From contig CAJFCJ010000001.1 in assembly GCA_904063045.1 (NCBI GenBank), positions 3,545,320 through 3,609,319 of the forward strand: 64,000 nucleotides of DNA, written 5' to 3'. Made by a program: the position numbers and the translations under genes. The DNA comes from Dimorphilus gyrociliatus. Lineage: Eukaryota; Animalia; Annelida. Under the pieces are notes generated by a model. It saw only the letters and a list, made by a program, of their open reading frames with translations, did not search any database and was not told where the DNA came from. This document shows, piece by piece, positions 1 to 64,000 of this stretch; the first letter of the stretch is position 1, and every line of letters begins with the position of its first letter.

Positions 1-852
1 AAGATAAACAACTAAAAATCAAATATCCCTTAAACCAACATAATTTCTTCTTCTCTTTCTCTTCCTTATCTATTTTAAGGCACGCTCCGCTACTCGAAAT
101 TTCCTCACTCGCTTCACTCCCACCAGAAGAACAGATTGCATATGATCGGTCATCAAGGTCAAAACGATTGCCTTCTACATCTCTATTTCTCTTTTTAATA
201 GTTCAATAAATTATTTTTATACAACAATTCTTTTTCTGTTATTCGTTCGTTCGCTCAGTTATTCATTCACTCACTCACTCACCAATTCATTCATTCATTC
301 ATTCAAACATTTATTTATTTTTAACTTTTATTTAAATTTCTTTCTCTCTCTCTCTCTCTTCGTTTCTTCCCTTCATTGAATTGTTTTCTTTATTAATCTT
401 TTACTTTTTCACACCTACTCTTTAACTAGTTAATAAAATCAAATTATTTCATCATTTTCATTTGCCGTTAAACCTCGATCATTAAGAAAAATAACCGCAA
501 CAATTACAAACCAATAGTCGATAATTGAATTAATTGATTATTAATAATCCCTAATCCGATTAAGATCGAATTCTTTTCAATTGGAAAAAAACACCGCTTT
601 CACAAAACCAACTCATACCCACCGCTCCTCTCTCTTAACCCTATCCAACCCCCTCCCCCCTAGAATAATCTTTATTTTTTCATTCAACGGCACCCCCTAG
701 TCAAACCGTTCAACCACAGACTATCGAGTAGAGTGCCCCTATCCTTTTCTCTCTTTCAGTTATCTCATTCCTTTTTCGCTGGAGTAGAAACCCCTCTTTT
801 TTTGGTGTCGATTCTGTAACGATATGCTTCTTTCTGTTTCAATTTAACAGCT

Positions 853-886
<34 letters not shown>

Positions 887-1188
887 TTCGCTTTTCTGCT
901 CTCTTCTCTTTTCCTATAAATCTCAATCTATTTTTATTCTCAAAATTTCATTCTCCTTAGTTTTCTTCTTCATCTCCTTTTAACTTTGTTCATGTATCTT
1001 TCTAACCATCCATCCATCTATATATCTATCTATCTTTCCCCCTGTCGTTCTCTCTCTATTTCTCTCGCTCTCGCTCTCGATCGCTCCGCGCTCTCCTCCA
1101 ACGCCACCTAGGTCAGGTTTAAGCGCCACAACGATTCGAATCGCCATACAAGAATCTGTAAACGATTAATCTCAGCGGATTATGATAA

Positions 1189-2247
1189 ATGGCTTCAGTG
1201 ATGCGGAATATTAGCGAAAATAGCAATCTGACTTTAAATGAGGATGCTGGCTATCCATTGGGAGTACAAATTCTAATAGGCCTAGTTTTAGCGGCAATTA
1301 TTTGTTTGTCATTAATTGGAAACACAGTGGTATGTGTGGCAATTTTAACGGAGAGAAACTTGAGAAAGGCTGGAAATTATTTTCTCGTATCTCTGGCCAT
1401 AGCGGATTTGCTCGTCGCTGGGACTGTGATGGTGTTTGCAGGAGCTAATGATGTAATGGGAAGGTGGATATTCGGGCGTCACTTTTGTAAAATATGGTTA
1501 TCTTTGGACATAATGTGCTCTACGGCGTCCATACTCAATTTATGCGCAGTTAGCCTAGACAGATACTTGCATGTTCGAGCACCATTGCATTACGACATAA
1601 AAATGTCGACTTTTCGAGCCGTCCTCGCTATAGGCCTAATCTGGGCATGTTCGGCCTTAATATCGTTTTTGCCAATACATTTAGATTGGCACGTGAGGAC
1701 TAGAGCCATCTTTAACGGATTCTGTATGATGGACTTGAATCCCATATATGCAACTGCATCGTCTCTCGTGTCGTTCTACGCACCGTGCATAGTTATGATA
1801 GTTTTGTACTTGAGACTATTCCAAAGCGCTCGCAGGCACGTCAGAAGCATTAGGAGAGGAACATTCGATAGGTCGGCCTACAAAGTCAGTGACGCCAAGG
1901 CGGCGACAACTTTAGGAATAATTATGGGTACGTTTTTAGTGTGTTGGCTACCTTTTTTTACCGTCAACCTCATAGCGGCGTTTTGCGACAAGTGTATTCC
2001 GTCGTATGCGTTCATAATAGTTACGTGGTTGGGATATGCTAATTCCACGTTAAACCCTGTTATCTATTCCATATTCAACGCTGAGTTTCGGATGGCTTTC
2101 AAAAAAGTTCTTTCCCGTTGTATTCCGACATTTGGAAATACTTCAACTCAAAGTATTTCTGGTAGGACTTCATCAGTTGTAAACGGCCATGGATTATCTC
2201 CAAGTCATTCGTACAGGCCGGTTTCTCAGCAAATAACAAATTTATAA
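1189..2247 (+). CDS. Dop1R1: Intronless class A aminergic GPCR, D1-like dopamine receptor (352 aa)
   Basis: Seven hydrophobic segments. TM1 GN; TM2 SLAIADLLVA; TM3 Asp (LDIMCSTASILNL) then DRY; TM5 SSxxS (YATASSLVSFYAP); very short ICL3 ending SDAKAATTLGIIMG, as in invertebrate D1-like receptors; CWLPFF; NSTLNPVIY. Confidence 0.9.
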   Translation: MASVMRNISENSNLTLNEDAGYPLGVQILIGLVLAAIICLSLIGNTVVCVAILTERNLRKAGNYFLVSLAIADLLVAGTVMVFAGANDVMGRWIFGRHFCKIWLSLDIMCSTASILNLCAVSLDRYLHVRAPLHYDIKMSTFRAVLAIGLIWACSALISFLPIHLDWHVRTRAIFNGFCMMDLNPIYATASSLVSFYAPCIVMIVLYLRLFQSARRHVRSIRRGTFDRSAYKVSDAKAATTLGIIMGTFLVCWLPFFTVNLIAAFCDKCIPSYAFIIVTWLGYANSTLNPVIYSIFNAEFRMAFKKVLSRCIPTFGNTSTQSISGRTSSVVNGHGLSPSHSYRPVSQQITNL

Positions 2248-4039
2248 AAAAACAAAAAAAAAAGAGAGAAAAACTCAAATGTTTTACTGCAAATGCTCAA
2301 TTTTTCGCATTTACTCGCAAAACTGGATCAATTACTCTTTCATTTTTAAGCAATCATTTCGTTCTACGGTAAACGGGGCTTTTTGCATTCGAAATTTACA
2401 GTAATTAGACGTCAATTTGGTTTTTGGTTAAGAAATATGCATATATTGTTTAGGAGTATATACAGCATATATACTTTCTTTTCTTTATACATATCGTACA
2501 TCCCCTTCTTACGCTCTCTTCTTAAAACCATCCTTATACCATTATTAACAAAACGCTCCTTTGTATGTTCCTATTCTTTTATTTAATTAGCTTTCTTCCT
2601 TGTATCATCCTGTCTAATAAATAAATAACACCTTCTTGGCGTCAAATTACATAAGTATTTGTCGGAATTATCTAAATGACCGATAAGCTTTGCCTTTTTC
2701 CTTCTTAATCAGGAGACAAAGCATCAGTAATTGCATTAGATTATTTGTTTCTTTCAATTTCCTGAAAAGCAATTAATTTCTTCAACTCAAAAAGCCCTAA
2801 GCCGTAATTAATGTCAGAAAATGACAAATTAACTAGCTATTCTGAAATAATGTACATAATTTGTATTGTAAATGAATTCCAACAAAGGTGCTATAGATGA
2901 TGAAGACATCAAGAAATTGTGGGGCTTGTAAAATTCTGCAGTATTCAGCAGCAACTCTTGTTTCTCTTAGAAATAACCTTACTTTTTGTGTTTTGTTGAA
3001 TATTCAATAAATAATTACTTTTTACGTAAATTATTCAAAATATCTTTAAAACATGAATCTTTCATTGCTGTCTCTTTCTTCTCCCCTCCCCTCTCTCTCT
3101 CTTCTTTATCTTTCTCAGGCTTTACCTATTTCGATATACTCTCCCCCCACCCCTCCCCTCTCCTTTCCTCTTCCTACTTCCTTCCCAGTCCTCTTTCGTC
3201 CTTCTCCTCTTCTCTCGCTCTTTCTCTCCCCCCTCCGTCCCTCTCTCTCTCTCTCTTTTTCTCACCCATTCTCACTCTCTTTTCCACCCTAAATCAGTCA
3301 CGCCCAAACGCCTAAAATGGATTCAATCAACAATTATACAAAACTCTTTTCTAAACCTTCAACAAATATATCCCCACCTCCCCTTCCTTCGAACTAATAA
3401 ATGATCCCTCTTTTTCTATCTAGCCCAATTCCCCTCTCCATTATTCCTTTATTTGATATCAAATTATGACTTTTTCCCTTTTATATGTTTGTGTTTGTCG
3501 GGATTATCATCTTATACCCTGGTTCTTTCATATGGTCAGATCGAACGCTTGATCTATTTCGGTCGACGGTTATAGTTTGTAAGTCCACAAGTCGCCGACT
3601 TTGCTAAGGCAATTGACTGACAAAAAGGCTCGCAGAGGCGATTTTCTTTCGGTTGGCCGATCGGTCGTCTTTGCATATTTTCTTGTACAGATACGAGTAA
3701 TAAATCACTGTTAGAGAATGCGGTAATATACTGCTACCCCAACAACTACTTCTGATATCACTACAACCGCCTCTGTTGTTTTTACTACTGTTGCTCTACT
3801 AATGCTTTAGCTGCTGTTTTTCCTATTTGCTGCTACCATTACTGACATATCTTTTACACCATTTTCATATACCCTCCTCAATATATCTCTATTTGGTATA
3901 AGAGTAACTCTTATATCATATTCCATTTACTCTGACAGTTTCAGGAAATCAAATAAAAGATTTCTATCATAACAAACTCGAATCAAATTTCCAACAAGTT
4001 GACAAACAAACTTGGTTGCTGTCCTACTTTGAACCATAT

Positions 4040-4079
<40 letters not shown>

Positions 4080-5046
4080 CAGCGACAGCGTATGAGTGAG
4101 TGAAAAAGAGAAGAAAAAGGAAGTTGAGAAAGAGTAAAAAGAATAAAGGAAGGAAAAAAGGCATTGATGATTAAATGAAGAAAAGACAAACGATTAAACA
4201 AACAGTCTTTTAATTAAACTGTTGGACGGCTTGAGAGAATTTCTAATTGGTCACAAGAAAGCTAAAAAAATCTATCTATGATGGGTAGGCAGGGAGATGG
4301 AACGGTAAACAAAGTGGGAAAAAATTGAATGAATGTGGCCGTTGAGATTAATAGAGTCTTATCTTGCTTGTCACGTGATTTGGACGGGCTAATTCCACTG
4401 CAAATCCAATCTAAATCCGTTGCAGATTTGCTGGCGGAAAAATATGCCATTTGCCAATGGGATAAATAAATTCTGAATATAAATAGGATTTTTTCCTTTA
4501 CTTTATCAAATTAAAATAAAACGTCTTAAAATTATTTTTAATACTTTTTTGTTTTGTCTCTTTTCTATCCGATTCCGCGTTCTATTTAGTTCTCTCCCGC
4601 CCTCACTCCCCCCACCCCTACCCTCTCTCTTACTTGTACGCAGTTCTTTTTTTTCTATTGCTCTTGGTGCAAGACGAATTGACGAATGATCGAGATGAAA
4701 GAGCCTGGGATAGATAGATGGAAGCAAGTAAGAGCGAAAGAAAGAGAAAGAGAGAAAGAGAGTGAGTAATAAATAGGCAGAACGGAAAGAAAGAAAGCGA
4801 GAGAAATAGGATTTCGGAAGAAACATCCTAGAAAAGGAGAGACAAGTGGTAGGTCTACAAAGAAAATGGGAAACAAAAATAGAATAAAGATTATCGTCTC
4901 AAAAATGTTACAAGCTAAAAATATCATCATTTTGTATTTTACTTTTCAATGTATTTAAAAAAATGGAAAAAAAAACAAACCAGATGCCAAAATCTAAATA
5001 TTGGATAAACTAGACACGAAAATAATAAATGAATTTAAATTCCTTT

Positions 5047-5048
5047 TC

Positions 5049-5106
<58 letters not shown>

Positions 5107-5121
5107 TCTCCCTCTCTCTCT
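5047..5121 (+). repeat. (CT)n microsatellite; representative of dozens of CT/AG tracts in the window
   Basis: Directly visible CT dinucleotide run with a few CC interruptions. Similar tracts at 4045-4078, 7591-7625, 28791-28820, 42813-42851 and elsewhere. Confidence 0.95.
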
Positions 5122-7588
5122 CGTCCTCTGATAAGATTTCGATGAGAAGAGAGGAATAACGCAAGAAGCAAGTAAAGAGAAAAATATGAAAGATAAGAGG
5201 CAATTTTTCAAATGGAAAATAATGCAAGTTATCTCCAAAGATCACGTAAATGAATGATATACAATGAAGGTTGCAAGTTTTTTCTACTTCATTGTCTTTT
5301 CATCTATTTTTTACTCTGTTTATTTCGCTTTTATGCGTACGCATAGGATGAGTATTTGGGTGGAATAAGAACTCGGCCTATCTGAACATTGTTAAAGAGA
5401 AAAGGGAAGAGTGAGAAGTAGAGTGAGAGTGTGACAGTGTGAGAGAGGGAGAGATATAAAAAGAAACGTGAAAAAACGGATATAGAGAAAGAGAAAGAGA
5501 AAGTGGGGGAGAGGAAGAGGGAGAGGGAAGAGGGGCAAAGAAAGAGTCAACTTTGATTATGGAGGTTAAATGCAAAAGATGACAAATCAATTTTATAGAC
5601 AAATAAGAGGTGGCAGGAGTGACCACGTTAAAAGTTTTCACCTAAACCTTATGGTTTAAAGAGCTAGTTCCATTCGACAATTTTAAGGGCAAAAGGAAAG
5701 AAATAGTGAAAAGGTAAGGAAAGAGCGGCTATAGGAGGCGGTGTGGGAGGGGCTTACGACAAAAAGAATTTTATTAGAAATGTTTCACCCGTAAGCCTTA
5801 AAAAGAATTACCATCTCTAATCAAGGGTAAATTAGAAAAGAAGATAAGGGCTAATCATTCTCTTTTTATAGTATGGCTAAAAACAGCTTAGAAGAACCGT
5901 CTACGTTCCGCCTTTGAGTTTGATAATTAAAGAAAAAGTGTAAAAGGTTGATTCAATTTTCGGACTGCGGCCTTTGCCTTATCTTGCGCAAGAGGTTAGG
6001 AGAGAGCACAAATAGATTGATGGTAATGGGTGAAGGAATTTATTCCCTTACATTCCTCTCTTCTCTTATTTCGTTTCTCTTCTCCTTGTCAGTTAATTTC
6101 ATTCATTCGTTTATTCATTCATTCATCCGTCCAACTAACTATCTATTCATTCGTTCACCCACACATCCATCTATTCGCCCATTTATCCATCTTCTACCGT
6201 CCATTCGTTGGAGGAAAACCTCTTCCTTTCTTCGTTCACCTCTATTAAAGTATATTATTTTATTGTGAGGCATAGCGGGAATTTCATCGACTAGCGGGCA
6301 GAATGACAGCAACAGTTGCCGCTCCACTAACTACAATATCAATAAAGACAACTAGTACTATAAAAAAAAACACTTGTACCATTAATAATAATATTAATAA
6401 AGGCGCGAAGGGGAAAAGGAAGCAAGAGGAACGATATGATCATTGGATAATAACATTACAACAAGTACTACTCCTACTACTAAGACTCTTACTACTGTTC
6501 TTTTTTTAATAAAAGATTAGCGTCTCTTCTCTAATCTGAGCGTAGAGCTTAAAATAGCTTTGCGAATCTATTTGAAAACGCCATTAAAGAAGTTTTAATT
6601 GAATAATAATAGATATTTACATTAAAAACTTGATTGTAAACGACACGGATGCATATAATTAATGATATAACAATATTAAAAGATTACGAAAAATTCGCTG
6701 TTAATTAGCAGGCGTTATGGAATCTAATTAAGTGTCGACGTCTCTTTCGACGCCGCGTAGTGGAGCTACAATATAAACATTGACATGGGCGACTAGTAGT
6801 AATAAGAATGGGAGCGTGCATTTCTGTAGGCAATTTGATAGGAAGTTTTGTAGAATGTTAATAACTGATTTAGCGATTTAGACGAGTATCTAATATCTGA
6901 CGAATCCAATTGAATGGTTAACAAAGGCTTTAATCAATAGAATTCACTCCTGTCTAGATTATTTCTTATTTTAATTTACTAAAAGAAAAATTGGAGAAGG
7001 AAATGCAAAACCCTCGGAGATTAGCCATCAGACGCAGAAACGATCATAATCCTTTTCCTATTTAATTATTACATATAAATAAATAAATACCAACTGCGAA
7101 AAGAAAGCCAATTCGACGAGAGAAGAACCTTTCTCCGAACCAGGAGGAGAGAATGAGAATTGATGGCAAAAGCGAACATTTTCCCTCATTTTCTCATCCT
7201 ATTCCTCCTCTTGGCGGCAAAGAAGGATTAAAAGGAGAGAGGACACATATTATTAAAGAATTTTACGCAATTATTAAAGGAAAAGAATAAAGAGAAAGAC
7301 AGAAATTTGTAAGACATGCGCATAGGTTTCCTTAAAGGCGTATTATTTGAATAATTGAAGAAGGTCGAATCGTGGTTGTTTTGTAGTATATACTTACAAT
7401 AATGCCATGTTAAAACTGTAATATCCCTAAAAGAGGCTATTACTTTTTCTATTCTTCTTCTTCCTTCAAACTCGTTCCCCTTCCATTTCGTTCTTCCTTT
7501 TCTCTCATTCTCTTTCTGTGTGTTTGTGTGCCTTTTTCCTTTCTTCCTCTCTCCCCTCTCTCTCTCTTTATCTATATATCTATTTCTT

Positions 7589-7628
<40 letters not shown>

Positions 7629-10600
7629 TTTATCTTTTCCTTCCTCCCACTCTTGTCCTTAGATAGAATATAATTATATCAATGAATCCTAATAATACAT
7701 TTTTTATATTGTATATATTAGAAAGGGAAGATTTATTTATACTATAGAAATGTAGATAGTATATAGTATATATATAAATATATATAGCTGTTACTATATA
7801 TGGAAATATATTAGGACAAAAAAAAAGTTTAAGAAAGAGATAACAGTTGTAACGTCGGTAATAACGGCAATAAAAGTAAGGATTTAATTAATCCCTCAAA
7901 CCCCGTTAACGACCATTTTTGTATCGAAAACCAACATTTTCTTTCTCTTTTACACTATTTCCCGCCATTTTAATCGATTAATTAGTATCATAAAACATTC
8001 GTAGTATTATATTAATTATTTATAAAAATATCATTATTATTCACTAAATATTCGTCTTTTACTGATCTATCATTCTTCTTATTTGTTTGTAGACCTATTA
8101 TCTATCTGTCCCTCTCTCTCTCTCTCTCTCTTTCTTTCTTTTCTCTGCCTCTTTCTCTCACTCTCTCCTTTCCTCCCCTTCTCTGCTCTCCTTCTCCGTG
8201 TCTCCGTGTCCTTCTTATCAGCTTTTCCCTCGTTATGATATCTGTACTAGTGTTTGTCGTTGGCAGCTTAATCGGTTTTTTAATCGTGTTTCGTAGTTTT
8301 GAAGGGATAGTTACTTTGTTTTAATTGAAAGGTAATGCAATGAATACAAATAAGAATAGAAGCATGTTAGTAAAATCAAACAAGAAAAGGCTTAAAAGAT
8401 GACAAAAAAATGTCGCCTTTCTCTTTTTCAACTTGTAGAGAATATCAGTAAAGACGTCTTAGGCTAATCACATGTTTTACGCGCCAGCGATCATCATAAA
8501 AGCGTCTTATGTTAGCTTTTGAGAGACGGAATCTATTTTCGATGATGTCGAATCGCCTGTTTGAAGATGGTTAATAGTGTGAATATAAAGTGCAAAAAAT
8601 CATAGGGAATAACATCCAATTGTCTCTTTTTTACATAATTTGCAGAAATGACCAGTTTTTTTATCTTTCTTTCTCTTTTTCCCATATTCCATTCCCGTTT
8701 TTTTCTCTACTTACTTTTGCAAAAAACATCTCATTTAAATATTCTACAAACTTATTGACATTAAGGTAAATAGAAAGAATTTCAACTGTAGCGTTGATCG
8801 TCTGCAGTGTAAGCGCAAGCTGATATACTGTATATATCGAAACTATATACGGTATATATATATACAATATATATACATTTGTAACTCCATTCATCGTTGG
8901 GCCGTCTCTTTTTCTGTCTCCCTGGCGCCTACTCGAGGACGAAATTTGCATCCGAAACAAATGAAAAAGCTCGAAGGCGAAGGAAAGAGGAAAAGAGAGT
9001 TTTTCATAACCATTTATATGGAAATTAATTGGTTGCGAAAAGCGAGTGTTTATAATACAGTAAGAGGGTATTTATGCAAATCACATTCCAGCATTTCAAT
9101 TATTTCAACTCCAACAAAACTTGACCAATTCTCCTAGTCTCTCTTTATTTCTTCAAACTTTTCTCTTCATTCTATTCAGTGCGCTTCTCCTTTTCTCTTG
9201 CATACTTACAATCATTCTTTTCTCTCCTTTCCTTTTTCATTTTGCCATTTTACTTTTCTCTCTTTTCTATTTCTCATTCCTTGCCTTTTCCCCCTCCCTC
9301 TCTCTCTATCTCTTATGAAAAAATGTCTTAAAAGTGTTAACTCTTCACGCTAGAGCATCTTCACAAGATGGATTATCGGTCAAGATTCGTTCCAGAGCCG
9401 ATTGGATGCAGATGAATTGGAAAATCTCTGATGTGTCATCGTTTGATCCTGAAGGGGTTAGAGACACGAAGGATAACGGGTTGGGTGGGCTTAAAGTGCA
9501 TGCAAAAGTAGGAGATTAACAGAAAGAAAGAAAGAGGCTCGGAAAAGAGAGAGAGAAGAGTGCTGGGGAGCAAAAGGGGAAGGAAGAGAAAAAGGAGAGA
9601 GATAATTGAAAGATAGCGTTATGAAAGTCCAATGCCAAATTGGACTGTTGGTGAAAAATTTCGTAATTGAACATAAAAGTCGAAGGAAACTGAGATAAAT
9701 GCTGATCATGATTGGTTTGAATAAGAAGAAACATATACAATGTATATAATTCCGTTGCGAGGAATTTCCTTTTAGCTTAATATACCCGGAATAAGACGCC
9801 TGCAGCTTAGCGAGGTCTATCACTGACCGGATATGAAGCTATTTTTGACGCTCTCTTTTAGACGAGAAAGAAGCGAAGGTTTAAAGCGTTGAAAAAGCGG
9901 CGCCCGAGAAGACAGCCGGCGTTTCCACTTCAAAGACTCCTATTTATGAAACCCCTCAAATAATGGCCTTAGAAATTCTTCCTTACTGGCTTAATCACAC
10001 TATTCAGGTGTCATTAGAGAATGGAAATATTATTAGTACTCGTCTCTGAATCATTCACGCAAGGTAAAGCCGATCCAAGTCAAGTCACACACAATCACTT
10101 AATCTGTTCCTTTCAGCCCATTTTTATTCAATCTGTATCAATCTATTAGAAAAAGAGAAAAGGGTTGTGCTGTGTTTGGTTGGCGTGGAGGGGGTTGGGG
10201 GGAGAAGGGGGGAGAAAGTGGAAATGGATGAAAAGTAAGGAAGAAGAAAATAAAAAAAGACTCAAGTTTTTGTAAAGAGATAAAAAAAAAGTTAAATAAA
10301 AAACTTTTGCTTATAAAAAAGAAAGAGAAAGTTTAGAGACTTAATTTGCTTCTTTCTTCTTAGTTATTCTTAATTTAAAAAACGTGATAAACACTAATCT
10401 TCTGTTTCTTATTTATCATTATTAAATCAAGAATTGGACGTATTAATCTCTCTCATCAGTTCCAGTCTTGCATTCATTTAAAGAAGCGATCAAACGATAA
10501 TTTTGCAATTGGAATTTCTGGAAAAACGAACGGTTTTGTTTCTGTTTTCTAGAAAGAATCGGCAGGGATTGGTACGGACGGACGGGGGAAGATATTAGCT

Positions 10601-13600
10601 AGCTTAGGTGGGGAGAGAAGAGAACTAAGAAAAAAGAGTTTTTATCTCAAAGCGTATCGTGTAAAGATAGAATAAAAGAGGAGAAAAAAGGAAGAAAGGA
10701 ATAGGCAAACGAAGGAGAAATATGAAAAGTGAGAGAGAAAAAAAGGAAGAATATAAGCAATTATTTGCAAGAAAAGAAATAATTCGACATACAGAGCATG
10801 CATGTAGTAGTTTATTACAAGTGGAGCGTACAATCAGGATACTTGATCTAGTAGGATGAAGATCATGGCATACAATGGAATCTGTTTGAAAGAAGAACCT
10901 AATTAAAAAAAAAACGGTAGGTAGGTAGGGAATGGAGATCATTTTCGTTCCTTTTTAAAACAGCGCCGATTCTCCTTGTTTTGGAACGACGAACCAACGT
11001 CGTCCTCTTTCTTTTTAAACTCTTTCTTCTTTCATCAAAGATTTGCTAGTTTTGTTAAAAGTCAAGCGTCTTTTCTATTTCTTTAAATGTTATCTTAAGA
11101 AAATCTGGAAAAAAAGGTCTCTTTTACAGTCAAATATTTGATCGTCATTTCACGGTCACCGCCTCTTGGTCCACGGGGAATGTCGAGCGTCTTTTTAAAC
11201 GCTGCCTTGGCTATTGATTGCAACTGACAAGCGTTTGAATGACGCCTGTTTGGACTTGCTTATACGAAATTGAAAGAGGCAAGAAAGCAAACAATTATCC
11301 GTCTAAATGAGTTTAGATGATATTTGAAGGTGAAGAGGGCGTTGTTCTTGATCGGTCAACTAAGACTGTAACCAGCCTGATGAAGCGTGCGCAACGACCC
11401 GATCGGTTAAATCTGCCCATCAGCACGAACATTATAAGAAAGAAGTTGGGAAATTTCCTGATAGAAAACGATATATAAGAAAGATAAAGAGACAGATAGA
11501 TAGAAAGATTAACATCTAGTTGTAAAAGAAGTAACGTAGAGAGAAAGACAGAGAGAGGGAGAGAGTAGAGAGGTAAGGTGGTGGGAGAGATTAATACTAT
11601 TCAAATAATATGTTAAGATAAATAAGGTAAAAAAAATCTGTTCAAACACGGGTTAAGTGAAATTTGTAAGATTAGAAAATTGAATGAATATACAAAGAGA
11701 AAAGAGAAAAGCGAGAGAAAAGCAGAATAGAGATTTTATAAATAAAAATTGTAACAAAAAAGAAAAATTGAAAGGAAAGTGAAAGGAATAAAAGATAGAT
11801 AGACAGAAAGAGAGAGAGAGAGAGAGAAGGAGGGAGGAAGGGAGGAATAGAAGGAGGAGATAGACTTGGCTGAAGGAGGGAGTTGGAGAAAAACGTAAGG
11901 TTAATAGAGAGTTCGATTCGTCCATTGTGTTGAAAAGATATTTATAAAACGGATAAGTGTTTGAAAAATATTAAGAAATTCTTCAATTTCAACTTTTTTT
12001 CAACTTTTACAGATCGAATAACTTCTCAATAAATTCTGTAAAAAACAAATTCTTTTCACTCGACAATTCGATCTACTTCTACAGCTGATGCTTTCGACTC
12101 CCCTGAGTATAAAGAAATGTGACTTAAATTCGTTAGCTGTCATTGATTTCCTAAGAATAATACATAGTTAATGTTTGATTACACAATCCTTCCAGCTTTT
12201 CATTTACTCTACCAATAAGAATAAGACGACTTGCAACTCGATCCCCCTTAGGCCTAACTTTTTTAATATAGGCAATATTTACAGGACCGTCGTTTATCTA
12301 ATGCCCGACAGAAAATATTTTTTTACGTTTTTTTCCATCTCTATTCCTCTTCCTCCTTCTCCTCCCCCTCTTCCTCCCGCTTCTTCTTTTGTTACTCTCT
12401 TTTTTCCTCCCTCCTCTTATCCTTCTTGTCTTTCTTTTTCTTCTCCTTCTGCTTCTTCTTCGTATCTACTTCATTCTCCTATTTTCCCCTCTTCTTTTCT
12501 CTTAACAACACTACATCTACTGTAATATTTATACAAAGCAAACACCATATACAATTTACTTATATACATATATTTATATTTATACTTTACTTTACGTTAT
12601 ACATGTTTATTCTCTAGTTTTGTCATTGGCCTTTCGCTCTTATTCCCTTCTTATCTTTACTCTTATTTTTATCACTCACTCTCTCCCTCTCTCCCTCCCT
12701 CCCACTATTCGCCCCAATCTAGTTCACTCGTTCATTTAGTCACTCAAACGCATCTCCTAGTTAGCTCGCCCATTCCGCTCTTCTCACTCATCCACCATGT
12801 GCTTTCCTTCTGCTAAATTCTCAAATCGTTCTGTTTTTTAGCATATCCTTCTCCTTTAGTTATTCAATCATTATAGACATGAATCGAAGTAAAGCGAAGG
12901 GGAAAATGCTAATTTTCAACTGATAGGTAGAGACATCTACTGCAAAGAAAGGCTACTTAACCTAATTCACTCAACACAATAGTCTTTTATATTTACTAAT
13001 TTCGTAATAATAGTCATCTGACTATTTTTATGTTGTTATTCATCTAGTTTTTAACGTCCTTTTAGTCGGTCATAAAGTTTTATCTAACTTCCTCACCGCC
13101 CATGAGGTATCCTTAATTCTCTCTATCTTTCTTAAGCTAAAGAATACAAAGAAGCGACTAGGAAAAATATGACAAAAAAAACCATATGAATGCCAATCGA
13201 TTGAGCAGAGAAGGAATGGAAGAGGGAAGAAAGAGCATACAGAACGAGAGAGGTAGAGACAGAGAAAGAGAAAGACATAGATAGACGGATGATAGACTGA
13301 CTGACTGACAGAATAGAAAGGAAAAAAGAGAAAGAGGGGGGAAAAAATAGTCATTGAACATGCATCACGAATCAAAGTAGAATATACCTCATCGCTGTTG
13401 CATAATTAAAAAGAAAAAAAGACGTTTTAGCCGGATAAAACTATCATAAAGCCATTCGTTTTACAGCGCTTCCTGCCATGCGTATCGTAGAAGCATATAA
13501 ACTTTAATAAAAAGGTAATTACAATGAATAAGAACAGGTGTAAAATGATTATTTATTTAAATATAAAGAGAAGCAAACTTTCTTTTCGTTTCAACTTTTA

Positions 13601-13829
13601 GTCTTGTACAAATATTGAGAGAAAGTAAAAGGAAAAGAGCGTTGTAGATGGATTTATTCTAGGAAAGGGGACAAGGAACGAGAGACAGATACAGGGAGAA
13701 GGGGTAAAGTAGGGGCGGAGTTTAACTGATGTCAGGAATCGCTGTAATAGCATCGATAGCATGTCTATTTGTTTGTTTGTTTGTTTGTTTGTTTGTTCTT
13801 GTTTCTGTCCTTCAATCTATCTAGTTTAT

Positions 13830-13882
13830 TTATCTATCTATCTATCTATCTATCTAACTACCTATCTATCTATCTATCTATC
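13830..13882 (+). repeat. (TCTA)n tetranucleotide microsatellite, preceded by (TTTG)n
   Basis: Directly visible tandem units. Confidence 0.9.
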
Positions 13883-14183
13883 TGTCGATCGCTTGATCGA
13901 ACTGTCTTTTTTCCTGATTTTCTTCTCTCCACCCCGATCTTTCTCTCTTCTTCTCTCGTCATCTTTCCTCAACTGCCTCCATCGGTCATGGAGCGTTTAT
14001 CAATCTTCATTCGTTCTACGTACAACCGAATACACTAACTACTATTGGACGGTGAAAGAAAGAACGATAATAGAATAAAATATATAAAGCCAAGTTGGAC
14101 GGAACTCTCAATATAAAAAGTCACAATTTATTTGTTCTGATTGGTTTGTTTGTTTGTCTGTTCGTTTGTTTTTTTGTTTTATC

Positions 14184-16035
14184 CTAAACGTAAAAACCTT
14201 TTAAGCCTTGAACTACCTTTTGGCTTGGTTCGTTCAAAAATACCCGTGGAGATAGTTTGTCTGAGCATTTGCTAGAAGTTGCCGAACACGGAGTTAAAGA
14301 TCTGGCGGTAGATGGCGCTCTATTTGGAGAATCTACGCCCGAATCTCCTTCTCTTATCCTCTTCATCTGCTCCCTACTATCTCTTATACTTCTTACCAAA
14401 GTCTTTGTAAGTTTAACGGGACGTTTCGGTTCTATATGATGGCACAGTGTTGAAAGTTCAGATTGAGTTATGGAAATGCTGCTGGGAGTTTTAGAAAGAA
14501 CACTAGCAGTTTCGTAGTCCTTTCTGTCAATGCCTCGACGACCAGGTTCGTTGTCGTTGTCGTCATCGTCGTCGTCGTCGTTGTTTTCTCCCCTACTGAC
14601 GTGGTCGACTGACGCGGAAACGTGCGACAGAGAAATCCTAGAGGACCACGTTGAACCGGCGACTGTTGAAAAAAGAATTTCGTTGTCGTCCAAGTCATTA
14701 CTCAGCCATAAATTCTCGGAAATTTGGTTTGCTGTTTTAGGTAATAGTGGTACTAGATGACCAATTTTGTCAACAGAAAATTGCACAGAGCAGTCATTAA
14801 CCTTTGACACTTTGACTTTGTCAGGAGCCTTTTTTAAGGCGAAATGCAATTGAAATTTCGTATTTTTAGTTGATTTAAGTATAAATAGGCAAAAATCATT
14901 TCTTATAATTGTAGCATTCTGAGCGATAACTAGTGAATAAAAGTTGATTTGATCCTGCCAATTTTTATGCGACACGAATCGAACTATACGAATTATTTCC
15001 TTTCCGTAATGAACCTGCCTAAGGGCCAATAGAGGAAGATTGGATGAACACGAATAATAGTCCAAATTGTTAAATGGATACGGGTGAATAGAGCCCCTCG
15101 TTGTTGAATCTGTATGATGTAATACCCAAGGAGGCTTTTTCAAACATTCCTTTACCATTTTAACAGATTGCTGCTTTTCCGTCACGTAATTCTCCTTATG
15201 GAAGACCATCAGTGCTAGAGAAGATACAGTTACCGAAGGTATTTGGTCCTTGATAGACTTTTCTCCATTATCCGAATCGTCAAAGGTAAATAAATCCGAA
15301 TTTTCATCGATTAAACTAAAAATTGGCTCGTATAACGATTTAACTTTTTCCTTATCACATTTTTCAACTTTAAACCTAACTGATAAGGATAGACAAGTTT
15401 CGTTAAAATTTCCCGTTTCCGAAGGTGCAGTTATCCAAGAACCTGGATGGATAGAGGAGAAGAGAACTATAAATATATATACTGTATATATATACATATA
15501 TAATATTTTATATATTTATATATAGACATTTACATTCTGCTGTAGTATTACTTGTCATCAAATTTCCCTGTACATTCTCCTTTCTTCCCTCTCATCTTTA
15601 ATGTATTAAGAAAAGACAACCTCCCCTCACTCTCCCCCTCTCTCTCTCTCTCTCTCCCGTAAGGTAATACAATCCGCTTTACAACTTTTATAAACTGATA
15701 CTCGTTTAAACAACTTTTGTCTTTCTTTCGAGACAGGAAGGAGAATCATATATAAATAAACAATAACCATGTTTATACGAGGACTAATTAATTAGTATTT
15801 GAGTGAGGGTCAAGGTAAGATTACTTTTACAACTTTGCTTTGAAGCAGAGCTGTATGTAATTTATACAAAATGGTATGAATTGTAAATAGGACATATGGA
15901 TGTATACAGTATGTATACAGTATAAATACAATATATAAGTATATACAACATTTATGCTGTATATGTTGATAAAAGAGGAAATAGTTTACCGTAATCACTG
16001 GAAATTGTCGAACTAGCTGAGCTGAAATCAGTCAT
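14184..16035 (-). CDS. FAM124: FAM124-family protein, two coding exons: complement(join(14184..15442,15990..16035)), 434 aa
   Basis: Family motifs PPWVLHH, LRQVHYGKEIIR, FYSLVI, DFCLF, IGHLVPLLP, W...DLDDNEIL. First coding exon MTDFSSASSTISSDY ends G|gtaaac (phase 1) and joins acceptor ccatccag|GT at 15442 in frame. A further minus-strand donor (cag|gtaaga, exon ending 16492) suggests a 5'UTR exon. Confidence 0.85.
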
Positions 16036-16595
16036 GGCCGGTCTGGAGAGAAAAAAAATATGTAGATCAAGTAGGCGTATAAGAGGAAGTTGAGCATGCA
16101 TTTTTAAAGGTGTCCGATTGAACGATAATAGGCCTACTCTTAAAAAAAAACCCCCCGCCTTTGATCCTGCGAATTTGTAATGCTTTATTTATATCGTATA
16201 GACGCTTCTCATTTTACAAATATTACGAGGAAAGAGTAACATACCACACCCTCTTTTGTTGTCCTTTTATTTTGCCTCTATTCTCTTACTAATAGGATAC
16301 TTGAAAGGCGTTTCGAAATCGTTTCGTAGCTCTTTAATGTATTTATATATTTACATAAATAAACATTCTTGTTATAGATTAATACAATATATACTATTAG
16401 TAATAATATACATATATACATACATATATACACGATACAGTATATGCAACACTTTAGGTGTCCATCTAAACGCTCCGTACAACTATCTTACCTGTGCACC
16501 TGTACAAGATGATATTGCCAACCGTCAATAGCGTATTGACAAACTTGCCTAGACTGAATACGAGAATCTAACTTGCTATATTATATGTAACTTAT

Positions 16596-16705
16596 TGCGC
16601 ATGCGCATATGAGCAAACTACTAGAGAGGAGTTTTGTTTGTAATTTCTTACGTCAATCGATCGATTTTGATAGAGTGACGTTAGACCAGGGTAGCAGTGA
16701 CGTCA
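16596..16705. promoter_or_regulatory. Probable promoter elements upstream of FAM124: NRF1-type palindrome and CRE
   Basis: TGCGCATGCGCA at 16596-16607 and TGACGTCA at 16698-16705 (inside palindrome GTGACGTCAC), about 100-200 nt upstream of the putative 5'UTR exon donor at 16492. Confidence 0.5.
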
Positions 16706-18798
16706 CACTGTTAATCTTCAACAGTATTTAGTTGTAAGTAGATTTAAAAGTGTTTTTTGTTGTATAAAAAAATGTAAAGAGATTGGTTAAAGGAAAAAGT
16801 AAGAAATGAAGAGAAGATACTAAAAGCTAACAAATTTCTTCTTTTTCTTTTTTTTTAAAAAGAAAAATAACGAAAATAATAAAAAAGAGAATCGTCAATA
16901 AAATATCGATTTTCAAAAGAAAAACTAAATAAAAAGTGAACTAGACAAAAATTCAAAACTAAGAGAATTGAACGACGCCGTTTTATTGATATAAAAAAAT
17001 ATCCCTTTTCGCTCTCTTTCTCTCTCTCTCTCACTGTAATCTTTTCCCTTTTGCCCTTTAAATGCTCTTTTAACAGATTAAGAAAAGAGGTTAAATTAGG
17101 CGGGATAGAAGGAATAAAGGGTAGTTCGTTCAATAAGAAGGTAGGATAAGAACATAAGAAAAGGTTTTAAATACTACTACTGAGGTAATAGTACAAACAT
17201 TTATGAGGGGATAGAGAGAGAGAGGGAGAGAGAGCGCACGCACACAAAGACAAAGAAGAATAAATGAAATAGAAGGGAAAATTAACCACAAGAGACTCTA
17301 CAAAATGAAAAAAATAAAACAAACTTACGGCTGAGTATATTTCCAATAAGAAAGATGGTCGCCCGTTGTATAGCAACGATTCCGTTTGTCAAACGTTTCC
17401 ATAACAACAAAAAGGCAAAATGGGAAAGATTGTGTACGTTTTTCTACAGACTATATATATATATATATTTGTGGCCGGATAATTAGCCGTCGGCACTTTG
17501 TCGTTGACGCATTAAGACTAGCGAAACGTTCGAACTAAACAAGTTTTGTGAATAGAAACGTAAAATCGTGTCAATAACGTCGAACAACGAAATATAAATC
17601 CGCAAAAGTGCCCTGAACTATAATGATTATAGGGAGCACTTAAAAAAGAGAGAGAGGAAGATAAGGGTGGTCTCTTTCTATAACTGTGCAACCTGAATAT
17701 TTTTCTTTTCTCTCGTTCTTTTTCTCCCTTTTTTTTTTATTTTTACCTTTGGCGGCAGAGTTCACCTGCCAGATGGGAATCGATGAAAACATGCTGTGCA
17801 GGTAATTTCCTTACGAAAATTGCCTATCCTCTTATGGAAGGCGTTCAAAAAAATTGATCATTTACATGTAACAATTCTATTTGTCTGTGTTTGTATGTTT
17901 TATTACTGAACGCTATCTTTCTCTTTGTCTTTGCTTACAACTTGTATTTATTTTCAAAAATATTGCCGAAAGCGACAGAGAGAGAGAAAGAGAAGGAAGG
18001 GGAAAGAAAGAGTAGAGGATAAAACACTTTAGCTTACCTTGTGGCGTCCTCCTCTCTTTATATTCTGTCTATCAAACACGATTAACAAGTCTATTTATCT
18101 TAATACTGATGTTGAAGGATTTGTCATGTTAACTGGGCCTGCTGATACTACTACTATTACTACTACTATTTCTAAGGGGAAGCGTTTAAAAGTGAATATT
18201 TTCACGAGGCTAGGCAAGCTAGCTCCTGTTTTTGCTGATTTTCGAGATTGTCTGTTAAATATGCCGTGCAAACATTGTTTTTACCGTTAATGTTTGCTAA
18301 AGTTCGATTTATAGTGCGTTCAGGCCTAGAACATGGCCAATGCTATTTATTTAGTTGGAATTAATATTTCCGAAAATTCTGTGAAATTGATTAATATCAT
18401 GTTTAAATTATAAAAGAAAAATGTGTATTCTTATTGACTTTTCTCCCTTTTTCACTCGCTTACTCTCTCTCTCTCTCTCTCTCTCTCCTAATGTTTTATC
18501 AAATTTTTAACCAGTTCCTATCCACACATACCCTTGGCTACTTAACCCTGAACTTGTCCAATCTGTCGGCGGATATGAAAGAAACGCACAGACCTTTAAG
18601 CTTTTGGTTGCTAGATCTTTTGCGTGTTCAATATTTATCTTTTGCTCTTAACTTTTCATTGGCTATGTTAATTTCTTTTAAAATTGACAAAACTACCTTC
18701 GAAATTGGCCGCCATACGATTGTTTGTTTGTAAAATAAACTATAAGTTTATTAATTTTCTATTCAAGGTATCCAAATAAGATTAAAGAGACGAAAGAG

Positions 18799-18835
<37 letters not shown>

Positions 18836-19887
18836 ATCGGCTTTTTATTGAATATTTTCTAGAGAAATCTATTATTCTCACGATTTGTTTATGTTATTCG
18901 TTTCTTTTATTCTAATAGAATAACAACAAACCTTTTATGATTTTCTTTACTTTTATTAAGTAGACAAGTAGAACGAAATACATTTACACCGTTTTTATGA
19001 CACAAACTCTTGTATATTGTATATACAAGTAATAATATAAGTATATACATACAAACAAAACATACATTCTACACTTGTTCATTCATTCATTCATTCATTC
19101 ATTCTAGAACCTCTTGTCTATCCCCACTCTCTTATTTTCTATCTCCTTCCACTCAACCATACTTTACTTTAATCTTTCCTCTTAATTCTTTCACCCAACT
19201 TTTCCCTCACAAATCCAAGTGCATTAATTATCTTCGAGACCTTTTCCCAATTTTTTAGTTTATCCTATTTTTATCTTTTTTCTCTTCGTCATTCATTTCG
19301 TTTACTCAACGATCTACTATGGTATTTACATTTTTAAACCCTATCTTTCACTCATCCGATTACTCACTTAATCTTTTCAGACCAATCCAACCGTTAATTT
19401 GATAATCAAACACTATTCCAGTCTGTTCGACGCCTTTCCCATCGACCCGTCCCGTGCTTTGTCTTTTTAAACGCGCTCGTCTACCTGAAAGAGTTTACAG
19501 CGTCTATCTATCATGCAGCTCCATCTACAGTCTAAATGGTGAACGATTTATCTAGAGAAAAAGGCCACGAGCTAGAGGATAGAGTTATGAGTGAGTGGGA
19601 GGAACACAGAAAGAGAGAGAGAGAGAGAGGGGGGGCTGAGTGGAATAAATAAGAAATTATTAGAAAAGACTTATGAAAAAATCTCTTTTTTAAGAAGAAA
19701 GAAAGAAAGAAAAAGAGGTTTTTGAACGTTTTGAACGTGACTACTTTTGCAGATTGATAAAGAATTCATGTTATCCTCTTAAGCATCTCTCTTTTTGTTT
19801 GCTTTCTTTTTTCTTCGGAAAAATTCTCCTATTAAAGTAGAATTTGGTAAACTTTTATGAAAAAGTTTCATGTCAAAGGAGAATAGA

Positions 19888-19921
<34 letters not shown>

Positions 19922-20039
19922 GAAAGAAAGAAAGAAAGAATGTATTTGCTATTTTTATTGATCGGTAATTGTATGTAAATTAATCAGTGTTCAGTAAATG
20001 TTTAACTATTTCGTAAACAAAACTAATCCTTTATTATAG

Positions 20040-20979
20040 CGATTAAACCGGTTGCCGATTGCTGTTGCATAGCCGAAGGCAGACAATTTAGTAAAGAATA
20101 TTTTGAAAATGCGGTTGAATGCATCTCCTATTTTCGGCCCGTTGTCAATTGCCTGAAGACTCGGAACGACATATGCCAAACTTTTACTCATGAAACGTTA
20201 ATTCTCTCCCTAGGAGCTACCTGCGGTGAGCTTTGATATATACCCAACATACTAACACAGATTCCATTTTTAGACGGCCTTTCGCCGTTTCTTTCAACTG
20301 ATTTTATTGCCATTTCTCCACTCTACACTTGCCTTTACTATGCACATTTTGCTCTTCGTTTTACCTACTTATTACATCCACTCGCTATACCGTATCTTTC
20401 ACCATTGTTCATTCTTCTCTTACAGATACAATGACTAAATATTGCAAGTTGAGCAATGTCGAAGAAAGGCTATGCCTTAATATCTCCAAGTCGTTAAAAA
20501 GAGATGGAACGGGTAAGAGAGTATTAATTTTCATTTTTGTCTTCCATTCTAGAAATGAATTCTTTAACTGTCGTTTACAACTCTTTTCCGTAGATTGCGT
20601 TGACTGGCGAAAAATTTTCGCCCTCTGTTCCAAATGCTCCGCTCATTATGCTTGGTTTCTTTTCGCCAAACAAATTCATAGTTTATCAGTGCAATTTCAG
20701 CCTATTGTACCAGAAACGCTTCGAGTAATTTATCAGCGAATCAAGACTTTTCCCTATAATTGCAGTTTGGAAGAGATGACACAGGCTATGCCTATGCACG
20801 GTAAAGTTTACGAACAGACAAAGTTCCTCGATACCTTTAAGGGGAGGATTAGAAAAACGCCCTCGGTTGGTTTGTCAGGGTCGTCGGAAACGTCCAAAGG
20901 ACGCTTCATTTCCATCTGTACGATAATAACGATGATAAAGCTGTACGAAAAAATTTCTATATATAATTTCTATATTTAG
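20040..20979 (+). CDS. Orphan Cys-rich spliced protein, at least 3 exons (20040..20225, 20426..20512, 20594..20979); first exon not located
   Basis: All junctions are phase 1 with canonical sites (tag|CG..G|gtgag; cag|AT..G|gtaag; tag|AT). The spliced frame is open: IKPVADCCIAEGRQFSKEYFENAVECISYFRPVVNCLKTRNDICQ...CDTMTKYCK...RLC...DCVDWRKIFALCSKCS...YNCSLEE...FYI*. No family recognised. Confidence 0.6.
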
Positions 20980-21544
20980 TAAGGAAAGGAGAGAAATTAA
21001 TATAGTCTAAATATGGAAAGACAAAGAAAGGAAAAGAAGAAGACAAACAAACAAACTTTGAGATCAAATACAAACTTTTGATAAATTATTTTCTCTTTGT
21101 TTTGTGACCAAGTTTTCTTTTCTTTCTTTCCTTCTCTTCTCTCTTCTTATTTAAATAATTCAATTATACTTTAACTCGTCTATTAGCCTATCGATTCTCT
21201 TTGATAATTCAACAAAAACACAACTCGATTATACATTTATAACAAGCGTACTACTAGGCCTGTTAACCTAATTAATTAAATATATAGTATAAACCGTATT
21301 CGAGGTCGTCAATCTTATGAATATTCAAATTTTTTCAATCCAATCGTTAACTTTTTATTACCGCACCTTTTCATTCTACTTTAAATATTTTCTTTCTCAT
21401 TAATTTTCCAGGCGTCTCTTTTAAAATATAGATAAAACAAAAAAGTGACGCCTACAAAATCGATGAGTTTATGTATTGTTATCCTAGTCGCCATGATGAA
21501 CGACGCCATTATTTATTGAACATTTCATAGTGAACAATAAAATT

Positions 21545-23225
21545 ATGGACGCTGGTCCTGATGGATCGTCTTTGGAACGTTCTACCTCTTGGCAAAGTGG
21601 TATTAAACCCTTGGGTTCGTCCCAATCTATAAGATCTTTCTCTAAAGGTGGACGTATTTCCGCCCTGGCAACGCCTCCTCGTTCAAGAAGCGACAATCTT
21701 CAAAAGAACAATGCAAACAACACGGATAAATATCTTATTGGTCGCCCGGAAGCTGACGTCATATTTGTCAACGAGCTTGAAAAACAATATGAATGTGTAG
21801 CGTGTAATAAGGTATTGAGATACGCTGTTCAATTTAAAGCGTGCGAACATCGTTGCTGTTCCGCTTGTTTACCGCAATTGATGAAAGTTGAACCGAGATG
21901 TCCAATTGATCAGATCAAAATTGAAAAGCAGAATATCCGCGTCGATAAAACTTTTCAAAAGGAAGTAGACGCCCTAGAGATATTATGCTCTTTCAAGGAG
22001 AAGGGCTGCGAATGGGCCGGCTATCTGGGAGAATTGAACGTTCATCTCAGCGATTGTCTTTACAGAGTAATCAAATGTCCTATGGGTTGCGAGGTCGACC
22101 TCGAAAAGAGGTTTGTTGACAAACACGTCGAAGAGGATTGCGTAAAAAGATTGGTTCCATGCGAATATTGCCATGAGAATTTCATTTATGAAGAGGAGGA
22201 ATTGCATTTGGAAGATTGCCAGAAATTTCCAATTGAATGTCCAAACAAATGCGGTATATCGAAAATAGCAAAAGATGAAGTGAAGGTACACTTGGAGGAG
22301 GAATGCCCTAGACAGCTAACGGATTGTTTGTTCGTCCGGGCCGGATGCGAATATAAGGTAGGCTAAACGCTTTATTCTCTTTTCCTTTTAAATGTTTTTT
22401 TTAGAAGCCAATCGAAGCTTTGTCTTCTTCAGTAATAAGATAGATAGAGAGAGAGAGAGAAAGATAACCCTCCAAATAAGAATTTGTTTTTTTTCAGTGC
22501 GAAAGAAACGAAATGGATATACACATGAAAGAGAACTTTAAGGATCATCTCAAAATGGCCATTAGGAACATTACGGCGAATGATAAATCTTTGAGAATAT
22601 TCTCCAAATCTCTTCAAGCCCAAAATGAACGTGTTAACGTTGTTGAAGAACAGGTAGTGGGCCTTGAGAAACTATACGGTTCTCAACTCCTATGGAAAAT
22701 TGATAAGCATTCAGAGAAGATGGCCGAAGCTAAAAGTGGAAAGAAGCCTACTATCTATAGTCCAACTTTTCTTACGAACAGACACGGCTATAGACTGGCC
22801 CTGTCGTCTAGCCTTTATGGAGATGGTAAAGGTAATATAAATCAATTAAATATCCCAATAAGCGTTTGTACATGAATGATGTGTCTTTGTCAACAGCTAG
22901 AGGGCAGACGATGTCCTTGTACGTTTCAATTTGTAAGGGGGAATACGACGCTCTACTCAAGTGGCCTTTTACTCATAAGATAACATTTACTCTGATCGAT
23001 CAATGCGAAAACTTGAACGAGAGAAAGAATATAGATTATACGATAAAGCCGAATCTTTGTAAGGAGAACTTGTCGTTCCTATCAAAGCCGATAGGGGATA
23101 GAAACGCTTCGTTCGGAGCTCAGAAATTTATTGAATTGGACGTTTTAAAAACGAGAGATTACACAAAAAACGACTGTTTATACATAAAGGTTGCAGTCGA
23201 CAGCGAAGATATGCCACTCTTGTAA
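21545..23225 (+). CDS. TRAF: TNF receptor-associated factor (RING, TRAF zinc fingers, MATH): join(21545..22357,22498..22831,22897..23225), 491 aa; may extend 5'
   Basis: TRAF-type C3HC3D RING (CVAC...CEHRCCSAC...CPID); repeated zinc fingers (HLSDC...CPMGC...HVEEDC...CEYC...HLEDC...CPNKC...HLEEEC); MATH domain (LLWKID, YSPTF, GYRL, YDALLKWPF, FTLIDQ). Splices keep frame (total 1476 nt). Paralogue number not assigned. Confidence 0.92.
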
Positions 23226-24808
23226 TAATTCAAGTGTTAACGAGAAAGAAGTATACAATAGAATCAAAGCAGAGATTAAACAGCTAATGCTCTGCTCATT
23301 TGGTCGTTAATATTTTATTTTATTTGCAGTGTATACGCTAAATATAGTATATGTATTTATATACATACATATGTATTCTAATATTTTGGTGATGCACTTT
23401 TCTTGTGGTATATAACTGGAGCACTTAAAGGAGAAAGGATAAAAAATTCCCTTCATTTTCACAGAAAAACCCAATATTTAACAACGTAACTTTATCAATC
23501 TATTCTATTTTTATCAAGTATTTGAATAAATAAAATTTCCATTAATGATTAACCGTCTCCAGTCTCGTCAGTAGTCCGACTTGACGAAAGATACTTCTTA
23601 ATAGTCCTCTTTTTTCTTCTCCGTCCTTCTGCATACTTTTCACCTCTTCCTTTATTTTTCTTTACCAAGAATTAAAGCTATTTTTGTACCATTTATTATA
23701 AATTATTCTTCTCTTTGCTATTAAATTTAGTTGTGTTTTTTTTTTCTTTTTCTTCTTCTTCTTCTTCTTCTTATGTTAATATATTTTTGCTCTAGTCGTC
23801 TTTTGTTCTTACTAGACTGTCAGTAACGTTCTAATTGGTCAAATACCTCCAACAGCGACATGTTTTTATAAGCGGCTGCAAGGTCAAAATGCAGCTTAAT
23901 AAAGCTTTTGTAGTATATATATAAAGTATACTACATATGAAACTAATTGAATTATTTAGATATACATAGAGACAAGTACATAGATGGATAGATAGCTGGC
24001 TAGCTGGCTAGATAGATAGATAGATAGAGCGTTTGCCAGAGAGGGGGGGGGAGGGGAGTTGGCACGCGGCGGTAAGGAGGCGGATGGAGAGGAGGAGAAT
24101 ATAAAAGACCAATCCAAAACGAATAGGACAGTATAGCAGGATTCGTTTTAAAACTATTAGCATTTTGAGGGGCGAAAAAGTTGTCATGACTCGCTTGCAG
24201 AGTAGTTGAATTAGATAGATTTAGAGGGGTGTGGGCGCCAGAGAGCTAGAGTAGGAGGAGGAGAAGGAGGAGGAGGAAAGAAGAGATTATATATAAATGT
24301 GTCTATGACCAATTAATCATTTGTGTTAAGCGAAAAGGTTGAATGACGTATGAAACAAGTACAATAGGTATTTAGTTGGGCGAATTGAGGCAATTGTGTG
24401 ACATTTGGACAACGAGAAGAGAAAAAGTATGAAATGTCATAAAAATTCCTCTCTCAATTTCCACTTATTTCGAAGGCGTAAACAATAAAGAAAAAGGCAA
24501 ATAGAACATTTGAAAAAGAAAGAATGAAACTACTAAAATTGACATCCGAAATCACGAAAAAGTGTGATAAAAATTCATGTTAACAAGCTAAAAATAAATT
24601 AATAACTAATAAGAAAAAACATGCTTGAATAAATAAATTTTCTGTTATTTTACTCCTTTTCTTTCTTTCTTTCTTTCTTCCTTCCTTTCTTCCTTCGTTC
24701 CTTTCATTCAAATAGAAGATAATTATTTTTTCAACTTTTCTCTTGAATCTTTTGAAAAACGAGACGACCAACTAACGCACGTTATACAATCACAAGTCGC
24801 CCGCTCTC

Positions 24809-24839
<31 letters not shown>

Positions 24840-25271
24840 CACTCATGATTTCTTTCTCCTATACTCACTCGCTCATTCGCCTCCTAACTTCTCGGATAAG
24901 ATACTCAAAATTACTTACTTCAGGTATCATTTTAAACAAAAAATAAGGCGAAAAAAGAGAGGAAGATAAACGAGAAGGATATTATAAAGAATAGCGCTGT
25001 AAAAGGAGAGAAGAAAATAATTAGCCCAAATAAGAAAAGGATTATATAAAAATAGAAGAAGAAGAAGAAGGAAAGGAGAATAAGAGAGAGACAGAGAGAC
25101 AGAGAGAAAGAGAGAAAGAGTGAACGAGAGAGCGACCGAAAAAGAGAAAAAGAGAAAGAAAAATAAAGACAGAGAAAAAGATTTTCTTCCCACTCAACCT
25201 ACGTACGAATCCGGCGAGCCTATATCCGCCCTCTACAGTCTTATCTCTCCCATTTTCCCCAACTTTTTCCA

Positions 25272-25994
25272 ATGCTCCTCTCGCAAATAACTTTCTTAGT
25301 GTCTTTTACGGTTCTTTTTCATGCCTCCGAAAGTTCTGGTCTAAAAGTGAAAAAGAGAAAGCATTTTCTCTTTGATTGGTTTACCATTCCAATTGAAAAG
25401 AAGAGGAGTTTTGGTTTTGGTCACACGGATCTAAACGAAATTGCCGCTAAAAGAGCCGATATACTTTTTGATTCCTTCGATTTTAATCGTAAGTACAAGA
25501 ATAAGGCCTATTATTTCTTTTGTTTCTTTTCTTATATGTCATTTTTTTTCTATAATTCTCTCTCTCTCTCTCTCTCTCTCCTTTTCTCCTCTCTTACTTT
25601 CTTTTTACAACATTTCTGTCGCTACAGAAGACAGAAACACTTGTTTGTTTGTTTGTTTTGTTGATTGTTTGCTATGTTTTGTTTTGTTTATTTTCTTTTG
25701 CTGCATTCTTATCTAAATCTCTTCCAATTTTTCTATATGTTTTTTTCTTTCTCTTTCTCTCTCTCTGCACAATTTTTCCTTTTACTTCAATATAAATACG
25801 ATATACTGTATACATACATACATACACGTATATATGAAATAGATGATGAAAAGATTGATAGAAGCGAGATGAAGCAAATGATGTACTTGCTCGCTCTAGA
25901 AGAATCTTTATGGCCAAACGGCTTTGGACAGAGCCATCGTAACGGCATATTTAGGAAGAAAAAATCTGAAAGTATTGAACAAATTTTATTTTAA
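25272..25994 (+). CDS. Small secreted prohormone-like protein with one EF-hand: join(25272..25488,25843..25994), 122 aa
   Basis: Signal-peptide-like N-terminus MLLSQITFLVSFTVLFHASESSG; basic sites KKRK, KKR, KR, RKKK. Donor AAT C|gtaagt and acceptor tag|AT (phase 1) give the 12-residue loop DFNHDEKIDRSE flanked by helical segments. The acceptor has a weak pyrimidine tract. Confidence 0.65.
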
Positions 25995-28784
25995 AAGAAG
26001 TCAATGAAAATATAAAAAATAAAAAAAAAAAAAACAAAAAATAAATAAAATACTAAATAAATAATTAACTAACTAATTAACTAATTAATTAATTAATCAA
26101 ATGGATGGATGGAGAAGACGACAATGGTTGTGATGGTTGTGATGTTGATAAGAGATGAAAAAAAGCGAAAAAAGTTTAAAAAACGCAACGGATATAAAAG
26201 TAAAGTATACAAATATTGAAATGAAAATTCTTCAACAACTTTTATGAAACGACGAAGCGAAGAAAAAAAAACCTCAAAAAAAAGTGAACAACTTGCATGC
26301 AAAAAATCAAGTTGACAGTCTTTTAAATTTTTTCTGTTGTCTTTTATCATTTTTAATATAAACAAACAAAATATGGAATCAGAGTGCACACAAACTTTTT
26401 GTTATCTATTTCTTCTTTCGTATTTTATAGAATTTTGTTTGTAGATCAATTTTATCTGTAATTTCTTCATATCTGTCTCTCTGCCTGTCTTTTTTTTTCT
26501 CTCTCTCTCTCTCTTTCTCGCTCTTTTATTTATTCTCTCACTTTCATTCGCTCACTCTCACTCACTCTCTCTCATATTCGTCGTTTGCACTTTCAACTTG
26601 AAAACTCACAGCAGCATCTTAAATGTTTTTCTATTTATAGCAGTTGATAAAATAATATACATAAAGGAGAAGAATTTATAATATCCTTTGAGGATAACAA
26701 GGGACGTTTACAATAAATTTTTGAACGATTCAATTATTAATTCTGAATAAATACTTGACAACATTCTATTGTTTTTTCTTTCATTTTTATCTTTCATTTT
26801 AGTATTTTAAACTAGTTTTTAATTATCTTCCTAAGCGAATAAAACCTACTTCCGGATTCTATTAATATTTATTGATTTAACACCAATAATACCAGCTTTC
26901 TGGACTTGTTTATTTTTTCTTTCTTTCTATCCGCTTCTCTTTCACCCTCTATATTTCTCACCTTGTTTTTCAATTACTATTCCAATTCTCGCCTGGTCAC
27001 CGCCGTCTCTCTTTCGCCAAGTTCTGTGCGCTTGGCGCCATCTATTGGATTAGCTGAGGAAAAAAGAGCGTGTTCTCTTGAGAAGAAAGTCAAAGACAAG
27101 AGTGGAAGTTGGTTGGGGGCAGAGGGGAGAGGCAGAGAGAAAAAGAGAGGAAAAGATAGAAAGAAAAAAGTATATCTTTCAACTAATAGAGGGATATAAT
27201 ACAAGTAAAATATTAGTTGGGTGTCTATTTAATTGTTTGCCGTCTACTCGATTTACCTTTTGAATTAATGTTAATGAAGAGGATATAATAAATAATTATA
27301 CGTAAATAAACAGTAAATAGTTTATATACACAAGTATATAGGTGAATAGTGAACTGGTATTTGAAAGATAAACTCAATAAACCCTTATGCTTAATGTCAA
27401 TATGCACGCATATTTGGCCTTTTCCGACTAGGAAATACATTTCAACTAATCGTATTTTATCAATTTGTATCACATTTGAAAAGGTGTTGGGCTCTGTTGG
27501 AAAATTAGTGTCGGAGGGGGAGGAGGAGGAGGAGTAGGAGGCGAGGAGGAGGGACGGAGACTAAAATATTGGGAAATTTCATTAGCATGGTTTTATTATA
27601 CCGGAGGGAGCAATAAAAAGATATTTGACAAGAATATTCCGAATATTTAGTTTAATACTTAAAAAGAGAGACAAGAGACAATGAAGATATTTTCTTAATA
27701 GACGCCGAATTCTTTTAATAATCATAATCTGGATCAGAATCATAATAAAACACCTAATACAAACAAATAAGCCATACTTAAAAACAGTAACTCGTCAACT
27801 TTAAAAGTAAATCATTAATGATTTATTAAATAGGTCAAATACGCGGAAAATGAAATCAATTAGTTGTATCCTTGTCTTTTAAATATGTAAATTCAAAGCG
27901 TGTTGACAGGCACTCTAGTTGTTAAACCATCCATCAAAGGATGCAGTCAGTTTAGTCAATAATCACTTTGATTAAGAAAGATTAAGGTCATCTCTCATCT
28001 AACTATTCTCGTCCGATCTCCGTCATCATCTTATCAATAATCATTAGGCCTCTATCCAAAAAAAATCTGTCATTTAAGTAGGCTTGCGACGAAATTCCAT
28101 TACATTTATAGGCCTAAGGCTAAGTGGTGATTATCAGGCAAAGATCCCGATGGAATTATGAGTATCGATTCGTATGAAACTCGTATTTTTAATCACGTGA
28201 CATTACGATAAACGAAAGAAGAGAAAGAGAAGAAAAGAAATGAGAAAAGTGGGATAATACGCAATTGATGAAGACGAGAAAAGTGTGTCGATGTGAAGTG
28301 AAGATTATGTAGCTTCCCCGCCCAACGACGTTGTAGGGTTAAGTGAGAAAGTCGACAAAATTCCTTATCCACCTGTCTGTTAGTCTGACAGCAAAGGTAT
28401 GTATATATATATATAGAAAGAGGGAGAGACAGACGGACAGACAAACAGAGAGAGAGAGAGAGTTGAGCATCTTAACGTCTTTAGTTGATTTACTCGATAT
28501 ACAAAATCTACAGCCTATATACTTGTATCTAGTATATATTAAAAATAGTCCAAATACGATAGAAAGGGAAAAATGAATAGAAAATATTTAATAAAAAAAG
28601 AAAACTAATAAAAATCTATGATATTGGCAGAAATCTGTATCTATATATGGAATTTTTACAATATGTTACAAATATCTATGTTTCATAAAATTATTCATCA
28701 TATTCATTCAAAGTCAATTGTCTCATTTTTATGATTGAATAAGTACAATACGCTCTTTTAAGTTCTTTTCTTTTGTCGTACAAC

Positions 28785-28823
<39 letters not shown>

Positions 28824-29249
28824 TCTCTCAGCTAAACTTTCCCAGTTGTACAAATTACGAATGGGAAAAGAGAGAAACAAGGAAAGAAAGAAAGCGGAAA
28901 GAGGAAGGAGGAGAAATTGAAAAAAAAAAAACAAAGAGGAAATTGTACTTGCTCTGATTTGTTTGTTTGTTTGTTTGTTTTAAACATCCATTCTACCTAC
29001 TTTATTTATCATCTCTTTCCTTTATATTTCAATATTCAAGTATTTATTTCGGGTTTATTGTTTATACTAGGAATCATACTGGCTTTTATGATTTAGTAGA
29101 AAATTGAGCAAAAGCCTTCTCTTCTACTCTTAACTTTTAAATAAACTATTTCCCTTTATAAACAGGACAATTAAATATTTATACAAATCAAAAACAACCA
29201 TTATCCTAACACTAGTTATCTTCCATTTCCTACTATTATTATTCTTCTA

Positions 29250-29280
<31 letters not shown>

Positions 29281-32200
29281 TCCTCTTCCTCATCCTTCTT
29301 CTCCTTCTTCTTTTATTTTTCATTATAAATATTGTATCGTTTGCTGTCTAGTTTGTAATGTCTTTTATAATAATGGTCTAATCATACTTCTCGTCAGGGC
29401 AACCATTGTTTGTCAAGCATCTCCTTCAAGACTTCTTTTTCTATATTCATTTATTTTATTCCTAAATAAACAAGTTTCTTTTAAGAAAGATTCTATGCAG
29501 CTTTACGAGATGCGATGTAGTCGTAATACTGTAAGCATTCTATTCTTTCGAAAGGCGCCTTTGGAGACACTCGATAACTATGTATATTGCTCGTTTTTTC
29601 CCCTTCTCTTTTCCCCCATTCTCCCTAACTCCTTCCACTATTTCTCCTCCAGTTTTCTTCTTCTTTTTGAATTAATCCATTTTCTAGAATTGAATACTGC
29701 CGAAAAATATATGCAAATAGAAAAATGTCACTTTGTGACATCTATAGGTGGACACTTTAAATATTCTTTTCTCCTCTCTCCCTCCCTCTTCAACGAATGT
29801 TCAGAGCGAAAGTAGAATGAGAGCGTTTTATAGAGGAGGGAAAACGCTCCTTTTCTGCCGTTATCGGACGAAGATCCATTTGCTAAAAGTATAATTAAGT
29901 GACCTAACGCATCTGTATTGGTGATTGAGATGAAACGAACAGATTTAAAGATAAGCAAGATTGGCATAATCCCCAAAAAAGGAGAGAAATCCTTCTATAT
30001 TGGAGTAAAAACTATATAAAGCAGAAAGCTTTTATATAAATAGAAAGATTAAAAAGAGGGGGAATTGAATTGATAATGATTTCGGATAAAGAAATCTATG
30101 TATTAAAACTGATTAAGGCTTAATAGAATATATAAATATAAACATCTATATATATATTTATATATAGTTACAATTTACTATTGAAATACAACTTTCATAC
30201 ATAAAATCATTGTTACTCTCCTCCTATCTTCTCTCTTGAATAGCGAAGACGATAAACAGGTACAGGTACTTTTCACTTTTATTGTAATTACACAGTCATA
30301 ATGATTATTTACGACCATCATTAAGCTATATTAAGAATATTTGCCATATTTGTTAAGAACGAGCATATGGGTTAAGGGATAGAAGTACCATTGAGAAAAT
30401 TCTACAACTTTTTCGCCTAATGGCACTGCCAATAGGAAAGAGAAATGAACGACAGAAAAAAAAGAAATCAGAAAGTGATTCTTGATCGAGGAGAAATCTG
30501 TCATGGAAAACAGAAGAATTTGACATTCATATCAACGATTAAAAAGAAGAGAAGAGCAAAGGAAAACAGATAAGTCAGATGGATGTCTTTTTTTATATCA
30601 CAAGTCAGGATTGGGAATTGCTACAGTGCCGATTTCTTTTTTCTCTTCTCCTCTCCTCTCCTCTCTTCTCCCCTCCTCTCCCTCTTCTTCCTTCTCCTCC
30701 TCTCTCCTCTCCTTTCTCCTCTCTCACTCCCTCTATAGAAAAAACACAAATTGACATTGTTTATATTAGCCAAATACAGTATAATTAAAGTAATAGAAAA
30801 GCAATTTACTTCTCTATTAGCATGGCGCGGCTACAATGTTTCCATATTGAAACGATTACTTTTCCTGGTAGTCTCGGAAACTCGTTTGATCCGCCTCTCC
30901 TCGATTAGAATAAAGAGATATATAAAACTTCCTCGGGCTCTCTTTCCCTTATTCAATCCGAAATATTTAGAACGATTGAAATTTTCCCTTCACGTTTCAT
31001 TTTAAAAGCATCATAAAATATTCAATTTCAACTGCCCAAATCTTCTAAGACCTTAATTTTCCCATTTATTTTTCCTATTCCCCGTTTGGTACCAGTTCCA
31101 TACTTTGACTTGCTCTTTAACTTTTTCCCTCTATCCGCTACTCATTGGTGGGTCGTAACCTTTTCAAAAGAAACGTAACGTAGGACATTCCAACTTTCTT
31201 CAACTCTTATCTTTATCGTCTACTTTCTCTTTAACTTTTTTTTATTTTTTTTTTATATCTAGCCGTGTCTCTTTCTCTCTCTCTCTCTCTCTCTTAATTT
31301 TCAAGTGCCATTTCATTTGCCACCTAAATTACGAGGAGAAAGAAGACAATTATATTGAAGATTTCTATGATACCTACAATAATATACTGTATAGATTCGC
31401 ATATACTGTATATAGTCTATACGTTATACGGTGTAATTAAGATTGCACTAGCTGCACTATTTCCGGTTGCCAACTTGTAGCTAGAAAGTACAACTTCATT
31501 CGCAGAGTTGTTGTTTTATTAGAAGAAGCAGGTAATATAGATAATAATATAGTATAGATAGATAGATAGATAGATAGATAGACAGTCGGAGAGGGGGAGG
31601 CGAATTGGGGAATGGGAGAAAATAAGGTTGTCAGCCATTTTAGTTTTTTTGCAAATAAAAGACTCTTCGAAGCGAAAAAGTTGATGGCTAAATGCGTTCA
31701 ACTCATTGCAAAAGTTCAATAATTCCCTATTGATCGAATAATCTCATAAACTCATGCATATTTCCATCTGTATGTTTATATACAAATCTCGTCGGTTTAT
31801 CTTGCCTCCGTCTATTAACTAAATAGAAACGGATTGTAGTTTGTCAACCTTGTTTACCTAAGCATCAGGCCAAATAAAGGAAGGTGGCTATATAATTCTT
31901 ATCTAATCTTGTGTCATCTTATCAAACAAACAGGACCGCAAGCAATCCATTAAATTCTTTATTGTTGGTTGCTTATTCATTGGGTTGACGAATAAAAAAT
32001 TCGAGTTGTTATTTCTTCTTCTTCTTCTTTTTCTTCTTTTTCTTCTACATTCAGACAAAAGCAGCAGAACCGATTAATAAATTAGAGACGAAAGCCAACG
32101 AGCCAAATCACTCTCTTTCTATTTTCTTTAGTTCCCTTTTTTCTGTGTTGTTTGTCGATCTGTTTATCCGTACTGTCTGTCTCTCTTTCTTTTCTTTTTC

Positions 32201-33583
32201 TATTTGTTTCTTTCACTTTTTTTCGTTTTTTCTTTCTTTCTTTCTTTCATCCTCCCTTTCTTTCTTTCTTTCCTTCTTTCTTTATTTCTCTCTCTCTCTT
32301 CTCCCCTGCTCCTGCTCCTCCTCCTTTGCCCTCAATCATCGATCTATCTAAACGTCGTTTAAGCCTTGATGAACTTTAAATATAGTAGTCTTCAAGAAAT
32401 CTTCCATTTGATTAAACCCGTCAACAGATACTACAAGTCGCTAAATTGATTATCAAAGCTATTAAAACAAAAGTCTCATGTTATAAGATCATTTATTTAT
32501 TGTTCTATTAAAATATTGATATAAATAAATAAGTCTACTTTTTGTTTTTCGCCCATAAACTTGGCTCTATTTTATATTGATATAATTCAAATGTATATAC
32601 AGTATATACTGTATATATGCGCACAGTATGTATGCTTATTATTTACATACACTCTATATGGAATGTATAACTGACTACAGAGGCAAGACCATTTTAATCA
32701 AGAGTTCAAGTGGCGATAGATGAAGAGCTAATATTGTAAACGTTTCGCTTTACATCTAATAGACTAGACTATCTTACTGGCGGATCGTAAATGAGAGCTG
32801 GCCGAGAAGGGTAAGATATAGACGTTAGCTAACGGATAGAAGGGAATATATATATATATATATATAAATAGAGAGAGAGAGAGAGAGAGAGAAAGAGAAA
32901 AAGAAAAAGAACGGGGAGAGAGAGAGAGAGTGAAGGACGGAAGGAAGGGAAAATAAAAAGAAAAAGAATAAATCAAATTATACCCTTACTTATAAAAATC
33001 ATAAACGTTAAAAAGGGAAAAAGACATCAACAACAAATGAGATAAATAAAAAGAAAAAGATAGATAGAAAGAAAGAAAAAAAGATAAATAAACAGATAGA
33101 CAGAACGAGAAAAAGACAAAAAATGGATAAAGAAACGATGCAAAACGGTTACGGAATTTAGGTAAAAAGAAACATAAATAACGATTGTTTGATAATAGAT
33201 AATACTAGTAGAATAAAAATTTTGACATTAGTTTTTATACAGTAGTTGCTAATATAGGGCTAATTCGTTGAGAAATTATCTTATCATTTACCGATTTTTA
33301 TCACTATAACAAGAAAAATAAAGCAAAAAAACGAAAGACAAGGATCATATCTTGATTGCAATCTTTTCTTTTTGACATTTTTCCGCCGTCGCGTAATACG
33401 AAAGAGAGTAGCTTATAGCCTATCAAAATTGAGCGTCGCTTTGGCGCTAGCAGCCTGCATTCGACGCCCAACCATCGTAACGCGACCGTCGAAAAACTCC
33501 TTATCTTTTTTATATCATTTTCGCCTCTTTATACAGTCATAAAGATAAGGTTTATTCATTTACAGCATTCAATTTTCATTTTA

Positions 33584-33882
33584 ATGCCAGTTATGAATGC
33601 GACAATATCTACGGAAACGGAAGTTGGGTTGTTGAAGCAAATTTCACTTGGTATTTTCTTAGGATTGATCGTCCTTTTGACGATTATTGGTAATTTATTG
33701 GTTATTGGAGCCGTTTTAATCGATTACTCTCTCAGGACTTGTACGAATTATTTTATATTATCCTTGGCCATAGCCGATTTGCTTTTGGGCATTTTAGGCA
33801 AGTTTTTTTCTCTTTTTTTTTTTTTTTTCTCATCCCATTTTTTTTATTATATTTCATTATTTATCACATCGTTCTCTCTCCC

Positions 33883-33920
<38 letters not shown>

Positions 33921-34186
33921 ACTCTTCTATTTGTCTCGTTTTTTTTTCTTTTTACCCCTACTACCTCTTCTTTTTTTTTCAATTGTTTGTTCGATATCGA
34001 GTCTATCCTTTTTAACCTTTGTTTTCTCCATATTATTACCTAGATGTCTGTTCGTATAGTCTTAATAAAGTTTCTAGTAAATGTCCACCCCTCTTCGTTC
34101 TATTCTTTCCTTCTTTCGTTTTTTTTCACCCTTATTTCGCTCACTCTCTGCATTCCTACTTACTTACTTACTCATTCACTTTCTCT

Positions 34187-34217
<31 letters not shown>

Positions 34218-37200
34218 AACGATTTTCGTTGGATGAGAAATTTCTTGAGAATAAATAATAAATGTGTTTATTCTGCAACAGTCGTGTACAGCTCCAACAG
34301 CAGTGTACACAACTGAAATTTTTACAGTTATTTATCATTTTTCAAACAGTCTTTCCTTTTAAAACCAAAATCTACAATTTCAAGTTGAAAGTGAACATTT
34401 TTATCTCTTCTCCTACTCCTCCTCATCCTTCTCCTTCTCTTTCACGTCTTTCTCTTCCTCTTCTCCTTTTCTGCCAACATAACCATCAACACACCGCCGT
34501 CACCGCCGCCGCCACAGCAGCCGCTAAAAACGGTCAAAACTACACCCCCTCTTTCCTGGACGCCCACTTCGACAAACATCCGAAAAATGTCGAAAAGGAT
34601 AAGTGCGCGAAGGAAAGGAGCATAAAGAAAAGGAAAAAAGGAAACCGCCCACCTCCTCTTATTTCTTAGTAGCCTCTTTAGTTGGTATTCCATTGCGGTG
34701 CGATAAATTATATAACGCTAATTAGGTTTCCCGCAATAAGAAATCGGTGAAAAGAAAGAAATTTTTTTCGTGCGCTTGCCAAAAAATCTGCAAAGTCTAT
34801 ATACTTGTATATATACGTATATATATATATATATATATATAGTGTATGAAATCAACCAGCCAGCCAGCCAGTCAGTCAGTCGGTGTATTTAACACATGCG
34901 TAGAGGATAAAAGTTGAAAAACGAAAGGCTAGGAAAGAGCGAGACGATTAAGAGCCTCTGATCGAGCTTCAATTTCAATCCAGACGTTTATGTTTATAGG
35001 CCTAAAAGCGGATATTCATAAAAAATTTACTTAGGCTAATTTTTTTTTTTGCTAGTCAATAAATATCTCATGAAATCATCGACAAAGTCGTTTGGTTAAC
35101 TCGAATTTTCCTCTTCTTATTCTCTTCTTCTTTCCTTTTCTTCATATAAGACTTTTCATTTCTCCTATTTCACTCTGATATTCTATTCCTTCATCTTCTT
35201 TTCGTCTTTCTTCCTCTCTGCCTCTCCCTCCTTCCCTCCCTTTATCAATCTATCTGTCTCTCCTATTTAGTTGATATAAAAAAAAACTCTGCCTCTTTTA
35301 AGGAAAAAGAGAGAGGGGAGAGAGTTTAATAGAAGCAAACTCTTTAGAAAAATGAAAAGATAAGAGAGAATTTAAGAGTAGGGCATTATCGGGATGTTTC
35401 TTGTAGGAATGCGGATAAGAGGGTGGTAGTGAATAGGTAGGATGACTGAATGGACCGATAGGTGGATGGGTAGTTGGTTAAGAGGAGAACGAGAGAAGAG
35501 AAGAATGGTATATTTAGCGCATATATTGGACTGGATAAAATTTTATAAAAGGAAAAAAGGAGATAGAGAGAAATGGGAATGGTTTTATTTTTTATCATTG
35601 TCCAAAAAGATTATCAATATTGTCGTAGAGAGAAAGAGAGGCGGAAAGAAAAATAGAGAGGGAGTGGGAGAGAGAGAGAGAGAGATTACTATTGCTAATT
35701 GAATTAAAAGTGATTAAAAATTAAGTTACTCTTTTTCTGTTTTTTTTTTACAGTTTTGCCATTCAGTCTATTAAACGAGGTGCTTGGAAAATGGATAATA
35801 GGCCAGGAAATGTGCGTTATTTGGTGTGTGGTCGACGTTTTATGTTGTACAGCATCAATCCTAAATTTACTAATAATCTCATTGGATCGTTGGTTAGCAA
35901 TTTCTTACCCCATGAGATATCATTCGTTCGCCACTCGAAAACGTGCAATAATTGCCATTATATTAGTATGGTTCCTGTCAGTCTTGATTTGTTTACCGCC
36001 AGTTTTTGGTTGGCGAAAGGAACCTACTGATGAAAACAAATGTGAGTTAACAGATGAAATTGGATATGTGATTTATTCTGCATTAGGATCATTTTGGATT
36101 CCGTCTATTATTCTAATAATTGTTTATTCAAGAATTTACGTTGTCGCCGCAAGACAAACTAAACAAATCGCAAAACAGCAAGCCCAGCTTGGTGAAATTA
36201 AAGGTCATCGATCAATCGCCAATAAATTATAGGAGGAAAAAAAGAATCATAAAAATCACAGAGTATCCTACAGATAGAGAGAGAGAGATCAGAATCGTAC
36301 AGAATATACATATATATATATATTTATATATATTTATATTTATATATATATATGTATATTTATGTTTGTACTTTTATACACATTAGTAAAAGAATAGCAA
36401 ACAAGAATAGTAGTGTTTATAGGAGGGGAAAAATCCTTAGAAAGAGAAAAAGATAAACTTTTCCTAATTGATAAATTCATAGCGTACGTTTTTATTTCTT
36501 CCATTTACCCAGCAGCTGCCCGTAATGGAAAACTCTTTACTTTTTTTCTTCCTTCTTTCCTTTAACCCCTATATCTTCCTCATTCCCTACTCATACGTTC
36601 ACTTTCTGTTTCTATATATATATAAAGATATATATATATATATAGTTGTCTCTCTCTATTCCTTCGTTCTCAATTTTCTCTAGCTATCTACAAATCTATC
36701 TATCCATTCATTCATCAATTCATCCATCTCACAATCTATCCGTCTATCTAATATCTATCCATATTTTTTCCTCCAAATTTTCTTCTATTTTTAAATACAG
36801 CCATGTATAGGACTACATATACAGTATATATTGCAGTATAGAACTATAAGATATACGTTGGTGAGTGTGAATATATATATATTTGTTTGTTTTGTCTTTT
36901 GTGCTATTGCTTGCGTTTGCGTGACTCTGCTTCTTCTATTTTTCTCTTAACAAGTTCCGTCCCCGTGCTTTCTTTATCTTTCCATGTGGCCATATATTTT
37001 ACTCACTTACTTGGTTACTTTCTATCTCTATTTTCCCTCATTTCTCTCTCTCTCTCTCTCCTTCTCTCGCACACAATCTCTATCACTCTTCCTCGTGTAT
37101 TCACTTACCCTGTCGCTATTGGTCAATAGTCAACGCTCTGCATTTGTTCAAGCTTATAGGAAAAATACTCAAAAGGAATAATAAGAGTAGAAGAAACAAA

Positions 37201-38035
37201 GGCTTTTGTTTTTTTACCTTTCGAAAAAATGAAAATGATAATAATTAAAATAGTTTGGGGTGGGGAATAATTCTTTCATTTACGGATAGGCCTATACTAT
37301 TATTTAAAAATCAATCTGTACAAAGAATAGAGAGAAAAACAGAGAACGCCAGTGACTGACTGACTGGCTGAATGAATGATTGAATGAATGAATAAATGGA
37401 CGAGTAAGAAAGTACGCGAGTGAACGAACGAGAGAGCGAGCTAGTAATAGAAAGAAGCAGAGAGGGAAATTCCGAAGGTCTATTAGGCCAATTTAAGGGA
37501 AAAATTGCCATAATAGGTGAATACATATTTTTTTTGATTAATGACCTTTAAAGAAGAAGAGACTCCCAGTGTTTCTTCCAGTCCAGCCATTAAGGTCAAG
37601 GACGCGCTACCCTTGAGAAAATTGAAGAAATTTGCTAAGGAGAAGCGGGCTGCAAAAACTTTGGCGGTGGTTGTTGGGACTTTTCTAGTGTGTTGGACGC
37701 CTTTTTTTACGGTTTACATACTGCACAATTTTGTTAGCGTACCGAAAACTCTATTCAAAATTGTATTCTGGTTGGGATACTGCAATTCGGCACTCAACCC
37801 GATGATTTATCCATTCTTTAGCAGAGACTTTAGAACAGCAATGAAAAAAATGCTAAGTAAAATATTCTGTCGTTGGGAGAAGAGTATCGACAATTATAGG
37901 AGGTCATCAGGTGCAACAACGACGAGACTTAAAGATGCCTCGAGAACAACGACAATGGAATTTTACGCCGACGAAACAAGTAGAGTGGAACTCCGCCAAA
38001 AGAAAGAATCGAGAAGTTTATTGGATAAGAAATAA
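33584..38035 (+). CDS. Aminergic GPCR of the alpha1-adrenergic / octopamine-alpha (OAMB) group: join(33584..33797,35754..36191,37554..38035), about 377 aa
   Basis: NYFILSLAIADLLLGIL-V-LPFS across intron 1; TM3 VDVLCCTASILNL; DRW; TM5 YSALGSFWIP; KFAKEKRAAKTL; CWTPFF; FWLGYCNSALNPMIYPFFSRDFR. Intron 1 donor is GC (G|gcaagt). The intron 2 donor could be 36191 or 36203 (both phase 1). Confidence 0.87.
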
Positions 38036-38392
38036 TTTGAAATATTTTAGAGACGTTTCTAATATTCTGTTTATTTGGCGACAATAACAAAGAATCAACA
38101 TGACGTCCTGGAAATGGAGAGATTAACTTGTAAAGCTCAGTTGTCAGAATAGGATAATCTCGGCGTTCTGTATTTTTGGTTCATTAAACCTGCAATCAAA
38201 CATTTTTTTTCCTTCGTTAATAGTTTCATCAATTTTATTAGGATTTGAACTATTTTCGTACAAAAAACCAAAGCAAAGATAAGTTGAAAATCTCTTTTTT
38301 TAACTAAGGCAAATTCAACAGTGCAATATTGAATACAAAAAGTATAAATACATACTTATGTACACTATACTGTATATTCAGTTTATATATTA

Positions 38393-38394
<2 letters not shown>

Positions 38395-38441
<47 letters not shown>

Positions 38442-38462
38442 CATATATATCTATATATAGAT
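38395..38462 (+). repeat. (TA)n microsatellite
   Basis: Directly visible run downstream of the alpha-type GPCR. Confidence 0.9.
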
Positions 38463-39000
38463 ATTTATTTATATATTTATTTAATAAAATAATTAAAATA
38501 TCGAATGGAAGGCGTTGAATTGTAAATGGCAAGAAATAAAACTCTCTCATTCTCCTCCTCCTCCTCCTCCTCCTCCTCTATTATGGACACAACTTAAATA
38601 GCTATATATACAATATTTATTTATATAATTCATTAACTATATAGATATATGTTCATTAACTATTTAAAAAGCCTACATTAGCTATTTATCTATCATATTA
38701 CAGTTTGATAAACTACCAACAACATTAGACGATATTCTTATACGACTACAAATGGATAAAAAAAATCCTATTGAGTATGTAGTTTGGCGATTACGAACAT
38801 ATTACGGAATATATTATACTCTCTTCTCCCTATCTATCCACCCCATCTCTTTCATTCACTCGCTCACTCACCCACCCACCAACCCACACACTCAGTCACT
38901 CACTCACTCACTCACTCGCTCTTCGTCCCCTGCCCTATCTCGCCGACTGCCATCCACGTAAACCCATACAACCACCCAGGCAGCCGGAGACTGCTTGACG

Positions 39001-39040
<40 letters not shown>

Positions 39041-42000
39041 TTCCCTCTTCTCTTGTTTAATCTGTAAACCACATTAAACCTATTTGTAAAAAGAGCCGAG
39101 AAAATTGGATAAATTTCTTGTTTATTTAATTAATTGCTAAGATTAGAGAAATGGTTTATTTTAAGAGTAAAAGAAAGAGAGAAAGAGAGAAAGAGAGCAG
39201 GAAAAGATCTAGAGGGAAAAATTAAAACAAAACAACTTTGCATTATCGCTAATACCATTAATTTACTTTTCCTCTTCTCTTCTATTCCCTTCCTGTACCG
39301 TTTCTTTGGCTTCTTTTAATTAGGCAGTGATAAAAATAATGTTATCGAAACAAAATACAGCGATAATTAAGTAAGGAGTCTAGTTTGCTAAACGCCCCAT
39401 TCGAGTTGTTGACAGTAATCAAAGTACAGCCATTAGACTCGTGCACGAGAGAAAAGGCGCTCGAGTAGAGGCTAAAAGAGATGCCCAATCGGTCAAACAC
39501 GGTTGAGAGGCATTGCGATTTAAGCAGTTAATTTAGACGGTTAACCTAACTGACAGTCTGTAAGCTAGCGAATTGACTGGATGACAAAAAGTAATTGGTC
39601 AATCTTTAATTAATGATTTAAATGATGGTGTCTAGCCAATAATTTACAATCAAAATATACAAGTTGATTATCCGGTGAAAGCCTACAAAGGAAAAACTAG
39701 TTTGACTTTCTATTTCCAGATCAAGAAACTCATTGACCTGAATCGTGACTCGTCTAATAATCGAATCCTAGCATCGATTTGATATAGAAAGTGTTGATCC
39801 AAAGGAAATTGACCTGTGTTTGTTGAGCTTTTTTATTTCGAGCTATTCATAGGATTTTGTAAAGCTATACTTGCTTTACCTAAAAAACTTTCAGTCAATA
39901 ATTTTTCATATTACACATTTTAGAGAAAAAAGATGAAATGCTTTCCAATTTCTTGCCCTTGCTCGAAATCTCCGTCTCTCAATATGTGTCTGTCTTTATC
40001 TCTCTCTCTCTCTCGCTTACTTGCTTACTTACTCATTCATTCATTCATTCATTCTCGCTCCCTCCCTCGTTCCCTCCCCCGCTCCCTCTCTCCCTCCCTC
40101 TCCTCCCTTAAACAATTCCCCCATGCCTTACGTCTATGTGATTCCTTTAGTTTCGACCAGTCGAACAGACACCCACATAAACATTACTTTTTTTTTATTT
40201 TTTTCCATATACAAGGAAATCCTTTTTGCAACAAATCGCGTCTAATTCAGCCTCTGATCGAGAGACGCTTCACTGTCTCTTCATCTCTTCATACCAAAAG
40301 TTATGTCTAGCGATTGTTAACATTTCTTCGCAATAATCAAATACAAGAAGCTCCAAGCTTAAATTAGAAGCGTCTAAATTTCTCTGGAGGATGAGTCTTT
40401 TTTACTGCTCCAAGATTCTCTTAGATATTCTACAATAAAGGAAAGTCTTGCAGCAAATACTGCCTGCAAATCCATCGAGAATATGATATGCAGATACTTT
40501 ATTATAGGCCTAAATACAACTAGAAATAAACTAATAGTACTTTTTTTTTTTATCATTCCTCTATATTTTAAAACCAATTTCTATTTTTATTTTTCCTTAA
40601 TCCTTTACTCTATGTGTGTGTGTGTGTGTGTCTTTATCCCTATCCAGTATATATATACACAATACACATTTATATGTCCCTTTCTTTATAACCCCCCATC
40701 CCCGTTCTCCCACTCTCTGTCTCCCTTCCTTTTCCATTTTTCTTTCCCTTTTTTCCTTTTACATCAGTTTATTAGCTAAAATCCATCCAATGGAGTGTAT
40801 ACTTAGTCGTCTACCTCACCTATATATATGTTGCCTAAATAGACAGATAAACGAACTTCACATAGAGCATTAGATGTATCTATTGACGCCCATTGGTACA
40901 TTTATCTATATATATATATATATATTCATATTTATTTATTCTTATGCTATTTTCAACCATTTCACCTAAATCGAATGTTGAAGACCTTTTAATTTTGCTT
41001 ATTTGTGTTTATTTTGTTTTTTTTAAGAATAAAAATTCTCCTCTTTTCAAGTCTGCTCACGTTTTTCTTTTGCAAACGCCAAACTTTCCCACAAATCAAC
41101 TCCCTAGATTCAATAAACAGACGTTGGGTGCGTGATGAACGTTGACCTTTTTTATTCTTCGATCTCGCTTTTCTTCCAATTTATTACGCTCTAAAAGTGT
41201 TTACAATCGACGCGTGAATGACGCCGATGAAAACATCCTTTGCATTACTATTTATCTATCTAGCCATCCATCCATCCATCGCAGCCCCTTCACTTCCCGC
41301 CACCCACAACCAAATATAGAAGGGTGTAAAATAGAATGGGCGTTACTAACTATGAGCTGCCTAATATTGCATTTCAACAGGCAGAACTTATATAGGTTAT
41401 ACGCAATCTGCAAGAGAATTTCCCAGCCGACATGCCCGCTCATTGCCAAACCCGACAGTAGTAGTATTTTTTTCCTCACTCGTATTATCTCGCTCACTCT
41501 TTTCAGCAACTGTAGAAGAAATTCCAACATAAATTTGCCAATAAATGCTCGGCTCTTTTCTGCTGAAAATTACTCAAAATCAGAGTGTCATGCGCTGGAA
41601 AGCTGCTACGGAATATTTGTTATAATAAGTCGAATTGAGCATGACTATTCCTAATTGCTCACTGTCACAAGCGCTTTACTAAATCAATCTAAACAACTAG
41701 AAAAAAAAAAGTACCAGTAACTTTTTGCCCTAAATAGAAAAAGAGTAAAGGAATACGACAAATTGTAAGATAACAAGAGAGAAAGAAAAGAAGAAAATAA
41801 CTTTTGACAATTACACAATTATACTCTCTCTTCTTTCCCCCTCGTCACACGCCCGAAACGTCGCCTCTGCTGAACTAATTTTCCAACAAAACTAATAAGA
41901 CACCTGTTTCAACAATTTCAATATATTTTCCAATAGATAACAAATATTCTACTTTGTTTTTTTCTTTTAATCCACTAACTTTTAACTCTTTTTCACCTCT

Positions 42001-42626
42001 GTTTTATCTATTATCGCCCTTTATTCAGTTTAGATATTCTTACGAATAATGTTTTAAAAGGCAGCCCAAAAATTTACCAGGGCAGCCAAGTTTAAAAAAA
42101 GAGAGTTGAAAGGTATCTTTAGGCAGAATGGAGCACTCTCTCCCTCGTTCTCTTTCTCTTACTTTTTCTTTCTTTCTTTCTTTCTTCCTCTCTCTCTCTC
42201 TCTCTCTCTCTCGCTCTCTCTTTCTCACTTTGTCTATCTATCTACCTATCTATCTCCCTTTTCCCTACTCCCTTCCTCTCCCTCTTCTCCCCTCCATATC
42301 TATCTGTCTGTCTTTCTTTGACAAAACTCTTTATTCGGCGCTGTCTAAATCAACAGCCCCGTAGCTGCGTATTACAGAAACATTACATAAATCCTTAATT
42401 CATTTCTTTTAGGCAAAGAATAACTCATTCGATTTTCATCTCTCTGCCTCTTTTTTATCTTTCGACAAAAATTCGTCGCCAACTTGTTTCCAGATGTCGC
42501 TATTAACCCTTGTAAATTTTTTTTATCACCTAGCAAGCCTACTTTCCTTTCAGTCACGTGATTGAATCAATACTGCATAAACACGCAAAAACATATTTGT
42601 TTTGAGAATTTACCGGCTGATTCGGA

Positions 42627-42809
42627 ATGTTTTGGTTTTTAACGACACTTTTGCTATTACCAACGATTATTTTGCCATTGTTCTATTGGTAAGTTCAAGT
42701 ATCGATGATGCATCTTTATATATTTTACGAGCCATAAATTATTGGTAAGCGTTTAATGGGCGAGAAGAACAATAACAATAACAAGAGAGAAAGAGAATGA
42801 GTTCGAGGC

Positions 42810-42856
<47 letters not shown>

Positions 42857-45800
42857 TTATTTATACTGGCAACTTTTCACACGGCTAGTTTGCTTCCTTC
42901 CTTCCTTCCCCTCCCTAGTTCCTTCATCAACAGTTTAAAATCAATTGATTTACCAACAACACATTCATTTCTCTCTTTTATCTTCTACTCACTCCTCCTC
43001 TCCATTACCAAATTCTATTCTTTTGATCATTGTATTGTGCTATTCTCTGCAAGCTTTCAGCCTCTCTTTCGCAGCCCGCTGTAGATCGATTATACCTCTA
43101 TTTAGCCTATACTTAAACTAGATCACTAAAAATATTGAATAGGTCACGTAAGAAGAAACTGGAATTTTTTGCGAATTTGGGTATCCCATCACCAGCTGCT
43201 AATTGGCTACTTGGTAATCTAATCGATTTTAAAGACACGGTAATTGTTTACTATTGCGATTGCTTGTTCTACTCAATTAATTAACTAATAAATTTGATTA
43301 ACAACCGTGATTTATCCTAATAGAATGTTCACTTGAAATTGATGGAATGGGACAAAAAGCTGGGGAAGATTTTCGGGTATGAAAGCAAAATATCTAGTTA
43401 CCTTACCTAACTAATTCATTCAATTTTAATAGTATTTACGAAGCAAGCGTTCCAGTATTAGTAACGTCAGACCTGGATTTATTACAAGAAGTATTTGTCA
43501 ATCAATTTCACGCGTTTCATGGAAGAAAGGTAAATTAATATTCTCTTCATCTCCCTTTTACTCTTATTTTGCTTTCTACCGTTTATCCAATAAGCGTTTC
43601 CCCGTCCAACCGGATGTAAACGACTCGAAACGGTGCAGTATCTTTATAACAGTTGGCAACAGATGGAAAAGATTGCGAAATATCATTTCACCTACGTTTT
43701 CAACCGCCAAATTGAAAAAGGTATTTATTCTCCGAACTAATTAGTATGCTTAAAGATTTCTAAAAGGCCTATTTTACGATATTACTCCCTTTCGTTTCTA
43801 CACCAATCAGATGTGGCCGGCATTGAAAGGCTGTACTAGTTTGTTTATGTCGAATGTCGAAAGAAACGTAAAGCGAAATAATAATGGCAAGGACACTAAA
43901 GAAGACACTATTAGGAATACGCCTATTTTTAAAGATGGTTGCGAAGTGGAAGTCTACAGGTCTTTCTCTATCTTTAGAGAAAAATCCGTTGCTAACGTTA
44001 CAATTATTCCATTGAATTTTCATTTCAGTTTATTACAAAAGTTCACTATAGATACGTTCTTTAAATTGGCTATGAGCGCCGATGTTGGAGCTCAGGGCGA
44101 TAAGGAACTTCCCGTTCTAGAGGCATGTAGAGATACGTTCCGTCGAACTTCGGCCAAGCACATGTCCTTTCTCCCAAAACTAGCCCGTTAGTTCAATATA
44201 TTTACTACAATTATAATTCACTTACAATTAGTAAACAATTTGCAGTCGTCGTTCAATCAATCCATTAATTAATTAATTAATTAATTAATCGCGTCTAATC
44301 AATCAAATAATTAGTTAATTTTAATTAATTACGTTCATCAAAAAGAAAATTAATTAATATTTTATTATTTCGTTTATTGAGCAGTTATAGTTCCGGAGGT
44401 TAAAGGAATATGCCGATTCATATTTCATAATTCAAAGAGGCCGAACGAAGATCTAATGAAAGCGTTCAATTCGAATATTGTTGAACAGAGACGTAAATTG
44501 ATTGCGAAGGGTGAAAGTAATCATTTTACGGACATGGTACAGTTGCTTATTGACGCGGAACAACCTTTAAATGATAAAGATTTACTGCTTGAAGATGAGA
44601 AAAAAGGATTTGGTAAAAGTTCAAAGGTTTTATCTTCAATGGTAAATGCTTTCTTTTTAATTGTATCCCCTCTCTCTTTTATTCTTTCTATTGATGACCC
44701 CATTCATTCAATCATTTCTACATTCATTCCTTCATCTATCCCTCCATCCATCCATCCATCCATCCATCCATCCATCCATCCATTTATTCACTCATTCATT
44801 CATTCATTCATTCATTCATTCATTCATCCATCCATTCATTCATTCATATACAGCATTTATAAACATACATATACATATATATATATATATATATTCTTTC
44901 ACTTATCCTTCCATTTCCCGCTCTTCAGGAAGTGGTTAATCAACTCGTGCTATTTCTGCTCGCTGGCTACGAGACTAGTAGCACAACAATGGCTTATGCC
45001 TTCTACTTACTCGCCTTAAATCCAAAAGTTCAAGCAAAATTACAAGAAGAAGTCGATAAACTGGACGAAGAAGAGGTGATTATTTTACTTTTCAACCATT
45101 AATTTATTCCATCCTCTGTTCTTTAACAATATTTTAGGCTAACTTTGACACTGTTCAAGAAATTCAATATTTAGATTGGGTTATAAAAGAAACACTTCGC
45201 CTTTATCCCATAGCTTCAATGTAAGTAGTCCTATGTTTTATTTTCAAAAAACTGCAACAACAACAACAACATTAAAACTAACTAATATACTGTACTAGAT
45301 TACTTTTTTTTGTCATTTACTCTCCTTTAACCCAACAACAATTGACAGGGTAACTGCCAGAAGGGCAATGAAAGATGTTGAAATTAATAATGTCAAGATA
45401 CCGGAGGGAACGTCTGTTTTGGCCAATGTATGGTCAATACATTACAATCCGGATATTTGGGGACCAACCGACCCAAAGGAATTTTATCCCAATAGGTTTG
45501 TCATTCAATTTTTCTATCAGTATAATTTGCTATTTAGAATTTCATTGTCGTTTTTTTGGTCTTCAAATAGGTTCAATGGTAAAGAATTACATCCAATGGC
45601 CTGGCTGCCGTTCGGAGCTGGACCCCGAATATGCATCGGAATGAAATTTGCCATGATGGAAATGAAATTCTTACTCTTTCAATTCTTCAGAGCCTATACT
45701 ATTTCAACAGTTTAGTCTTATCGTTTACCTTTTAAAATAAGCGTCGCATAAACGAATAACCGCAATAACCATCTTTCAATACAGACTGAAAATACTGAAA

Positions 45801-45877
45801 ATCCACTTACTCTATCAGATGGCGCTACAACAACTCCAACAAACGGCGTTCACCTGAAGATATCTGTTCGCCACTAG
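42627..45877 (+). CDS. Cytochrome P450, CYP3-clan-like, 13 exons, 535 aa
   Basis: Exons 42627-42688, 43143-43239, 43324-43376, 43433-43529, 43595-43720, 43811-43959, 44029-44186, 44385-44641, 44929-45075, 45138-45220, 45349-45495, 45571-45709, 45785-45877 sum to 1608 nt and stay in frame. N-terminal TM anchor, GIPSP..GN, WKRLR..ISPTF, I-helix AGYETS, KETLR, PNRF, heme motif FGAGPRICIG. Confidence 0.93.
44742..44847 (+). repeat. Compound (CCAT)n/(TCAT)n microsatellite in a CYP intron
   Basis: Directly visible; it produces the spurious SIHP/SFIH translation in ORF 44456..45019. Confidence 0.9.
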
Positions 45878-47790
45878 AAGTAGAAATATATAAAGAAATG
45901 TCGTTGAGTTGAACAGAAGTTATTGAACCGACTGCACCTTTAACAATTGAATACGTAATATATACGTAATCATTGTAATTCATGTTTTCTTTCAATTAAA
46001 CTATAATGAATAGAGAAATTAGGTTGAGGGTTAACACCCCTTCACCCCTTTCAATACTCTATACTGTATATAGCCACCGACCAATTAGTGCTTTAAATGC
46101 TCTCCTCCTTTAGAATTTAATAAAGAGAATATACAACATATTCTATTATATTTATCCTATTTATTAAACGATACTCGTTCTCTTTTGGCAAAGGAAAACC
46201 GATAGGATTAAGCTAAATTCAATCAATTTACTTCAGTAGTCTTGTTGAAAAACTATCACGAATGAATTGTTAATGATATAGTATCACTTATAAATTACTT
46301 ATACGTAGCTAATAAGTAGAAGGAACCTTCTACCGCCCTGCAATATTCGCATAGCTTTGCGAACGATTTTATTCGTCCAATTCGCCAGTCCATTAGCTAT
46401 TAAGGAACGGATACAAATGCACGTTCTCCCCCTCCCATATACAGTATCTAAGCGAACGGCTTCAATCTAAATAAAAGGGCTAAATCTCTTTCAACAGTAT
46501 AGATCCATTGGCGGGGAAACTGACTAAATGAAATTCTTTTCAACCGATGAACTATATTTGACGGATATATTTTACTTTTTCAAAGGAAATAAATTTCAAC
46601 ACCGAAACAAATTATTCTATTGAATTATCTCATCATTTTCCAGATCGGTTCATTCCATTTTGTTCGCTTAAACCTATTGACTGAACGTAACTACAGTCAT
46701 TCGGCAATGGAGTAATTTTGCTCTACACTTGGAAATTATTACGTCGAAGAGGAGGAAGAGGAGGACGACAGTTGCGAACTATTTATTAATGATAAATCGA
46801 AAAGAAAGAGACCAATAGGAAAACTCTATCGTATTTTTAATCTTTCGTAAATAATGTTTAAGTTTTTAGAATCATCACACAACGCTTTCATCAATAATGT
46901 TTGTTTGTCTGTTCGATAGACGATGTTTACCCAAAACTGGTCTAAAAGGAAATTAGTCACAAGATAAAAATATCTTCAAGTTTAGGTAAAAGTTTGTAAT
47001 AAATGAAACGCGTAGTGTTGAGTCTTTTTTTTACAAGGCAACAGCAAATGCTGCAAACTGTACAGCTTTTCCTTCCACTCTATTTCTACTCACAGCAAAA
47101 AGTGGCTCAATGTTTAAAAGAAAATGATTCAATGAAGCATTTATTGACAAAAGTTCATTTGCTAGAAAGAAACAAAGTTACGGGGTTAGATGATAGATAA
47201 TACGTTTATACTGTATATATTGAACAAGTTTTACTCATTTTGGATTTAGAGATTCGCCTTTTTCGTATTTTCTCCCCATCTTCCGTTCGTAACGATCCTA
47301 AATTCGCCCTCCATATAAACACCCCTCATCCAATCGATAATCTCAAGTCTTAGTTCGCCAAGATCATCCTTTTTTAAAACAAGCCAACATCGACCTATAT
47401 CCGATTGTTCTATACGGGGAAGGCGTTAGGTCCAATAATTAAATAGTTACCAATTGAGAAGAGTTGTTGGTGATTGTTATAGTAATGGTTCCAATTAAAC
47501 TTCTATTGATTAAAAAATACTTGAGTAGAGATGAGAAGAAAAATGGCGATTATCGTTGTTCCTAGTTCGTCAGCGCACATCGATAAAGAAGCAATGATTT
47601 CATCATTAAACGATTGACAATTGATTTTCTTTCTGTGGACATTTAAGATAGAGATTTAAAGAGAAGAAGAGAATCAAGAATTTAGTTTTCAATAGGCAGA
47701 CTGGGCAGTTGTAAGTAAACTCTATTAGAAATTCACAAAAAACTATCTTCACCGTTCCTATAATTCGTTTAGACCAGAAGCTCAACTGCA

Positions 47791-49958
47791 ATGTATCATC
47801 GTCTCGGAACTGAAAAGAGTTTATTTACTTTTACGCTTCTTATTCTAAGAGTCTGTTACGGGTTTATTGAAGAAAAGGAGAACATTGCAAGGAGTCTTAA
47901 TGCTTATCAATCGTATACTATGTCCGATGAATTAACGGCTGTAAATGCCATCAATTCTTTGGATGACTACAAGAAAACTTCAGCAGATGTTGCTCTTAGC
48001 GGTTGGTGGGCTACAGACTTGAATGGTTTCTATCAAATAACTGAAATATGCTTTTGGAATAAAGAAGATGAAAGTATAAATATACTGTATATACTAATAT
48101 ATTCGTTTCCTTTTCCTTTTCCTTTTCCCTTACAGTTCATTTTGCAAACTTTAAGGTCTATGCTGAGACTAATCTGCTGGACGAGGATAGCTTCTGCTTT
48201 GAACAATTGACTGCAATACATCAAAAATTTGTTGGGGAGAGCACCAGCTACTATTGTAAAACGTGCAATTGCCAAGGATCGTTTGTTCGAATAGCAAAGA
48301 ATCTGTCAAATCAGATGAGAATTACTGATGTCAAAATTAGAGGAACGCGCTTAAGGGATTCGGGTAATATTTTCCATCATTTTTCTTCATTTTTTGTCAT
48401 TTCTGTGCTCTTCTTTAACCGTCGCAGATGAAACCCTTATCCAATTAACTCATTCCAGCATGTATTCAGGAGAAGATGTCCCAAATATTAATACAATCCT
48501 ACTGGACGGTCTATTCTCCACGATTGTTCTTACTACAAAGCGAAAGAATGGAAAAAGTTTCCTAAGAGTTGATTTGAACAACCTAAACCGAGTGAAAATG
48601 GTCATTTTTGATACGGATAACAATCTAGGTACTAGTATTTTAGTTCCTTACTCCTTAGATGATCAAAAACAAACTACCTAGTCGCGATTGTATTTAGTTT
48701 GTTTACGATCATTTCATTCCCTCCCTATACCTATCCCTATCCCTCTCCCTCTCTCTTTTAGATAGTGATATTGTGAGTATGAAAATTTATGTCAAGTTCA
48801 TACCGGATACTTTCGAATACGACTCAAATTATCTTCTCGGTGAAATTCAACAACCGTACGAATCGAATCATAAAACCCATGTTGTCAGACATCCGCAATA
48901 TCTAACTGGAAGGTACGTTCTCTTTAGATCGTTCGCCGTTAATTCTATAAAAAACAACTATATAAGAATTGCCAACATTTTCATCTATCGCCATGCAACC
49001 GATGAAAGTAAGCGAACGAAAGAAAGCGAAAACAATTCCGAAAATACTCTTTCATTCGTGTCATCTTTTTCAGAAATTAACAATAAAGTTGTATATAAAA
49101 ATGTTAAAGTTAAATCGATTCTCAAGTCGAACGTGAAACTGACGAATAATCTTTTTGATAATCAATTTACAAGCTCGTCGAATGGTGTTACCATTCAAAA
49201 TGGTGAAATTTTAACATTGAAGATGGAACCAACAGTTGTCAATTGTTTTTGCGCCAAAGGTAGATTAAAAAAACAAACAAACAAACTAAAACATTGTTTG
49301 CATGTATCTTTTCAGTTTTCACATTTGGAATTGAAATCTCCAATGCATTTTCATTAAAATTGCATTTAAAATTTTTAAATACCCATCAAATACCTTCTCT
49401 AAACGCTAATTTCATTGCTGAACATACAATTTGTACTAGTTTTTCCGAGCGAATTCTTACGGCTGTCGAATTGATAAGTCAGGCTAGAGTTAGAATTGAT
49501 TCTGTTGCATTAATCGTGCATACTTTTCGAGGAAATTCAAGTTTGTATTTAAAGACACATTCGCTCAAGAGCTGTGTACCATTTAAAGTGTTTCTCTGCT
49601 ATTTTCATATTTTCAATGCTATCCAGTCGGTATAGAACACATTATCAGTCCTTGTAATCCAATGCGACACACCAGGATAACTATTCCATCGTCATTCTTG
49701 CAAGCATGTACTGGAATTGGATTCTACGCTGACGGAACCAATATAAGAACGCACACCGGTACTATAAAACTCGACGATGTGACTGTAATAGGAGAATGGA
49801 ATAATAAGCATCAAACTTGCTTTCCGGCTGGAGGAGCCTACAGCGAAAAACTTTTCAATTACGTTTATTTCTTTATGTGTAGAACCAAATTGATCAGTGC
49901 CGATATTTTAATCTTCAACGCTAACATTTCTATAACGGCTGTCTTCAGAATTGAATAA
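47791..49958 (+). CDS. Secreted protein with tandem F5/8 type C / F-type-lectin-like (galactose-binding-like) domains; 3' exon structure uncertain
   Basis: Hydrophobic leader; ENIARSLNAYQS, GWWATDL..YQI, C.GSFVRI...ITDVKIRG (domain 1); HSSMYS..DG...FLRVDL...GRYV (domain 2). Exons 47791-48073, 48136-48363, 48428-48628, 48762-49007, 49074-49259 and from 49316 all join in phase 1. The final join to the 49662-49958 ORF is unresolved. Confidence 0.65.
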
Positions 49959-50360
49959 CAAAACAGACAAACTAACTGTTTAGCACAGATATTGAAATTC
50001 AATATCTTCCTTGTAATAATTCTCTTGTCAATTGATCTTTATGCTTGATTGATTGATCATTTTGCCTAGTTTATTATTTCTTTGCAAAAAAAATAACATT
50101 AATTAATCGAAAAAAAAAGAAGAAAGAAAACTGGTAGAGAATATTTACATTCATTGATACGAAAAATACAAAAAAGCTAATTTCAGTTGAAAGCTGATTA
50201 ATCGTCCGAATAAAAATGGCGTTATCTTTCCAACTGAAAATTTTCCCCTGATTGGAGAATAGGGGGATAGGAGTGATTTGTTAAAGAAATGAGTGTGTAT
50301 TCTCGTTCAAAAACATCGAAAGCCAGTGGGTAACTTGTCGTTCTTCTTCTTCTTCTTCGC

Positions 50361-52688
50361 TTATATGTCGACGTTTACGCCAAGTGAAACGCTCTGCAAT
50401 ACGCGGCAACTAGACAACAGATTACGTAGCCAGTTAGTTTGAGCTTCGGTGAAGTAACATTCCAAAACGCAAAGCGAAAGAAGAGAATTAGAAGACGAGA
50501 CTAGTCCGTCGCATATTTTCTCAAATCCATCTCTCATATTGTAATTATGACTTAAATAAACATCTTCCAAACAGCAACATTCCGTTAGAAAGTCGGCCAA
50601 GCAAACGCTATTCTCCTTAGTCAGACGACAATCGGAAAGGTTTAATTTCAATAGAGATTTCGAAGAGGATTTTAAACCATCAAACACTTTACTATAACAT
50701 TTTCCCAGTGAATAATTATAACTCGAATCAGCTTTTTTCAACCCTTTACACTCTTTCAAAAATTCACCAACACTGTTGAAATGCTCCTCAACTTTTAAAC
50801 TATTCTTAAAGCTAAATTTAACAAGCGAATTGGCCAATGAAGTCTGTCGGCTCAGTACTTTCCTAAAACCACTTCCGCTGCACATAAAATTATCAATATG
50901 CAGTATTCGTAATGAATTACATTCACTCAACAGGTTGCCTAGACAACAACACTGTTCATCGGTTAGTGAGCATTTGTTAAGTTTCAGTTTGAAAAGAGAA
51001 TTGGACGATGATTTCAATCCGAGGCATACTTTAACAAATCCATTACGAAATTTCTTACAATTTCCTAAATTAACACTTTCCAAGCGAGTGCATTCTTCTA
51101 AAAATTCGCCCAACCAATAACTTTCATCCTCCGTAAAGAGATTATAGCGAAAGTCTATTTTCAATAGAGAATTCGAAGACGACTTTAATCCGTTGCAGAT
51201 GTTCTTGAATCCGTGACATTTATTATTCCATATAATCGTTTTTAACGAATGGCATTCTTTCAAGAAATCTCCCATCCAAACGCTTTGTTCTTCGGTGAAT
51301 GCACAATTCTCCACGTGGATTGTTGATAGAGTGTTTGATGAAGATGTTAATCCGTTACAAATACTACTTAATCCATCATCGCAATTGCATAGATAATCTA
51401 TATTGATATCTTCCAGACGAGTGCACTTTTCCAGTAAATCGCCCAACGATACGCTTTGTTCTTTATTCAAATTCACTAAATAGACAGCAATTGTCGACAG
51501 GGAATTACAAGATGACTTTAACGCATCGCATATCGTAATAAATCCACTCTCACTGTTTGTTATATATACCAAATTAACGTTCTTTAACGAGTGGCATGCC
51601 TCCAGGAAATTCGCCAACCAAATGCTCTGCTCCTCCGTCAATTGACAACCGTACAAGTTGAGATTGAATAGAGAATTCGACGACGATTTTAATCCTTTAC
51701 ATATTTTCTCAAATCCACTTCCGGTGTTTGAATTGTAACATAGACTAATGTCTTGTATATTATTGCATTGTTGAAGTAAATCGCCTAGCCAGAAGCTTTG
51801 TTCCTCGTCTAGATTACAGAATGGAAGATGAATGCTGTGCAGAGATTTCCATGAGCATTTCAATCCGGAGCATATTCTCTCAAATCCTCTCCAACACTTT
51901 GAATTCGAGCTCAAATCAATTTCCTGTAGTGAATTGCATTCTTCTAATAAATCGCCCAAGTAGACGCTCTCCCTTTCAGTCAATCCGCAATTGTGAAGGT
52001 TAACCTTTGATAGATATTTCGAAGATGATTTTAATCCGTCGCATATCTTCTGAAACGAATCTCCCCAACAATTTCCGCTAAAACTCAAATCAAACTCTTG
52101 TAAACTGGTACACTTTTCTAGAAACTCTCCTATTATAAAGCCTTCCTCCTCCGTCAAATCACACCTTGTTATTGAGATACTAGAAAGAGAATTCAAAGAT
52201 GCCTTTGGCTCGGAGAGGTTTACTTTAAAGATAATACCAGCATTGGTGATTTTCTCAAACGTTAAACTCTTTAAATGGGGACAATCCAGCAGTTGTTCAC
52301 CTAGAGAAAGATATTCGAAATCTTGTAGATTGCAATATTTCAAGTGTAGATGTTCAAGTGTATATAACGTTGGCAAGTTGAAAATGGAACTAAACGCGTA
52401 CAGCGTCAAACTCTTAATTGGATGATTAGTTAGGAAAGCTAAATCTTTTGCTTTTCCGTATTTCGCTCCTTTTAAAGAGACTGAGCTTAACGATACAATG
52501 TCATTTGTGAAAAAATTCAATTCGTTCACCGTAAACGGTTCATCAAAACTATTGGCGAATTCGAATATTTGTGTACCGATTAGGCTGGGTATGATAATAG
52601 AGTTTTCTCTACAAATCCTACTTAGCAGGTGTAAATTGTCTGTAATAACTCTTGTCGACAAAATTCCCAATGTTGAAACAACAACCAT
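50361..52688 (-). CDS. Intronless LRR protein 1 (775 aa): N-terminal BC-box/Cul2-box-like motif plus RI-type alternating ~28-aa LRRs
   Basis: Repeats of CxSLQEIDLSxN..GFxKICxGLKSS / SxSLxxINLxxCxLTEEQSxWLGDxL. N-terminus STLGILSTRVI...IIIPSLIGTQIF. No Walker A/NACHT. Confidence 0.9.
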   Translation of the reverse strand: MVVVSTLGILSTRVITDNLHLLSRICRENSIIIPSLIGTQIFEFANSFDEPFTVNELNFFTNDIVSLSSVSLKGAKYGKAKDLAFLTNHPIKSLTLYAFSSIFNLPTLYTLEHLHLKYCNLQDFEYLSLGEQLLDCPHLKSLTFEKITNAGIIFKVNLSEPKASLNSLSSISITRCDLTEEEGFIIGEFLEKCTSLQEFDLSFSGNCWGDSFQKICDGLKSSSKYLSKVNLHNCGLTERESVYLGDLLEECNSLQEIDLSSNSKCWRGFERICSGLKCSWKSLHSIHLPFCNLDEEQSFWLGDLLQQCNNIQDISLCYNSNTGSGFEKICKGLKSSSNSLFNLNLYGCQLTEEQSIWLANFLEACHSLKNVNLVYITNSESGFITICDALKSSCNSLSTIAVYLVNLNKEQSVSLGDLLEKCTRLEDINIDYLCNCDDGLSSICNGLTSSSNTLSTIHVENCAFTEEQSVWMGDFLKECHSLKTIIWNNKCHGFKNICNGLKSSSNSLLKIDFRYNLFTEDESYWLGEFLEECTRLESVNLGNCKKFRNGFVKVCLGLKSSSNSLFKLKLNKCSLTDEQCCCLGNLLSECNSLRILHIDNFMCSGSGFRKVLSRQTSLANSLVKFSFKNSLKVEEHFNSVGEFLKECKGLKKADSSYNYSLGKCYSKVFDGLKSSSKSLLKLNLSDCRLTKENSVCLADFLTECCCLEDVYLSHNYNMRDGFEKICDGLVSSSNSLLSLCVLECYFTEAQTNWLRNLLSSCRVLQSVSLGVNVDI

Positions 52689-53350
52689 TTTTTCCTGTCG
52701 CGTTTATCCTGAAAAATAATGAATACTTGAATTTTTATGTTTCCTTCTTAAATAGAAATTAAAGTTGCCATTAATCGAAAAAAAAATAACAACCAACGAA
52801 AGTAGCGATTTTATACTTTTTAAATTTTCATCTCTTAACTTTTCTTTTAAATTTCACTCTAGAAATTTTGATCTTCACTGCTTCAATACGAAACAATAGA
52901 GAATCTCAACAAATTATACATTAATTACTCGTTTATGCGTTGATCTGTTGAGTAAGCACGATTTGTTAATTTATTGGCAAAACACTCGCCATGTCACCTT
53001 TTGAGGTAAAAACCGGGTACTCGGTAAGGAGCCGGCAGGTTGCACAATTTAGCAAATAGAAAATTATTTATGAATCTCAAACTTGAATAACAAAAAACCA
53101 CTTATAAAGAATTTTGAGTTTTATTCAAATTAACAAAAATATCCACTTTTTCGGGTCAGGTTGACACTTTTTTTATAATAAAGATTTTTAGCAAAAATTG
53201 AACAATTTTGTCAAAATGTGATTCTTTAAAGTTTGTTTAAATTAAAACAAAGATAGTTTTGGCTTCAAATAAAGTCGGACAATCAAAGAAAATAGAAAGA
53301 AAACTTTTTCAACTATGAAGTAAAGTGATCAGTAAGAGAGACAGGGAGAT

Positions 53351-53354
<4 letters not shown>

Positions 53355-53389
<35 letters not shown>
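53355..53389 (+). repeat. (CA)n microsatellite between divergent LRR genes 1 and 2
   Basis: Directly visible run. Confidence 0.95.
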
Positions 53390-53393
<4 letters not shown>

Positions 53394-53856
53394 TACATAC
53401 ATAGAGTAAATCAATCAGCTGTACTCTAACCTTGGACACTGCATCTCTTCAGTGGAAGACATTTTGACAAGACATTAGGATGTAAATAAAAGAAATGCAT
53501 ATCTCTGCCATCATTTTAAGCCTATCTTGTTTATTTAAGGGAAATTACAATCAGCTTATAAACTTTTGTTACTGCTAGCAAGGATTTATTTATTTTTTAC
53601 AGCTTAAATCGTTATAATAGAGGAAAATAAATGCAATCTTATGATACGCTCTATTTCGTAATAATCACAAGATAACAACACTTTTTCGTGTGAAAAAAAA
53701 AGAAAAGGATTATTATACATCTTGAAGGAGAAAACATTAAAATTACCTATCCGTGACATGTTTTCCAATTGAAGGCGAAACATTAGAAACATAAAACTCC
53801 TTTCTGTTTGTCAAGATGTAGTTTGTCTGCTCTTTTTTGAAGAGAGTTGAAGAGAA

Positions 53857-55305
53857 ATGCCAATTAAAACATTGAAATATCTGTCAATAAATTTCATTAG
53901 GAATTATTTATATTTAATGAGCGAAATATGCAAAAGAAATTGTTTATTTCTACCTCATTCTGTTGGTTTGGAAATTTTTGACTATGCTAATAAAGACAAC
54001 CATCCATTCTCCATCTATGAATTGAAATTCTTCTCTTCCGACATTCTAAAGCTAACTGCCGCCGCATTAAAGCAAGAAAAGTTTAAGATGGTTAACAATT
54101 TGAGTTTTCTAAATAGTCATCCAATTCAATATCTATCGCTAACTGGATTTTCATCAATATTAAACTTACACTTTAATTATAATACAATTGATTTCTTGGA
54201 ATTAATAAACTGCAATCTTGGACTGGAGGAATCTGTAAAATTAGGCCAACAATTGTCAAATTGTCACCATTTGAAATCAATAAAATTGGAGAAAAGTAAT
54301 AATGCAGGAAATATTTTTCAAAAGAGTTTACCAGGAAAAAGGTTAATGAAAATCAGAATTTGCAATTGTGATTTGACAGAGGAACAAAATCATTTTCTTG
54401 GTCGTTTCTTGAAAGATTGCCACTCCTTACAAGAAATTGATGTCAGCTATAACGGAAAGAGTGGAAACGAATTGAAGCCTATCTGTAATGGATTAGAATC
54501 CTCTTCGAATAGCATTTTAAAAATCAATTTGGCTGGTTGTTCTCTAAATGAATTGACCAGTGGATTGTTGGGAGATTTCCTCCAACAGTGCAATTCATTA
54601 AGGACAATTGATCTTAGCTTTAATTATCTCTGCGGACAGGGATTTCAGAAAATCTGCCAAGGATTGAAATCATCCTCCAAATCGCTCTCGGAAATGAACA
54701 TTTACGAATGCTCTCTAACCGTTCAACAGAGCTGTTGGCTAGGTAATCTTTTAAGAGAATGCACTTCGTTGCAAATTATCGATTTCAGTTGCAATGACAC
54801 TTGCGGAAAAAGTTTACAAAGTATATGCGAAGGATTAAAGTCATCTTCGACAACTCTTACGAAAATCGACTTTAGCGGATGTTTCCTGTCTGACGAACAA
54901 AGCTACTGGTTGGGAGATTTTTTGGAAGAGTGTAACTCCCTTAAGGAAATTGATCTAAGCTTTAACTCTAACTGTAGAATTGGCTTTAAAAAAATATGCC
55001 ACGGTTTAAAATCATCGGCGAATACTCTTTTGAAAATCACTTTAGACGGCTGTTGTTTGACGGATGAGCAAAGCTATTGGTTGGCAAGCTTTCTTCAATA
55101 CTGCAATTCATTGCAAGAGATTGATCTCAGTTTCAATTCCAATTACGGAAATGCAATTAAAAATATATGTAACGGCTTAAAAACATCTATAAACTCTCTC
55201 TCAAAGTTAACTTTAGACGGATGCGATTTGACTGATGAACAAACCGACTGTCTAGATCAATTTCTCAAAGATTGCATTTCATTAAAAGAATTCTATTTCA
55301 CTTGA
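53857..55305 (+). CDS. Intronless LRR protein 2 (482 aa), same family
   Basis: N-terminus KTLKYLSINFI...LFLPHSVGLEIF; the same paired ~28-aa repeats (GLKSSS..L.EI....C.L...QS.WLG.FL..C.SL..ID.S.N). Confidence 0.9.
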   Translation: MPIKTLKYLSINFIRNYLYLMSEICKRNCLFLPHSVGLEIFDYANKDNHPFSIYELKFFSSDILKLTAAALKQEKFKMVNNLSFLNSHPIQYLSLTGFSSILNLHFNYNTIDFLELINCNLGLEESVKLGQQLSNCHHLKSIKLEKSNNAGNIFQKSLPGKRLMKIRICNCDLTEEQNHFLGRFLKDCHSLQEIDVSYNGKSGNELKPICNGLESSSNSILKINLAGCSLNELTSGLLGDFLQQCNSLRTIDLSFNYLCGQGFQKICQGLKSSSKSLSEMNIYECSLTVQQSCWLGNLLRECTSLQIIDFSCNDTCGKSLQSICEGLKSSSTTLTKIDFSGCFLSDEQSYWLGDFLEECNSLKEIDLSFNSNCRIGFKKICHGLKSSANTLLKITLDGCCLTDEQSYWLASFLQYCNSLQEIDLSFNSNYGNAIKNICNGLKTSINSLSKLTLDGCDLTDEQTDCLDQFLKDCISLKEFYFT

Positions 55306-55802
55306 AAAATCTGATAACAATAATAAAAATTCACAAGAATTTGCATAATACTTCCGAGAAATTTCACCTTTTTTCGCCAATCGTGTCCTATCCAACAACC
55401 CAACAACTCTGGGAGAGATAGGATTCTAATGACCCGTCTTCGTGGGTAGTATTCTCTATCGTAGGCATAGAAACATTTCCAACAATTTACAATGTTCTCG
55501 TAGGCGAATTATTTCATTCTGATGTCTATAGCCTTGGCGCTTGGTGCTCTGTTCTTCCATTCGCCCAACTAGTAAATGTTTCGGGGCTGACGTGTTCTAT
55601 TCTGCAGACATTTTCCAATTATCACACTCGTCTACGGGCTATTTGGTTTTTTTCGGATTATTCGGACCTGCAGGTAGGGCAGTGAGTTAATAGACGCTTT
55701 CCGTTTTGTGCACTCGAAAGATCAGTCAGTCTGGCAGTTGAAGAGAAAAAGAACGATGCTTTACAACGACAGCAACATAGTTAATATCGCATTATTGGCA
55801 AC

Positions 55803-57299
55803 TCAAAAACTACAACGTCTGCCTAAATATAAATCACAATAGTCTCTTTGCTCTTTTGTTAAATCACATTCAAAGAGACCAAGATCCTTGAGAGAATTTG
55901 ACGATGATTTTAATCCATCTATAATTTTCATAAATCCCTGCTGAAGATGTTTATTTCCGTAGAGAGCAACAATCTCTAATGAATTACATTCCTTAAGAAA
56001 ATCACCTAAAAAACAACCTTGCTCCTCCGATAGTTTACATTGCCAAAATTCTAGTAATGAAAGTGATTTTGACGAAGATTTTAATCCATCGCAAATTGAT
56101 CTAAATCCCTCTCCGCATTGGTCATTCTCACCAAAACCAAAATACTCTAGTGAATTGCACTCTTTCAAAGCGTCTCCCAACCAAAAACTTTGTTCTTGAT
56201 TTATATTACAACAGCCTATAGTAATTTCCAAAAGAGATTTTGACGATGATTTTAATCCTTCGCAAATTGCTTTGAAACCTTTACGGCAGTTTTCATTCCT
56301 ACTTAAACTGGCCTTTTGTAATGAATTACACTGCTTCAGAAAATCACCGAACCAAAAACTCTGCTCTTCATTCAATTTACAATTGCTAAAGTCAACTTCC
56401 GATAGTGAGTGTGACGACGATTTTAATCCTTCGCATACATCTTTAAACCCCTTCCCCCAAGAATCGTTCGACCATAAAATTGCTCTATCCAACGAATTGC
56501 ATTCTCTTAAAAAATCTCCCAGCCAATGGCTTTGTTCCTCGTTGAACTGACAGCCACCGAGGATCACTTCCACTAGTGATTTAGCCGAAGATCTCAATCC
56601 TACGAAGATACCTTTAAGACTATTTCCGCAACGACTATTTAAACTTAAATTGACTTTCCTTAATAATTTACATTCCTTTAGTAGATCAGCTAACGATAGA
56701 CTTTGCTGTTCAGTGAGATTACAATTGGAAAAGCTCATTTCAAGAAGCGATTTTGATGAGAAGGATAATCTATAACATAATTCTCCAAATCCGTTAACAT
56801 CGTTGCCGCCGTCGACGGGTGGATTCTGATTTATTGAACTAAAGACGCTTCGCCTAAAATTGACAGTTTTTAGCAAAGTACAATTCGACAATTGTTTGAT
56901 TAGAAGATTAAATTCATCGTAATTATGATAGCAATTGCAGAAGAATAATTGAAATTTATCCAGCGACGTCGGCAAGTACAAATTGGGAAATGAATGAAAG
57001 TCCATTAACGTCAAACTTTTCAAAGGATGACCTCTAAGAAAACTTAAATTGTAGTCGTCTTCTTTAAAGAATCGTCGTTTTACGAGAAGACTTGTAAATT
57101 GAAAAATGTCGGATGAAAAAAATTCTAGTTCCTTTGTTGAAAGTTTATAATTATTTTCAATAATAAATTCAAAAACTGACAAGCCCAACAATTCGGGTAG
57201 AATATATCCGCTTTGTCTATAAATTTGACTAATTACATGTAAATTTTCGACCACTGTACTTAATGCGAAATTTTTCAATTTTATAATAAACATAGTCAT
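55803..57299 (-). CDS. Intronless LRR protein 3 (about 496-498 aa; ATG at 57299 or 57293), same family
   Basis: N-terminus MFIIKLKNFALSTV...YILPELLGLSVF; paired LRRs with GLKSSS(K/H)SL and EEQSFWLGD motifs. Confidence 0.9.
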   Translation of the reverse strand: MTMFIIKLKNFALSTVVENLHVISQIYRQSGYILPELLGLSVFEFIIENNYKLSTKELEFFSSDIFQFTSLLVKRRFFKEDDYNLSFLRGHPLKSLTLMDFHSFPNLYLPTSLDKFQLFFCNCYHNYDEFNLLIKQLSNCTLLKTVNFRRSVFSSINQNPPVDGGNDVNGFGELCYRLSFSSKSLLEMSFSNCNLTEQQSLSLADLLKECKLLRKVNLSLNSRCGNSLKGIFVGLRSSAKSLVEVILGGCQFNEEQSHWLGDFLRECNSLDRAILWSNDSWGKGFKDVCEGLKSSSHSLSEVDFSNCKLNEEQSFWFGDFLKQCNSLQKASLSRNENCRKGFKAICEGLKSSSKSLLEITIGCCNINQEQSFWLGDALKECNSLEYFGFGENDQCGEGFRSICDGLKSSSKSLSLLEFWQCKLSEEQGCFLGDFLKECNSLEIVALYGNKHLQQGFMKIIDGLKSSSNSLKDLGLFECDLTKEQRDYCDLYLGRRCSF

Positions 57300-57574
57300 T
57301 GAGAAATATGAAGAAATTCTCACGAAGTGAAACGCCTCAGTCTGCTATGGAAACTACAACTGGTTGAAAAATTGAGGAGCGCTTTTAGGTTGCAAATAAT
57401 TTATATATTCACAATTTTTTTCCGTTCAGCCTACCTTTTTTTATGCTTTCAATAATGGAAACTCTGAAAGCCGGATATTTTTTCTAGTTCTATTAATAGA
57501 TTGTCGTTTGTTCGATCTCTTATTCCAAGAACAAGACTTAAGTCGTCGTCGTTGTTTGTTTGTTTATTGATTAA

Positions 57575-59581
57575 TTAAAAGAATATTTGGCTTGTGTTTT
57601 TGTAGAAAGGACATAATTTGGTTAAATTTTCTATTAAAATAGTTTGTCTCTCACTTAAATGACAATTGTTAAAATTAATTTTGTTTAGGGAATTTAACGA
57701 AGACTTTAACCCTTCAAGTATTCTCTCGAATGCCTTTCCGTATCTTGTATTATTCGATAAGTTTATCTCTTGCAATGATGAGCACTTTTCAAACAAATCT
57801 CCCAAACAGTAAGCTTCTTCTTCGTTCAAGTCGCAATCGCTAAAGCTTATGTTTAAAAGCGTTTGCGAAGAGGTTGATAATCCGTCGAATATCTTCTCGA
57901 ATCCTTCTCCGCTCACTCTACTCTTCGTCATATAGAATTCTCCCAACCAAATACAATCTTTCAATAGAGCACCCAACCGGAAACCCGTTTTTTTGTTCAG
58001 TTTACACCCTGAAAGACAGATCTTTGACAATGAACGACACGAAGTGCCAAGTCCCGCGAAGAGTTTCTCAAATCCTCTTTCGGCGCATGCGCTAGAAATA
58101 AATTGAATTTCTCGAAGAGAAGTGCACTGTTCTAATAGATCACCCAAAGCAACAGTCTCCCCATCGTTGAAAGAATATTCGTCATTGTTGATTTTTAAAA
58201 GATTGCCCGAAGACGACTTTAAACCGTGAATTATTCTTCCGATTCCCTTTTTTCCGTGCTTATTATCCGTAAAGAATTTCATTTGTCGAATTGAATTGCA
58301 GCCTTTGAGAAAATCACCCAACAGACAACACTCTCCCTCAGACAATTGACATTTAATATTTATCTCTAAAAGGGAATTTGAAGATGATTTCAATCCTTTC
58401 AAGATCTTTTCCAATCCATTTTTTTGGATATCATTCTCGTTCAAGCGAATCTCTTCCAATCGCCTACAATCTTTTAATAAATTGCCTAATTTGGCACTTG
58501 ATCTTTCACTTAAACTCAACTTACCGAGCTCAAGTTTTATTAGGCAATCCGACGATGATTTTAACCCATCGAATATCCACTCTAACCCCTTTACGTAGTT
58601 GTCGGCGCCTTGAAAATGGATTTCTCTTAATGAATTACACCGTTTGAATAAGTCACCCAGCGAATATCCCTCCTCTTCGGTTAGACTAACGTTTACAAGG
58701 GCAATCTTGAAAAGAGAGGCTGAGGAGGATTGTAGGGCGATAAAGATTTTCTTTTTCAACTCGTGACCGTAACCACCGAGCGAGCACAAGTAGATTTGTC
58801 TTAACGAAGAGCATTGCGCTAAAAAGTCCCCTAACCAAATGCACACCTTTTCGTTTAGCTGAAGAGATAGTTTAACGTTTAGGAGATGTTCCACTGAAGA
58901 TTTCAATCCGTCGAATGTCTTCTTCAGTCCTTCTCTACATTTAGTGTCAAAGCTCAAATCTATTTCTTGCATCATAGTACACTGTTTGAGTAAATCGCCT
59001 AAAGAGGACGACTGTATTCCAGTCAGGGAACAGTCGATCACTTCGATTTTTACTAGACAATTTGACGAAGATTTCAATCCTTCGCAAATCTCTTGAAATC
59101 CTTTTTGCCAAGTTGCCGAATTTAAACACTTCAGATGATTTACAGTTTCTTCCAGCCGTATCACCTTTATCCAACAACAATTCGACAACAATCTTCCCAA
59201 ATAGTTGATATCCGACGACTGAAGATTGCAATTAATCATTTCGAAATTTTCCAGCAAAGGTGAAAGATGTAGTTTATTAATTTGATGATAGTTTGTTAAC
59301 GATAAGGATTTAACTGGATGATTCCTTAAAAATCCACCATTCAATCCTTCTGCTAAGTCTTTATTCTTCATCTTAACCGACGTTAATTGCATTATATTCG
59401 AAGAGAAAAAGTTCATATCGTTCAAACAGTAGTTGTACTGATCGTTACAAATATAACTAAAAATTTCCATACCAAGCGAATGAGGTATAAGCAAACAGTT
59501 CTTTTTACAAACTTCACTCATCAGACGTAAGCTTCTCACGACAAATCTAAGCGACAACTCTTTCAACTTTTCAACGTACAT
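57575..59581 (-). CDS. Intronless LRR protein 4 (668 aa), same family
   Basis: N-terminus MYVEKLKELSLRFV...LLIPHSLGMEIF; paired LRRs, more divergent than those of copies 1-3. Confidence 0.9.
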   Translation of the reverse strand: MYVEKLKELSLRFVVRSLRLMSEVCKKNCLLIPHSLGMEIFSYICNDQYNYCLNDMNFFSSNIMQLTSVKMKNKDLAEGLNGGFLRNHPVKSLSLTNYHQINKLHLSPLLENFEMINCNLQSSDINYLGRLLSNCCWIKVIRLEETVNHLKCLNSATWQKGFQEICEGLKSSSNCLVKIEVIDCSLTGIQSSSLGDLLKQCTMMQEIDLSFDTKCREGLKKTFDGLKSSVEHLLNVKLSLQLNEKVCIWLGDFLAQCSSLRQIYLCSLGGYGHELKKKIFIALQSSSASLFKIALVNVSLTEEEGYSLGDLFKRCNSLREIHFQGADNYVKGLEWIFDGLKSSSDCLIKLELGKLSLSERSSAKLGNLLKDCRRLEEIRLNENDIQKNGLEKILKGLKSSSNSLLEINIKCQLSEGECCLLGDFLKGCNSIRQMKFFTDNKHGKKGIGRIIHGLKSSSGNLLKINNDEYSFNDGETVALGDLLEQCTSLREIQFISSACAERGFEKLFAGLGTSCRSLSKICLSGCKLNKKTGFRLGALLKDCIWLGEFYMTKSRVSGEGFEKIFDGLSTSSQTLLNISFSDCDLNEEEAYCLGDLFEKCSSLQEINLSNNTRYGKAFERILEGLKSSLNSLNKINFNNCHLSERQTILIENLTKLCPFYKNTSQIFF

Positions 59582-59785
59582 CCTTCTTCTGCTCTTCCTC
59601 CTACGATTATGTTTTGTTAGAGATGGGCGAACAGTTAATCACTACAACATGATTATTCCCATGGTATCCTTCCTTATAACAACCTTACCAGCCTAATTCG
59701 CAAGTAACCTTACCAATTGTTTTCCCCCCCGGATAGAGCTGATGATTTTTGATTAATGATTGCATGCTATTATTTTCTTTACCGT

Positions 59786-59823
<38 letters not shown>

Positions 59824-60279
59824 TCTCTCCAAACTTTTTCTCTATAAACCGTAACGCTCTTAAAATGTTTGTTTGAATCTTCTCTCCTCCACTATCCTCC
59901 AATTCAGTGTTGAAAGAGTAAATACTTGCGAAAAGTAAAGGAAAATGACCCTTTCTACTCGATTTTATCCTCGGAATAATGATAGATGATATATAAAGAA
60001 TCTACGCTATAAATCTTAATCATTTATTCAAAACGAATATAGTCACTTATAATTTAACAAATGATTAAACGATTTGAATAAGAACATTCAACTATAACCA
60101 TAGTTGCCATGACTATTCCGTGGTTATAACTACAGTTGACTTTTAGCGGATGATATGAGAACTAATTAATGAATTTTATTTTCCTCCTTTTTAATTACGT
60201 CTAATTAATGTGAACAAGGATACGAAAATTTTCATCACACTTTCAAAATTGACTTGAAATTAGATATAAATTTCACATT

Positions 60280-60480
60280 CAAAATTCTGAAGATATACTT
60301 TGCAATAAATCACTCAGTTACAGAGTCTGCTTTTCATCTAGATAGCGAATGCGATGATGAATTAGCCAATCGGCTACACACTTTTCGATTTGTACATCCA
60401 ATAGAAAAGCATTCCTTTTTCGTTCAAACTACACAGACTACTTCCAAGAGATACAAGTTGATTTTCAACAGAGAAATCAT
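60280..60480 (-). pseudogene. Probable decayed fragment of a fifth LRR-family copy
   Basis: Minus-strand pieces in shifting frames match the family repeat: SLLKINL (60474-60454), CSLNEK (60433-60416), KVCSRLANSSSHSL (60384-60343), LDEKQTL*LSDLLQ (60341-60300, stop where family members have W). Confidence 0.45.
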
Positions 60481-60734
60481 CTTGAACAACACCTTCAAAC
60501 TGGTCCATAACGTCATCTTCATAATCACTATCTTAGGTGGTGAACGAATAGTCTCGAACTGCAATCTACTGCAAAAGGGGGGAAGTAAAAATTGAGAGAA
60601 AAGCTCACGTAAAAAAAGAGAACGTTGAAAATTTATTAGAGTATCAAGTTCTAAATATTTTAGCAAGAGAAAATTTGTTAAAAGAGACAACATCGAAAAC
60701 GAGAGGTAGGAAAGGAAAGAAGGAAGAGAAGAAA

Positions 60735-61736
60735 TTATTCTTCATCCTTCTGTTCGTGATCAACTTTGATAACTACGTTGCCCTTCTTATGTCCTCCTTC
60801 GACGTAGATATGAGCTTGAGGTATTTCTTCAAGTGAATAGCATCTGTCAATAACTGGTACGACTTTTCCAGACTCGGCAAGTTCTCTCATCAAATCGTAA
60901 TATTCAAGTACTGCGCCGGCTACTGAGCAAATGACTTTTGGTCCTCCGACAACTTTACGCCACAACATTTGGCAAATTTCGTACATGGCAAACACGGCCA
61001 TAAGAAAATAGCCATTCGACTGTAGAGAATATTTACAAGACGAGTAGCTCTTTTTGCCAACTGTTTCAAAGATAATATCGTATCTGACCCCATTTTCAGT
61101 AAAATCTTCCTTCGTATAATCGATAACGTAGTCGGCTCCCAAAGATTTCACCATTTCCATATTGGTTGTACTACAAACGCCAGTTACTTCGGCACCGTAA
61201 TGTTTCGCCAATTGAACTGCAGCCGTTCCAACCGCTCCAGAAGCACCGTAGATGAGTACTTTTTGACCCTTTTCAATATTTGCCTTTCTCAGGAAATGTA
61301 TTGCAGTTTCAAGACCGAAAGGAATCGATACAGTCTCCTCGTGGCTAAGATTTTCAGGTTTTTTCGATATGCACGCAGTCTCTGGCAGGCACTTGTATTG
61401 GGCGTAAGTTCCAAAACCAAATTCGGTCGAACCGTACACTTGGTCGCCCTCTTTAAACAATTTCACATCCTTACCGATCTGTTCAATTTCACCTGAAAAC
61501 AATAAACCCCAAATAGGTTGTCGCGGCGATCTTAAGCCAAACATAAGTCTGCTAGGAAGCCAAAAAGACGGCGGAATACCCCGAAAACCTCGAAGTTTAC
61601 AATCTCCAGATGTGACAACTGTCGCTAGTATTTTAATCAAGACTTCATTGGCCTTCGGAATCGGTTTTGGAATGGTTTTCAATTCAAATACACGGTCGGC
61701 TGGCCCGTAGCCATTGCACGTCATTGCCTTCATCAT
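60735..61736 (-). CDS. Intronless NAD(P)-dependent MDR-superfamily oxidoreductase (zinc-free, quinone-reductase-like), bacterial-type (333 aa)
   Basis: YGP...E.K.IPKP.PKANEVLIKI.AT.VTSGDC; GDQVYG; FGTYAQYKCLPE; KKPENLS.EE..SIPFG; dinucleotide-binding IYGASGAVGTAAVQLAK; SLGADYVIDYTKEDF; C-terminal GHKKGNVVI. The catalytic and structural Zn-ligand Cys pattern of true ADHs is absent. Confidence 0.9.
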   Translation of the reverse strand: MMKAMTCNGYGPADRVFELKTIPKPIPKANEVLIKILATVVTSGDCKLRGFRGIPPSFWLPSRLMFGLRSPRQPIWGLLFSGEIEQIGKDVKLFKEGDQVYGSTEFGFGTYAQYKCLPETACISKKPENLSHEETVSIPFGLETAIHFLRKANIEKGQKVLIYGASGAVGTAAVQLAKHYGAEVTGVCSTTNMEMVKSLGADYVIDYTKEDFTENGVRYDIIFETVGKKSYSSCKYSLQSNGYFLMAVFAMYEICQMLWRKVVGGPKVICSVAGAVLEYYDLMRELAESGKVVPVIDRCYSLEEIPQAHIYVEGGHKKGNVVIKVDHEQKDEE

Positions 61737-62589
61737 TCTTACACCCGGAATGGCAGTCGCTGTTGGAAATACTTACGTTTTTATATATATATAGCAAAAA
61801 TATACAAGGCAAACGTGTACCTATAGTACGTTACGTATCTGAATCATGGGATTTTCTACTCCTAACCCTATGTAGTCTATTATCTCGATAGGTTTTTCAT
61901 TAATCTACACCAAGTTTAGTTTGCTTATAAACATATATTCTATTGTGAAAATTCGAGTATTTTCAATTAAAAATACGAAATGTTCAACAATCTATCGTTT
62001 GGTAGAAGACTAACAAAGATAAAAAGTCTTATCGATCTTAATAAATCATCAAAATACACGGAAAGTATCGCTATATATTTACCTGAGCACGCTGACTAAA
62101 TACAACTCCAACTTTCTATTTACAGTGTCCATAAAGGTGTCACTTTAAAAAAAATGCTACCCAACGTTCATTGGAGCGTATAGAGTGATTTTCGTTGAAT
62201 AGAAAACCATCTACTAAATAACTATAATTATTCTTTTCATGTTGATATGATCGTATTTGTTCCTACAATAAAAAAAAACAGCCAAGATTAATCAAAGCTT
62301 TTATTGATGTCCGAATATTTTGGGCGTCTCCTCTATTTGCAACTTTACAGACTCAAATCCAACGTCAAACATTCATAGTAGAAAAAAATTCGTCATTTTT
62401 TAGAAAAAAGCGATTGGTTCAATGTTCCAATGTTTAATAATACGAATTGGAAATATCTAGTTAGGTTAGGGTTCGCTTCGTCAGGCGATGTTTTAAACGT
62501 AGTTGGTTAAAAAATATTGCTATTTTAACTTGTTCTAAAACTATCTACCTTACCCTCACGTGACCGAGTGTGGTAACCCCTATTCTTAG

Positions 62590-63600
62590 GTGCGTCACTA
62601 CAGTGTGTACGGAATGTTACCGTTGTGCATTTTTATTTGTTGTCGAATGTCTCTTGCTGCCCAGTGTGGGATCTGCACTTGTCGGCATGTCCCGCATTCT
62701 ATGTCCTCACACTTTCTTGTCGGCATGCTGTCTCTATCCCTTTGTAATAATCCAAGTGTCGTGATTTTGAAAAAACCTTGCCGTTTATATATTCTCGTGC
62801 CAGGTCCCGCTCCAAATGAGCTGTGTTAATGCCAGATCATGAAATTGTCGACGTTATAGCCTGTGCCGCCGTCGTTTGCTAAGACCGCGTGACACTGTCA
62901 CAGGTTGATGTTATAGCCTGAGCCATTCAGTGTCGTGCGGACTTGTTCTTCATAGCCAGCCATTTTCTTGTGTACCGTTGTAACATTGGGATTGTCTGTC
63001 ATTCCGTATTGTGAGAGCTTTCTTCCTTGATACTAATCACCCCTTCGTATACCGTTTTTTCGTTGGGGTACCGCCCAATACAACGTTTTCACTATGTTCC
63101 GTCTTGGAGTGATCTCCGTTTGAGGGTTAGGAAAAAAGTGTATCCGTGTCCGTATGCTCGTTCCACTAAGGGGTTGTGTATACTGCCTCCATTGGATGCT
63201 GGAATTACGCGTGTGTTTATCTAGCCGACTCCATTGTATGTCAAACTCCCTTGCCCCTGTTGTAATCTACCGTTTTGTTTACCGGATAGTTATGTGTTGT
63301 CTTTGATATGTTCTATGCCGTAACTGTCCTGTAAAGGTTGAGGATTTCTTGTTCGATGCTGTTATCTCTTTTGTTTGATTTAGCCTTCCACGCCGTTTTC
63401 ATAGTGGACCAATGGTACGTTAGTATTAATGGAATGATCTCTTTGCACATAAAGCCCTCTTGTTTATTTAATCTCTGTGGTATTGTCGTATCTAGCTTCT
63501 CAATCGTCTTTTCTTCCTCTCTGTAGAGTCAAGTCGTTGGCTTTGTCTCGTCTGCTACACGTCCCAATTATATCTTATAAGTTGACTCATAAGGATGCTC
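62590..63600 (-). mobile_element. Possible highly decayed non-LTR retrotransposon (RT plus C-terminal Cys/His knuckle remnants)
   Basis: More GC-rich than its flanks, SSR-free, with many stops and frameshifts. Minus-strand fragments occur in the expected order: STYKI*LG, KQEGF, TAW, ILNLY, RGKGV, RYTRKWL, then MPT...CGTCRQVQIPHW. Each match is weak alone. Confidence 0.35.
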
Positions 63601-64000
63601 CTAAAGTTTTTGTTTTCGATTCGAACCGTGTTGATGCATGTTCTATTGTTGAACCATTGTAGTTTTAATATCGTCCGTCTGGTTGTTTAAATCCTGTTGA
63701 AACTGTTCTTGCTCTGTGTTCTTGATGTCAATGGAGAATTTTCTAGCTAGCTTAGCTAAAGTAGAATTCAACGAGTTTGTGTATAGATTGAAATACTAAT
63801 ATTAAAAGTCTAGTTTTAAGGTTAAGAAGAATTTGGAAATATAAACACGAACCAAGTATTTGGAAAGGAAAATGCATCAAAACTATTCAATCTTCTAATT
63901 TGAACGATGAAACATTTCAATTTGAATCAAATCGAACATTGTTTCTGTTTGTCTTGTCTGCTTCATAAAAAAATTGTTTGCTGTTGTCCATTAAACTAGG

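Follow-up and report, generated by a model that had tools for sequence, protein, structure and literature searches.

Four intronless leucine-rich repeat genes with a VHL-box-like N-terminal module in the annelid Dimorphilus gyrociliatus: candidate substrate receptors of a Cullin-2 ubiquitin ligase

Four uninterrupted, intronless ORFs for leucine-rich repeat (LRR) proteins that resemble immune sensors lie side by side, on strands -, +, - and -, in the window, the whole stretch of 64,000 nucleotides of DNA of Dimorphilus gyrociliatus, a tiny marine worm, that was analysed. They are four independent, intact genes (g1-g4) of a lineage-specific protein family of this annelid. The first 45 residues resemble the EloBC/Cul2 docking module, and the proteins are therefore probably lineage-specific degradation receptors. 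The reading that the family consists of CRL2 (EloBC/Cul2) E3 substrate receptors, built like ZYG11B or PRAME, is somewhat favoured by sequence comparison. The E3 link, which we hold with moderate confidence, is well motivated yet unproven, because there was no significant match, the fold searches were unspecific and no Pfam VHL, SOCS or F-box hit was obtained.

Organization of the gene cluster

The original observation of four intronless ORFs, in this orientation, was confirmed at the following coordinates.

50361-52688, minus strand: g1 coding sequence, intronless, 775 aa (= P0003), with the N-domain ahead of about 10 RI-type LRR super-repeats of 57 aa
52548-52688, minus strand: g1 VHL-box-like three-helix module, aa 1-47, with BC-box-like TLGILSTRVI (52644-52673) and Cul2-box-like IPSLIGTQI (52566-52592)
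52689-53856, no strand: divergent g1-g2 spacer, with both presumed promoters and a (CA)n microsatellite
53857-55305, plus strand: g2 coding sequence, intronless, 482 aa, with the N-domain ahead of about 5-6 LRR super-repeats
53857-53997, plus strand: g2 VHL-box-like module, aa 1-47, with BC-box-like TLKYLSINFI (53869-53898) and Cul2-box-like LPHSVGLEI (53950-53976)
55803-57299, minus strand: g3 coding sequence, intronless, 498 aa counted from the ATG at 57299, with the N-domain ahead of about 5-6 LRR super-repeats
57159-57299, minus strand: g3 VHL-box-like module, with KLKNFALSTV (57252-57281) and LPELLGLSV (57174-57200)
57575-59581, minus strand: g4 coding sequence, intronless, 668 aa, with the N-domain ahead of about 9 LRR super-repeats
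59441-59581, minus strand: g4 VHL-box-like module, with KLKELSLRFV (59540-59569) and IPHSLGMEI (59462-59488)

A six-frame HMM scan of the window located the N-domain once at the beginning of each of the four ORFs and nowhere else, and the g1-g2 spacer has no coding exon of the family. In-frame stop codons are found 3-20 codons upstream of the ATG in all four genes. Under translation table 11 the g3 ORF (55803-57323) starts with the GTG at 57323, the first ATG being at 57299. The spacers of the cluster are 250-1170 bp long and its neighbours, an MDR oxidoreductase, a P450 and a 501-aa gene, are unrelated to the family. The contigs of the public run X1 (the kind of run is not on record) are collinear over each gene, have no joints and end in the spacers; a separate 212-nt contig of this run covers 52816-53027 in the g1-g2 spacer. 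The public annotation has wrong models for three of the four genes. The g2 model (P0001, 405 aa) lacks the N-domain and begins only at Met78, while the g4 model (DgyrCDS890, 973 aa) joins residues 1-624 of g4 to g3.

The LRR arrays are built of regular 57-aa (28 + 29) RI-type super-repeats, and their number varies between the genes as had been noted (about 10, 5-6, 5-6 and 9 in g1 to g4). A domain search found neither NACHT, the absence of which had also been noted, nor any further domain in the four ORFs. Identity among the four copies is 33-44% over the first 160 aa; all four are intact and no pseudogenes of the family are present in the window. The copies are old paralogues, and they give no sign in the window of the suggested birth-and-death dynamics.

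The N-terminal module and the wider family

All eight motif strings on which the ligase reading was first based are present. The first motif starts at residue 6 in g1 (TLGILSTRVI), 5 in g2 (TLKYLSINFI), 7 in g3 (KLKNFALSTV) and 5 in g4 (KLKELSLRFV), and is followed further downstream by IIPSLIGTQIF, FLPHSVGLEIF, ILPELLGLSVF and LIPHSLGMEIF, respectively. The gap between the motifs, given earlier as about 15 residues, is 17 residues from the end of the first motif and 27 from start to start in all four proteins. Box position 1 is Lys in g3 and g4, as had been noted for two copies. In the AF2 model of g2 residues 1-200 (pLDDT 95.8) there are three helices (6-16, 18-27 and 34-46) followed by the LRR, with the first LRR strand at 68-72. 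The three helices and LRR of this model agree with the VHL box described as 'three alpha-helix' (PMC5216831), and at the sequence level the N-terminus fits the VHL box at all defined positions.

Agreement among the copies in the window is due to common descent, so that conservation across the wider family is the informative test. With the N-terminal 100 aa as query, an exhaustive HMM search gave 78 hits at E<=1e-3, about 75 of which are real; the shared 100-aa N-domain defines the family. These roughly 75 representative proteins are D. gyrociliatus paralogues, on at least 7 contigs, and proteins from one animal study, which supports a lineage-restricted and multi-copy family, in line with the repertoire proposed originally. 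Almost all of them, across several assemblies, have the N-domain from about residue 1 onwards.

In an alignment of 77 family sequences, the BC-box positions are Leu at L6 (76/76), C/S/A at position 10 (66/77) and I/V at position 14 (73/77). In the Cul2 box, I/L/V is found at positions 32 (75/77), 36 (72/77) and 40 (77/77), and Pro at P33 in 74 of the 77 sequences. L6 and P33 are two of the three most conserved columns, while box position 1 is S/T in just 41/76. The family pattern is identical to the BC-box and Cul2-box consensus in the literature (PMC4878042; PMC5216831). Of 75 family N-termini, 56 contain the composite motif, against 3 of the 544 other 60-aa windows taken from these proteins and 57 of 15,000 shuffles matched in composition.

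Helix 1 carries the BC-box pattern (S/T/K)-L-x-x-x-(C/S/A)-x-x-x-(I/V). In the proposed mechanism its invariant Leu and small C/S/A residue would dock on Elongin C, and the Pro-bearing helix 3, with the Cul2-box pattern hydrophobic-P-x-x-hydrophobic-x-x-x-hydrophobic, would contact the N-terminus of Cullin-2. The three-helix module of about 47 residues is predicted to be joined directly to a ribonuclease-inhibitor/NLR-type LRR horseshoe, which varies in length. The concave face of the latter, the beta-strand and loop sites of which are the most variable positions, may bind the substrate, which would then be ubiquitinated by Rbx1-bound E2. The analysis shows the integrity of the genes, their family membership, the conservation pattern, the predicted fold and the shared LRR cassette; binding to EloBC/Cul2, ubiquitination and any role in defence are what we infer beyond these.

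Database searches and alternative explanations

Profile searches against 177,635 PDB sequences gave no statistically significant match to any VHL-box or SOCS-box protein. ZYG11B was one of seven matches (E=0.55) and Rad7, from the Rad7-Elc1 crystal, one of three matches to the 47-column profile (E=3), both non-significant. Similarity to VHL-box or SOCS-box profiles was not found; Pfam VHL, SOCS_box and F-box had zero hits across 77 N-termini at E<=10, and there was no precomputed PRAME_N hit on P0002 or P0003. In the fold search, the ten best of 48,161 PDB chains include Rad7-Elc1, FBXL2, FBXL17 and TIR1, but at Z about 11-14 the adaptor-binding receptors are level with RanGAP, NLRP3 and other generic LRRs, and ZYG11B ranked only 33 with Foldseek. 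The ESM Atlas shape search placed a PRAME family cluster at the top (TM 0.73), although rows of generic LRRs score as high (TM 0.70-0.75). On the predicted structures the LRR part dominates these searches, which do not separate the family proteins from generic LRRs. The proposed adaptor role in CRL2 is partly supported, by box pattern, conservation, architecture and weak in-register PDB hits, but not by significant VHL or SOCS homology.

The missing homology also agrees with N-terminal helices that merely cap the LRR solenoid and have no link to a cullin ligase, a reading that we consider rather unlikely. On this reading the family proteins would act on their own as LRR binders or inhibitors, comparable to ribonuclease inhibitor, RanGAP-type or NLR-decoy proteins, and the likeness to the boxes would be a coincidence of amphipathic helices in Leu/Ile-rich proteins. 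RanGAP1 is the best structural match (Z 14.4, model 1..200), the model is highly confident without a partner, box position 1 is weakly conserved, and an LRR N-cap with a buried core could by itself account for the conserved hydrophobic residues. However, all seven defined consensus positions are satisfied and are the best-conserved columns, and shuffled sequences and the remaining parts of these proteins carry the motif about 100 times less often. The only PDB matches that are neither spurious nor generic are two Elongin-C-binding LRR proteins, with functional residues in register, and PRAME and ZYG11B match the family in architecture and spacing. Conserved positions 6, 9, 10, 11, 14, 17 and 18 of helix 1 cover about 200 degrees of a helical wheel, probably more than a single packing face requires.

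An F-box-like or otherwise divergent adaptor-docking helix cluster, acting with Skp1/Cul1, or with EloBC and Cul5 or Cul3 as in Rad7, rather than Cul2, is improbable. FBXL2-SKP1 (Z 12.1), TIR1-ASK1 and Skp2 are among the top structural matches, as is FBXL17-SKP1 (Z 11.9-12.0), with model 1..200 on chain 319..527, which begins at the F-box; a rotifer LRR cluster named 'F-box domain' has TM 0.70 in the ESM Atlas. The 'IPxxIGxxIF' motif of the family is similar to the start of an F-box. Nevertheless, the Pfam F-box found nothing in the 77 N-termini at E<=10, helix 1 lacks a Leu-Pro start, and the Pro motif lies on helix 3 with just a 5-residue helix before the first LRR strand, so that F-box helices 2 and 3 are absent. 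The Cul5 box is LPxP, and the single Pro in hydrophobic-P-xx-hydrophobic-xxx-hydrophobic suits the Cul2 box instead; for another cullin speaks that Rad7 acts with Cul3 (PMC4551923). Least credible by far is that NLR or TRIM-LRR genes, with heads spliced on from upstream, have these ORFs as their terminal exons or decayed remnants, although the LRR arrays of the ORFs are close kin of those in TRIM-like and NACHT proteins of the same genome, the annotation splices g4 onto g3, and 20 nt before the g1 ATG there is an acceptor-like 'tttttcag'. A stop in g1 sits between this acceptor-like site and the ATG, and the in-frame stops before every ATG rule out NACHT-coding extensions, there being no NACHT ORF nearby. 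The spacers hold no family or NACHT coding sequence, the neighbours are unrelated, the X1 contigs have no joints, and the N-domain starts at about residue 1 in nearly the whole family. The view that these are not truncated NLRs therefore stands.

Comparison with known systems

The NLR and TRIM-LRR proteins of D. gyrociliatus share the RI/NLR-type LRR cassette of the family, and the LRR proteins closest to the family, among those that do not belong to it, have TRIM-like E3 heads or NACHT. The g1 array matches TRIM-like P0093 (6e-113) and P0094 (2e-95) and the NACHT protein DgyrCDS11741 (6e-43). Their heads differ, being RING/B-box/coiled coil or NACHT, and were not matched by the N-domain HMM.

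Yeast Rad7, a SOCS/BC-box LRR protein on Elc1 (Elongin C; PDB 5zb2), likewise has a BC-box helix directly before the LRR domain. Rad7 'SVSSLQSLCITKISENIS' aligned with the family consensus 'svksLkdlcLekIclNLy' (E=3), placing L6/C10 on L168/C172, the residues changed in the Rad7 SOCS-box mutant, which kills the Rad7 E3. The structural match (Z 11.8) covers model 17..200, with helix 1 outside the alignment. Unlike the family, Rad7 lacks a Cul2 box, is extended by a long N-terminal stretch and acts with Cul3 and Rad16 in DNA repair.

ZYG11B/ZER1, CRL2 substrate receptors of the ZYG-11 family, show the same order of BC-box helix, Cul2-box helix and LRR domain. In ZYG11B, L18/C22 contact Elongin C and F50/P51/V54 contact CUL2, with a spacing of 33 (bioRxiv 10.1101/2024.06.24.600508). 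Residues 42-113 align in register with the family profile, with I32/P33/I36 on F50/P51/V54, in a weak match (E=0.55), and L18/C22 correspond by pattern to L6/C10. ZYG11B differs in LRR type and in a C-terminal ARM domain that reads Gly/N-degrons, whereas the worm proteins have RI/NLR-type 57-aa super-repeats only and an inter-box loop 6 residues shorter.

PRAME, of a family of mammalian CRL2 receptors, has its BC box at aa 25-34 and its Cul2 box at aa 48-56, a spacing of 23 (PMC3418287), and the family value of 27 lies between PRAME and ZYG11B. PRAME LRRs are irregular, with a fixed length of about 500 aa, while the worm repeats are regular and variable in number, and there is no link at the sequence level. 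Both families are multi-copy and lineage-specific, with the two boxes right at the N-terminus and an RI-like LRR horseshoe behind them, and PRAME clusters in the ESM Atlas match residues 1-200 (TM 0.73, a second cluster 0.71). Since the taxa are unrelated, convergence is as likely as homology.

Genes of the cluster and their surroundings

The four paralogous genes g1-g4 are situated on contig CAJFCJ010000001.1 (3.6 Mb) of Dimorphilus gyrociliatus GCA_904063045.1, and each encodes a common N-terminal domain of 100 amino acids (N-domain) followed by leucine-rich repeats (LRRs). The ORF listing of the window confirmed the four reading frames of the original prediction, all without interruption.

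Genes of the cluster and the stretch that is mis-modelled in the public annotation (window coordinates)
50361-52688, minus strand, g1: uninterrupted ORF, 775 aa
53857-55305, plus strand, g2: uninterrupted ORF, 482 aa
55803-57323, minus strand, g3: uninterrupted ORF; 498 aa from the first ATG at 57299
57575-59581, minus strand, g4: uninterrupted ORF, 668 aa
55803-59581 and 53857-55305: mis-modelled stretch, equal to 3108-6886 and 7384-8601 of the DNA piece L003

The genes and the family they represent are almost certainly real. A six-frame HMM scan of the 64-kb window found exactly four copies of the N-domain; all of them open their ORFs, and pseudogene copies were absent. In the public annotation the full ORF is given for g1 alone, and the other three have wrong models. 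DgyrCDS890 (973 aa) is a fusion of g4 residues 1-624 to g3 from 'RSVFSSINQ', in which the last part of g4, the spacer of 250 bp and the entire g3 N-domain are spliced out. The public model of g2 (405 aa) begins at Met78 and lacks the N-domain.

Animal genes surround the cluster: a rhodopsin-type GPCR, FAM124, a RING/TRAF gene and an MDR oxidoreductase. The last is an intronless, zinc-type gene (ADH_N/ADH_zinc_N) at 60735-61736 on the minus strand, directly upstream of g4. The RING/TRAF gene is an ORF at 21530-22366 on the plus strand that combines a RING finger with zinc fingers of the TRAF type (zf-TRAF, 3.5e-18); it is another gene of ubiquitin or innate-immunity type in the window. Scanning the cluster against Rfam and for tRNAs gave nothing above threshold. 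At 60449-60533 on the minus strand, between g4 and the oxidoreductase gene, the C/D-box snoRNA family Z221/R21b scored 26.3 bits (E=0.046), below its gathering score of 44.

The genes had been proposed not to be truncated NLRs, and this agrees with the gene structure. An in-frame stop is found 3-20 codons upstream of the ATG in each of g1-g4. Pfam gives LRR fragments alone in the four proteins, with no NACHT as had been stated, and NACHT is also absent from the neighbouring ORFs. The spacers between the genes (250-1170 bp) contain no coding sequence of the family or of NACHT. The order that defines the NLR class, a NACHT N-terminal to the LRRs, is not found in g1-g4. An acceptor-like 'tttttcag' followed by G precedes the g1 ATG by 20 nt (52689-52710), and since a TAA separates the two, the g1 protein could not be lengthened by an exon farther upstream. 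It could be the acceptor of a 5'-UTR intron or a trans-splice site.

One public run only, X1, has contigs over the locus, and one of these ends right at the acceptor-like site (52708). The contigs span g1, g2 together with g3 (convergent) and g4 collinearly and without joints; they end in three promoter spacers, break between g3 and g4 and vary 2.6-fold in depth. This pattern argues against the fusion of g4 to g3. X1 looks like a transcriptome, and is weak evidence of expression because the kind of run is not recorded. A separate X1 contig of 212 nt (52816-53027, depth 43) within the divergent g1/g2 spacer has no Rfam or tRNA match; it may represent a transcript, either promoter-associated or small and non-coding, or a mere assembly fragment. 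The same spacer contains a (CA)n microsatellite at 53355-53392.

Conservation of the BC-box and Cul2-box patterns

A profile built on residues 1-100 of the g1-g4 proteins was used to collect the family in an exhaustive search of 1.84 billion representative proteins. The search gave 78 matches at E<=1e-3, of which three were spurious; in nearly all of the others the match starts at residue 1-5 of a protein of 250-970 aa. Column statistics were computed on an N-domain alignment of 77 sequences, and positions below refer to its columns.

The consensus of the BC box is (S,T,P)LXXX(C,S,A)XXX-hydrophobic (PMC4878042) and that of the Cul2 box, located C-terminal to it, hydrophobic-PXX-hydrophobic-XXX-hydrophobic (PMC4878042, PMC5216831). 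Both are recognized in the first ~47 residues of the N-domain, the BC box at columns 5, 6, 10 and 14 and the Cul2 box in all four of g1-g4. L6 is conserved in 76/76 sequences and P33 in 74/77, and these are two of the three best-conserved columns in the entire N-domain. Position 10 is Cys in 40 sequences, Ser in 20 and Ala in 6 (C/S/A in 66/77), and position 14 is Ile or Val in 73/77. Around the proline, Ile, Leu or Val is found at position 32 in 75/77, at position 36 in 72/77 and at position 40 in 77/77. The sole loose position is the first of the BC box (column 5), with Ser or Thr in 41/76 and Lys in 15. As already noted in the original prediction, the lysine copies in the cluster are g3 and g4; g1 and g2 fit the strict BC-box pattern. 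The family consensus 'sLxxLCLxxI' is nearer to the canonical BC box than the copies in g1-g4.

The motif strings originally quoted are all present in the four proteins. The distance given, about 15 residues, was incorrect: the second motif begins 27 residues past the start of the first. This start-to-start spacing is between that of PRAME, 23, where the BC box comprises aa 25-34 and the Cul2 box aa 48-56 (PMC3418287), and that of ZYG11B, 33. As in the family proteins, the boxes of PRAME and ZYG11B run straight into the LRRs. When both boxes were combined in a composite motif, with position 1 left free, it was found in 56/75 of the family N-termini, compared with 3/544 of the 60-aa segments elsewhere in these proteins and 57/15,000 shuffles.

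The predicted structure agrees with this arrangement. An AlphaFold2 model of g2 residues 1-200 based on a 74-sequence alignment (mean pLDDT 95.8, pTM 0.89) has predicted helices at 6-16, 18-27 and 34-46 and LRR strands from residue 68, and VHL boxes have been described as a three-alpha-helix arrangement (PMC5216831). A single-sequence model of g2, with pLDDT below 50 in the N-terminus, was set aside.

Relation to known substrate receptors

Searches of the PDB with profiles of 4 sequences, 77 sequences and 47 columns gave no significant match. A 105-column profile searched against the whole PDB had seven matches at E<=10, and one of these is ZYG11B in full length (9bid_A, E=0.55, not significant). 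In this alignment, which extends over family positions 24-96, I32-P33-x-x-I36 falls on F50-P51-x-x-V54 (chain numbering offset by 4); F50, P51 and V54 are reported CUL2 contacts (bioRxiv 10.1101/2024.06.24.600508). The 47-column profile gave three matches, one of which is Rad7 of the Rad7-Elc1 crystal (5zb2_A, E=3, not significant). Its 'SVSSLQSLCITKISENIS' aligns to helix 1 of the family with L6 and C10 on L168 and C172, the two residues changed in the Rad7 SOCS-box mutant (PMC4551923). These alignments are regarded as moderate support, because ZYG11 had been named beforehand, because they are in register with functional residues and because Elongin-C binders make up a tiny fraction of the PDB.

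Pfam gave LRR matches or noise only for g1-g4 and for all 77 N-termini, and no known VHL box in Pfam matched any of the latter. LRR_Zer-1 has no match in the g1-g4 proteins; it matches one distant family member, P0075, faintly (E=0.03). Bridging to ZYG11 through short members of ZYG11-like appearance (P0033, P0056, P0066, P0075 and P0069) reached generic LRR proteins only. Membership in the ZYG11/ZER1 family, characterized by a VHL box, ZER1-type LRRs and C-terminal ARM repeats, was rejected; in contrast to those proteins, the present ones end in ribonuclease-inhibitor-type LRRs without an ARM region. Membership in the PRAME/LRRC14 family was likewise rejected, as PRAME_N and PRAME_C are absent from the precomputed Pfam matches of the proteins P0002 and P0003 (the latter being g1), which comprise LRR_TMOD-LMOD and a faint LRR_4 only, and the similarity is one of shape (TM 0.73). 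Because the defining profiles and domains of both families are missing, the proteins are placed outside them, as putative VHL-box LRR receptors akin to ZYG11B, PRAME and LRR-1.

The fold searches do not discriminate because the LRR part dominates. Foldseek against the PDB had NLRP LRRs on top; FBXL2-SKP1 and ZYG11B-EloBC came in at ranks 32 and 33. VIA on 48,161 chains gave RanGAP1 (Z 14.4) and a tie at Z 11-12 of FBXL2-SKP1, FBXL17-SKP1, Rad7-Elc1, TIR1-ASK1, NLRP3 and axonemal LRR proteins, and VIA on the list from Foldseek was likewise dominated by the LRR part. A shape search of the ESM Atlas placed a PRAME cluster first (TM 0.73) and another at TM 0.71, with generic LRR clusters at 0.70-0.75. 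A language-model feature search with residues 1-100 gave Zer-1-like, LRRC41, FBXL15 and PRAME_C clusters at 0.82-0.84, which is the chance range, and these are leads only.

Complexes of FBXL proteins with SKP1 are among the structural matches; an F-box of FBXL type that docks Skp1 is an unlikely alternative for the N-domain. The F-box is a motif of ~45 aa starting with LPxE, with three helices binding Skp1, and is detectable by PF00646 and PF12937. None of the 77 N-termini gave an F-box match at E<=10. Helix 1 of the N-domain is without the Leu-Pro start of an F-box; the proline motif is instead on helix 3, which leaves no room for two more F-box helices before the LRRs, and the structural likeness to FBXL2, FBXL17 and Skp2 is no higher than that to generic LRRs. 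The Cul5 box has the sequence LPxP, and the single proline of the family fits the Cul2 box and not this one.

The N-domain is best explained as a docking module of VHL-box type, and probably is one, judged from motif conservation, architecture and the weak matches in register. The original reading of g1-g4 as VHL-box receptors of Elongin-BC/Cul2 ligases is partly supported by these three points, and significant homology to known VHL-box proteins was not found. EloB, EloC and Cul2 are generally present in animals, and their presence in D. gyrociliatus is assumed.

The wider family and its LRR arrays

All named members of the family are from D. gyrociliatus, where they are entered as 'unnamed protein product' and are found on at least seven contigs. 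The remaining members are from Logan assemblies of SRR23372215, SRR23372216 and SRR23372229, where members of ~600 aa are encoded in same-strand tandem arrays adjoining animal genes. One contig of SRR23372229 (L001, 9.6 kb) has four such members head-to-tail on one strand with spacers of 300-670 bp; its genome is that of an AT-rich animal, and the two other runs, from the same study, carry further copies. HMMER found the N-domain in no further named species among the 1.84 billion representative proteins, and a homologue search by word index, with the N-terminus of g2 as the query, matched only the window's own gene model. As far as HMMER reaches, the family thus appears to be lineage-restricted. 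P0069 (DgyrCDS10781, 649 aa, on a 1.02-Mb contig) has the N-domain twice, at residues 1-100 and ~330-430, each copy followed by a different LRR type of ZYG11-like appearance; a fusion of tandem genes or a further merge by the annotation could explain this.

The birth-and-death dynamics originally suggested for the family are not evident in g1-g4. Over the N-terminal 160 aa the four proteins share 33-44% identity; every copy is intact, and pseudogenes are absent. At this identity the synonymous sites are saturated. A role in defence is speculation.

The C-terminal parts consist of regular super-repeats of 57 residues (28+29) of the ribonuclease-inhibitor type, with ~10 units in g1, 5-6 in g2, 5-6 in g3 and ~9 in g4. 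The framework of the unit (L14, S17, C46, L21 and L49) is nearly invariant. Variability is highest at positions 25, 27, 28 and 30, followed by 53, 55 and 56 and continuing through positions 1-5 of the unit that follows. They correspond to the x positions of both beta-strands and to the loops behind these strands, the usual ligand face. Family paralogues are closest to the g1 array, followed by the RING/B-box/coiled-coil (TRIM-like) proteins P0093 (6e-113) and P0094 (2e-95) of D. gyrociliatus, then by the NACHT protein DgyrCDS11741 (6e-43) and fish NLRP3-like proteins. The TRIM-like and NACHT proteins with arrays nearest to that of g1 outside the family (P0093, P0094 and P0096) are encoded on other D. 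gyrociliatus contigs. Because TRIM-like and NACHT proteins follow directly after the paralogues, D. gyrociliatus has one LRR cassette on three heads. By analogy, an E3-recruiting N-domain would fit this pattern, since one of the alternative heads is a recognized E3 module.

Should the N-domain be no more than a cap, what is left is an ordinary lineage-specific LRR family. If it docks Elongin BC/Cul2, the proteins would be a previously unrecognized, expanded family of cullin-ligase substrate receptors, in which the target-binding part is the same LRR horseshoe as in NLR immune sensors. Docking would also give a testable case of one recognition scaffold re-used with different effector heads in animals, and a compact, intronless and easily expressed set of proteins for the rules of BC and Cul2 boxes. 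It would add one more type of receptor to the few that have a VHL box (VHL, LRR-1, FEM1, PRAME and ZYG11).

A broader and rather unlikely proposal is that Dimorphilus and at least one related animal have a modular system of intracellular recognition. One fast-diversifying LRR cassette of NLR type would be combined with any of three heads, the VHL box of the present family docking to CRL2, a TRIM RING/B-box/coiled-coil E3 or a NACHT oligomeriser, and a large share of the 'immune-like' LRR repertoire would act by direct ubiquitination of the bound target rather than by signalling. Such a system would be an invertebrate counterpart, based on cullin ligases, of degradative immunity in the style of TRIM5 and TRIM21.

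Follow-up and report, generated by a model that had tools for sequence, protein, structure and literature searches.

An intronless, prokaryotic-type zinc-free MDR gene family in the annelid Dimorphilus gyrociliatus, most likely an old and domesticated transfer

Results

The MDR gene lies among animal genes

The window that we analyzed, a 64-kb stretch of the Dimorphilus gyrociliatus genome, contains no N and carries animal genes throughout, namely 7tm_1 GPCRs, FAM124, TRAF/RING and LRR genes and the exons of a multi-exon P450. Near its end, 2.3 kb from the end of the 3.6-Mb contig C1, lies a single MDR open reading frame of 333 amino acids with an ATG start, no introns and a stop codon at 60735-60737; the remaining two sense frames of the region hold 15 and 24 stops. 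Both the ORF listing and Pfam, which placed ADH_N at residues 29-124, ADH_zinc_N at 168-246 and ADH_zinc_N_2 at 199-323, bore out the intronless reading frame described in an earlier reading made from the sequence only, and all of the motifs cited in that reading were found in the translation. The start of the protein aligned with the start of its prokaryotic relatives and it therefore has no N-terminal extension, in agreement with the absence of a targeting extension claimed previously.

The sequence-only reading had placed the gene beside an LRR cluster, and the nearest gene is indeed an LRR gene on the same strand. A second proposed neighbor, a CYP gene, proved to be 15 kb off (exons at ~44926-45709, plus strand) with four LRR genes between, and this linkage was not supported. 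The MDR gene is the lone ORF between AT-rich non-coding stretches, and bacterial gene packing is absent. Between its promoter and the contig end we found no ORF of 80 or more amino acids and no Pfam-like content, a search of 59000-64000 against Rfam returned no family, and no telomere repeat was found at the contig end. Both flanks of the gene were unique in the genome when searched for host repeats and so provided no added link to the host.

Table 1. Features at and around the MDR gene (positions within the 64-kb window).
Feature	Position	Strand	Basis
LRR gene, next gene to the MDR gene	57575-59581	-	Animal gene
AT-rich non-coding spacer, LRR gene to MDR gene	59582-60734		No N, no long ORF, genome-unique, GC 0.26-0.38
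Candidate polyadenylation signal AATAAA, 98 nt past the stop codon	60632-60637	-	Read from the sequence
MDR coding sequence, zinc-free QOR/RTN4IP1-like, prokaryotic type	60735-61736	-	ORF, Pfam, homologues, AF2
Splice-like words gtaagt (61771-61776) and ccaacag (61760-61766)	61760-61776	-	Sequence; judged chance or unused
TATA box TATATATATATAAAA, likely core promoter	61779-61793	-	Sequence; first T's 57 and 49 nt upstream of the ATG
Non-coding DNA, MDR promoter to contig end	61794-64000		Genome-unique; GC-richer patch at ~62500-63300

A TATA box is conserved upstream of the intact copies

A TATA-like stretch had been noticed near 61780-61792, and a TATA-rich run does cover that position. Within it, TATATAAAA at 61779-61787 occurs only 6 times on both strands of the window. 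The genome holds two further intact copies of the gene, on contigs C127 and C48, and both have TATATAAA at -53 and -49, respectively. Apart from this box, which stands 49-57 nt upstream of the ATG in all three intact copies, the upstream DNA of the two paralogues could not be aligned. The shared placement strengthens the earlier idea of a eukaryotic promoter, from which the gene is probably expressed.

The two splice-like words that had suggested a 5'UTR intron are present where they were reported, but the intron itself was rejected. The pair spans 17 nt, far under the median intron of 66 nt in D. gyrociliatus (PMC7854359), and therefore cannot by itself be an intron; moreover, it is not conserved in the paralogues.

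The predicted protein belongs to the zinc-free QOR-like reductases

An AF2 model of the protein (pLDDT 81.7, pTM 0.82) agreed with the Pfam matches in predicting the two-domain MDR architecture, in which a GroES-like catalytic domain at the N-terminus is followed by a Rossmann cofactor domain within about 330-350 amino acids. The model matched MDR structures with TM values of up to 0.87, the closest being RTN4IP1, AOR, FaEO and QOR, and the top predicted fold matches (2vn8, 5a3j, 4ida and 3tqh) are all of the QOR type.

In classical alcohol dehydrogenases the catalytic zinc is bound by Cys, His and Cys/Glu, and most of these enzymes have a four-Cys structural zinc lobe as well. These ligands are absent from the window protein: residues 1-131 contain no His and only four Cys (at 7, 46, 116 and 122), Cys46 is variable among the aligned prokaryotic relatives, and, by our reading of the alignment, the window protein has G-L-L where the GHE motif would stand, its relatives having residues other than His there. 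A zinc-dependent classical alcohol dehydrogenase thus appears an unsuitable description. Zinc-free QOR-like MDRs carry an AxxGxxG-type motif, and a second beta strand that does not end in an acidic residue goes with NADPH preference. The window protein has GASGAVG at 164-170 and VTGVCS at 184-189, the latter matching the cofactor segment of NADPH-bound RTN4IP1, and its glycine motif, VTGVCS segment and QOR-type fold matches place it in the zinc-free group.

Two more specific assignments were rejected. The best NCBIfam match, TIGR02824 (quinone_pig3), scored 125.9 bits, far under the cut-off of 296.8, and the protein is therefore not a PIG3 orthologue. Neither is it an RTN4IP1 orthologue: against 2vn8 it scores 111 bits at 27% identity, versus 400 bits and more against prokaryotic proteins, and it has no N-terminal extension. 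An RTN4IP1-like gene was not found among the PF13602 matches in the worm genome, in a weak, exon-by-exon search. Judged from these features, the gene most likely encodes a metal-free medium-chain reductase of the QOR/RTN4IP1/AOR type that depends on NADPH and is soluble in the cytosol. In such reductases NADPH donates a hydride to a quinone or to an activated C=C bond, the substrates being enones, 2-alkenals and quinones, and the putative role would be that of reducing and detoxifying reactive electrophiles.

The gene belongs to a family of intact and decayed copies

The paralogues at C127:21085-22071 and C48:192-1178 are intact and intronless and share 65% and 64.6% identity with the window copy, respectively; the C48 copy is 100% identical to the D. 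gyrociliatus protein P0003 (CAD5126431.1) and has an LDL-receptor class A exon ~430 bp away. Like the window copy, these two are found close to where a contig stops, or on a contig that is itself small. At least 4 decayed copies, frameshifted or fragmentary, lie on contigs C76, C234, C148 and C196, so that the intact and decayed copies together are spread over seven contigs.

Among the three intact paralogues dN/dS was 0.08-0.12, with dS saturated between them. The ratio of about 0.1, the TATA box that all three share and the decayed copies as a contrast are signs of a host function, and we take the intact copies to be kept by purifying selection. We discarded codon usage as evidence of amelioration: GC3 of the window copy (0.39) resembles that of the host, but among the prokaryotic relatives it ranges over 0.21-0.84.

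The named relatives are bacterial and archaeal

Out of the best 120 matches among 5.8 billion proteins, only the worm paralogue and the Logan protein P0002, which is 70% identical and absent from the D. gyrociliatus genome, exceeded 62% identity. The remaining named matches were bacterial or archaeal, the close ones being prokaryotic or metagenomic at 55-62% identity; about one quarter of the database proteins carry names and three quarters do not, leaving room for unnamed eukaryotic members. A profile built from the four worm-type sequences gave 672-676 bits to its own members and 473 bits to the next protein. Neither the protein search nor the profile search brought up a broadly distributed metazoan clade among the named matches, which would have spoken against the lateral origin proposed earlier, or any other named eukaryote among the best ones. 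Clade-specific peptides searched against JGI metagenomes found no related sequence and no sister-species copies.

By comparison, the solved eukaryotic relatives RTN4IP1 and AOR are 27-29% identical at 100-116 bits, and the native worm MDRs are ~28% identical, their multi-exon genes having been compared as single exons only. Among named proteins the window protein is thus much closer to prokaryotic MDRs than to those of animals, and the earlier description of it as bacterial-type rather than RTN4IP1 holds. The identity of the worm proteins to those of Bacteria and Archaea matches that found between many of the bacterial and archaeal members themselves. A viral vector was considered and rejected, viral contigs reaching only 44% identity.

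The closest named relatives are annotated as 'NAD(P)-dependent alcohol dehydrogenase' or 'NADPH:quinone reductase-like' MDRs, a family widespread in Bacteria and Archaea. They are co-linear with the worm protein over the full length (~400-424 bits) and share its length, start and the invariant motifs GASGxxG, VTGVCS and GHKKGNV. Unlike them, the worm clade has two one-residue insertions and a common C-terminus, and the worm copies belong to an animal genome, with a TATA box upstream.

A phylogeny, one of the checks proposed in the sequence-only reading, gave a partial answer. The four worm-type sequences formed one clade with 100/100 support, drawn within a family that mixes bacterial and archaeal members. 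The AU test did not reject a tree with the worm clade beside the animal outgroups and outside all prokaryotes (p = 0.363, with outgroup branches of ~3.6 substitutions/site), and we therefore did not take the tree as proof of nesting. The apparent sister of the worm clade shifted with model and sampling, so that no donor lineage can be named.

Discussion

The gene studied here is integrated in the worm genome, on contiguous sequence shared with animal genes, and belongs to an expanded and conserved family. The most likely explanation is an old, domesticated prokaryote-to-annelid transfer, which upholds the lateral origin of a bacterial-type zinc-free MDR first suggested from the sequence; prokaryotic best matches, paralogues and animal neighbors all point to it. 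An ancestor of the worm lineage would have taken up a bacterial or archaeal gene, which would then have gained a TATA-box core promoter. Duplication would have led to at least three divergent, intact and intronless copies, while several later duplicates decayed and the intact ones were retained, presumably under purifying selection. We put the probability of this whole account, from prokaryotic transfer through promoter gain, family expansion and purifying selection to a metal-free, NADPH-type reductase, at about 80%.

Whether the acquisition was adaptive is a more doubtful matter. It is conceivable, if unlikely, that enone or quinone reductases were of use against the electrophiles of sediment and biofilm in a bacteria-grazing interstitial worm, or that the acquired gene replaced a native MDR in its function.

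We consider it improbable that the gene came by way of another eukaryote (a protist, fungus or alga) or a virus instead of straight from a prokaryote. The unstable sister of the worm clade would fit such a route, as would the unnamed three quarters of the database and the origin of P0002 in a sequencing run, but all named close matches are bacterial or archaeal, the coding sequence has no intron or other eukaryotic feature, and the best viral-contig relative stands at 44% identity.

It seems quite improbable that the family was instead inherited vertically from an early eukaryote or animal and lost nearly everywhere but in dinophilid annelids. The AU test permits a worm clade outside all sampled prokaryotes, and the paralogues are old, with 65% identity and saturated dS. 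Nevertheless, vertical inheritance demands very many independent losses, no other named eukaryote is found among the best matches, and the worm proteins are 55-62% identical to those of Bacteria and Archaea versus 27-29% to true animal MDR families. In addition, every copy is intronless, while the genome as a whole is reported to have kept many ancestral introns (PMC7854359).

The position of the gene 2.3 kb from the C1 end and the grazing of the worms on bacteria might suggest that bacterial DNA from the culture or gut was fused to the last part of an animal contig. This appears very unlikely because seven contigs carry the three divergent intact copies and the decayed ones, which number at least four, each copy stands alone in AT-rich DNA that is poor in ORFs, two copies adjoin animal genes and the window has no gap; the conserved TATA box, the lack of any prokaryotic protein above 62% identity and the four rounds of Blobtools decontamination of the PacBio assembly (PMC7854359) also stand against it.

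Among known structures, the worm protein has its best match in human RTN4IP1 (2vn8; TM 0.86-0.87), which has the same predicted zinc-free two-domain fold and a cofactor segment, VT(A/G)VCS...LGAD, very like that of the worm protein. RTN4IP1, a mitochondrial and NADPH-dependent protein, differs at 27% identity in having a presequence, which the worm protein lacks, and extra loops. The plant chloroplast AOR/gamma-ketol reductase (5a3j) and the strawberry enone oxidoreductase (4ida), whose structures match the worm model at TM 0.79-0.87, are the best PDB sequence matches (100-116 bits, 28-29% identity); both are metal-free, NADPH-dependent enzymes that reduce activated C=C bonds.

To our knowledge, well-documented prokaryote-to-animal transfers are few beyond rotifers, nematodes, arthropods and tunicates. 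The transfers in bdelloid rotifers (PMC3499245) and a candidate MDR-type threonine dehydrogenase in tunicates (PMC13390645) resemble the worm case in that an intronless, prokaryote-like enzyme gene lies intact and duplicated among animal genes; the worm gene differs from them in its dinophilid annelid lineage and its MDR subfamily. The main text of a compendium of metazoan transfers (PMC13342648) contains no Dimorphilus, dehydrogenase or oxidoreductase, and we found no description of a prokaryote-to-animal transfer in Dimorphilus in the searchable literature. The worm family reveals no new kind of biology. It is an unusually clean case, set in a compact, long-read and decontaminated genome and with a conserved host-type promoter, three divergent intact copies and pseudogenes, and these features together record, on a small scale, the birth and death of copies of a foreign gene in an animal.

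The worm family also offers a way into a prokaryotic MDR family that is abundant but uncharacterized, and for no member of which our literature search found a tested function. The gene neighborhoods of the prokaryotic members are not conserved and gave no clue to the substrate; upstream neighbors are heterogeneous, a few of them being second copies of the MDR gene or small membrane proteins of the DUF4386 and DUF6326 families.

An intact MDR gene among animal genes

The MDR gene near the end of the window is a single ORF of 333 aa with an ATG start. In this interval the other two sense frames hold 15 and 24 stops, so the open frame is not a chance product of AT-rich DNA. Pfam recognized ADH_N (29-124), ADH_zinc_N and ADH_zinc_N_2 in the protein; NCBIfam gave only sub-threshold matches, the top one to the PIG3-type quinone reductase model (125.9 bits, cut-off 296.8). 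The intact, intronless ORF of the sequence-only reading was thus confirmed.

The window is the terminal 64 kb of a 3,609,319-bp contig, in a genome of 77.9 Mb in 349 contigs, and harbors rhodopsin-type GPCRs, FAM124, a TRAF/RING gene and LRR genes. Since there is not one N base across the entire window, the ORF is joined to these animal genes by assembled sequence and not by a scaffold gap. Its surroundings are AT-rich and without long ORFs, over 1.15 kb on the LRR side and over the 2.3 kb that remain before the contig end. A bacterial fragment would be expected to look different from a lone MDR ORF in AT-rich, ORF-poor DNA. The published assembly was built from PacBio data with four rounds of Blobtools decontamination (PMC7854359).

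The first reading had suggested a role in detoxification near a CYP gene, presumably the cytochrome P450 gene of which two exons are in the table. This link was not supported: the P450 lies 15 kb away, four LRR genes stand between, and nothing connects the two. Two minor features of the region are a (TC)21 microsatellite within the non-coding DNA that separates the MDR gene from the neighboring LRR gene, and a GC-richer patch (GC 0.45-0.47 vs 0.31 around it) with a strong skew of T over A on the plus strand, in which we found no notable ORF, no Rfam match and no second copy in the genome.

Features of the MDR locus and related sequences in the D. gyrociliatus genome (window positions unless a contig is named)
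Feature	Location	Strand	Remark
Window MDR copy (C1)	60735-61736	-	intact, intronless; reference
Candidate AATAAA	60632-60637		98 nt past MDR stop
ccaacag	ending 61760		upstream of MDR gene
gtaagt	61771-61776		upstream of MDR gene
TATA-rich run	61779-61793		upstream of MDR gene
Cytochrome P450, two exons	44926-45060 and 45353-45709	+	
(TC)21 microsatellite	59788-59829		
GC-richer patch	62500-63300		
C127 copy	C127:21085-22071		intact, intronless; 65% identical to window copy
C48 copy	C48:192-1178		intact, intronless; 64.6% identical to window copy, 68% to C127 copy
C76 copy	C76:199668-200448		frameshifted; 84-93% nt identity to C48 type
C234 pieces	C234:10086-12601		fragments; 84-93% nt identity to C48 type
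C148 piece	C148:19411-19794		fragment; 84-93% nt identity to C48 type
C196 piece	C196:19561-19959		fragment; more distant
Separate MDR ORF (L102:769-1875)	C6:1771368-1772474	-	intronless, 368 aa

A small family with intact and decayed copies

We surveyed the family by a six-frame search of the whole genome together with local tblastn and blastn. The C48 copy is 100% identical to CAD5126431.1 (Dimorphilus gyrociliatus) and lies ∼430 bp from an LDL-receptor class A repeat exon, and the C127 copy is the only ORF of at least 110 aa within the surrounding 10 kb. Similarity among the three intact genes ends at the borders of their coding regions, indicating that the duplications are old. The dN/dS values among these copies were 0.08-0.12, a rough figure with dS saturated and a rough sign of purifying selection; the decayed copies show the fate here of copies that are not maintained. 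The C234 pieces are ordered on the minus strand in a way that implies remnants of two MDR copies in tandem.

Every intact gene is close to a contig end or on a small contig: the window copy lies 2.3 kb short of the C1 terminus, where we looked for a telomere repeat and saw none, the C48 copy lies 192 bp into its contig, and C127 is 32.6 kb long. This may reflect the difficulty of assembling duplicated DNA.

Prokaryotic relatives of the gene

In a single-sequence search of ∼5.8 billion proteins, the 120 best matches were led, after the protein itself, by a Logan assembly protein (P0002, 70% identical) and a worm paralogue (65%), followed only by prokaryotic or metagenomic sequences with 55-62% identity (396-424 bits), among them named members of Methanosarcinales, Patescibacteria, Chloroflexota, Thermodesulfobacteriota and Aminicenantes. 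P0002 is not encoded in the D. gyrociliatus genome; another dinophilid is its probable source. When the four worm-type sequences (the three intact copies and P0002) were combined into a profile, they scored 672-676 bits against it and the next protein reached 473 bits, with no further annotated animal members of the clade in the protein collection searched. Species-representative genomes from many phyla of Bacteria and Archaea carried family members with 49-56% identity, and relatives of up to 44% identity occurred in viral contigs; clade-specific peptides found nothing related in JGI metagenomes.

Eukaryotic MDRs were far more distant. The nearest solved eukaryotic structures, strawberry enone oxidoreductase, human RTN4IP1 and Arabidopsis chloroplast AOR, scored 100-116 bits and shared 27-29% identity in fold alignments, bearing out the proposal that the protein is closer to bacterial MDRs than to animal RTN4IP1. 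Two native worm MDRs, compared directly as single exons from C15 and C7, were ∼28% identical to it. Other native MDRs matched the FAS enoyl-reductase domain, PTGR2 and MECR. No RTN4IP1 orthologue appeared among the PF13602 genome matches compared with solved structures, a weak, exon-by-exon search that took in FAS ER domain, PTGR2, MECR and zinc-ADH-type matches; the PIG3-like match on C7, a C2 fragment and the long open frames of C14 and C15 were outside this comparison.

We built one tree of 133 rows (quick search, LG+G4) and a second from a 65-row subset chosen for taxonomic spread (careful search, LG+C20+F+G4 PMSF), using the single exons of the two native MDRs, never joined, as outgroup. 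The first tree took every top match to P0030 and every third thereafter, and 70 of 80 prokaryotic genome loci, the other ten having tblastn segments shorter than 300 residues or containing a stop. In both trees the four worm-type sequences formed one clade (100 SH-aLRT and 100/100 support) inside a family in which Bacteria and Archaea were thoroughly mixed; this mixing suggests that the MDR has often been transferred between prokaryotes. The apparent sister of the worm clade differed between the trees, so no donor can be named. Constraining the clade with the animal outgroups, whose branches are ∼3.6 substitutions/site long, cost 12.1 log-likelihood units (AU p = 0.363); the tree is thus compatible with nesting within prokaryotes but is no proof of it.

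Support for the core of the first reading, lateral acquisition of a bacterial-type MDR, comes from where the family occurs, from the drop in identity from 55-62% for prokaryotic proteins to 27-29% for eukaryotic ones, and from the intronless state of the gene in a genome that reportedly retains many ancestral introns (PMC7854359). We put at about 0.8 the probability of an old, domesticated prokaryote-to-annelid transfer that expanded into a small gene family. GC3 was uninformative as to origin: the window copy (0.39) resembles host genes (0.30-0.43), but prokaryotic relatives span 0.21-0.84.

The genome paper (PMC7854359) does not discuss transfers into Dimorphilus, the main text of a 2026 compendium of metazoan HGT (PMC13342648) mentions no Dimorphilus, dehydrogenase or oxidoreductase, and a literature search on annelid HGT and quinone oxidoreductase found nothing relevant. 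For tunicates, acquisition by HGT has been proposed for another MDR, one of the threonine dehydrogenase type (PMC13390645). The Dimorphilus gene is therefore a fresh, well-supported example of a phenomenon already known.

The intronless C6 ORF is 21% identical to the window protein; among solved structures it comes closest to zinc alcohol dehydrogenases of Archaea and Bacteria, of Sulfolobus and Geobacillus types (∼110-117 bits). It could be a native ADH or a candidate for another, independent transfer.

A shared TATA element upstream of the intact copies

The upstream words noted in the first reading were all present. In each of the three intact copies, TATATAAA(A) begins 49-57 nt upstream of the ATG, in DNA that is otherwise no longer alignable. 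The nine-base form occurs 6 times across the two strands of the 64-kb window, or ∼0.1% per 30-nt target, so its common position is not due to chance. The TATA box would have been inherited from an ancestral copy and conserved, or gained repeatedly.

The proposed 5'UTR intron was not borne out. Together, gtaagt and ccaacag span 17 nt, vs a median D. gyrociliatus intron of 66 nt (PMC7854359), and they are absent from the paralogues; we regard both as chance occurrences. Trans-splicing is reportedly lacking in this worm (PMC7854359).

A predicted metal-free NADPH-dependent reductase

An AlphaFold2 model from a 21-sequence alignment (mean pLDDT 81.7, pTM 0.82) had its best fold matches, at TM 0.79-0.87, in human RTN4IP1 with NADPH (2vn8), Arabidopsis gamma-ketol/alkenal-one reductase (5a3j), strawberry enone oxidoreductase (4ida) and Coxiella quinone oxidoreductase (3tqh). 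Residues 1-131 contain no histidine and only four cysteines, Cys46 is variable among prokaryotic relatives, and where zinc ADHs have GHE the protein has G-L-L, so that, judged from sequence, both the catalytic and the structural zinc site should be impossible. The glycine motif is GASGAVG. The next strand ends in VTGVCS, matching NADPH-bound RTN4IP1, and lacks the acidic residue that NAD-specific MDRs typically carry. The protein starts exactly where its prokaryotic relatives start, which argues against a targeting peptide and agrees with the earlier observation of no N-terminal extension. We infer that the enzyme works in the cytosol without metal, using NADPH to reduce activated double bonds or quinones.

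The upstream neighbors of 78 prokaryotic relatives were heterogeneous; in several loci the gene immediately upstream was another MDR copy or encoded a small membrane DUF (DUF4386, DUF6326).
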